Translations under genes and position numbers: made by a program
Assembly (NCBI RefSeq): GCF_036321535.1
Contig: NC_087454.1
Span: 21,142,001 to 21,206,000, forward strand
From: Camelus dromedarius
Taxonomy: Eukaryota
Direction of reading: 5' to 3'
DNA: 64,000 nt
The notes under the pieces: generated by a model
Told to the model about the DNA's origin: nothing
What the model saw: only the letters and a program-made list of their open reading frames with translations
Databases searched by the model: none
Part shown: positions 1 to 64,000 of the stretch, piece after piece
Position numbering within the stretch: the stretch's first letter is position 1
Layout of the letters: each line of letters begins with the position of its first letter

Positions 1-19
1 ATGAAATCAAGAATGGCTC

Positions 20-152
20 CAAGAGAGAGGGGATAGCTCAGTGGCAGAGTGCCTGCCTAGCGTGCACAAGGTCCTGGGTTCAATCCCTGTACCTCCACTT
101 AAAAAATCAGTAAATAAATAAACGTAATTACCTCCTCCCCTTAAAAAAAAAA
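20..152 (+). mobile_element. tRNA-Ala-derived SINE (Vic-1-like), long-tail form
   Basis: Head GGGGATAGCTCAGTGGCAGAG (A box) and GGTTCAATCCC (B box), followed by an AT-rich tail and poly-A. Target-site duplication AAGAATGGCTC on both sides. Confidence 0.85.
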
Positions 153-1519
153 AAGAATGGCTCTCAGATTCCAGGGTTTTTTTTTTTTTGACTGAATGGC
201 TGCCATTAGCCAGGATAATACAGAAGCAGGTTTTGTACATCGATTTTTAACATGCGGAAGTGTCTGAAGGTTATCCAAGTGGTAAAATTTAGTACTTGAG
301 TTTAGCTCCGGAGAGTTGCCTGAACTAAAAACACAGATTTGAGAGGCTTCAAGCCATTGAGTGAGATTACCTAGAGAAAATGAACAAAACTAAAAGTAAA
401 CTGAGGCAAAATCCTGGCAAACATCAACAGGGGCTAAAGAAGAAGAGTTCACAGAGGAGACCAGCAGAACCTCTGGACAAGCAGAGAAACAAGTGAGAAG
501 TGGTCACAGAAGTCAAGGGTGTAGAAAATTTCAGGAAGGAAGCATGATCAAATGTCAAATACTTGAGAGGTCAAATAAGGTGAGAACTGAGAAGTGCTTC
601 CTGACTTTGCCAATTAGGAGATTCTTGGTGACATTTCCATCAAAGAGTCTCAGTAGTGGAAGAAATGGGCTGAAGAGTGGGATGGGGCAGAGAGAGGAAA
701 ATTAAGATGACAATTTCAGGTCTTGACTGTGCAGGGAGCTAAGAGGTAAATAAGAGAGCCTATAAGAGGATACATATCGATAAGGTTACTTTTTTCTTTC
801 CTTTTTCTTTGGCTGGGAAACTAGCAGAAGGGAGAAGTTAAAAATGTCAACTGGTAGAAAACAGAGGATAGCTTCAGAGTAACAGATAAGGTCGACCAGG
901 TCAAAAGGAAATAAATTTCCTTAATCCGAAGAGAGGACTTCTAGTACAATGGTGAAGGGACACAGACCTGGCCCAGTTTACAGGTAGGAGACGGAAGGCC
1001 AAGAGTTCTCCTATAAATTGGCCTTTCCGTCCTGTTGGTGGGGAGTGGGGGTTTTGAACCACACTCTGAGGGTCAAGGGAAGGATTACTGCCTTTGAACA
1101 GAAGGTCCACTTTAGGTGGCAACCAACCCCAGATTAGATTTTTATGGGTTTGATTCAAGATTGAGCAGAGGGTAAAGCCTTAGAAAAAGCAGAAGCGTTT
1201 TAACTTAAATGGAAGAAACAAGTAAAGTCAAAGTGATCGCAAGGCTGGTTAAGTTTTGTAGAAGGCAGAGTCCAAGTGGCAGGTCTTAATGAAGTAATGA
1301 AGTCTAGGTAGATTCAGGGGAAGTGAAAGTTTATAAAGCAGCCTAAAACAAAGGGGCCGAACATAACGCCCACATCAACCGCCCGCGCCTCAAATCCCCG
1401 CCGCAGGAAGGATGAGGGTGGTGATAAAACTCTTCTCACCCGTCTGGGAACAGCACTACACTGCCACACACACTACCCTGCAAACCCTCACATCTCCAGG
1501 TCCAGGCCCCATTCTCCTC

Positions 1520-2300
1520 CACTGACAACAGCTGGGCGGCGCGCGTTTCCGCTGGACTCCAGCCAGGGAGTTCCAAGCTGCACCTTTTACCTGCGGAAAA
1601 GGAACCCAGTCAAGCCGCCTCCCGAGGCCGTGGGCAGTGGGGGAGGGGCCGCTGAGGCAGGAGGTCGGCGCGCCGTGCCCGCTTCCGCCCCACCCACCGC
1701 GCGCGCTCCGAGACCCGCCGCGGGAGCTACGGTGCCCGCCCGGACGCCTGCGCACTGCCGCTCTCCCGCGGCCTCCGTTGCTCCTTTCCCCTCCCCCAAT
1801 CCGGCCGCACCCTTGCGCCTGCGTTGTGCCTGTTCCTGGGCTGCGGCAGCCATGCTGAACCCGTACGGAGAGGCGAGTGGGGGGGACAGGGTCAACGACT
1901 GCGGGATAGGAAGCCGGGGATATGGAGAGGCAGCAGCATTAGAGTGTTTGGGGGGGTCTCTGGAGAAAGGCCTAGGCCATGCGGCCCCGTTGGCCCCTTG
2001 CGCGACCCCCGGAAACCTTCGGAAAACTGGCCACCGTGGCGCGGAGGGGGGGGGGTGTAGGGCAGCTGTCACGTGACCCGACCCGGCCAATCTGGGTGTT
2101 GCTGACGTGGCCGCGCGGCCCCGATGCTTTCCCCACCCCCCAGCTCAGTCGGGAAGGGAGGGGCTGGGGGCTACGCCCCCTCCCCCAACACAACCTCAGT
2201 TTCCGGGGGGGGTGACACCCCGGATTACATCCTCCCCCCGGACCAAGCCGAGGGGAACATTGGAGCCCCCCTGGAAGGTTCCAAGATCCAGGTGAGAAGG
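1520..2300. promoter_or_regulatory. CpG island; probable distal/alternative BRD2 promoter
   Basis: Very GC/CpG rich. Contains palindromic E-box GTCACGTGAC (2068-2077), CCAAT (2087-2091) and TGACGTGG (2103-2110). Confidence 0.6.
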
Positions 2301-3989
2301 GGTGCTGGAGGGGGGAGGTTGCCAGCTATTTAAATGTTTAACCAATGGTGGGGAGTCCAGCAGGGAGATTCTTGGGGTTCAGAGAAGAATCCTGAGGGTG
2401 GGAGGATTTGTCCTTCAAACAGTTTACAGCCAATGGGAGCGTGGAGGGCGAGCAGGAGAGGGCCCCTCGGGTGGGGGAAGGGAATGGCCAACCTCATGTC
2501 TCTATACCAATTGGAGGGCAAAGGGGCGTGGGGGCGGTGTGTCCCCCCCTTTCCATTCGTCCCCTGGGGGTACAGCAGCCTGGAGCCAGGTGAGAAGGGA
2601 TCCTTTTGGCGGCTGGAGGGAGGGGTGACTAGTTCTTACCGTAGATGTGAATGCTTAGAGTTGGCAACCCAGGTTGTGAACTGAGATTGTTCCGGGCGCC
2701 CACTCCCTTTCTCCCCAGAGACTACAGAAGGAGCATTTCTGTGCTTTCTTTGTGTCAGAGATAGGAAGATGGCAGTCATCACATGGCATGGTGGAGGTTA
2801 AGCTTCGAGTCGCTTATCGAATTTGTGGGCATTCACGTGGACATGGCCTGTGGAGCCTTCTGAACAAACCTTCGTTGCCCCAGTGGGGTCTTAGCTGAGC
2901 ATGTGTCTGCAGTAGGCTGGGGAGGGGTTAGAGGCTGAAAGCTTGCGGTCGGCTTGGGGCCAGAAACCAGGCCCAACGTGGGTCTTGGGAGGGGTTGAAA
3001 ATCGTGGTCTGACACAGAAGAGACTGAGTCTCAGGACCTGACAAGGTTTGGGGTTTCTCCAAGGTGGCGTCTTTTGCCTCCTTCATCCCCTCCCCCATTC
3101 CTGAACAGTTCTCTCCTTGTGTACTGCGGGGGAGGGAACGGAAAGGAGGGAAGAGTTACTTTTCCAAATTACTGAGTAGCAGTAGCCTCCCGTGTGACTC
3201 ATGTGGGGGGAGGATTGGGAGGGAGTAGGGAGCAGTGATTTTCCGGAATGCAGGGAAATAAGCCAGAGAAATGTCTGGCTGCCCTTTCCCTTTCTAAGGC
3301 CCTGCATTTTCTCGACCTCCTAAATTTTTCTTCCCTGCCCGGCCCCCTGATGGGTCTTTGTGCAGACTTGCCAGGCCCCGGGTGCAGAAAAGCAGATTGG
3401 GGAGGCTGGGCCACGAGGGGTGGGGGAGGGGAGAAGGCCTCTGTAAAGTTGCTGTGTCATTGCTCGCCCTGCTGCAGCTACCCGGGTGGGCCCGCTTGTA
3501 CTTTTGGGGCCGAGGCCTCTTGGGAGCGAGAGGGGGCAGTGAGGGGAGAGATTCTGCTTTCCCTGTGCCCACTTCCCCCCGCAGGGTTTGCCCGTCTCGG
3601 GTGATCGAGAAGACGGGAGATTGCCGGCCATTTTAGACGCAGTAACTAAGGTTAGGGCTCTAGAGCAGCCACTAAGAAGGTAGGGTGACAGGGTTGAAGC
3701 TCTAGAACCTAGACCTTCACGAAGCCCTGGGAGTGGGGGATGGGTCTCCCATATTCTTTGATTTACTTTTTCTTTCCGAGATATGCATAATTTTTTTTTC
3801 TGGTAGCCAGGGAAGGGGACATGGGGAGGGGTGGCCCCCACCAAAGCCTAGTTGGGGTAAATTTCACTCCCCGTAAGGGGGCAGGGGAGCTCAGAGATGG
3901 CTTTAGAGATCCTGACCTTGTGCTCTGGCTCTTCATATGTAGTTTGTAACCCTATTCAGATCAGCAGATTGTGGGAAAGATCTAGTTGA

Positions 3990-4330
3990 GTGGTTTGGGG
4001 GATGGGGGCGAAACTGAACTCCCAAAATGGCTCCTGCTCCTCCTCGGAGGCGGACGGTCCGGGGGGGAGGGGAGGAGGGGAAAGAAGGAGGGGGGGAGGG
4101 CTAGCCCGAGCCGCAGCCGCCGCCTCCTGCGCTCGCCCTCCTCCCTGGCGCTGACCGATGGACCAGCCGCTCCGTGGGGAGGACTCCGGACCCTGGTGGG
4201 GGGGATGGGGGAGCTCTTCCGCCCCCACATCACCGGGACCCTAAGAGCGGGGTGCGGGCCTGCTTTCGGGTCGGGGGAGGGCGGGGCGCGTGGGGAAAGG
4301 TCTGAACTCGCCAGGAGGGGCAGGGTGTTC
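3990..4330 (+). promoter_or_regulatory. CpG-rich segment; probable alternative BRD2 first exon/promoter
   Basis: CpG-rich, with a YY1-like CAAAATGGC near 4023 and G-rich runs; lies upstream of the BRD2 coding start. Confidence 0.45.
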
Positions 4331-5303
4331 ACCCTGATTCGCCCCTTGCAGGACGTGTTTTTTTGCTCTGAGCCAGATAACCGGAATGAAGTTTGGGGAG
4401 GAGGTGGGTTTCATCTTATAGGGTATATCGGTGTTTAGAGATTTTTGTTCCCACTTCAGGGCTGCCGAGGTTTTGTCGAGCAGGCCGATATTTGTATTGG
4501 TAACTTAAGGCATGAGTGGGAGGGATTGGAGAGGTGTGTGGGGTGCAGGTACTTGGAACTGATTTTGTTTAGTTGCCTTGATGAGAAGCCTTTGGGAATT
4601 CACAGATGGTAGATTCTGAGGAGTGTTTTGCCTTTGTCCTTCGATTTTTTGACCTGGTGAAGGGAGGGGAGGGTTTTAAGACTATGGAAGGCGTGTATTG
4701 TTGATTGTGGAGCGCAGGAACGTTAGATTCCTTCCTCGCTATATTCGGGAGCCCTTAGCTTTTTGCCAAGAATGGAAGGTCGGGACTTCTAAGATGGCGT
4801 CTTCTTCCTCATTTCAGGTTCTTCTCTGCAGCGGCCTCACTGCCGAGAGCGGGCGTCCTGTGGCCACACCCCAGCGGGTCGATGTTGGCTACGCCCACGC
4901 GGCCCTCCCCAGTTCTCCTCACCGTCTGGCCAATGGAGGAGCTACGAATGGCACGACCTGCCCGGGCTTGGCAGTCGCCAGTCGCACCGGCCTTGGACGC
5001 CTGGAAAGACTTTGTTGGAAGGGGAGGCGGGGAGAGGGTTTTGCACCCCTGCCAGCCTCCGTCTTTCCGTGGAGTTGCCGAACCACAGCGCAGCCAATTG
5101 GCTCAGAGATGTGGCCGGTTGCTGCTTCCCCGTGGGTCTATGCGGCACTCTTCTGCCTGGTGACTGATGCTTTGAAAATAAGGCTTATGACGTCATCGCT
5201 TCAGCAGACCAATAGAAAACGCTCCCGCGGAGAAGTGTTCCTCCCTCTTCAACTCTGCTTCTTCACGCGCGTGAGCGAGCGTGCGCGCGCGGAGGGGGTG
5301 GGG

Positions 5304-5725
5304 NNNNNNNNNNNNNNNNNNNNNNNNNNNNNNNNNNNNNNNNNNNNNNNNNNNNNNNNNNNNNNNNNNNNNNNNNNNNNNNNNNNNNNNNNNNNNNNNN
5401 NNNNNNNNNNNNNNNNNNNNNNNNNNNNNNNNNNNNNNNNNNNNNNNNNNNNNNNNNNNNNNNNNNNNNNNNNNNNNNNNNNNNNNNNNNNNNNNNNNNN
5501 NNNNNNNNNNNNNNNNNNNNNNNNNNNNNNNGTCCCGGCGGACAGTACAGACCCCATAGNNNNNNNNNNNNNNNNNNNNNNNNNNNNNNNNNNNNNNNNN
5601 NNNNNNNNNNNNNNNNNNNNNNNNNNNNNNNNNNNNNNNNNNNNNNNNNNNNNNNNNNNNNNNNNNNNNNNNNNNNNNNNNNNNNNNNNNNNNNNNNNNN
5701 NNNNNNNNNNNNNNNNNNNNNNNNN
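5304..5725. other. N-runs 5304-5531 and 5560-5725 in the BRD2 5' region
   Basis: 228 and 166 Ns separated by a 28-nt island. Confidence 0.99.
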
Positions 5726-6021
5726 CGCGGACGGTCCCAGCAGGAAGAGTGAATCTTTGCAGACCAACAGCGGGCAATATTGACGACGGTGTCTGGGATC
5801 GGGGGCCGTCCTGGGGTTTGAAGAGTCCGTCCCCCTTCGCTCGCCCGCCTCAGCTGAGGCCGCCGCCATTTTCTCGCTGTCCGCCTCCTGCGGAGCGCGC
5901 CAAGCTGCCAGAGTTCTTTGGGAAACAGCGGAGGAGACTGCTTTCGTGCCGGCCCGGCGCGGGGGGTTGTCGCCTGGAGGGCCAAGGGCGACGGCCCCCG
6001 CCCCCACACACTTCCCGGGTT

Positions 6022-6075
6022 ATGCTGGACCGGGAGGTAAGGGGAACCGAGGCCACCTGGACTCTCCGCGGCTGA
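6022..6075 (+). other. Upstream ORF in the BRD2 5' UTR (MLDREVRGTEATWTLRG*)
   Basis: ATG at 6022 and TGA at 6073-6075, ending 27 nt before the BRD2 ATG at 6103. Confidence 0.55.
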
Positions 6076-6102
6076 GGGCAGCGCTGGTTCCCCGCGGTCA
6101 AG

Positions 6103-13233
<7,131 letters not shown>

Positions 13234-13820
13234 GGGGCCAGACCAGATGGGGCAGGAGGCTCCGCAGGACGGGACCCCAAGACCACCCTGCCCCACCCCT
13301 TCCCTCCCCTTGCTGTGATACTTCCTCATCTCACCTCACCTCCCCCCCACTGTAGGAGAGCTGGCTCTGCATGGGGGAGGGATGCAGGGACAATTACTGA
13401 AGGAGGAACATAAATGGACAAAATACGACGGAGTTCCCAGCCCCACTGAGAGTGACCTCTTGGGCATAGAGCCCCCCATTCCAAATGACTAGGGCAGGGG
13501 TACAGGGTGGGAGTGGGCAAAGGCCCTGATGTGGGGTTACCTGAGGCCATAGCTGCCCTGTTCACTTGGATGGGCCCCATTTTGAGGTTGTTTGTTCTAA
13601 TTTATTTTAAGCTAGGTAAGGGCTGGGGGTTGGGGCCGTGGTACCCTCAGTCTTCATGGGGAGGGAAGAAGGGGAGCTCTTTTTTTTTTTACGTTGACCT
13701 TTTTTTTTCTACTCTGTTTTCCCTTTTCCTTCTGCTCTGTTTGGGGCTCCTGGGGGTTTCAGTCATCTCCCCATTTGGTCCCCTGGATTGTCTTTTCTTT
13801 GTCTGTTATTCTAACTTGTA

Positions 13821-13826
13821 AATAAA
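13821..13826 (+). terminator. BRD2 polyadenylation signal AATAAA
   Basis: AATAAA about 590 nt after the stop codon, followed by T/GT-rich sequence. Confidence 0.7.
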
Positions 13827-14384
13827 GAAAATATTATTCAAGTTTTTAGTTCATTATCTTAACATTTGTTTCTGTGGTGTTTTAAAAGGAGCATGATACA
13901 ATTGAGAATGTTGAGGAAAATATTCCTGAGGTGAGAGAAAAAAAGCCATCCTGTTTTAAATAAACCAGTAAGTAGGTTGTTGCTGTGGTGACAAAAATGC
14001 ATATGCCCTTTGTAAAGTGAATACTCCAAAATAAGCTTAAGGTTCACAATTTGCTTTGATCTAGATGAAGTAAAAGGCAAATTCTTTGACTCATTCGTGG
14101 CTTAACCTAACCAGGAGTTTTCAGACTCTTCAGGTAACTCAGGTTTTCTGCCAGTGGACTTTCCCCTGGACACATCGCAAGATAGGGAAAGAATGGGGGG
14201 TAGCCAACCAGGGATACCTTTTTTTTGCATTGGGCACGTGCCTTGAGGCAGTTAGACCTGCTTTTACAATTTGCTGCTTTGGCCTCAAATTGCACATTAA
14301 CAGCCTTGCATATAGTTGGTTAATACAATGCCAATTTGGAGAATCTCAGCGATTTCCTTTTTGGTTTTGGGAGGAGGAGAGTAG

Positions 14385-14470
14385 GTTTGTTTAGTGGAGG
14401 GACTGGGGGTTGAAGCCAGGACCTCATGCATGCTATAATCACACTATCATTGAGCTAGACCCTCCACCCC
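14385..14470 (-). mobile_element. Vic-1-like SINE (diverged)
   Basis: Degenerate copy of the same tRNA-like head in reverse orientation. Confidence 0.7.
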
Positions 14471-16269
14471 CAATCTTACCAGTTCTTACCAAACTGAAAA
14501 CATTCCTGTATGTCCAACAGCTGCTTAGAGCTCAGTGAGTGAACCTTTCAACTCCCTTTGAGCTGTCGTCCTAGAGTGATCTTAAAAGATTTTCAAAGTT
14601 CAGAAGTACTTTAGAGTTGGGGTGGGATAGGAGTTACGTAAGTCTGAAAGGAAAAATGTTAGAAGCAAGGATTTTGTATGTATAGCACTATCATTTAAGA
14701 GGGAATTTAAAAGTTTGAGTTAGTTTAGGGGGAAGGACAGTTACAGAATTGAGTCCGTGGCTGCATCCACTTCTGTTCGTGTCCCTTAAGTATTTTTTGT
14801 TGGGGGAAATAAAGATTTCAATTCTGGAAAGGTAGGTTTCTGACTACCTGTGGAGGCGATTTAATACAGTTCCTATATACTGAATCCAGAACTCTAAATG
14901 CTTAAAGAGAAAGACACCTGGCTTATTTCCTTAACTGCAGAACTGGCTGAGATCAGGCAAGAATAGCTCTGGACCTGGTTTATACCTCCCACTTTGCCAC
15001 ATTAGTAGGCAGTTTACAAATGTTCGTGAATTTCCTGGCCATCACTACTGGCAGTCCTTGTCCTGGTATTGATCCTTGAGGTTTCCACTTGGGCCAGTAC
15101 TTTAATGTACGTTTTCTCTTAGTCACATTAACTGATCCAAGCCTAACTCTGCCCCATCCCCCCCTCTCCTTTTGGCCTTGTAATAGTTTGAGGAGTCAGG
15201 TCTCCAACTTGGTTGGAATTACTGCCTGCTAAAGTAACAAGCACCATTTCCAGCGCTATCAGAAGGATGCGATTATGGAGTCCCACTGTGGGCAGTGTTC
15301 TTCCCATGCCCTTGCCAGCACTTGAAAGCATGGGTTCCACTGCCTCTGCTGCTTTTTGCTACCTGTTAACACCATTTACTCCCCTTTAATGCTTCCATTG
15401 GAAGCACTCATTCAGTCAACACGTTTTGAGTTCCTTTTTTATTTTTCAACTAACACTATCAGGTCAGTAGACTTAGACATTGCCAAACTGCTAAATCAGG
15501 AGGTGTGGAGCTGAAGGTAGAAAGATGGCCCTATACTGAATCTCCATCGAAGTACAGTTATTAACTGTCATGGTGCAGTTGTACTGGTCGGCTCCAAGGT
15601 GAAAGCAGGACTTGGTCTCTCAGACTGTTAATTGTTAGCACCCCAGTCTAAGCCTTGCCAACCTTGCTCTTGGTTTCCCTCAGAGCTATTCTGACTGAAA
15701 AGCCCTGCTTCCCTGAGGGGCTCCCAGGACAAGGACCAAAGCTGGTTGGAGTTACTCTCTGAGACTTGCCAAAGATCATGTCAGGGAGGTCACTGCTGAT
15801 CTGACGTCTCGTGATCTCCCACCTTTGCTTCTTTACTCTTTCTGGATCATCACCCTAGTTCAAGCTCTTTGCAAAATCCCACTTGCCGTTTTCTGTCCTC
15901 ACAGTTTACATGCTGGGAGCAGGGAAAGGAGATATCAAACAGTTTTTAATAAAAATTGTGAGTTCTATCAGCACAATGTGCAAAGGTCTATAGAGAATTT
16001 AGAAGAGAAGGTTCAGATCGGAGAGATTTCCAATCAGAACTGTTCAGACATCTCAGAAGGCGAGTAGTGTCTGGCTCAGGGAGGATGGGAGTGAATGTTG
16101 CCAGCAGAAGGAACAGTGATGGTAACTGCCTGCGTGTGTACAGTTTGTGATGGAGCAGCAGGAATGAAGATGTGTGCTTCCAGATAAGGCCAGAGAATTG
16201 GGCAGAGCTAGATCAAGGAGGTCATTTAGACCACAATAAGAATTTGAATTTTTATCCTGAAGTCTTTAA

Positions 16270-16500
16270 AAACAGCTTTCATTTATCAGGCACTCACTAT
16301 GTGCCAAACATTGTACTAAAAACAACCTGTAAACTTACTTGAGCCTCATTATAGTCCTCTGAGGTAAGTCTTACTTACCTTCACTTAATAGATGAAGAAA
16401 TGAGGCAGAAAAGTTAAGGAACTTGCCCAAAGTTGCAATACAGCCAGTGAACGCTGCAGATGGGATTTAACCCCAGCAATCTCGTTCCAGGAACTACTAT
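16270..16500. mobile_element. MIR-like ancient SINE
   Basis: MIR-like core (AGATGAAGAAATGAGGCAGAAAAGTTAAGGAACTTGCCCAAAGT...GGGATTTAACCCCAG). Confidence 0.55.
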
Positions 16501-17099
16501 GCTAGAATTCCAATATTGTGTGGGCTGGTGGGGAGCTAGGAGACACCTGCTTGGAAGAAACAGCAGTTGGGAGAATCACGTTGGGTTAGCGGGGTGCTGA
16601 AAATGGATGTAGAATGACAGTTTAGAAAGGCACTGCAGTGGTCCTTCCCAGTAAGTGAGGATAGTGGTTTGGAGTGGAGAGGTAGCAATGTGCATGAAGA
16701 GGCGTGGGTAGATTTGAAACCTATGTAGGAGATAAAATGGATGGGACTATGCTTTGAAGGTTCTTACTTTATCCCCACATACCAAAGGAAGAGTGGAGTT
16801 GTGTGTATATATATACATGTACATTTCTGTATCGGCCTCTATCCTTCGGAGTCCTGGAGCATTCCAGCAGTGGAAGTTTGATAGTTCCTCAACTAAAGGA
16901 ATGTCGCCCGGCTGACAGGTTGGAATGAAGCTCAGCTAGGCTTGCCTAAGGGGTAGGGGTTCTGAGACCCATGTTAATAGCCACAGAGGATCTTTGGCGC
17001 CACCTGGTGAACGTGTTACCCATGACTTCTTCCTGAATGTCGATTCTAGACTTTTGTGTGCCCACCCTCCCATCTTCAGGTGCTTCTTTCCTTTCCTTC

Positions 17100-18190
17100 T
17101 TCCTTTACTATACTTCAGCCCTTGAAACATGAGCCTTCACTTTTCTGACCCAGAGGTCCTTCTCTCCTTGTACATCTCCCCTACTGTGGTGTCCCCTGGT
17201 TCTTTGACACCATTGGTTCCTCACTCTAGAGTCTCTGCCCCAGCCTTCCATGGGATGGTGTTGTCCCTCATGTTACTCCTTCTTTGGTCCTCTTACTTGC
17301 ACAGTATTTCTAAGCAATTTTATCCATTCCTCTGGAGACAACTGCCACTCATAAAATCTATCTCTGTCTAGACCTTGCTCCAAAGTTCCAAGTCTGTTTT
17401 TCAACTGCCTGATGCCAGTGTCCCATAGTCTCTTGACACACAGTACATGTCCAGAAAAGGTCCTATCTTTTTCCCAAACACATCCCTCTGTGAGTTACCC
17501 ATTTAAATAACAAGCAACCATACGGAACTCATTAATGTGCCTTTCAAATTAAGTCCTCATAATAATCCCATGAAGCAGATACTCATCACCCTTTTATAGA
17601 TGAGGCTCAGAACCAGTAGCAGTAACATTAAATAACAGTTCTACAGTAAGTAAGTAGCAGTGTCATTAATGTAACATTACTCTCCCGGTCACTGGAGCCA
17701 GAGTCTGGTGCTCTGCCTAGAGTTCTCCCCCGGCTCCCCTTCTCTGTCCAGTCCCTGAGGCCTGCGGAGCCTTCCTCTATCACTCTGTCCTCTCAGTGCC
17801 CCCCAGGCTGGACTGTCATGACTCTTCTTCCTAGTTTTCTATCCATAGCCCTATTTCCAGTTAATCCACCCCCAACACTGTTGCTGCTGGAGAGATCCTT
17901 TAGAAAATAAATCTGATCATGTCACTTATGACCCTTAAGGCTTAAACTCCTTTGCAAGGCATACAAGGCCTCTATCTAGCTTTTGTCACCTCTGTAAGGT
18001 CAGAGTCCCCATTCACCCTTTGTTGAACTCTGTGCTCAACTCAGAGCAGAAGATAGGCCTTCCCAGATTCTCCCACAGTTTATTGCCACTGGACCTTGGC
18101 ATATGCTGTTCTCTCTGCCTGGAATATGCTCTTTCCCCCATCAGCAATCCTACATAATTTCCAAGTACAACTTGTTACCTCCCTTATAAA
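17100..18190 (+). mobile_element. L2 fragments (with a MIR-like insert)
   Basis: L2-like phrases AAATCTGATCATGTCACT, GCATATGCTGTTCTCTCTGCCTGGAAT and AAATCTATCTCTGTCTAGACC. Confidence 0.5.
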
Positions 18191-18715
18191 GGCTTTTCTG
18201 ACTGTCCTTTCATCCCCCATGACAGACACACACACACCTTCCAAGGGACCTCACTGAGCCTCCAACTACATACCAGTCCCTCTCATTCAACCCCTCCCCT
18301 GTCTGCAGGCTCCAGCACGAGTGTCTAGCATTGTGGCTACACACAGATTGTCTGTGTGGCTGTTCTGCTCACCAGCCTTTTGAGGACTCTCCCAGTGGAC
18401 CATCAGACTGACAAATTCCCTTTTCAGTTCACAACTTAACTTCCTTCCTCGTTAGTTTTGCCCCACCGTGCATGTGTTCCACAGCTCTTTTGTGAGCTAG
18501 GGACTGTCTCTTATTCTTTATATCCTTAACTTGCCAGGGCCTGGGGAAGTGGTTTCAATATAAGCATAAATGAAGGTGAAACTTTCTCTTGGCATTTGCA
18601 TCCATGCAGATGCCCCAGCACAGATCCCAAAAGGAGGCTGATCAGCCCCGCCTTAGGGCTGACAGGCCCAGAGTTGGGATTTGGACAGGATGTATCATCA
18701 AGGTAGGGTAGATGC

Positions 18716-18826
18716 CGGGTAAACAACCGTCCTGGTTTTGCCCAGCACTGAGGAGCTTTCCAGGACCTGGGACTGTTAGCAATTAAACTGAGACAGTCCT
18801 GGACAAATTGGGATGAGCGGTCACCT
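18716..18826. mobile_element. MER81-like hAT MITE
   Basis: About 110 bp with imperfect terminal inverted repeats (GGGTAAACAACCGTCC ... GGGATGAGCGGTCACC). Confidence 0.6.
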
Positions 18827-19499
18827 CATGAAAGGGAGACTTAATCACCACTTAGGACATATAGGGAGGTAGTGCTAATACACACTAGGTTGTATTATTG
18901 TCCAGGTCCTAAGCTTGTCACTTTATATACTCATCTCATGATTCTCACAATGTTCAACTCCTGATCGTTAGAGTCTATGATACCCACTTAACAGAAGAGA
19001 AAACAGAGATCCAGAGAGGAATATTAACTTGGCCTTAATCACTGGTTCCAAAGACCATGTCTTTCTGCTCTACCATGTTGTCTCAGGGGTCCTTCAACCA
19101 CCTACTTCCCTCGTGTCCTGCCCCCTCCCCACCAGGCCAGTACCCCTCCCTCCCTCACTGGGGCACTAGGCCTCTCACCTCCATTGAGGCCTCCCCTCAA
19201 CCTAAGGTGGCCAGGATAAGAATAGCTCCTGTAAAAGTAAGAGAGACCCATCATCCAAACTTCAAGTCATTTTGTGTCCTTGTATAGCAAGTAAATATTT
19301 ATACATGATAAAATATTTCTCACGTGTTTGCCAAATGAGGACAATGCTAATTTTGTTGGATAAGTTAATGTTTGGTCGAAAAAAAAGTAAAGTGCTCTTT
19401 TATCAGCTATAACTGTCAAACCTCAGAGTCAGTTACTGTTACAGTTTCTGAGACTGAGAACATAACACTGGACAACCCATTAATACTTTCCACCTATTA

Positions 19500-20302
19500 A
19501 AGATATCATGACATTTGTTGTTCTCTGTTTGATTTATTTCACTTAGTATGATCATCTCTAGGTCCATCCATTTTGCTGCAAATGGCATTATTTCATTCTT
19601 TTCTATAGCTGAGTAATATTCCATTATATATACATATATATACACAACATCTTCTTTAACCAGTCAACTGTCAATGGACACTTAGGTTGCTAAACAAATG
19701 GGACCTAATCAAACTTATAAGCTTTTACACATAAACCAAACAACCATAAACAAATCAAAAAGACAACCTACAGAACAGGAGATAATATTTGCAAGGGATG
19801 TGACCAACAAGGCCTTAATTTCCGAAATATACAAACAGCTCATACAGCTCAATATAAAAAAAAAAAAATGTTAAAAAAAAAAAAACAACCCAATCAAAAA
19901 ATGAACAGAAGACCTAAGTAGACATTTCTCCAAAGAAGACATACAGATGGCTGACAGGTACATGAAAATATACTCAACATCGCTAATTGTTAGAGAAATG
20001 CAAATTGAAACCACAGTGAGATGTATCACCTCACACCAGTCGGAATGGCCATCAGCAAAAAGTCTACAAATAATAAATGTTGGAGAGGGTGTGGGGAAAA
20101 GGAANNNNNNNNNNNNNNNNNNNNNNNNNNNNNNNNNNNNNNNNNNNNNNNNNNNNNNNNNNNNNNNNNNNNNNNNNNNNNNNNNNNNNNNNNNNNNNNN
20201 NNNNNNNNNNNNNNNNNNNNNNNNNNNNNNNNGGAAAAGATGAAAACTCTAATTCGAAAAGATACATGCACCCCAATGTTCATAGCAGCACTATTTACAA
20301 TA
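19500..20302. mobile_element. L1 fragment with 5' inversion (19692-20302 on +, 19500-19691 on -); includes N-run 20105-20232
   Basis: The + segment encodes L1 ORF2 C-terminal motifs (YHLTPV..., KDTCTPMFIAALFTI). The - segment continues from the next L1 position (QPKCP..., EYYSAIEKNEIMPFAAKWMDLE). Confidence 0.85.
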
Positions 20303-20312
20303 TCTTTTTAAA

Positions 20313-20590
20313 AGTAGTTTCTAAGATTCCACCATGCTGTAGAAAATTAATTTTTTTTCACCAAGCCCAGCTAAAATGAGCTTATTTGAAGAACGATTAG
20401 GAAGTGTGGAGACACAAAAGAAGAAATGAAATGAACTTGTTCCATAAGTACAGTAGTTTCTAAGATTCCACCATGCTGTAGAAAATTAATTTTTTTTCAC
20501 CAAGCCCAGCTAAAATGAGCTTATTTGAAGAACGATTAGGAAGTGTGGAGACACAAAAGAAGAAATGAAATGAACTTGTTCCATAAGTAC
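20313..20590. repeat. Perfect 139-bp tandem duplication (20313-20451, 20452-20590)
   Basis: Two identical copies from AGTAGTTTCTAAGATTCC to GTTCCATAAGTAC. Confidence 0.95.
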
Positions 20591-22999
20591 TGAGGGAATT
20601 CCCAGTGATGACTTTCACTGTGTGAAGAGGAACCAGGCTGAGTAAACATTATTCACCATCTGAGTGGATCCACTCAGTAAAATCACTGAGCAATATCTGA
20701 ATGGTGACTATTCACACCTGCCATCCGTCCTCACCATCCCTTCAGGTTTATGAAGGAAGGAAGGGGCCTACGGAAACGAGGGTGCAGGAGGTAGATGTGA
20801 ATGAGATGGGGCTGTGACCAGGTGGACAGGTCCCTGAGGGGAAGGTAGGGGAGGGGAAATATCTTGGCTTGTAGTGAGGAGGAATTTGAGAGCTGAGTGG
20901 ACTACATTTCACTCTTCAGTCAGTCAGGTGTTTAAACATTTACTGGGGAGCTGTCGTGTTCCGGGCGTTACGGTAAGAACTTGTACCTGGAGCAGAGCCA
21001 TCTACTGCAGCCCAGAGGGAAGGAGTGAAGGACAACCTGGAATCCAACCAGGTCTCAGGAGTGGCGTCAGGGCTCCAGGGACAAGGCAGCAGGAAGTTTC
21101 CAGGGGTCAGAAATGCCAGGGGGTCCTCTCCTTGGGAGATTTGGGACTTACTCAGATTTGGAGCCTCCACATGAGGCGGAGTCAAACCACAAGATGGAGC
21201 CAAATAACAGTTAGTGGCAATGCTGAAGATGGGGTGAGGAGACATGGTAGGAAGTGACTGCTTCTTGGTACAGGCTTGGTCACTCCCCAAAAGGCTTTCT
21301 TGGAGGTTGAATGAGGAAAGAAAGCCTGGTGGGAGGGGCTCCATTCAAGGAGAGGCAGCTGTCCCTCAATGGAAAAGGGTAATGTGATGGAGAGGGACTG
21401 GAAATGGGTGGTATATTTAGCAAAGATGAGCAGGGAAGCCGCTGAATTTTCACCACATGAGTTGTGAATGAATGATGAGTTGGAAGCATCGATGTTTAAG
21501 ATTGTGGGCAGGATGATTCCAAGGAAAGATAGTGTGGCTGTAACTTAATGAAAGAAGGAAGGGTGGAGGGAGGGGAGGTTGGAAAGCCTTGGCCAGTGAG
21601 GAATTTAAAGTATATTCTAAGTGAGAAAGAAACTCTGAACAAGGGAAGCTACATAAATGATGTGGTTGGGAGAAGTAAAGTCTCTTCAGTAATTCCAGAA
21701 CCTGGTCATTCTTCTACTTGGCCGTAAGAGACAGAAGGTCCAACAAAGAGGACAGGAAAATCCTGACAAGGAAGGTAAGCAGTGGCTCCAGGATGACAGC
21801 TGTCTTGTTGAGGGCAACTAGTTAAGACTGAAGCAGACAGAAGTTTCTGGACGTTTTAGCTGACCATGAAATTGACAGAGTACCTGGTGTATCTGATTGC
21901 ACTGTGAGGAAACTTGTGTTTCACTAATGACAGGTACAAATAAAATTAGGCCAAGAAAACAGGACAATTATTCATCCCAGGAAAAACAGAAGGTTGTCTC
22001 AGAAAGAAAGAGCAAGCATGGCATCATGCAAAAAAAGCATATGAAAACGAATATACGAACGTATGTGCATGACTGGGGCATCGTGCTGTACGGCAGAAAC
22101 CGACACACTGTAACTGACTTTCCTTCAATAAAACGAAAATTCAAAATATTTTTTAAAAAAAAAGAAAGAAAGAGCATGCACGGTTTACTCCGTGGTTTGG
22201 CTGTAAATAACCTTTACAAGGTCATAATAATATAAACACTCAACATCAACCCACAGAATTACAGTGTAACTATATTAAAGGAAGGGCATATGGAAAGGGT
22301 ACACCAGTGTACAGTGAGGATAAAAAATAATCGAAATCCTCCTCTTTCATAGTGGGAAGTAAAGAGATAAGGTCTAAAGTTGAAAAATCAAGGTGTAGCA
22401 AAACAGACGTTATTTAAAGACAGAAGATCAACAGAAACAGAATTAGTTGAAAACAATTGAAAGTTATCAACTCTGGGGGCAATGACATGAATGGAGAGAG
22501 GGCTGGATATGTTTATTATCTTTAGGGGCAGAGTATAAAAATACTGAAGAGGAGGTAACTATTGAACGTCTATTCTAAAAGAGACTGAAAGAAATCAGAT
22601 CAAGAAAGCAGAGGACAGTTTTTTTTTAATGAGAAGCTATTTACTTTGATACCAGAAGGAAAAAAATGTGTGAGGACAGATATATAAACCTAAAAGATTT
22701 GGAATTGCTCCTTCTTCCTTCCAAATTGCTTCCAGTGACTTCTGGGTAATATATGCATAGTGAAAAAAAGCACACTCCTGGTCCAAGGAAAGAACACTTT
22801 TAATGACTTTATTAAACCTTAGGACAGAGATCAAAGAAACACCTTTCCAAGGATGCATCTAGTTAAGTTTTAAGTAAAAGATCAGCAGAGATCAAGGCAT
22901 GCTGGGGACAGAGCTACCTCGTGGTGTCTTCTGACAGCCTCTTCTCTTTCTGAGGACGACCCGACTCCTCACCTCAGAGGAGCCAGGCTTGTTCTGTGG

Positions 23000-23450
23000 G
23001 ATCTTGGTCCCCTGGTCACAGTACAATGGACTGGGATGGCCACCTGCCCCACCTGCCCCAAGTCTGGGCAGCCATTTGTTTTTCCAATAATTATAAATTG
23101 TGACTAGGGGACACAGGCTCTGTGGGTGGCTAGAGCTGAGATGACATCCAAACACAAGTACTCTAGAGCTGACATGTTAGCTGAAATGGACAGTCAGTCC
23201 ACAGAGAGAACAGGACTAACCTGCAGAAGAGTCTGGAGAGCAGAGACCACACGGCCCAGAGACAGCAAGTGCGGCTGCTCTAGGTTCTGCTGGCTCTTCA
23301 GTTCTGCAGTCCGTTCCCTGCGAGGACTGGCTAAAACCCACCCTTGGGTTCTGGGTACCACTCCCGTGTCTTTATTGTAAATATCCTCTCCTTTTGTCTA
23401 TAATCATTGTAATCGGGTTTCTGTTCCTGGCAACAAAAACCTTGACTAGG
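23000..23450 (+). mobile_element. MaLR (MLT1-like) solo LTR, degenerate
   Basis: 3' end GGGTTTCTGTTCCTGGCAACAAAAAC resembles MLT1 LTR termini. Confidence 0.45.
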
Positions 23451-24908
23451 ACAATCCTCTCCCACTTCCATCGGAGTCCTCTTCTGGCCAATAGTTGGCC
23501 CCATCTTATTCTCTCTTGGGAAGTCCACGAAGTCCCCATAATCTCTTGATTTTTTCTTTTCCAGGATCAAATAGTCATAATTCAAAGCCCTATCTTGTCC
23601 TTTTTGACCTGTATCTTGCTCAACCTTTATGCCCAAAAGACCCATGTTCTCCAGAAAGCCTTCCTGGACCTCTTCAGACTTCAGGGATGCCCTCTTCCAA
23701 TGACCTCCAATAGCACCAGACTACATCATTGGGCCCCAGTTACCAGACCACAGCCTGGGTCTGGGGTGGCTGTAACAGCATCATCGGAGTGGGTTAAAAA
23801 TGGCAGACTCACCACTCATCCTTCTGCAAAGATTCTAATTCAGTAAATCTGAGTGAAGCCCATACTTTCTAAAAGGCTCCCCCATGATTCTTAGTGCATT
23901 CTAATTTGAAAACCACTCATCTGTACCACTTTATTTGATACTTGACATAAACTACTTTGTTTGGTTACTTATTTGTTTGTGTGTTTAAAATTTTGTTCAC
24001 AGTAACTAAAACCTTCCAGGCTACATATTTAGAGAACATTCAGGTGGATGGCTCTTAGACCCCGTCCCCCTCCTTGTACCAGACACCTTGCTGATCTATT
24101 CTGTTACCCTCCTGACCCTCCTGATAGGATGGACCCCAGGCAGAGGATGTAGCCATCTTACCCCAGCTTTCGGCCTCTCTTTGTCATGCATGGGACTCTA
24201 GGGAATGTAGAAAAAGGAGATGACATCATAGATCATGGCTGGTTACCAATGGCCTCTTCATTACAGAGTAAATCAAGAGTGGAATTTCCATGAACATTTC
24301 CTCTCCCGGTGTCCTGCAGAACTGTCATGGGTTGCGGGAAGTTACAGTGAATGGGATACTCTGCACCGCTTTCCAGGCAAATCTGAATTCAGGATGCAAA
24401 TTTCATGAAGTCCATGTGAAATGGGCCATTCACAAGTAACACACAAGGGGCCCGAAAATGATGAGTCAAATGGAGCAAGACATAGCTGGACTGGCCCGAG
24501 AATGACTGCCAACCCCTAGTACCAAGTGGTTATGCTCACTGGTTGTCACCGGAAATCCAGTCTTCCAGATCCTAGCATCCTCTATACCCTGAGAGAACTG
24601 GCCAAGACCTGGTAAAACGGATACGGTGCAAACACTGTTAAAAATTTTACTGCTACTACAGGGCTTTGGGTAGATCAGGAAAGTGTGTGTGTGCTGGAGT
24701 TGGGAAGGGGAGCTAGTCTGTGCCCCGCAAGTCCTGCCATGAGTACTGGGGCTAAAAAATAGGAAACCTGCAGGACAGAGGTTGATCCCAAAGTCAGCAC
24801 AGGGGGATGCACTTGGTCGACGCAGTACTGAGCACTCAAGGGCTGTCAGAAACTTGCCAGGAAGCTGAAGACGGGGGTCCTCCAAACCCGTTTCTCTCAG
24901 AAGGGTCA

Positions 24909-27552
24909 TTACCTAAAGTAGCAAAAATCATATGACCAAGTTTTTCAAGGTCAGAATTCCAGGATGCCATCTCTGTCCACCTCCCCAAAACCTGACCCCT
25001 TCACCTCACCTCTGCTCTTCCATTCCCTGCCCACCCCTTGTCCCCAACCCTATTTCTCCACACAGAATCCTCCACCCTCATCCTGCACAGTCATCTACTT
25101 TCCTCCCCCAGACTCTTGAGGCCTCTGCACCTGGGGGCTCTGGACAAGCGTGAGCCTGTGATGATGAGGACGATGCCCACCAGGAAGCCCACCAAGCCAA
25201 GGGCCAGGCCGAGGGCACAGACCAGCATCCCTGTGGTGTCTGGCAGCGGGGTAGGCATCTGGGGCTCTGGGAGAGAAAGGAAGAGTCAGAGGGGACAGCA
25301 AAGGGATTCGCAAGTGAAGGACATGCAGGTCTGGGCTGGGGAGGGGGCTCCATACCCCAGTGCTTAAAGAGCGGCTTTTCCAGGCCCCAGTGCTCCACCC
25401 TGCAGTCGTAGAAGTCGTCTCCCGAGGGCACAAACGTCAGGTAGTGGAACTTGCGAAACAAATGGTCAGGCTGGGCATAGAAGCTGGTCTGGGCCACGCC
25501 CTCAGTGACCGTCTGACCATTGCGCAGCCAGGTGATATTGATCACAGGGGGGAAGATGTTGTCCACGATGCAGATGAGGACGTTGGGCTGGCCCAGCTCC
25601 ACTCGCGACTTGGGGAGTATGGTCACTCTGGGAGGCACTAGGAGGAACAAGGTCCTGAATCCCAAGGCTGATCCCTGCAGGGCTGGGATCAAGGGATGCT
25701 CCCTCCTATTTAGCCTCCTCCGGGCAGGGGATGCTCTGCGATGCTCACTGCTGGGGCAGGAACCAGGAGGACAGAGGGAGAGGAGACTGAGGAGGGCAGT
25801 GGGGGCACCTGTATCTGACAGGTCCCCGAGGGGGGGTCCAGGTAGAGGCAGGGGGTCATTCCTCAAGGGGAAGAGGCTGCTGAAGGAATCTGGGAGAATC
25901 TAGAACCTCCTGGGGAAGAAAGGGGCTGAGCACAACAGTCACAGAGTCTAAGAGTGGTGCCTCATGGCCAATAGAGGCCTGGGAGGTGGGGAAGAGGCTG
26001 CCCTGGGCCTCCCCTACTCCTGGGGCAGGGAGCAGAGGAAGGGCCCAGTACCGTTGGTGGCTCTGGTGCGGTTGGAACGCTCCACCAAGACATCCAGATG
26101 GGCTTTGATCATGGCGATGCTGGCCAGCCCGCTCTGCGGGTCAAAGTAGGCGAAGTTGCCAAATTCAGGCAGACGCCACACAGCCTCCGTCTTCTTCAGG
26201 TCCACAGAGAATAGCTGTTCCCCATCGAAATCGTAAGTGAACTGACCCGAGGCATCATAGGACTGGTAGAACGCTGGTCCATAGGAGCCCATGTGGTCAG
26301 CTGTATTGGGTGAGTTCAGGGTCAGGGAGAGGAAAGAAAATGCATCAATCTCATGACATGTGATGTGTCTCTGAGCTGTGCCCCATCCTGGGTTCTGTGC
26401 GGAGGCAGAGACCTGTTCTGACGCTGAGTAGAAGGATTGCTGGGGCGTGGAAAGGAGAGGCTGGAGGGAAACGGGCCCACCACACTGGCCAGCACAGAGA
26501 CATGGGCGCAGGCTGGCAGACTGGGTTGGGAAGAGGAGAGGCTGCTTAAAGTCATGCTTGGGATGCGCAGAGTTAAATCCTAGCTATGATCATCTGCTCC
26601 AGCTGTGCTGTCAGATCCTGTGTGTGAAATGAGGTGTGGAGGGGTAGGACGAGGAGAAGAAAATAAAGATGGCTAGGAGCAAAGTGGAGCTTTGGGCACA
26701 GAGATGCGGTGGAGGTGGGTGTGAGGGAAAACAGGTGATGGCCGGCAGGTGTAAAAATTAAGGTTTGTGACACAGAGACTAAAGGGATAGAAAAAATCAG
26801 CCCCAGGTCTTGCAGAGAGCAATGGAAGAAGAGTCAGAAGTTCAAGTTTCATGTTCCAACTCTTCTGTCTCAGAGCATTATGATTAAATGTCTTTTCCCC
26901 TAACAGAGGCTCAGTTTTCTAGAAATTAAAGGTTACGTGTTCATTGATAAGATTCCTTTATAATTCTATGCAATTATTTGTTCAATAGTCTTTGATGGCC
27001 TGCCGTGTGCCCGGCACACTACCAGGCCCCGAGGACACACAGACGAGCCAGCTGTGGACCCCTCATCCAAGGAGCTCACGTCTGGAGCAGGAGAAAGACA
27101 GATAAACATCCACCTATCAACACGGGGAGGAAGATGGCCATGGAACCGGACTTGAATGGACATGCTCCAAGTCAGGAAGTGGTAGAGAAATCGGGGTGCT
27201 GGGCGGCAGTACAATGGAGGTTTGGGTCTCAGAAGGGAGGGACGAATGAGGAGGTACCTGAACCTGATGCTGCCGTGGCTGGACTGCACTGCATCTGTGT
27301 TTTGGGTCCAGCACAGACACAATCAAGGTGAGGGGGCTGGGGGATCTCTTGGTAAAGGAAGTTGCCCATAAACCAGAAGAGAGGAACAGTTCGTGCTCTG
27401 TGCTGCCTCGGCTGGCACGTAACCCAACACCCTCAGGCTCCGCTCCTCACCCAGCACCCTCAGCACTCACCCTTGATGGCCCCAGCTGCCTGGGGCCTCA
27501 GGAGGGTCATCAAGGTGTGGAGTCCCAGGACCAGCCCCCCACTGAGGACCAT
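24909..27552 (-). CDS. DOA: MHC class II DO alpha chain, intact, 250 aa
   Basis: Exons 27471-27552 (82 nt; [27 protein letters not shown]), 26052-26300 (249; [31 protein letters not shown]), 25356-25637 (282; Ig C1 domain with both Cys), 25131-25266 (136; [20 protein letters not shown]) and 24909-24912 (G+TAA). All boundaries GT-AG; 753 nt in total. Confidence 0.96.
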
Positions 27553-27650
27553 TGCCCTCTGTCTTGGTCGGTGTAGGGGTAAAGGAAGAAGGCAGAAGTA
27601 AAGAGGAAGAAAACAGATCCTAGGATGGGGGAGACCCCTGCTGTATTCAG

Positions 27651-27692
27651 CCAATCAGAGAAATTCTCTGAGTTAGGGTAGCTGTTGCTGAG
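27651..27692 (-). promoter_or_regulatory. DOA class II promoter X-Y module
   Basis: Minus strand: X box CTCAGCAACAGCTA, 20-nt spacer, then Y box CTGATTGG at canonical spacing, about 100 nt upstream of the ATG. Confidence 0.85.
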
Positions 27693-28049
27693 TAGAGAAG
27701 CAGAGTAAAGAGCCTGAGTGAGAAGATGGAACCATCTGCCGGGTCTACATGCAACATGGAGGCTTGGTCCACAGGAAAGTCAAAAGGGATGGGAAGGGCT
27801 TAGATCAACTGTTACTACCTCCTCCAAGAAGGGACCCTCTGAAGGGAGAGATGGAACCATCAGAGCCCTGCGCAGCTGGGCTCAAACAAATCCTCTATCT
27901 TGATCCGTGGTGTAGAGGATCCTACTCCCCTTTAAGTTTCTGTGGACAAATTTGGAGTTAAAAAATAAAAACAATTTGACCAAGAAACTTTAAAGGGAAA
28001 TACTGGATACAGTGTAGGAAAAAAATCCTTTATTTTTGTTTTTTAATTT

Positions 28050-30400
28050 TTTAAATTGAACTACAGTCACTTTTAATGTGTCAAGTTCTGGTGTACAGCA
28101 CAGTGTCCTAGTCATGCAAATACATATATATGTTCACTTTCCTATTATTTTTCATTAAAGGTTATTACAAGATATTGAATATAGTTCCCTGAGCTATACA
28201 GAATAAATTTTTTTTTTAATCTAGGGAAAAAAATCCTTTAAACCTTTAAATCACAAAATATATAGGGATTTTTTTAATGTATACAGTTTTTTTGTTAACT
28301 TCTAATCTAATTGCATTATAATCCAAGAATCTTATCACTATGATGCATCTTATAAATTTATTGAGGGGGGAGGGTATAGCTCAGTGGTAAAGTATGTGCT
28401 TAGCATGTCTGAGGCTCTAGGTTCAATCCCCAGTGCCTCCATTAAAAAAAAAAAAAGAGGAAGAAACAAAGAAACTTACTGAGACTTGCTTTATGGCTTG
28501 GAATATGGCCAGTATTTGTTAGTGTTTCTCAAGTGCTCTAATTGGATGCAGAATTTTATATATGTTATCAGATCAAAAGTGTTAATTTTGTTGTTCTATC
28601 ATACCTTTATTTTTGGATTGACCTAGAAAAAAAAATAGTGTATTTAAATATCCAACTGTAGCTGTAGATTTTTGTATTTGTTTCCATTTTTTGAAGCATT
28701 TTTGCCCTCTTTATGTTCAGACTATTAGGTGCTTACTTCTGGAAGTATCATAGTCTCAGTGAATTGAGCTTTTTCCCAGTTTGTACTGACAGTCTTTCTG
28801 TCTTCAAGTCTGTTCTGTCTGACATGAGCATACTACACAGCTTTCTTTTTGTTCGTATTCATTTGATGTCTTTTTATATCCTTTTATTCTTTCTGACTCT
28901 TTCTCTGCACTAATGCTTTAGATGTAGCTTTTGTAAGTATCAGAAGGATAGATTTTGGTTTCGATTCAGACTGACAGTCTGTCTTCTAGTTGGTGGTTCA
29001 ATCCACATATTAGTCAAAGTGGAGCAAACTTGCTTCTGCAACAAACACCGAAACTTCTGTGGTTTAAAAAACAGGTTTATTTTTTCTATTCATGTAAAGT
29101 TCAAAGAAGGTTAGACACTCTCTGCAGCTCTTCTCAAAAACTGCCTCGTGAATCCAGGCTGGCTTCATCTTGCATCTCCACTATTATAAAGAACTTTGCT
29201 TCCAGCTTTGCAGACAGGAGGGAGCCTCCGGAAGGAACACCTGTTCTTATGGCTTTAGACTGGAAACCACATGCCATTTCTACTCATATTCCATTGGCAA
29301 GAATTAAACCATGACCCTGCCTAGGTGCAAAGGGGCTGGAAATACGTAGTTAGGCTGTGTATTCAGAAAAATGTAATGGTTTGGTGAAAGCATGGCACTG
29401 TCTTTGCCCCATCTCAGAGCTATATTTATTGTGATTATTGATGCATTTATTGGACTTGTTTCTAACATCTTATTTATTTCAATAGTTCTGGGGTTTTTTT
29501 CTTTTTTACTCTCCATCATCTTTTTTTAGAAAAAAATTGTTGCCTATACCTTTCCCTCTAATCAGATAAGAACCTTAGCATGCTTTCAAATACATTCAAA
29601 TACTTCTCCTTAACCAACCTTACTTCCCACACCTTTTTAGCACCTCCTGAAAATTTTTCTTATTGGAATACTTCCTCCAAAAGTGTTTCAAATGTGATTA
29701 TTTCTGCGGCAAACCTTCTGAAGATCTGTATGCTAGAGAACATTTTTATTATACCATCACTTTGTAATAACATTTAGCTAATGTGTGAAATTCTAAGTTT
29801 GAAGTTTTTTTTCTCTTTAATATTTTAAATAATATCATCCCAATGTCTTTTTGCATCCAGTGTTGACATTAGGAAATCTGATGTCAGTCTTTCCAAAATC
29901 TTTTAGAATTTTCTCATTGTCTGATATTTTAAAATTTCATTATATTGTATCTAAAATAGGTTTTTCCTTATCTTACTGTAGGACATAATGGATCCTCTTT
30001 ATCTTTTAATTCTGAGAATTCATCTCTTTTATTTCTGTAACTCTTTTCTCCTATTTTTGTCTTTATGGCACTCATATGGCACTTCTCCACCTCTTTTGAC
30101 TCTTCTCTATTTTCAATTTCTTTTTCTTAAATTGAAGTATAGTTGATTTATAATGTTATGTTAGTTTTTGGTGTACAGCATAGTGATTCAGTTATACATA
30201 TATATTCTTTTTCATTATGGGTTATTACAAGCTATTAAATATAGTACCCTGGACTATACACTAGGCCCTTGTTGTTTATCAATTTTATATATAATAGTTT
30301 GAATCTGCTAATCCCAAACACCTCATTTATCCCTCTCCCCCTTTTCCCCTTTGGTAACCATCGTTTGTTTTCTGTGTCTGTGAGTCTGTTTCTGTTTTCT
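28050..30400 (-). mobile_element. Cluster of L1 fragments (young 3' ends about 28050-28220 and 30118-30400; old degenerate L1 between) interrupted by an MLT1-like LTR about 28990-29412
   Basis: L1 3' UTR signatures (TTGAAGTATAGTTGATTTATAATG, GTGTACAGCATAGTGATTCAG); MLT1-like phrase CATATTCCATTGGCAAGAATTAAACCATGACC. Confidence 0.6.
28365..28472 (+). mobile_element. Vic-1-like SINE
   Basis: GGGGGGAGGGTATAGCTCAGTGGTAAAG...GGTTCAATCCCCAGTGCCTCC plus poly-A. Confidence 0.85.
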
Positions 30401-30751
30401 ATTTTCAGTTTCTTTATCCTTCCATCTTTTATTCTAGGAGGGTTCTTCAGTCTAGCTTACTAATGTGTTTTTAGCTGTACCTCTCCCACTATTTATTTCC
30501 ATTAATGTGGTTTTTATTTTGACTATTATATTTTTTTACACCTAGAACTTCTATACAGTTTTCCTTATAGTCCCTAGTGTTTTTTTCAATAATAGCTTTT
30601 TTTGTAAATGAATTCTTCATGTTCCTTTTAAGTGGCTAGTCTATATTTACTTACACTTCTTACTTTAAGTACATATATGGGCCTGTTTGTTGTTTTTCTT
30701 TGGAGTTGGTGGTACTCCCTGAAGAGAGGGAGTTATTATCTTGGTTTGTGA

Positions 30752-30946
30752 ATCAGGGTGGGGCCAGAGGGGAAACGAGAAACAGGAAATGGCTCCTCCT
30801 CCAGCTGCCCCTTATACACAATGTAATAGTATGACTTCAAGGTTCCTGTATCAAATCCTCATAGCACATCTTAATTTTTAGTTCCAGTTCACCACCAAGA
30901 CCATATGTAATAGAATGGTGAAATAGTTTATGTTAACATTCCCCAA
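30752..30946 (+). pseudogene. Relic paralogue of DPB intron 1 (possible remnant of a deleted class II beta gene)
   Basis: 30777-30800 matches 43438-43461 at 23/24, and 30880-30946 matches 43462-43528 at 57/67 ungapped, in the same orientation and order. Confidence 0.5.
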
Positions 30947-32599
30947 ACTGAGACAGACACTCATCCGTGTCCCCGTACTTTGCTCTGCACACTGTGAGAG
31001 AGATATGACCTTAATCCATAATTGGGATTCAACCAATTAAACCAGCTAACACACTAGGGTCTCCCAAGGTGGTTTCAGATGCCCCTGAAAGAAGCTGGGA
31101 GGAATAAAGTAAAGCCTGGCAGGGTGGGGCAGGGACATCAGCGGACTAGTGGATACAGTACAATATGACGTGCTATAAAGGAAGACACTGAGTCACTAAG
31201 GGCTTAACGACTTTACTATGGGGAAATCCTGCAAAACAGTAGGTCTACTGGAAGAGGAGTCTTGTCTGCTACTTAGAAAAGGAGAAGAGCCCTGGAGGTT
31301 TAGAAGTGGTGAGAATTCTGGGTGAAATAAAAGGGGGGTCAAGCTGGGTAAGCAGCAGCATGAAGACGATGTGAGGGCTCATTCCGAGGAAATCAGCCCC
31401 ATGGTGAACAGCAACCATCCTTGTTCCCACGGCCCCATGCTATCGGCTAGAGAAGGACCCAGGGCAGAGCGAACGTTCCCTAGACTTACCTCCTGGCAGG
31501 ACACAAAATGCAGCATCTGCACCCACATCACAGGCCCAGGATATGTGCTCCCAGGGACTTAAAAATATGGAGAGTGGGGAAAGGCTCTCGCGTTGCCAAG
31601 ACAGCACCAGGGATGTCTAGCTCTGACACACAGGTATCTGTTGATCTCTGGGATTTCTCAGGAAGGATGCTGTTTAGGGAGAAGTCCCAGAGGAGACCGA
31701 GGCTTGTAGACCATTCAGTGTGGGGCCACCTTGTCACCATACTTCAAATTGGATATATATTAAGTGCTTTCTGTGCCAGGCCCTTTGCAAGGTGCTAAGT
31801 GCGACTAGACTCATAGACAGGCAGGAATTGGCGGGGGTGGGTCTCTGTGGACATTAATCACTGGTGCTGAGGAGCACAGAGATTCAAAGAGACTGGAGCT
31901 TTAAAGCAGATCTGACGCTGGGGACTCCCCTCTGTCCTCTTCCGTCGAGGAAAGATTGTCACCTGCAGTAGGACAGACATAGTGTGGTTAGGACTCTCAG
32001 TTTAGAATTGCATCCTTTCTCCCTCTACAACTGAGCCCTTCAGTTTCTTGCCTCACAAGCCCCTAAGAAGAAGGTGGTCTTTCCAGTAGATGTTGCCCCT
32101 GGATGAGAATCAGTGAGCCGTCAAGAGGTACCTAAGGAGATGTCATTTCACTCTCTCCAACATGCCACAGACTGCATGTTCTGAAACACCAGAGAGGCCC
32201 AACAAGGAGGCGATGGAAGTTGAAGGAAGTGGAAGTTGGGCACAGTGTATGAAGCTGCTCTTTAAACGGCCCCCAAAACCATTTAATACCAGGCCCGGGG
32301 GATACTTATCTTAGGTAACAGCCAATGAACCTCCATCACTATTAACTATTTCCTCCCTCCTGAAATTTCTGCTCCCTTGACTTATGTGATGAAATATTTT
32401 TCTAATTCTCCTGCCTCTCTGCTTCTTCAAAGTCTCTTTAAGCACCTCTCTTTTGTATAGTAAGAGTAAGAGAGGCAGTGCTGATGTAACGTATCCCCTG
32501 AGATCTAGTTTTTGCTCATGCTACACGCCCAGTGTGAGTCAGCGGGGTAGCCCCGCTGATCAGAGTTACTCAGGGAGCCAGACAGACCTTCATCTTGAC

Positions 32600-33530
32600 A
32601 TGTGCTCCCCTAATCTCCCAGCTGGGGGAAGGGAACCTGGTGAATGATACACTGACTCTTAATAAGCCCTCCTGGAAACTTAACATTTATTAAGCCATGA
32701 AGGAAGCCTTAATGTGTTCAAATTAATATCATCTAGGCTTTGTTCTTTGGCCATAATGCAATTGAATTCTAAATCAATTAAAAGGGATAAATAAATGAAT
32801 TCCATATACCTTAAACATGCAATTAATAACCATGGGAATGAAAATATAAATGATGGAGGACTTAGTACTCCATGAAAACTTGTATATCAAAAGTAGTGCC
32901 TAAAAGGACACATCTAGGTTTAAAATAAATTTATTAGGAAAAGGAAGCCTGAAAGAAAATGAACTAATAATTTCCAGTAAGAGAATGGCGAATTAGAAAA
33001 ACTGCAAAAGCAAAAAAAAGAGAGTATATAAATAATAAAGACAGGGGAAGAATTCAATGAAATAGAAAACAAAAAATAAGTAAGATAAACAAATCAAATT
33101 TTGATTTAATAAGAAGTTTAAAGAAGCTGATAGACCTCTGGCAAGACTTTTAAGGAAAATAGAGGAGATTCAGAATGAAAAGGGGGAAATAATTATATAC
33201 GCAGATATTTTAAAATGAAAAAACATGTTATAATCAACTCTATGCCAATAAGTCTGAAATTTTAGAAAAGATGGATAAATTTCTAGAAAGATATGAAGGT
33301 CGAAACTACATGAAGAAAGGGAAAACTGAAGTAGAGAAACGAACATCAATATTGAATTCAGAACCAAAGAACAACTTTCCAAAGGCTGCTGTCTGATAAC
33401 ATTGTAGCTGGGTGATTCCAACCACATTTCAAAAACAAATTGTTCCTCTCTTATGTAGAGCATAGAAAGTAGAAAGGAGCAAAAGCTTTCCAAATCATTT
33501 TGTAAGGCTGGTGCATCTTTTTTCCAGAGA
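32600..33530 (+). mobile_element. Old degenerate L1 ORF2 fragment
   Basis: A-rich L1-like phrases (AAATTTTAGAAAAGATGGATAAATTTCTAGAAAGATA, CCAAATCATTTTGTAAGGCTGG); no intact ORF. Confidence 0.6.
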
Positions 33531-33539
33531 CAACTAAGG

Positions 33540-34170
33540 ACATGTCACCGAACCCAGAAGTGTGTTACAAATATAATACATTTTGATCAAATAAGATTTA
33601 TCCTAGTAGAGTGTAAGTGCCTGACGATTAGCTTTCTGGATTGTGATGCAAGTGCCTGACGTTAAGCTTTTGATTGCTAAGACATTCACTTCAAAGCATC
33701 CATCTCAAAAACAATTGCTGTTTACACAACCACAGAAAGAGCCCGGCCTTCAGAAGGCCCTGGGGGACCTAAGTAACTGATCACTTGATTGACCTTGCTT
33801 TTCCCTTCTCATGCTTTAATTCCTGCTCTATTGTTTTAAATTCACCAATAAAGAATGAATCTGTGAAACCCTAGGCACCCCACCCACAGAACCCCAGGCT
33901 CCCCGCCTCTCCCTCTAGGACTTGTCAGTAATATATCTTGCTTTTTTTTTTTTTTTTTCAAAGTTCTCTGATGTTTGTTGCTGTGGTGCCTCTTGCAATC
34001 ATAATAACCACCAGAAGGGCCATTCCAGCCAGAATATTAGCTCTGGTTGGAGAAATGTCTCTGGGGGGTCCCCACAACTCATGCCTAAGTGAGTGCTCGG
34101 GGCGGGGGGGGGGCATTCCTAGCCCACAGCATCACTGTCGATAGGCTGAGACCAACACAAAACACCTAGG
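33540..34170 (+). mobile_element. Possible ERV solo LTR
   Basis: Starts TGT, has internal direct repeats AAGTGCCTGACG (33615, 33650) and AATAAA at 33847; interrupts the old L1. Confidence 0.35.
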
Positions 34171-34386
34171 AATGAAATTACTGTTCAATATCAGAAAATC
34201 CATAACATGACCCCCAAACCAATAAACCAAAAAATAAAATTTATATTAATTTCAGGTGAATTTAACTCAGAAATGCAAAAACTGAATTTGATCAATTTCA
34301 CCACATGGTAAAGATTATAAGCCAAAAATCTATAGCAAATATATTAGATGTATTCCCTTTGGGATTATGCAAAATGTAGGATGTCC

Positions 34387-34392
34387 TTTATT
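34387..34392 (-). terminator. Candidate DPA polyadenylation signal
   Basis: TTTATT on + (AATAAA on -), about 480 nt past DPA exon 4. Confidence 0.3.
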
Positions 34393-34499
34393 ATTTCAAA
34401 TGTTTAACTAGTGTTGGAGACATCACTATGAGAAAAGAGGAAAAGCAAGGCTGTGAAGATGGTCCAGGAGAGACACAATGGCTGCACAGGCTATACCTG

Positions 34500-34720
34500 A
34501 TGTACCGGATAAGACTGCAGCGTCTGGAGCCCCAGTGCCTGGGCTCAAATCCAGACTCTACACATTTTAAGCCGTGTGATCTTGGACAGATTCCTTCATC
34601 TCTCCTTGTGTCTGTTTCTCCCTAGGGGGAAATAATAGTACCAACCTCCAAACGTAAATAAGCGAATACATACAAAGCATGTAGACTAGTGCATGGTACA
34701 TAGCGAGCAGCTCAGCTGAT
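34500..34720. mobile_element. MIR-like SINE
   Basis: GGGCTCAAATCCAGACTCTAC...TGTGATCTTGGACAGA...AATAATAGTACCAACCTC core. Confidence 0.6.
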
Positions 34721-34861
34721 GTTACTGACCACTGTATTTGTTACTGTTTTCATCTAGTTCAGTGGCTCTAAAATATAAAGTGCTCAAAGAACCCCTGTGG
34801 AAGTGTTTCTCCTTCCCATCCACCACCCATAACATGCTACCCCCACTTCTCCACCATGTCC

Positions 34862-37800
34862 CTAATAGCCCCACCCCTGGGATGACTCACAGGGGCCCCT
34901 GCAACTGGGGACGCTCTCGGATAACCTGGTCTTCAGGACAATGGTGCCGGTGATGATGCCCACCAGGCCCACCGCCAAGCCCAGGGTGCAGACCGCGGTC
35001 TCCATTGTCTCAGGCACCTGGATCGGCTCCTGGGCCTCTGGGGAACAAAAGAAGATGGAATCAGGAAGCGCAGAGAATGTGGGGATGTGAAGGCTTAGAA
35101 CCCACGAAGTGGTGAAGTTTGAATAAAGTGACGATAAAATATGGGATTAAGGAAGCAGGTGTTGAGGGATGGCTCCTGGAAATAAAGGTGGTGTCAGGAC
35201 GGTGATGGCAAAGGTAGGGGTGGGAGGCATCCACATTAAAAAGAATAAAATTTTGCCATTTGTAGCAACATGGGTGGACTTGGAGGGCATTAGGCCAAGT
35301 GAAAAAAGTCAGACAGAGAAAGACAAATACTGTATGATATCACTTATATGTGGAATCTAAAAAATACAACAAACTAATGAATATAACAAAAAAGAAGCAG
35401 ACCCACAGACACAGAGAACAAACTGGTGTTTACCAGTGGGAAGCAGGGAGGGGTCATATAGGGGTGGGGGAGTGGGAAGTACGAACTGCTGGGTGTACTG
35501 TACAACACGGGGAAGAGAGCCACTATTTCGTAATAACTGTAAGTGAAAAGTAACCTTTAAAAATTGTATAAAATAAAAAGAATTTTAACAGTGGGGGCGT
35601 CCATACCCCAGTGCTTGAGGAGCGGCTGGTCCAGCCCCCAGTGCTCCACCCTGCAGTCATTGACGTCCTCGGCGGTGGGAAGGAAGGTCAGATAGTGGAA
35701 CTGGTGGAATCTGAATTCTGTGCTGGGCAGGAAGATGGTCTCAGCCACACCCTCAGTGACCGCCTGCCCATTGCGCAGCCACGTGACGTTGAGCACCGGC
35801 GGGAAGAACTTGTCCGCATGGCAGATGAGGGTGTTGGGCTGGCCCAGCTCCACAGGCTCCTTGGGAAACACGGTCACCTCAGGGGGCTCTGAGAGGGAAT
35901 GCAACCTGGTGAGTCTACTGCCTTTGGCTGAATTGCAAAGGACCCTCCACCCCAGGCCTTATATTCTCCAGATTAGGGCCTTCCTCTCTCAGGCCCACCT
36001 TTCCCCTCAATTCCAACCAAGGGCTCCCAGTTCAGAGTAGCAGCTTCTCATGCCCCTGACCTGGCCTCCCTCAGCCCAATCTTTATCTTGAATAAGAAGA
36101 AAATGCCTCTTCTGATGACCTAAGTACCCAACTTGTGGATCAAATACTACTTAGTTATGGGGAGGGCATAACTCATGAGTGCGTATTGGGGTCCCCCATT
36201 CTCTGTGTGTAGAGGGGCTCTCCCGTCCCTGCAGTTGGACTGTAGAGGAGTGGACAAGAGTGAGCAGTACCGGATGTGGCCCTGGTGTGGTTGGAGCGTT
36301 GGATCATGGTGTTCAAGTTCTTCCTTGCCATGACGATGTCAGCAATGCCCCTCTGAGCATCATAGTCAAAGGCATGAATAAACTCTGGCAGGTGCCAGAC
36401 AGTTTCCTTCTTATCCAGGTCCACGTAGAACTGCTCATCTTCATCAAATTCAAACATGTACTCCCCAGAAGGTTTGTGTGTCTGGACAAACTCGGCGTAC
36501 GTTGACACATGGTCCACTGCATGAAGAGAAAGAAAGGAGGCTGGAGAATGGGTGAACGTATAGGGCAGTGAACAGAATACAGGAAGCAGGTAGGTAAAGG
36601 GAAGGTTATTAGGATCACGAAGGAATAACACAGAAAATGAGAAATTCAAAATGAAAGTAAGGAGAAGAAAGAAATCGGAGGAAACAAGGAGAGAAATGAC
36701 TTATTGGGAATTCATACCAAGGGAGGAAGGGGGTAGGAAGGGATAAATTGGGAATTCAAGATTTGCAGATACTACTGTATATAAAATAGATAAACAACAA
36801 GTTTATACTGCATAGTACAGGGAACCATATTCGATATCTTGCAGTAACCTACAATGAAACAGAGTATGAAAACGAATATATTTATGTAAATGTATGACTG
36901 AAATGTTATGCTGTACACCAGAAATTGACACAACATTGTAAACTGACTATACTCCAATGTGGAAAAAAAAAAAAAAGAATATGAAAAGGAAAAAAATTCA
37001 GGGGTTTCCCTTGTCCCTGAAGAGTTAAGCATCCATCACTCCAGTATGATGATAGTAATGTTGAGCACAATAATAAGAATATTTATTGAGGACTTGCTAT
37101 GTGCATAATTTATTCATTGAATCTTCACACCCCCAGGGAAAGCTTTATTTTGCGTGTTCAGTAACTGACCACAGAGATGAGATAACTGTCCCAAGGTAAC
37201 ACAACTCCTTGTAGAAGCAATATTGACTTGTCCTCCCCCTCTCCAGTCCCACAGGATTTCAGAATCCTTACAGGACCAGACATCACATTAGTGATAAAGC
37301 TACAGAGCAGGGTGGGGAAGAGGAGAGAGTAAAGTAAAAATGTTTCAGAGTAGAAAATGTTTTAAATAGTGAAAGAAATAAAACATCTTTGTTCTTTTCA
37401 TAGACTTCAAGTTACTTTCTTAGCTCCAGGATAAAAATGGTTGGCTATGTAATTTTGTCCACAGAACTTTCATCTTAGGCATAACAAATGTAAAAGTGTC
37501 ATCGTCATTCATATGTTCACAAATTTTCTTGCTGAATTTATGTTTTAAAGTGTGGTTTCTGTTGGAAATCAAAGTTGCTGCATTTAAAACACCCATGGGA
37601 TAGTATCTTAATTTTAACTGGTATGTAAGAAGCAGCAAAAGGTTGACAACAAAGAAAAGTCTATTGGCATTACAGGGAAACAATAGAAATGAGAGAGTTT
37701 GGGGTGGAGAAAGGCAGAGGTACTAAGGTGAAACGACACTGCAGGGTTCATTGGTCTAACTCTCTAATTAAAGATTTGCCCTGGAAGCTCCTGACACGTG

Positions 37801-40800
37801 GAGAATCAGTCCTCTCCTTCAATGCTTCTGGTGACAGAATCCATTGACACACATGAGTACTTGCAGATTTCCATTGATTTTAGTGGTCAGAGAATCACTC
37901 ACCCACAAAAAGAAAAAAGAGAAAAAAGAAAGAACAAGCTGGGCTCCACAAATGTAGTTTGTTCACCTTGGGAGAATTCATTTTCATCATTTTCACAAAT
38001 TCTTTTTTTTTCATTATACAACCATGCATATTTTATGGTTAACAAAATATGCAATATATGCCTATAAATATTCTTCTGGGGTTTTCCAAGCATCTTATTC
38101 ATGATAGTTACCATTTGGGTGATTATGGTGCTGTCTAAAATTAAGCACAATAATCAAAATATCCCTTATGTAGTCACATAATGGTGTATAAGTTAATGGA
38201 TTTTCCAACTTCTGCCTCCTTGATTCTGTACACTGGATTCTTCCTCTATATTCTTTTATCCAAATTCAAACCATCACCTAAAACACACTGCAAATGTTTC
38301 TTCCTTCAAGCTCAGGGCAATCCTACCTACATTGAATTCCTATGCTTAATCACTATTTATTTAATAAATGGATAAATTACCTCATATTCACAAATTCTTA
38401 AAGATAAAGATCTGGGCATTTTTAAGTAAATTACACTCTTACACATGTTACTTTTCATTCTGCCAAAAAAACACGTATTATAAACCTTTAATCTTCAAGC
38501 ACTAAAGATATAACTCAGAAGATGAGGGTTTTGGTTTCAAGCTGCTTGGACTCCAAAGAATGAGAAAGACGAAGAAAAGATCACTGCTGAGTTATCACAA
38601 GGTATACACAAGATCCTAGAAGGGAGCCAAAGGGGATATTAAAATCAAAATGAGTGGGGAGGGTATAGCTCAGTGGTAGAGTATGTGCTTAGCAAGCACA
38701 AGGTCCTGGGCTCAATCCTCAGTAGCTCTATTTAAAAATAAATAAATGTTTAAAATAAATAAACCCAATTACCTACCCCCACAAAAAAGTTTTAAAAAAT
38801 AAAATCAAAATGAGATTTAAGTAAGGTTTCCCAAAGATGAGATTTACCTGACGTTAGCAAAGCAGAGGAAGGGGGAAATGGCATTTTTAGCCAGAGAAGT
38901 AGGCTCAGGCAGAGAGAGACATGAAAATGCGTGGAGAACTGCATGTCCTTCGGTATGGCTGGAGCTAAGAGGGGAATGTGGAGGGGGCTGTATTGTGCTC
39001 TGCCTCGTGTGCTAATTGGAGGTATTTGAATGGTATCCCACAGCCCATGGGAATTCTTGGAAGAACTTGAGAGTAACATGATCATATCCGTACTGGAAGG
39101 TGGCAACAGCAGGGAAGAGGGATTGGAGGAGGCTGGTTTGAAAGCAAGACCAGGAGGCTCTTGGGCAATCAGGTGAGAAGGGATGAGGGTGCAGATGAGG
39201 CAGTAACGCGGAGGGCAAGGAGACAAGTGGGTGTGTTTGAATGGCAGTAAAGAGATGCGAGCACAGGTATCAGTGGGTAGAAGTAAGGACATGAAGGAAT
39301 CCAGAACGAGCAGGCAATGTGGAGAACTGTGGCATCAGTGACAGGTAGAGAAGGATAGAGAAGGTAGAGAAGGATAAAGAAGTGATTGAGAGAAAATAAA
39401 ATGTGCTGCTGTTAGAAACATGCTGGGGTTAAATTTCTGGGAGACAAAGTGTAGTTGATATGAGGGCGGTTGAAATAAGTAAATGGGTCTCAAGTTAGAC
39501 GGTCCAGTAACATGGACCAGGAATCCTCGTGGCAAGTGAACTTAAAAGTTTGGATTAGATAACTCAAGAAAAGTGTATAAAGTCATAATAGCAGGGTCTG
39601 AATGTGTAGTCCTGCATCCTGGCAAACACGGACATTTAAGAAGAGGCTGAAAAGCAAGACATGGAAACAACCTAAATGTCCATCAATAGATGACTAGATA
39701 AAGAAGTTGTGGTGTATTTATACAATGGAATGTAAAAAAGANNNNNNNNNNNNNNNNNNNNNNNNNNNNNNNNNNNNNNNNNNNNNNNNNNNNNNNNNNN
39801 NNNNNNNNNNNNNNNNNNNNNNNNNNNNNNNNNNNNNNNNNNNNNNNNNNNNNNNNNNNNNNNNNNNNNNNNNNNNNNNNNNNNNNNNNNNNNNNNACAG
39901 AAACAGACTAACAGACATAGAAAACAAACTTATGGTTATCAGGGGAGAAAGGGGTTCAGAGGGGATAAATTCGGAGTTTGAGATTTGCAGATACTAATTA
40001 CTACATATAAAATAGATAAACAAGTTTCTACTGTATAGCACAAGGAACCATATTAAATATCTTGTAGCAGCCTACAATGAGAAAGAATATGTATGTATAT
40101 GTATGACTGAAACTTTATGCTGTACACCAGAAATTGACACAACATTGTCAACTGACTATACTTCAATAAAAAACTTAAAATTAAATAAAATAAAAAGAGA
40201 CTGAAAAGGAGAAGACTAAAGAATAGGAAGAAAACAAGGAGGAAGTATGCTTCTAAGACAAGGAATAAGAAGGAAATTTCAGGAAGGAGGAAGCAGTCAC
40301 ATCACAAACATCACTAATAACACAAGTAAGACACACATGGAGAGGTGATGGTGGGTTTGGGTTGTCTGGAGACCATTAGCGGCCCCACTGAGAGCAGCAT
40401 CAGAGATGGGGAAACAAAGGGGAGAATGCAGTTGGTTGAGGACTGAGTGAACCAGGAAAAAGTCAAAAACAAACATCGCAGACTCCCATTTCAAAAAGTC
40501 TACCTCTGAAATGTAAGAGAGACAGAGAATCTTGGGAAGAGGAGGTACCAGGGCTCTTCACTCATCAGTGATGTGACGGGGGATCATGAGACATTTATTA
40601 ACCTCTTTGCATCTCAGTCTTTCCAGTTCTAAAACGGAAGCCTTCCTGAAAAGTCTGTTGTGAAAACGAAGAGGAGATTTGGCACTTGCAGGTGTTTATC
40701 AATAAACAGCAGCTACTATGTTGTGGAGTGAAAGGAAGAAGATGACCTCACAAAAGAGGGAAAAGAATAGAGAAGAGAAACGGGACAGAAAAGAGCACCT

Positions 40801-40957
40801 GTGGGTTGTAAAACGTGCTGCGGTCACCCCCCCACCCCCCGCCCCCTGAGCACTCACCCTGGAAGGCGCCAGCTCCGTGGGGACTGAGCAGGGCAGCCAG
40901 GGTGAGGGCTTGAAGGATCATGACTCTGGTCTGGCTCCCTGTGTCTTCAAGGTGCAT
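34862..40957 (-). CDS. DPA: MHC class II DP alpha chain; ORF open through the TM, with a frameshifted cytoplasmic tail
   Basis: Exons 40858-40957 (100 nt; [33 protein letters not shown]), 36271-36516 (246; [42 protein letters not shown]), 35607-35888 (282; [24 protein letters not shown]...[16 protein letters not shown]) and exon 4 from 35037 ([11 protein letters not shown]...[18 protein letters not shown]) to about 34875. Exon sizes and DHVSTY/EFDEDE motifs are DP-alpha-like. The true end depends on exon 4 splicing; 34862 is the read-through TAG. Confidence 0.88.
35250..35585 (+). mobile_element. L1 3' fragment in DPA intron 3, about 20 nt from the exon 3 donor
   Basis: AAATTTTGCCATTTGTAGCAACATGGGTGGACTTGGAGGGC...ATGATATCACTTATATGTGGAATC with an A-rich end. 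Confidence 0.8.
36720..36975 (+). mobile_element. L1 3' UTR fragment in DPA intron 1
   Basis: ATAAAATAGATAAACAACAAG...GTACACCAGAAATTGACACAACATTGTAAACTGACTATAC plus poly-A. Confidence 0.8.
38656..38800 (+). mobile_element. Vic-1-like SINE, long-tail form, in DPA intron 1
   Basis: tRNA-like head; TSD AAAATCAAAATGAG on both sides. Confidence 0.88.
38820..39600 (-). mobile_element. L2 fragment
   Basis: Purine-rich antisense L2-like sequence (GAGAGTAACATGATCATATCC, GGAGGCTCTTGGGCAATCAGGTGAG). Confidence 0.45.
39655..40194 (+). mobile_element. 5'-truncated L1 with TSD in DPA intron 1 (includes N-run 39722-39896)
   Basis: Starts CAAGACATGGAAACAACCTAAATGTCC and ends A-rich. TSD AAGAGGCTGAAAAG (39641) / AAGAGACTGAAAAG (40195). 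Confidence 0.85.
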
Positions 40958-41081
40958 CTGCAGTGACAGACAGTGCGGAGAAAATGAGGCAAGGCAAGGA
41001 GGAGCTCTGATTCCAGGACTTATTTCTCTACCCCTGTGGAGGGAGAAGTGGGTGGAGATGAAACAGCTTGATGGGGCTCAG

Positions 41082-41121
41082 CCAACCAGAAAACGTCAGA
41101 AGGGGCATCTCTGTGGCTGGA
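41082..41121 (-). promoter_or_regulatory. DPA X-Y module, degenerate
   Basis: Minus strand: X-like TCCAGCCACAGAGA, 18-nt spacer, Y-like CTGGTTGG, about 125 nt upstream of the ATG. Confidence 0.65.
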
Positions 41122-42652
41122 AAAGAAAACGCTAGAACAGTGTTAGGACCAACACAGCCCAGAAAGCCCCAGCCTACGCGGGACTGGGGACAGGAGGAGG
41201 AAACTAAAACGGAGATACCATAATCGCCTTCCTCTTAGTGGTGTTGTTTGGAAATAGGTAATTGAAGTTGATTCTTGAGTACTTTTTATTTGTAATAACT
41301 TATGTGAATGGACATTTTCAAAATTTCATGTTGATTCTTAGTTTCATATAGGAATTCGTTTGACTGTTATCAAATGATATTATATTTACCATTTTACACC
41401 TTTGATCATTTTAGAGGAATCCTTTGGTGTTTCCAGACATACACACAGAAGGCAAACAATATTTAATTGTTCACTTCTAATTATTACTCTTTTTATTTCT
41501 TCTTCATAGAAGAATGTGGTGATATAAGGCACTTTTATTTAAATCTTATTCTTAAGAACAATTTCTCTAGTCATTTCATATGAAATCTAGTGGTAGATTT
41601 TTTATATGTTCTGTTTTATTACAGAGGGGTTTGGAACCATAGTAAACAGGTGTGGGACTATAGTAAGTTTTTCTAGTATTTAATATTGCCATGATAGAAT
41701 TTGTATTATTGTATTATTGAAATAGTGTGTTGTGTTGAGTAAAGAGTTTTTTGTGTTCTGAACTAATCTTTCATTAGAATAATTAACATTCTTTGATTCC
41801 TGACTGTGTGTAAGGCTCTGTTTGAAGAGATGCAGGTGCTAAGGATTATCGCAATTCGATTTCCAAATAAACGGCAGGGTCTCCATGATAGTCTCCATTT
41901 TACATGAAAGGAATTTGAGTCATAAGAGGTTTAAAAAAAAAAATCCAGGAAGTAGCAGAAAGGGGACTTCACAGCCAGGAAATTTCACTCTTGACCTGTG
42001 TCTGACCACTTTACTATAATGCATCCTGTCTCTAATAGAAAATCTAAGTTAAATAATAATGTACGATTTTATTCAATTCATCAATGATTTAAGTACTTCA
42101 AAAACTCTCTGATCTTTACATTTCTAAGGCATTTTATATGTACGTTCTCATTTCACCCCTCCCAGAGTTACTGAGAAGACAGGTGCTACCACCCCCATTT
42201 CCAAAGTAAAGAAACTGTGGCCCATAAAGGCAAGTAATTTGCCCAAAGTTGTGCACTTACTTCCATGCCTTATTTGGTATTAAAGCCCAGAGACCCTTGT
42301 TCCACATCCTTTATAACCGGACCTCTGTGAGGGGAAGGTGAACATCTGACCCCTTACGTGATGGCTGGTACAGCCTCCAGGACCAATTCAGAGTCCTGGG
42401 TGGACACTCTAATCCCCTGAGATCTTTAACATACTGCCTAGGACTTGCTCTTCCCCAGACCGCATCCCTGCAAGGGGGATTAGCACTCACCACTGAGCGG
42501 GAATGACATTCCTGCAATCTGCTCCAGGGCAAGGAGAACAGAAGGAAAAAAACAAAAACAAAACCAAAAAGACCCTCATGATTCATCCAGTTCCTCAGAG
42601 GCCCCTCCCTTTATTCTGCCTTCAATGAATCTTATACCTTGAAGTAGCATGT

Positions 42653-42700
42653 GCCTGACAGCAAGCTTCTGCCTGGAAAGTGACAATTCCTACTTATTGG
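42653..42700 (+). promoter_or_regulatory. DPB promoter: Y-box core ATTGG retained, X box degenerate
   Basis: CTTATTGG at 42693-42700, about 135 nt upstream of the ATG; only a partial AGCAA upstream. Confidence 0.45.
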
Positions 42701-42835
42701 TTCCTTTTTTGGAATCTGGCCACACCCAGGGGATGTAGGAGGGGTCCAGGCTCACCATCTCTCATGTTTTAAGAGTGAGGCCCATTGAGTGAGAGCTGCT
42801 CTGACTCTGATTCCTGTCCTTTCCCAGGCTGCGGG

Positions 42836-45800
42836 ATGGCAGTCTTTTGGGTCACTGGGGCCCCTGGGATGGCAGCTCTGATGAAGTCCCTGGCGATGCT
42901 GAGCTTCCCTTTGGCTCAGGGCAGAGACACCCCAGGTAAGTGCAGAGCTGCTGCTCTTGGAGGGTCTGGCTCTGGGGAATGATCCTGGGGGCTTTCCCCA
43001 TGTGGGCTCCCTCCGTGGGAAAGGCTTTGGGGCTCGGACATTCATCCAAGGGCCAGGATTCCCATTAGAGAGAGAAAGAGATCAGGGTTTGTGTCTGCTG
43101 GACACAGTGGTACCTGGTGGTCTGAAATGACTTTGGAGGGACAAGATTCTCACAGAGGGGTCCTCAAGATAACATTTCAGCATCAAAAGATAGGAAAGGG
43201 GAACTGTGTTTAGTTTGCATTGTCCAGGATCCCAGATACAGGACCAGTGCTCCAGGTGGGGGCCCCTTTCACAGAACCAAACGGGAACCCTGTCCCAGGA
43301 ACAGCGATGGCCGGGGGGGGAGAGGAGGGTAATGAGGACCAGCTGTGGGGAAAGCCAGCAGGGTAACTATTGCAGCTGACTGTCCCCCACATCAGGAACC
43401 AGATCAGAGCACATCAGGGTAGGTTCTGAGAGGAAGTGAGAAACAGGAAATGGCCCCTCCTAGCTCCAGCTCCCCACCAAGACCATGTGTGCTGGAATGG
43501 TGAAGTCGTTTATGTTAAAATTCCCCAACCTTTCTCTCCCCATCCATAAAACCAGCCCTACTCCTTCCTGAGAATCAGTTTCTCTCAGGCTCCTTCCCCA
43601 ATTTCTGGGGGTAACAGCAATGAAGACTCTTAAATTCATCTACTCAAACACCATCCCCTTGTCCTCATTTCTCAGACAGAAGGAAGGGGAAATTTTTCTG
43701 GCATTTATCCTCAGGTGAACACAGAACTGGACAAGGGCGGCTCAGCTGTGGAGCCCGTGTCCACAGATGAGAGAAGAAATGGAGATGCTTGGGTCTTGGA
43801 GGGCTGGAAGGGGCTGTGGGCTCAGGAAATAGCTGGTGAGATGAGATGATGTCCAACAGGAGGTGAGAGGGGAGTAGTGCAGGATGGGCACAGGAGAAGC
43901 TGTTCTGGGCAGCAGGCAGATGCTGATAGGAAGACACTGGAAATTGAAGCTTGGGGCTCCCTTGCAGTGAATAGTGAGCAGAGTGGTGGGTGGCAGTGGG
44001 AGGAGTAGAGTGAGGTGGAGAGATCATTGGATTCAGGTTAGTAAGAGGCCTGAGATGGAGTCCCCTCACCCTGTGAGAGAGACACCTGGGGGAAGGAGAG
44101 GGTGGGCCCAGAGCTCCCCGCACAGTTTCAAAGCCGAGGGACTCATTACTGAGTGAAATCTGACATCCAGGGAACTTGGATCTGATGGGTCGGGAAGATT
44201 CCTCCATTTCCTTTTTGCGCCTCCAACTCTTTCAGCAGAAATGGAAAGGGATGAAAGAGGAAAACCTGGCTTAACAGGCCCTGGGCGAAGCTGGAACTAT
44301 CGAGAAGGCCTTCGTGACTACTGGGTCATAAAGAAAATTGTGTAGAAAGGGAACATCCAACTCATGGATGCAACAGATTTGTAGCTCTAGTGGCCTCTTT
44401 AAAACTCCATTGTTGGGGGAGGGTGTAGCTCAGGGGGAGGGTGTAGCTCAGTGGTAGAGCGCATGCTTAGCATGCAGGAGGTCCTGGGTTCAGTCCCTAG
44501 TACCTCCATTTAAAAATTATTTTTTAATTTTAAATCCATCGTTCATGACATTCACCATCCCAAAATTTATTTATTTATTTATTTTTAATTTTGCTTTTTA
44601 TTGAAGTGTAGTTGACTTACAACATTAGTTTCAGGTGTACAGCAAAGCGATTCAGTTATTCTTATACATACATATCTATAGAAACCATACCGGCTTAAAC
44701 CCTGGGACTCCACCCATCACATTACCTGGGTAGCGGCAGAAGCCTGGGGTTTAAACTTGTATTTACTCCATTTCTTCTGTCTCCCTTTCCCAAGAGAAAG
44801 AAAAGGTGGGAAGAAACAATCAGCATTATGTTAATAAAAGCTTCTTTTCAAGCATGTAAGGCCGTGCCCCAAGGGCAGTTCCTGTGAGCCATTCTGAACC
44901 AACCAGGGCTCTGTCCTTTGTGTTTCTTTCAGCTCAACATTAATCTAATCACCAGTCACTTTACTGAGGACCTTCCTAATGCACAGATCAGACGAAACCA
45001 CTCGCTGGCTAATAAATCTGCTCCCTGTCAGGAAACTCCCCGAACTCCTCGGCCTGGCGCAGACAGCAGACGGCACTGCCGGCCTGTCCTGTCTCCCACC
45101 ACCTCACTCACTTTCCCTTTCCCTGCTGCTCCCTCTGGTGAGATTCTGCTCCTCCTTATAACCCCAGATGAAACATCAGCTCCTCTGAACCCTCATCTCT
45201 CCCTCGGCCTCCAATTCTCAGCAAATTTAAGGTGCTCTTCACATGTCCCCACAATCCCGCTGCCACACCCCTGTGAACCCACCTGTCACTGCGCCCATAC
45301 TGCGTCCACCTGCTTGTCTCCCACTTAGACCTTAAGGTTCCCTGAGGCCATGCTCTTCATGATTTATACTGGAAAGGACCTCAGAGATTATTTAGTTAAA
45401 GCCCCCGTTTACTGGATAAGAAAACTTCGGACCAGGGAGGTTCTATGATGTATCCAAGGTCACCAGGATACATTTACATCAACAGTAGTGACTAACACTG
45501 TATTGATTTGTTGACTCATTGAGAGAGAACTGCAGAGGCTGGAGGTGAGGCGAAGAGAGGGGAGAGAGAAGAGACTGAGAACGTGGTGAACACAGAGTTT
45601 TCATTTTGGCTGTGCTCTGGGTCAGCGCTCCCGGGACAGGCAGAGTGACCCCCCTGAGTTCTCTAACCGGACACTCTTCGAGAACAAGGATGGAGACTCG
45701 AGAGGAAAGAGGCAAAAGACAGGAAGTGCATGGCCTTGGATGCAGCCACTCAATGTCACAGGGAAAGTGGGCAGAGCGTCTCATGGGTGTTGGAGTCTCT

Positions 45801-48694
45801 CCCAGCCCTGCCGTGGACTCTCACTCTCCACAGAGCTGTACGTGTACCAGAGGAGGAGTGACTGCTATGAGTTCAACGGGACGCACCGCTACCTGGAGCG
45901 ATACATTTACAACAGAGAGGTGTACGTCCAATTCGACAGTGCCGTGGGGGTGTTTGTGGCTGTGACGGAGCTGGGGCGCCAAACTGCCAAGAACTGGAAC
46001 ATCCAGAGGGACTTCCTGGAACTGAGACAGAGCGCGGTGGACACGGTGTGCAGACACAACTATGAGTTGGACAAGGGTTTCACCCTGAAGCGCACAGGTG
46101 AGAGGGCTGGTGGAGGAGAGAAGACCCTGGAGGGGGTGGGCTCAGGCCGCAGAGGAGGGGAGCCATCTCCATCTCATCTCAGGTCCCAGTTTGAAATCAA
46201 AAGTCTTCATGGTGAGCAGGGGACCAGAGTGGCATGGGAAAGAGCCAGACTCCCTGTTATTCAAACACGAAATTGCTAAGAACATTGAGTTTGCGGATCT
46301 TCCTCCAAAATTTATTTTATTTTTTGGTAGATGAGACCAAGAGATATATATATTAAATGAAGAATGAATCAAGCTACTTCATGTCTTCTCTCGTTTTTAA
46401 AATATCAGACTCATAGATCAAAAGAATGCTGTTGGCAGGGGAGAGTACAGCTCAGTGGTAGAGTGCGTGCATGGAATGCATGAGGTCTTGGGTTCAATCC
46501 CCAGGACTTCCATGAAAATAAATAAACAACAAACAAACAAACAAACCTAACTACCCACCTCCCCAAAAAAAGTTTTTAAAAAAAAGAACGGTATTGGCTG
46601 CATGAATTCTAATTCCAAGATCACAGCCGGCAGGGTTACACAGCCTTTTGAACCAAATGGGAAAATGTAACTTTAGTTGCTTTACAACAGGTTTAACATT
46701 TCTGTTCAAAGATATTAGTTACCAGCTTACACGTTTCTGGCCAAAGTGCTACAGCGTGTCAACTTTGACCCGCTCCTGTTCTTCTCTGCTCTTTTCCTCG
46801 TTGTGTCTGATAAGGTCTTTCTTGGAACGTTTGAACACTTTATTCTGTGTTTCCCTTTCTGTTCCCCAAATTCTGCCTCCAAGTAGCTTAAGGTGGATGA
46901 GATATTTATTTCTAACATCGAGAGGTCAGTTTGGCAAGACAATCGCTAACTGCTGCTTTAGCTGTCTCCGTTGTCACTACCAGATTCTTCTCTGCACTTC
47001 TAGTCCCACCTAAAGTGAACGTCTCCCCCTCCAAGAAGGAGGCCCTGCAGCCCCACAGCCTGCTTATCTGCCACGTGACAGATTTCTATCCAGGCCACAT
47101 TCAAGTCCGCTGGTTCCTGAATGGACAGGAGGAAACAGCTGGGGTTGTGGCCACCAACCCGATCCATAATGGAGACTGGACCTTCCAGCTCCTCGTGATG
47201 CTGGAAATGAGCCCTCAGCAGGGAGACGTCTACACCTGCCACGTGGAGCACCCCAGCCTGGACAGACCTGTCACCGTGGAGTGGAGTTACTCTCTGATGA
47301 CCCTCTAGACTCCAGGCTTGGGGGTCCACTCACTACACATTGGGGCCATACCACCACGTGTTTTTCCTCATCAGCCCTCTAACTGTGGTCTGGGCTCAGA
47401 GCAATGGAGATCTGGTGATTTCAGCATGTGTTTATCCCTGCCCTGGGGAATCCTTAAGGATCTCTCCTTCTTAGAAAACCTCAGAAAGGTAACCACCTTT
47501 ATGACTGGCCCTCAGACATGGGAACCAGCCTCTCCCCTCTGTCCCCGTTCAGTCCCTTACATTGGGACCTGATGGGCTGACATTGCCTCCTGTGGAAGTC
47601 ACTGCTCTGGGATCCAGAACTTTGGGGGTGATTTCCACATTTACTCCTTCCCCAGTGTGGCTTCAGGCTGGGCCTTATCCTCTCCCTTTTCCCTCCACAG
47701 CATAGTAGATGGGGCTCTGGGTGTCAGGTAGGGCCCAGGGGTTGCGGCAGGTGGAGGTGAGGCTGACCCTGGCATCTGTTCTTCTCAGAGGTGCAGTCGG
47801 ATTCCGCCCGAAGCAAGATGCTGACCGGAGTCGGGGGCTTTGTGCTGGGGCTCATCGCCCTCGTAATGAGCTTCATTCTCCACTTTCAAAGATGGCGAGG
47901 CAGGAAACTTCTGGAAAGTGGTTGGTATTGCCTTTCTACTGTCTCATTCTATTCTCCAGTGATGACATTGGAAAAGAAAAGCAAAACGACAGAGCAAAAG
48001 AGGTCACTGAAATCAAATTCTGAAAATGCAAAGACAGCCCTGTAGGGAGGAAGCTGCCTAGATGAGCTCTTGGTCCAGTAAGACACCTGAGCCAGCTGAT
48101 GACCCCATTCTGAAGAGTGGCTTTTTTAAGGCTGGGGCAGGCTGACATCTACAAATGGGCCCTTGCTTTAATTCCCAGTGACACGGAGAATGGGGTGCAA
48201 ACATTTGTATAATTTTCTAAAATGTTGCCGTCCTTTACTTTTTAATGACTGAATTTGTCTTCCCTGTCACTTTCATTTCAGGACAACAGGGACCTCAACC
48301 AACAGGTGGTATTTCTACTCCCTTCTTCCTTCTTGGGATGTAGTTCATTTCACCGCACCATGGGTTTGGGAGCATTTAACGAATATGCTGTGTTCAGGAG
48401 ATAACACAGGAAGTGCCCTGAGGGTGAGGAGAAACTCTCAGAGGCTGTCCCATTTTTTCAAGTTGAACCAAACTGCCCCCAGTTCTTGGTCCCATCTTCA
48501 TCTCTGGGTGGGTATAAGCAGTGAGTACTACTTTGCCCCATTGCTGAAGGAAATTCCAGAAATTCTCTTCCATTTTTCATCAAGCCAACACTCAGACTGT
48601 CTCTATAATTTTTTTTCCAACTCCTGGGATTCTCGAGGGAAAAGAAATATAGCCTCTTTTTAATTTCTTCTTCTTCACAGGACTCCTGAACTGA
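42836..48694 (+). CDS. DPB: MHC class II DP beta chain, all six exons open (264 aa if spliced); two weak donors
   Basis: Exons 42836-42935 (100 nt; [11 protein letters not shown]...AQGRDTP), 45834-46097 (264, the DP-type shortened beta1; both Cys, NGT, W, RHNY), 47004-47285 (282; [31 protein letters not shown]...[16 protein letters not shown]), 47789-47899 (111; [20 protein letters not shown]), 48282-48305 (24) and 48681-48694 (GLLN*). Head-to-head with DPA. Intron 3 donor is GTTACT and intron 4 donor is GCAGGA. Confidence 0.88.
44415..44520 (+). mobile_element. Vic-1-like SINE with a duplicated 18-bp head, in DPB intron 1
   Basis: (GGGGGAGGGTGTAGCTCA)x2 followed by GTGGTAGAGCGCATGCTTAGCATGCAGGAGGTCCTGGGTTCAG. 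Confidence 0.88.
46438..46581 (+). mobile_element. Vic-1-like SINE, long-tail form, in DPB intron 2
   Basis: tRNA-like head; imperfect TSD AAAAGAATGCTGTTGGC / AAAAGAACGGTATTGGC. Confidence 0.85.
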
Positions 48695-48825
48695 TATCAA
48701 ACACCACATGTTGACTGGGAAAAAGTATTTCTGATATTTCCATTGTCCAGCAATGTCCCACCTCCAAAAAGGACATCACTACTGAATTGTGCCCCTGACA
48801 CTTGCTTCTGAGTCTCTGCCTTTTA

Positions 48826-48926
48826 CAATGAGCTGTTTTGTTTTGTTTTGTTTTTAATGGAGGTACCGAGGATTGAACCTAGGACCTCGTGCATGTGCTC
48901 TACCACTGATCTATACCCTCCCCTAG
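48826..48926 (-). mobile_element. Vic-1-like SINE in the DPB 3' UTR (antisense)
   Basis: Perfect 18-bp TSD CTGAGTCTCTGCCTTTTA (48808, 48927); internally shortened head. Confidence 0.85.
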
Positions 48927-49161
48927 CTGAGTCTCTGCCTTTTAATTCAGCATACTTCCTCTTTCTCAAGTTCTCTAGACTATAGTGTGCCCTTTCCTGA
49001 GGCACATACATAAACCACCTAAATCCAATATTATTGTCTCCCTTTCCTACAGAGAGGAAGGAGATGGTCATGTGACTATGTTTATGCTTGAAGGGTTGGA
49101 TGACCACTGGGTCCAGTGAACAGCCTGGGGATGTCCTTGGTGCTTTCCTCAGGTGTGGAGA

Positions 49162-49167
49162 AATAAA
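49162..49167 (+). terminator. Candidate DPB polyadenylation signal
   Basis: First AATAAA after the DPB stop codon. Confidence 0.5.
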
Positions 49168-50004
49168 ATTCTTGATGGTGATCCATTCTCTTTATTGAAT
49201 AGGAGGGCAACTGGTAGTGAATGTCCTAAAATTTGCTTTATTTCATTGTAGATGCCCAAATTCGTGTTGCACTCTTACCAGTGCCGGGTGGAACCATTTC
49301 TCCTAGTAATCCCAGACAGAACAGACACTGAGCCTGGATTTTGCCTCTGAAATTCATACAGGACTAGTACAGCATGGTAATTATTAAGAATATGGTTTCC
49401 AAGTTTAAAAATCAACATAAGATCATAATTATAAATAACAGGTATAAGAGCATAACATATTATAGCATTCTTTTTATATTATTATTTGCATCAAATTATA
49501 GAAGCAGGCTTGTCCTATAACTCCGTGTTCATTACATCACCACAAACTCTCTCCCTTTTGAGCCATCCAATGGGATGCACATCTCCAGTTTCCAAAAAGT
49601 CAAAGATACATGTATATCAGCTTTTTCAGATATAGGCCTGCTTTTAGAATACAGTTTTTTTTTTTTATGATTTTTATAAATCATTTTAATTGATGTTTGA
49701 GGCTAAGACAGAAGTCATATTTGCTTTGGTCATTTTGTGGTATGGTGTGTCACTTAAGTCTGAATTTAATATAATAGTAATCAGGAAAAATTCTAATTCC
49801 TGTAATATTGATAGATTATAATATCAGTTTTCAAAAACAGCAAGGCCTAAGCCTTAAACCAAGCTTAAAGCATTTCTCTTTTTTAACTGTCCTTCTTGCG
49901 TGTGACTCTGGGAAATCATTTTGATGAATATGTTCATAGATTATGACTCTAAGTCAGTTTTGGTGATTCTATGTATTATGAGATACCAAACCCAAATGCG
50001 GGGC

Positions 50005-50544
50005 TGTGTTGGGGGTCACCAAGACCAGCTCAGTTTAGATCATTCACTAAGAGGACTCACGGGACTCATTACGTAGCTGTACACACGGCTATGATTAATT
50101 ACAGCAAAGGAAGCAAAGCAAAATCAGCTAAGGGAAAAGGCACGTGAAAAACTCAGAGAAAACAGGTGCAAGCTTCCAAGGGTCCTCTCCCATCGGAGCC
50201 GCAGGACTCGCTCAGTTCCTCCAGCAACGAGTTGTGACAACACGTGTGAATTACATCGGCCAGGAAAGCCCAGAGGAGACTCGGCACTCAGGGTTTTTCG
50301 TGGGGACTGGTCTCGCGGGCACCCTCTGCACAAACCAAAGTTCCAGACTCCCAGAAAGAAAGCAGGTGTTCAGCATAAACCATATTGTTTGTTCAGACAG
50401 CTCAGGCACATTCTTAATCAGCTCTGGGAATGGTGGGAACCCTCCCAAAATCCAAGTTCCTAGATGCCAGCCAGGGGCCAGCCTTGTAAGCAGGCCTTTC
50501 AAAGGAAGGTGGTCAGGACTGCTATGTTAACTCTGTTCTGCACA
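50005..50544 (-). mobile_element. MER21-like solo LTR
   Basis: Minus strand begins TGTGCAGAACAGAGTTAACATAGC and ends ...GGTGACCCCCAACACA (TG...CA); about 540 bp. Confidence 0.7.
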
Positions 50545-50559
50545 GGGGCAAACCATCCT

Positions 50560-50672
50560 TTTTTTTTTTTTTTTTTTTTTTTAATGGAGGTACTGGGGAT
50601 TGAACCCAGGACCTTGTGCATGCTAAGCATGTGCTCTGCCACTGAGCTATATCCTACCCCTCGCCCACCCCA
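50560..50672 (-). mobile_element. Vic-1-like SINE
   Basis: Long poly-T plus reverse tRNA-like head; TSD CAAACCATCC. Confidence 0.88.
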
Positions 50673-52109
50673 CAAACCATCCATTTTGTTGACAATTTCC
50701 AAGATAACATGAGTATCCATGTTTTCAAAGAAAAGCATAGATTGATCAGAAAACTCTTTTAAATCTAAGTTTTCTGGAAACATTGATTATTGCAGAAGAC
50801 CTAGAGCTAAATTCATATAATTGTTTTTCATTATTATTACTATTATGTGAAATTATTATTACAAACGTTCTATGAGTCCTATTAGCATTTGAGCAGTTTT
50901 TGAAAAGCTGAAGTTACAAAGTAAGGATGCAGGTGAAAGCATTCTGTTCTGTGAAAGGTTTATTTTTTGCTCAATGGCATGAGAAATTACGCATGCTTTC
51001 TATTCTGTGGTGTTTCTAGGAAAGATTAGAGGTAGCCCATCTCTCAGTGCCCCAAATGAGAAAGAGAAGTTGTAATTCGCTACATCCACTCTTAATCATC
51101 TCAGGAAAAAGAGAGAGGCAGCCCACTTTGTGCCCAAGGAATTTCACAACCAAGGAGTTTGACAATGAATGATCCTCTCACTGACTGCACTGCTTAAGAT
51201 GAGAGAGGCTTCACCATTTGGGATTTTGAGAAGAAAGAAACAAACCTTGTCAGCAGAGAACTATAAAACCAGTTTATAATGCGTAATAATGAGTCATAAT
51301 TGAAAGGAACTTAGTTTATAAACCATTTTCACTGTTATCTTAAGAGTCCTGAACATTTCACTCTCTGCTTGTAAAGCCGAACTGATAGTTAATTCAGGGT
51401 TTGATAAAAAGAAGAAAGTCTCCCTGATTTTCTGTTTGGCCAAGAATTCCCCCTAATGTGATGTCATCATAACACTGTCATAAAGCCGTGAGTTAATTCA
51501 GAATTTTAATCCTCGAGTCAGCTTTTGTAGTCTGCCCTCTTCGGGGTAGAGGACTGTCATAAGGAAATAAAGAAGGTAAATGATTTAGTACTTCTTTACT
51601 TTCCCTTTTTTATTGGACAACTGTAAGGAATTAAAACTGTGGGGTGTTTTTTAATTCTTATGAGAAATGTTGTAAGATTTTTGAGGAGTCAGATTATCCA
51701 TGGCAAAGAATCTGAGTTTTAAGTGTTCTTTAAAGCTAGGGAATATTAAATAGGGCCCCATCTCCACCTAGTGGCCAACAGTGGTATTTAGACTTGGAAC
51801 AAGAAATAAGGATTTGTCAATAATTTGGGGTATTCTTAATGAAAACATTAGAGAAAAGGTGAGGCATATAGAAATCAAAATAAGTATGGCCAAATGTAGA
51901 GTTTTGCGGTTTGGCTTGGCGGTGCCTTTGGCAGCACCCCTGAAAATATGCTTATCGTGCTTTGCTGCCAAACCCCAAATATATTTTAAAATAATTGAAT
52001 ATAAAGAAACATACCAACAGAAGGCAACCCTTCAAAATTAACTTTGAGAAGAAGAAGGTCCACGTAAGCAGAGTCCTCATATCTATAAAAGAAGTGCGAT
52101 CATCAGAAA

Positions 52110-52604
52110 CAGCCCAACAGAACTTTCTGCTCTGATGGAAACGTTTATATCTGAGCTGCCCAATACAGAAGCCACTGGTCGTATGTATTCTTTTTTAATG
52201 TTTATTGAAGTGTAGTTGATTTACAGTGTTAGTTTCACGTGTACAGCAGTGATTTCAGTTATACATACACATACATATATATTTTTTCTTTTCAGATTCT
52301 TTTCCATTATATGTTATTACAAGAAGTTGAGTATAGTTCCCTGTGCTATACAGTAGGTCCTTGTTGTTTATCTATTTTATATATTGTAACACGTGTGTGT
52401 TAATCCCTGACCCCTAACTTATTCCTCCCCGACCTTCCCCCTTTGGTAACCATAGTTTGTTTTCTATGTCCGAGGCCACCTGTACTCTTAGCGCTGAATA
52501 TACCAGAGGCTGGTGCAACTAAGGAGCTGAAATTCCATTTAATTCTAAATTAGTTAAATTTAAAGTATTGAATGTGACTGGTGGCTACCATATTGGATGG
52601 GCAG
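52110..52604 (+). mobile_element. MER3-like hAT MITE split by an antisense L1 3' fragment (about 52190-52470)
   Basis: CAGCCCAACAGAACTTTCTG...GCCACTGG, then the L1 tail, then ...GGTGGCTACCATATTGGATGGGCAG; the halves are colinear with the copy at 55119-55321. Confidence 0.6.
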
Positions 52605-53653
52605 AATAAAGTTTACGATCTTTTTCTAAAAAACTGTAGGCCCTCTCTTAGCAGCTTTTAATGGAGGTAGATCCATCTGTAGGATAAGCTGGTAGGGAAT
52701 CGAAAAATGAAAAAGAATTTGATAAGCCAGTGAAGATAGAAGGTAAGTCTTGTCTAGTCATGGATCATTAAATCTGGGGATAGCAGAATATCAAAAACAA
52801 AATAGGCCCACCAGCAACTTAATAAAATTACAAGAGAGGTTTAAAAAGCGTCAAAAATCGTCCAGTTCTAGCAGATACAGAAGCTACAGCCACAGCAATA
52901 ATCTTGGCAAACTCTCAAAGCCAGTTTGAAAGGGCTAGGAATCACTAAGACAAAACTTGAAGAACACATTTCTCTTAGTACGTACAGGAAGGGGGCACCT
53001 CAACACACCTGCACTGGTTCACCCTCTGAGTTTAAAGAGCTTTGCCCTAAAGATCACGTCAGATCTTCTCATAGGACAGCACAGATAGCTCCAGTGTCCT
53101 TCCCTCCAGATCTGTTACAGTATTCGATCTGTCTGGAAACACTATGCTGTATTAAAATACTTTGGGCGCAGGACAATGTGGCAGAATTCTAGGAACTTTG
53201 GGATACAGGCTCAACGGCAACTTTTAATTAGGGAACTTAATCTATTAAGAGGGCTCTTTGACTACTGGCGCTTTCAGAGGAGAAAGTACCTAAGGGAATA
53301 GGTTGTGATAACATTAAAGGAGATTACGGAAAACCAAAAATGTTTCTATGGTGATTTCACCTGCCCCCTGGGTATGTTACTTGAATTTACTACTGCAATT
53401 CTGGGAAATGGAAACGCTCCCACTTTGAACCTTGGGATTCTACTTCCCCACCAAAAAATGTAAGTATGAAACAGTGCCAAGTCTCTAGTAGAGTATGTAA
53501 AATAACAATTATGATAAAATCGTTGGAGAAACGTGACATAATCCATCTCACCAAAAGAACTCTTTAACAACTCATTTTGGCCAGTAAAACGGTAGGTGAA
53601 TCTCGGAAGTTAATTGTGAATTATAGTAGTATTAAGAATAACAGCTAATTCTT

Positions 53654-53815
53654 TTTTTTTAGAGAGATTTAAAAACATTTTGTGTGTGAGGGGGGAGGGA
53701 GGTAATTACGTTTATTTGTTTATTTACTTTGTTTTTAGAGGAGATACTGGGGATTGAAACCAGGACCTCATACATGCCAAGCATGCACTCTATCACTTTG
53801 AGCTATACCCTCCCC
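53654..53815 (-). mobile_element. Vic-1-like SINE, long-tail form
   Basis: TSD CTAATTCTT (53645, 53816). Confidence 0.85.
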
Positions 53816-53824
53816 CTAATTCTT

Positions 53825-54267
53825 AATATTACTCAGCCATAGAAAAGAGTGAAATATTGCCATCTGCAGAACATGGATGGATCTAGAGAATATTATACTT
53901 AGTGAAGTAAGTCAGACAGAGAAAGACCAGTACTATATGATATCACTTATATGTGGAATCTGGAAAATAATACAAATGAATCTATATGGAAAACAGAAAC
54001 AGACTCACAGACATAAAAAAACAAACATATGGTTGACAAAGGAGGGGGGAAGGAGGGAAGGACAAATTAGAAGTATGATACAAACCATTATACATTAAAA
54101 AGGTAAGCAACAAGGATTTACTGTATAGCACAGAGAATTATATTCAATATCTTATAATAACCTACAATGGAATATAACCTGAAAAAATATATAACTGAAT
54201 CACTTTGCTATACCCCTGAAACTAACACATATTGTAAATCAACTATACTTCAGTAGAATTGTTTAAA
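53825..54267 (+). mobile_element. 5'-truncated L1 3' end
   Basis: AATATTACTCAGCCATAG...ATGGATCTAGAGAATATTATACTTAGTGAAGTAAGTCAGACAGAG...AACTATACTTC; 20-bp imperfect TSD. Confidence 0.85.
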
Positions 54268-55118
54268 AAGAATAGTAGCTAATTCTTAAATAGTACTTAC
54301 TAGATGCCAGTGACTGTTCTAAGAATTTATATATACTTAACTCATCTAATTATTAAAAAAAATGTGGTTAGCACTGTACCTGATATCATTTCCTCAGTAA
54401 AAGATCTTTCTAAATCAGTCCTTGATTAGCATGTTTGCATCCATCTGACTGATGCATTCTTTTCAATACTAATAAACTATGTTCACCACCTGCTTGCTTT
54501 CACTGGCTACCCCTATATTTATTATACTACCACAGTAAATTCTTCCATCCAAGGGCATAATCCAATAAAACAGAATTTAAACAGATGACCTAAATCCAAT
54601 TCATATATTAAAATTGTTTATTACACTAATGACATGTTTCCATGAGTGATTTGAAAACAATTATGCCTATGAGGAACTTTATGGGGGTGGTAGAAATAGC
54701 CTTTATCTTGATTGTGGTAGTGATTACACAATGAATATATTTGTCACAATTCAGAACAGTACAGCTAAGAAGGATGAATTTTATTGTGTGTAAATCATAT
54801 CTCAGCAAACCTGATATTTAAAAAAGCAACTGCACCCAAAAACTCTGTCTTCCCTTATTGATTTTATGATTAAAAAGGAATGAACCATAAAGTCATAACA
54901 ATTTCAGTAAATTTGGGGGGAGAAAAATTCTGCCCAAGATCCAGCAAAAAGCCATTGCCCTTGAAACTCCCTCCCCAAAACAAGAACAGAAGTTAATTGG
55001 CATGTTTGCATTCTGAAAACAGCACATCCCACATTATATTAAACTTGGATCTCTCCATCAGATTACTGAAAATGGAGCCAAATTCATATGGATCTTTAAA
55101 CAGCAAGATGCCTTAGAG

Positions 55119-55321
55119 CTGTGCTGTCTGATATGGTAGCCACGAGCTACATGTGGCTGTTTAGATACATTAAAATTCAATACAATTTAAAATTAAGTTC
55201 TTGAGGTGCGCTAACCACATTTCAAGTGCTTGAGAGCCACACGTGGCTGGTTGCTGCCATACTGGGTTGCACAGATGTAGAATATTTCCATCGTCACAGA
55301 AAATTCTATTGGCCAGCACTG
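55119..55321 (-). mobile_element. MER3-like hAT MITE
   Basis: About 200 bp with inverted termini and an internal GCCAC...GTGGC palindromic arrangement. Confidence 0.7.
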
Positions 55322-57932
55322 CTCTAGGGGCCAAATAGGTATACAGACCACGAGGGGTCAAGGGTTTGAGTATTAAATATGTAACTGTGTGTCTCTGAAA
55401 ATTCAACTGGCCGGCATTTCTAATTAAAATCATCTTGACATGATACAAATTGTAGGTATTCTACTGATACTCCAGCAAGGTCAATGCCCTTCTCAGACAC
55501 CCAGAGGTAGGCATAGCAATGGAGGTAACTCGCAGTGGCATCACACAGGAAAGTGTGCTGCTGTGACATAGACACAGGCTCTGGGGGCCTGTAACAGTCT
55601 GCAGAAACTTCAAGCAACCCCGAGCGGGAGGTCTGCCAGCCAAACAGAATAGCCTATTTGCTTTTAAATTTCTGCTGAGTGCTTTGCCTACAGCTGTTGG
55701 TTTTTAGGCCACCACTAGTGGGTAGATTCTATTGGAACCCCCTCCCATCAGAGCAAAAATATAAACCATTGATTTTTATAGAAACTATGAGACTGCTTTA
55801 TTGGTAAAAGCAGCCACTGCAGAATTCCCCCCATTTCTGGATCTTTCTCAAGAAGTTGTTTAGAGACACAGCACACAGAGACTTGTTCCCCAATATCCAT
55901 ACTCCCACAACTCCTTAATAGAACTTTCCATTTGATTTGGGCACGCAGACTTCCAGAACAAGTACTAGTTTCCCATCCTCCTTTCCAGTTACGTGTGATC
56001 CCCAGCCATAGAAAGCTGGTTCTCAGGGAAACTGTGGACCCCAGAGCTGAGCCAAGCACATTGGCTCTCCAGGAATCTGAACAGCAGAGCCCAGAGACGT
56101 CGAGACTGTGCACGGAGAACCTGAGTGGGGTCTGCGGCCACCACTCAGTGCTTGTGGCTCCAGAGACCAAGTCCATGAAGCCTTGAGCTCTTCCCTAACG
56201 AGTCAACCCTTCCTTCAAATCCTAAGTACCTCAAGATTTTTATAATAAATTTCCCTGGGGCTTAAGCTGTTCTGAATCAGGTTTTACTGTTTGTAACAAA
56301 AAGAAACCTAAGAAGTAGGGGGGTCTTGACAGCAATAAGATCAGAAATGGACAGGGTTGCTGTGCACCTGAAACTAACACAATATTGTAAATCAACTATA
56401 TGTCCATTAAAAAAAAGAAGTATACAGAGGAGCAGGGCACCCCAGACACCAGTGTGTCAGCAGTAACCAAGGCAAGGAGTTGGAACTAAGGCAACATGGC
56501 CAGTTCCCCTCCCTTCCCTTTCCAATGCAAAGGCTGTCATTAAAGGGAGAATTATTCCCTTACAGACCAAGTACTATCCCATTTTGCGGGTGAGAAAACT
56601 GATACTCATTAAATAAGCAGCCCAGCTGGAAGCAAAGCACCACAGCTAAATGAAGAAGAAGCCCTTGTTAGGAATACAGCGAGAACTCCTGCCAGCTGAC
56701 GTCAGTACTGCCCTCAGCCCTGTCTGCTCAGCCCTACCCAACCTAGGCCATCAACTGCTACAGACTTTTCCGTCTGGCTGCCTCTGTCACCAGGCTCCAA
56801 TTAAATGCAGTACTACTTCCCATCTTCTCCCTAACCCTAGTATCTCTGAAAATGTTTCTTAGTTTTTAGCTTTTATTTGTTTCTGTAGATTTTCAATTCT
56901 GAAAAGTAAGGGAAATACTGAGGTATTAGTAAAAATGACCACAACTGAAAAGTTGCAGAATTATAAAAAATCCCTACCAACACTAGGAATAAGGTGTTCC
57001 TTATTTTGTAAGAAGAACTGGACCACTGCCTGAATAGCCCACACCCTGGGGAGACATGAACACAATGTAGGACTAGATCTTCATGACCCACATACTTTGG
57101 CCCAAATCTCTATGGAGTCCAAAGCCTTTATAGATGAAGTGGTGAGACCTGGAACGTGACCTTTACACCAGCTGCCATAGTATCCAGCACGGCTTTAATC
57201 TGTTTGCTTTGGAAAACCACTCATCTTGGGAATAAAAGATCTTGAAGGACGAAGTAAGATGTTACTACCAGAGAGGCCAGAGCAAAGTACACAAATGCGT
57301 CGCTGCGCTCCCGCTGACTGAGGGCAGGTGGCTCTGTGGGCTGGCTCTCACTGCGGCTGATCTTACCATCCTGGCTTTAGGGCAGTGCCTCCATAGATGT
57401 CCCTGGTCTTCACTCAAGGACTAGCAGGACACACCTTCCCTACTGAGACTGCAATCTGCTGGCAGTGCCAGTTTCTGTGAAACTACTCCGAAGATGAGAA
57501 AAAAGCTAACAGAAAGCCCCAGTGCAAGCACCCAGGGATGACCTCTGCTCACTTCAACAGGTCTACGTTGAGAAACACGAACATTGGCATCTGAACTGCA
57601 CAGTTGGTCATGAAGAAGTTAGGATATGGCCTTAACGCTCCCTGCTGACCACACCAAACTTGCAGGATTAGGAGCTTCATAACCACAAAGCAGCCACCTC
57701 CTACTACACAGGAGCTTTCTTTCTGAAGCAGCTAGAGACTTACTTAGACCCACTCCCTTCCCCAGCTCATCTCCACCCCTACTTGCCCTGGTCCATTTAG
57801 AAACTACAAATCCCATGCAGCATAGCATGCAACATAGCCAAGAGAGGGAGAAAACAGAGACACATAGCCCATGGCTTTCTGGGATGTGTAGTACTTCCAA
57901 GTACAGTTATCTAAGTGGTCCAAATTTTACAA

Positions 57933-58067
57933 GTTTTTTTTTTTGAGGGTGAGGGTAATTAGGTTTATTTATTTATTTATTATTACTTTTTTAATGGGGG
58001 CACTGGGGATTGAACCCAGGACCTCCTGCATGCCAAGCATACATTGTACCACTGAGCTATACCCTCC
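57933..58067 (-). mobile_element. Vic-1-like SINE, long-tail form
   Basis: Reverse tRNA-like head and GGGTAATTAGGTTTATTTATTT tail. Confidence 0.85.
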
Positions 58068-58959
58068 TTGCCACAAGCTGTTTTTTGACCATAAGTCACA
58101 GATGCCGAAAGTATCAGCTAGAGGGCGAGAGGGACCCCATCCCCACAGCCTTCAGGCTATAATCTCACTGCCCTCCTCACTCCAAGTCCTCCCCCTCCTA
58201 AGCCTCCCAACCTGTTGTTGGCTGTGTGCCTGTGTCTAGGGCCTTCACATCCTGCTCCGATCTGGGTGGGGCCTTGCCGGCACACAACTCCATCACATCA
58301 CTTACCTTTTCAAACACCATCAATGGTTCAAGTTAAATTCCTTTGAGAGGCAGCCAAGACATGTCAGGACACAGCCTCTCCCACAAGAATATAAGTTTGG
58401 GCCCAATCACACCCAAAGTAGCTCCCCAAATCTCTGCCTTCCTCTCCTTTATCTCCTCCTTACCACATCTAGAAACCTCCACTGCCCACAAGCCACTGGA
58501 GCCACTGCCAGCACCCACATGTCCAGATGCCAGGACATTTGCACAACCCACGCCCAGTCCTACCCCCAAAACTTTCATCTCTAGGCGCTGTCCTTAAACT
58601 CCTCTCATCTTTCCTTACAGCCAGGCCCAAGCTTGCCAGAGGGGCAGGAGAAGTCCCACTGCGAGAAGGCTGTGGTCCTGGCCTTCTCAGCTGCGACTTG
58701 GAACAGAAGTGCTCATAAAACTGTTATATGGGGTTGCTTGGCATACTAAATAGGCTTTTGTGGATTGGTCCTGGGGGCCTAACCACCATGTATAAATGTT
58801 ATTTGAGTAAATGCATGGCATTGTTTCCACGGAGAAAAGCCCTCTGAGCTCAGAGTATCTGATCAAAAGTGACCTTTGGGGACACTCCCCTTTTGTGCTC
58901 TGAAAGCGACCTCTGTGGGTTTGGCTCCAACTGCTGAGAGAGCTCTGGAGAAACCTCAG

Positions 58960-60120
58960 CTCTGGGCCGGCTTGGCCGGGAGCGGGTGCGGGCGGAGCAG
59001 AATGCGGCGCGTCTGTTTAGGTTTGATCTTCCCTTCCGCTGAGGCCTGGCAGGTAGGGAGAGGGATGTCTGAAGCGACTGAGACACAGGGGAGGGCATGA
59101 GTGATGCCAGAAACCCCGTGCATCGCCTGAACCCAAATAGACGAGGCGCAGGAGCTTCCGTTCCATTCAGCCTCTTCCCAGGTTGGGGGAGTGGGAGTGA
59201 GGGTTCAGTGGGTGACGGAGGAGGGACGGTGGTTTGAGGATGTCTTAGGGACCCGAATCATTCCGGCTGCCCTTCGGGCGAGGTCTTGGCACCGACACCA
59301 GAGGGCAGCAGAGGCAGAGAGATGCGCAGAGCCGGAGGCGCCGGCGCGCGGAAAAAGGATTTTCACCTGCGATGGGTTTTCCTGCCCGCCCGCCTACGCG
59401 AGGCTGGGCTTCTAGATCCCCACAGAAGAGCTCCCTGGGATCGAGACTGCGTTAGCTCCAATACTCCAGGGTTCCAAGATTGAGGCTTTGTCCTTGGGGA
59501 CCGGCACGATCAAGGCGGCGCCCTCGGGGATCTGGATCCGCCCGGAGGAAGAAGTACGGGGAGCTGGAGCTGCCTACCCGGCGCTGCCTACTGGGACTCC
59601 GGGTCCCGGGCGCAAGTGAGCCCCTCCCCGGCCCGCCCCCGGGGGTCTGTGGCCGAGAAACCCAGACACACACACGTGCACACGCTCGTACATCCGTTCC
59701 TCCACTGCGCCTGCAGCCAGGCACCCAGCAAGGAAAGGGGCATCGCGAGGCGGAGGAGGCCCTGAAGTAAGTTTTAGTTTCCTGCCAGGACGTGTGGGAG
59801 CCAGGATGTGCTGTGTGAGGATGGGAAGCGCCAGGAGCTGCGGGAGGCCGGCTAGTGATGCCCGGCTGTGTGGCCAGCCCTGAACAGAAGGGACACCTGA
59901 CCCAGAGCTGCTAAATAAGCCCTGAGAAGGGCCGCTGGGGGCGCGGCATGGAGTTGGAGGAGACTGGGCGAGGACTGTGAATCTAGACTCGGCACAAACC
60001 CTGGAATGATGTAGACACTTATGCGCACAACCAAGATGAACCCCGGCGGAATCCCTGGTTTTTTATGACACGACATGAAAGCCTGTACCAAAGACACAGG
60101 TGCAGCGTTGTCGTGGAAGT
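58960..60120. promoter_or_regulatory. Orphan CpG island downstream of the COL11A2 3' end
   Basis: Sharp rise in CpG/GC content with no recognisable coding exon. Confidence 0.55.
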
Positions 60121-61487
60121 GAGCCTCAGTTCCCGCATTGCAGAGTTCAGACTAGGCATCTAAGGCTCCTTCCCACCTTGAGGTCCCTAAAGACTGGGGG
60201 CGGGGTTGTGTTTGAGGTGAAATCAAGGAAGGCAGGCACACCCTCACACAGAGCCAGTCCAGCACCAGCGTCAGGCAGAGCCCTGGGACCCCACCTGATG
60301 TCACGGGGGTTCTGTTTGAGATGCTGAACTTGTCAGCCAGGCATTATGAACTCTCTCTGCACCCTGACACCCCAGCTGGACAGGCCTTCCAGCCAATAGG
60401 GATTAAGCCATCCATTTATGGCAACAGCTCAGCCAGGAAGAAGAGGTGTTGTCGGATTAGGGTTGGGGGGATTGAAATAACAACACAAGCACCACACACA
60501 TACACCCCAGGAGGAGACAATCACATTTTTTAACCATCTGTCAGAATGGACGCAGGTCATAGTGCTAGACAAGGTCCTGGGAGTCCCTTCCATCCATATG
60601 CCACACATTAACCCTTTAGTTGCAGGATCGGGGAAGGTAAGGGGGTGCCCAAGGGAGGGATGGGGTGGCCGGGATGGCAGTGGGAAATCCCGAGGGCTCG
60701 GGGCCATGGCAAATTCCTGGCTAAGATGGAAGAATCTCAATATTTCAACAGTCCGCTGAACACGGGCCCTGCACACACCCCTTGCTATTCCATTTCTCCC
60801 CTGGGGGAGTGGCCTGGTCCCCAGGGAGCAGGCACTTCGTGCAAGCCCCAGACCAAGTGAAAGACAGCAGGTATGTGAGTCAGGGAGCCCCACCCTGGGC
60901 AGAGAGGCAGAGCCCTGAGGCAAAGGAGACCATATATACCAAGGTTCACAGTGGGTACTGCAGGTGGGGTGTGAGAAGGTGGAGTTCGGCCTCCAACCCC
61001 CCACAGTCGCTGAGGAAGCCCTGAGGCAAGGATGAGGGTGCCAGGGCTCACCCCAGGAGAGCCCTGTCTCCAAAGTCCATTGGTTTTCATTGGCAATTCT
61101 CTCTTTATCTTTTTTGTCATTTTGTCTTCCACTCTTTAAATAATATAATTACTTTTTAAATACAAAATACACAGTGTCCTTTCTCTTCTCTTCCACTTGT
61201 TTGGGGTGATTGGGAGGTATATTTTAAATAAGGGTCTCTCAGCTGTCTAACAGGGCACAGGCTCCAGGTGGGAGGGCCCCAAGCCCCAGGTGACCCCCCT
61301 CCCCTGGGGTGTCTCAGTACCCGCCTCACCCCTCCCCTGGACTGCCCCTGACTGGAGGCTCTCAGTGCCCTGGCCCAAGGTCCCCTGGATGGTAAGGAGC
61401 CCTCCTGCGAGGTGGCACAGAACTGATGCTGTGGGATTCCAGGTGGGCCTGGTTTCGACGGACAGGGTCAGACAGAGGAGAAGGTTC

Positions 61488-63999
<2,512 letters not shown>

Positions 64000-64000
64000 C

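Follow-up and report, generated by a model that had tools for sequence, protein, structure and literature searches.

The DP locus and its gene models

The window analyzed here, a stretch of 64,000 nucleotides, has 100% identity to Camelus dromedarius assembly GCA_036321535.1 (chromosome record CM070328.1), and thus the camelid host proposed in an earlier note on this DNA is the dromedary. It contains a DP gene pair, with DPA on the minus strand and DPB on the plus strand, arranged head-to-head with 1,878 bp between the two ATG codons (about 1.9 kb in the earlier note). DOA is located at about 25-27.6 kb of the window, and a 1,736-residue gene was called on the minus strand directly past the DPB model (record L001); its size and position indicate a putative COL11A2. 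The DP pair therefore lies between DOA and the putative COL11A2. The shared intergenic and promoter region of the divergent pair (40958-42835, 1,878 bp) has blocks conserved with meerkat, badger, and bat. Motifs resembling the X-box, CRE, and Y-box are predicted upstream of both ATGs, and the candidate Y-box core of DPA is GTTGG in camel and meerkat alike. A 155-nt run of Ns (39742-39896) falls within DPA intron 1. Its flanks are colinear with CM070328.1 and both 100% identical to it, and the corresponding interval there is exactly 155 nt, so no reading frame is affected.

DPA has five coding exons. Exon 1 (40957-40858, 100 nt) encodes the signal peptide; its ATG at 40957 agrees with the start of RefSeq XP_010992922.3, and its donor is GTGAGT. 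Exon 2 (36516-36271, 246 nt) encodes the alpha1 domain (Pfam MHC_II_alpha, PF00993, E=7.5e-36) and has 100% identity to dromedary KAB1261248.1. Exon 3 (35888-35607, 282 nt) encodes the alpha2 Ig domain (C1-set, PF07654, E=1.5e-23). Exon 4 (35037-34891, 147 nt, donor GTGAGT at 34890) encodes the connecting peptide, a hydrophobic transmembrane segment, and the start of the tail, in a frame common to bat, meerkat, and otter DPA tails. The coding part of exon 5 (31962-31901), which follows a CTGCAG acceptor and was located by tblastn (P0001, P0008, P0010, and P0014), adds the last 19 residues and a TAA stop; it falls outside positions 34862-48694, to which the earlier note was confined. All DPA splice sites are GT-AG, with donors GTGAGT, GTACTG, GTATGG, and GTGAGT. 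The Ig cysteines of alpha2 (LICH and DCRVEH) and the sequons NHT and NVT are present, and the 278-aa product has the MHC_II_alpha and C1-set domains, transmembrane segment, and short tail of an MHC class II alpha chain. Exon 3 has two polarized changes at conserved columns: K178Q, and Y192N in the Ig Y-x-C motif. The latter is Camelus-wide, and Y occupies its column in 41 of 43 homologues.

DPB has six exons. Exon 1 (42836-42935, 100 nt, donor GTAAGT) encodes the signal peptide and agrees with the gene start called in L001. Exon 2 (45834-46097, 264 nt) encodes the beta1 domain (MHC_II_beta, PF00969, E=7.4e-28), and exon 3 (47004-47285, 282 nt) encodes the beta2 Ig domain (C1-set, PF07654, E=1.9e-28). 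Exon 4, with the connecting peptide and transmembrane segment, has a canonical form of 111 nt (47789-47899) that ends at a GC donor (GAG|GCAGGA). The RefSeq camel form (47789-47920) uses a GT donor 21 nt downstream at 47921 and thereby gains seven residues without a change of frame; the protein is thus 264 aa with canonical exons and 271 aa with the extension. Badger and bat share the cytoplasmic exon 5 (48282-48305, 24 nt) together with its GTGGTA donor. This donor is a conserved weak site, which indicates that the gene tolerates some weak sites. Exon 6 (48681-48694, 14 nt), assigned from sequence and splice sites, ends in TGA. The cysteines of beta1 (SDCYEF and VCRHNY, the Cys15-Cys79 pair) and beta2 (LICHV and YTCHVEH) and the sequon NGT are present. 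MHC_II_beta, C1-set, and a transmembrane segment identify an MHC class II beta chain. R121T and H138P distinguish camel DPB from the bat, mustelid, and meerkat DP models in the conserved-column test.

Both reading frames are open through all exons. The exon sizes in the earlier note (DPA 100/246/282; DPB 100/264/282/111/24/14) were all right as judged by sequence and splice sites, and the exon models bear out its statement that internal stops are absent and that Ig cysteines and N-glycan sites are present. It did not list exon 4 or the fifth coding exon of DPA, the GTTACT and GC donors of DPB, Y192N, or the alpaca lesions described below.

The dromedary DP pair is real, previously annotated, and present in the camel literature, so the novelty claimed for it does not hold. 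RefSeq has protein-coding DPA1 and DPB1 in C. dromedarius, C. bactrianus, and C. ferus. Our DPA model is identical to XP_010992922.3 (P0260), and the DPB residues agree with XP_064332698.1. Camel DPA and DPB sequences have been used before (Fortier and Pritchard, 2025), and DPB was genotyped as “HLA-DPB1-like” in 121 dromedaries in a candidate-gene study of MERS-CoV status (Lado et al., 2021).

Splice donors of DPB

DPB departs from consensus-like splice sites at introns 3 and 4. Weak splice donors are sometimes used. At intron 3, Bactrian camel, wild camel, alpaca, badger, and bat have GGA|GTGAGT, while both dromedary assemblies have GGA|GTTACT (47286-47291), the conserved GTGAGT having been lost through a 4-bp deletion specific to the dromedary. 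The change is derived and costs the purine at +3 and the G at +5 at a donor with a non-G at position -1; donor strength was judged here by consensus and U1 complementarity. Read-through past exon 3 would give ...[12 protein letters not shown]-stop and a chain that lacks the transmembrane segment. No alternative intron-3 donor preserves the frame, because an in-frame TAG follows seven codons into the intron. Against decay, the RefSeq dromedary DPB proteins still model an intron with the GTTACT donor.

The intron-4 donor is GC in all camelids, while badger and bat have G|GTAAGA. Because the frame stays open through this intron, a transcript that retains it would still encode the ectodomain and the transmembrane segment, followed by a longer tail, and the GC donor common to camelids is therefore not necessarily inactivating.

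Phylogenetic position

With DQ, DR, opossum, and turtle as the root, the trees place both camel genes among the DP sequences, in a clade with support of 100/96 for DPA and 100 for DPB; clade and position together identify the DP isotype. The human HLA-DPA1/HLA-DPB1 pair has the same position between DOA and COL11A2, the same head-to-head layout and domain order, and the same exon sizes for signal peptide, alpha1/beta1, alpha2/beta2, and transmembrane segments. However, the camel genes form a clade apart from all DPA1-type sequences (support 100/100), and the identity of alpha1 between the two groups, here called type 1 and type 2, is only about 70%. Camel DPA has D in place of alpha N62 (motif [15 protein letters not shown]), and its tail is read in another frame than the human tail and has an extra coding exon (278 aa compared with 260).

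We considered whether the camel pair is a type-1 DPA1/DPB1 orthologue, defined by membership in the primate DPA1/DPB1 clade, the alpha1 motif GGLANIA, and a short tail ending ..DPRAQGPL. This was rejected, as the pair lies in the 100/100 type-2 clade and groups with second copies from species that also carry type 1. Dugong, tree shrew, and pika have both DP types. On these sequence comparisons, the camel pair belongs to an ancient type-2 DP lineage separate from human DPA1/DPB1.

All that remains of the type-2 lineage in primates is probably the DPA2/DPB2 pseudogene pair. In gelada, a pseudogene-like Ensembl translation (P0048) shows type-2 signatures in alpha1, alpha2, and the tail and clusters with camel DPA. 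The meerkat has, 3' of its type-2 DPA and in tail-to-tail orientation, the relic of a DPB gene whose transmembrane exon is type-1-like, which matches the layout of human DPB1/DPA2. Through gelada and meerkat, we infer probable orthology of the camel genes to human DPA2/DPB2. Unlike these primate pseudogenes, the pair in camel has its frames open.

Earlier published work comparing pig, cattle, horse, dog, cat, and panda detected no functional DP in any of them. The DP pseudogenes of dog, cat, giant panda, and horse are also laurasiatherian, lie between DOA and COL11A2, and show varied decay; giant panda DPA reportedly carries just one lesion and is otherwise close to intact, and the horse has two DPB pseudogenes. 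Alpaca DP resembles these, with stops and a frameshift. Camelus differs from them in having no coding-frame lesion, and its sole candidate inactivating changes are the DPB splice donors. The DP-lost background given in the earlier note is fair, but RefSeq now contains DP models that look intact for many laurasiatherians, bats, mustelids, and meerkat among them. The bat, mustelid, and meerkat models (“RLA/HLA class II DP alpha-1 chain-like”) group by sequence in the same type-2 clade as camel, with five predicted coding DPA exons and a tail of KTRR..S.PGCRG.C followed by an acidic end, as in camel. Camel differs from them by the four substitutions given above (Y192N and K178Q in DPA, R121T and H138P in DPB) and by the two altered DPB donors.

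Variation and selection in camelids

None of four Camelus assemblies (two dromedary, Bactrian, and wild camel) has a frame-disrupting coding mutation in the pair, while the alpaca genes have the frame disruptions of unprocessed pseudogenes. In alpaca DPB, codon 158 has changed from TGG to TGA and codon 218 from CAG to TAG, and the RefSeq model of this gene ends at 157 aa. Alpaca DPA has deletions of 1 bp (a frameshift) and 15 bp in exon 4. The alpaca DP orthologues are dead.

Over longer distances the type-2 DP lineage appears to have been under long-term purifying selection. The dN/dS ratio is 0.22 for DPA between camel and meerkat, and for DPB it is 0.36 between camel and badger and 0.28 between camel and bat. 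The camel-alpaca dN/dS comparison suggested in the earlier note gave different values for the two branches. The alpaca branch has about 21 substitutions against 20.3 expected under neutrality and a near-neutral dN/dS of about 0.8, while the Camelus branch has about 12.5 against 20.3 (P(<=12)=0.034) and dN/dS of about 0.37. Given neutral evolution since camel and alpaca diverged, a Camelus branch with zero disabling lesions still has a probability of 0.10. The statistical case for constraint within Camelus is modest. Exon divergence among Camelus species is 0.42-0.54%, compared with 0.20-0.31% for non-exon sequence.

The two dromedary assemblies differ at seven exon sites and therefore represent different haplotypes. 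In this sample of two haplotypes, exon diversity is twice that of non-exon sequence (7 differences compared with 3.4 expected, P=0.06). The beta1 domain has one non-synonymous difference and alpha1 has none. In DPB exon 2, the difference at 45883 is synonymous and that at 46012 changes codon 93 (D/E); of the two, just 45883 has been reported as a segregating SNP in dromedaries (Lado et al., 2021). Eight of the nine “HLA-DPB1-like” SNPs in that study correspond to differences between the window and CamDro3. The minor haplotype was nominally associated with MERS-CoV status, and the nine associated SNPs had identical test statistics, which is consistent with complete LD; the authors allow linkage with other MHC sequences (Lado et al., 2021).

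Status of the dromedary DP pair

The earlier note proposed that the pair is functional or only just decaying, and the second option fits best. We give a probability of roughly 0.55 to a dromedary DP locus with open frames in which DPB is mostly mis-spliced, as a first stage of alpaca-like loss; the pair is probably just starting to decay. The loss of the consensus intron-3 donor would leave most DPB transcripts mis-spliced. Retention of intron 3 would yield a beta chain without a transmembrane segment, and skipping of exon 3 would remove the beta2 domain. With the beta-chain transcript mis-spliced, little or no DP heterodimer would be expected at the dromedary cell surface. The dromedary would then represent the first stage of a loss already complete in alpaca, and Bactrian and wild camels may keep a working DP pair.

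It is possible but doubtful that DP is a fully working third isotype of classical class II in the dromedary, with the intron-3 and intron-4 donors used well enough for it to present peptides beside DR and DQ. The open frames, the integrity of all structural residues but one in four Camelus assemblies, and the protein-coding RefSeq models in three species agree with it. So do the substitution deficit and lower dN/dS on the Camelus branch, the excess exon diversity between dromedary haplotypes, and the nominal MERS-CoV association. However, the donor change is derived and specific to the dromedary, with both the +3 purine and the +5 G lost, and Y192N alters the Ig Y-x-C motif. The identical statistics of the nine SNPs fit complete LD. 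DPA or DPB transcripts are not on record from three camel RNA-seq assemblies that hold spliced full-length DOA, which counts weakly against function, since camel DQA is absent too and the search has little power.

It is improbable that both genes had already lost function when camels and llamas diverged (for example, through GT>GC at DPB intron 4) and have been relics in every camelid since, with the open Camelus frames due to chance: the GC donor common to Camelus and alpaca, the neutral appearance of the alpaca branch over its whole length, the 0.10 probability of a lesion-free Camelus branch, and Camelus exon divergence no lower than non-exon divergence would suit it, but the Camelus branch has fewer substitutions than expected and a lower dN/dS than alpaca, the GC donor need not be disabling given the open frame of intron 4, and DPA has no lesion except Y192N.

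The intron-3 deletion on both dromedary haplotypes puts the peptide-presenting role of “HLA-DPB1-like” in doubt, and association signals there may therefore only reflect linkage. Camelids also offer a graded series for dating class II isotype loss, with Bactrian and wild camels intact, dromedary hit at a splice site, and alpaca dead.

The DP genes of Laurasiatheria appear to stem from a lineage whose primate members are dead, and for this reason camel, bat, and carnivore “DP” should not be equated with HLA-DP for function. More tentatively, placentals may have inherited two DP pairs, with type 2 as the sole laurasiatherian DP and still a working isotype in Bactrian and wild camels, bats, and some carnivores. 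If so, type-2 DP would differ from human DP in the groove (alpha N62D in a well-conserved alpha1), and the longer acidic alpha-chain tail from the extra exon would set it further apart. Dromedary and alpaca would then show isotype loss in progress within one family.

Structure of the DP locus

BRD2 lies on the plus strand at about 7.6-13 kb of the window, and DOA on the minus strand at about 25-27.6 kb. Between DOA and COL11A2 are the MHC class II genes DPA (minus strand, ATG at 40957) and DPB (plus strand, ATG at 42836). An open, head-to-head DPA/DPB pair about 1.9 kb apart in a camelid had been described in the earlier note, and this description held. Every exon that it listed was recovered at the size reported, with AG/GT borders and zero internal stops, the two ATGs are 1,878 bp apart, and the host is Camelus dromedarius (100% identity to GCA_036321535.1). 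Pfam recovered the alpha1 and beta1 domains and two C1-set domains, and X-like, CRE-like and Y-like motifs of a putative promoter (a candidate S-X-Y module read by eye) are conserved with carnivores.

Two parts of DPA are additions to the earlier description: exon 4 (35037-34891, minus strand, donor GTGAGT) and coding exon 5 (31962-31901, minus strand), which lies 3 kb past exon 4 and encodes the last 19 residues. Exon 5 was located using bat, meerkat, and otter DPA proteins as queries, and the resulting five-exon model (278 aa) is identical to RefSeq XP_010992922.3. A frameshift in exon 4 relative to human DPA1, placing the tail in another frame, was rejected because bat, meerkat, and otter share the camel frame and splice to a conserved coding exon 5, and because the 278-aa RefSeq product equals our model. 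A run of N lies inside DPA intron 1 (39742-39896). On either side of it the window is 100% identical to GCA_036321535.1 (CM070328.1:21174836-21211619), where the interval measures exactly 155 nt as well. This makes the run a true-length mask with colinear flanks, on which no frame depends. Five more N runs (5304-5531, 5560-5725, 8206-8434, 10610-10749, and 20105-20232) are mostly in or near BRD2 exons.

Directly downstream of the DPA stop, a 1.1-kb block (30761-31882) is 72% identical to the region that follows DPA in meerkat and is probably a conserved 3' UTR. A candidate second-DPB remnant at 30752-30946 was rejected; it matched neither type-1 nor type-2 DPB queries (the two DP lineages discussed below), and it is the far end of the meerkat-conserved block downstream of DPA exon 5. 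With the same queries, tblastn and blastn found no further DPB copy or relic in either the DOA-DPA or the DPB-COL11A2 interval.

Both genes are protein-coding in RefSeq for dromedary, Bactrian camel, and wild camel, as DPA1 (XP_010992922.3, XP_010947453.1, and XP_014411158.1) and DPB1 (XP_064332698.1, XP_074204566.1, and XP_032318677.1, among others). Camel DPA and DPB sequences have served as outgroups (Fortier & Pritchard 2025, PMC12431779), and an "HLA-DPB1-like" locus was genotyped in 121 dromedaries (Lado et al. 2021, PMC8224694). The text of the main camel MHC papers does not mention DPA or DPB. Because the pair is annotated and published, it is already known, and the novelty claimed for it in the earlier note falls away. 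The premise that DP was lost in related lineages agrees with comparative papers, in which functional DP was not found in horse, cattle, pig, dog, cat, or panda.

Splice donors and coding lesions

All exons, extended by 30 nt of flank, were aligned to CamDro3 (a second dromedary assembly), Bactrian camel, wild camel, alpaca, badger, meerkat, and one bat. Bactrian camel, wild camel, alpaca, badger, and bat share the DPB intron-3 donor GGA|GTGAGT; in both dromedary assemblies a 4-bp loss at window position 47286 leaves GGA|GTTACT. By the general 5' splice-site consensus, GTTACT has neither a purine at +3 nor a G at +5, at a site where position -1 was already non-G, and U1 matches fall from six contiguous to four scattered. 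No alternative donor for this intron preserves the frame, and read-through meets a stop after seven codons, short of the transmembrane segment. At intron 4, every camelid has GAG|GCAGGA as the canonical donor, versus G|GTAAGA in badger and bat; RefSeq DPB models take an in-frame GT donor 21 nt downstream, and if intron 4 stayed unspliced a membrane protein would still be made, with a longer tail. In DPA, Camelus carries Y192N in the alpha2 Ig Y-x-C motif, at a position that is Y in 41 of 43 homologues.

In alpaca, two stop codons interrupt DPB, TGA at 158 and TAG at 218 (its RefSeq model ends at 157 aa), and DPA exon 4 has lost 1 bp upstream of the transmembrane segment and carries a 15-bp deletion as well. 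In public transcript assemblies, DP transcripts were absent and spliced camel DOA was present; camel DQA was likewise absent, so the missing DP transcripts say little about expression.

The earlier note had proposed that the isotype may be functional or only just decaying. The second part fared better: the best account of the dromedary pair is early decay (probability about 0.55), with DPA intact except for Y192N and DPB probably crippled at splicing, as judged from sequence comparison. A fully working third class II isotype in dromedary is less likely.

Selection

Deep pairwise dN/dS is 0.22 for DPA (camel versus meerkat) and 0.28-0.36 for DPB (camel versus bat and badger), and the lineage has therefore been constrained for most of its history. 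Dromedary and alpaca differ at 2.65% of non-exon and 2.1% of exon positions. When exon substitutions were polarised with outgroups, about 21 fell on the alpaca branch (15 non-synonymous, 5.5 synonymous; dN/dS about 0.8), matching the neutral expectation of 20.3, and alpaca has three disabling changes where about 2.3 per branch are expected under neutrality. The Camelus branch had about 12.5 (7 non-synonymous, 5.5 synonymous; dN/dS about 0.37). Of the camel, llama, and alpaca dN/dS comparison suggested in the earlier note, the camel-alpaca part was neutral-like in alpaca and favoured, short of proof, continued constraint in Camelus; camel-alpaca dN/dS by itself draws on too few changes (Fisher's test on N:S between branches, P=0.46). 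An old relic with frames open by chance could still explain the zero disabling changes in Bactrian camel (probability 0.10 under neutrality), but it is improbable given that the Camelus branch falls below neutral expectation (P(<=12)=0.034).

Two DP lineages

DPA and DPB trees both divide DP into two groups. Type 1 comprises sequences from Xenarthra, Afrotheria, and Euarchontoglires, including human DPA1 and DPB1. The DPA type-2 clade (support 100/100) contains camel, bats, carnivores, second copies of tree shrew and pika, a low-quality dugong copy, and a pseudogene-like gelada translation. The matching DPB clade (support 100) contains camel, bats, carnivores, and one tree-shrew copy, and Old World monkey DPB fragments fall with type 1. 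Diagnostic motifs in alpha1, alpha2, and the tail set type 2 apart, as does the extra DPA exon. In meerkat (L007:23509-24437) and, in a similar layout, in dugong (L014:36298-41006), the type-2 DPA is followed on its 3' side, tail-to-tail, by a DPB relic bearing frameshifts or stops; the transmembrane exon of each relic matches type-1 queries only. This resembles the human arrangement, where DPB1 adjoins DPA2. Based on the type-2 clade, the diagnostic motifs, and the meerkat and dugong layout, the camel pair is probably orthologous to the DPA2/DPB2 pseudogenes of primates.

Dugong, tree shrew, and pika carry both lineages, and all laurasiatherian DP sequences retrieved are type 2 (the two-lineage observation draws on retrieved proteins P0003, P0009, P0048, P0195, P0205, and P0208 and on window 31901-48694). 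In pika and rabbit the alpha2 exon of the type-1 genes is type-2-like (STEFRF motif), suggestive of gene conversion between DP paralogues at exon 3. Badger DPA exon 3 (L006:2211-2491) has a 1-bp gap relative to camel and one DPA copy of the bat Rhynchonycteris (L008:1771-3044) has several indels, so the decay of type-2 DPA extends to some other laurasiatherians.

Dromedary haplotypes and gene models

Eight of the nine SNP positions in Lado et al. (2021, PMC8224694) fall exactly where the window and CamDro3 differ, and the window (42620-48289) therefore carries their minor "HLA-DPB1-like" haplotype, which has a frequency of about 4-9%. The 4-bp donor deletion in DPB is present on both dromedary haplotypes. 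DPB D93 and R223 of the window recur in the C. bactrianus RefSeq protein XP_010947452.1, and E93 and Q223 of CamDro3 recur in C. ferus, a pattern that may reflect trans-species polymorphism or dromedary-Bactrian introgression.

Within DPB intron 4, the frame is open for about 48 codons (47900-48045), and its translation resembles the read-through tail of a meerkat Ensembl model (GKKLLESGCYCLSTIS..); the likeness may be coincidental or may mark an alternative unspliced tail. The dromedary DPB model XP_064332698.1 (321 aa; 42836-59619) splices from a site within intron 4 onto exons some 10 kb downstream, beside COL11A2, and looks like a read-through or chimeric model.
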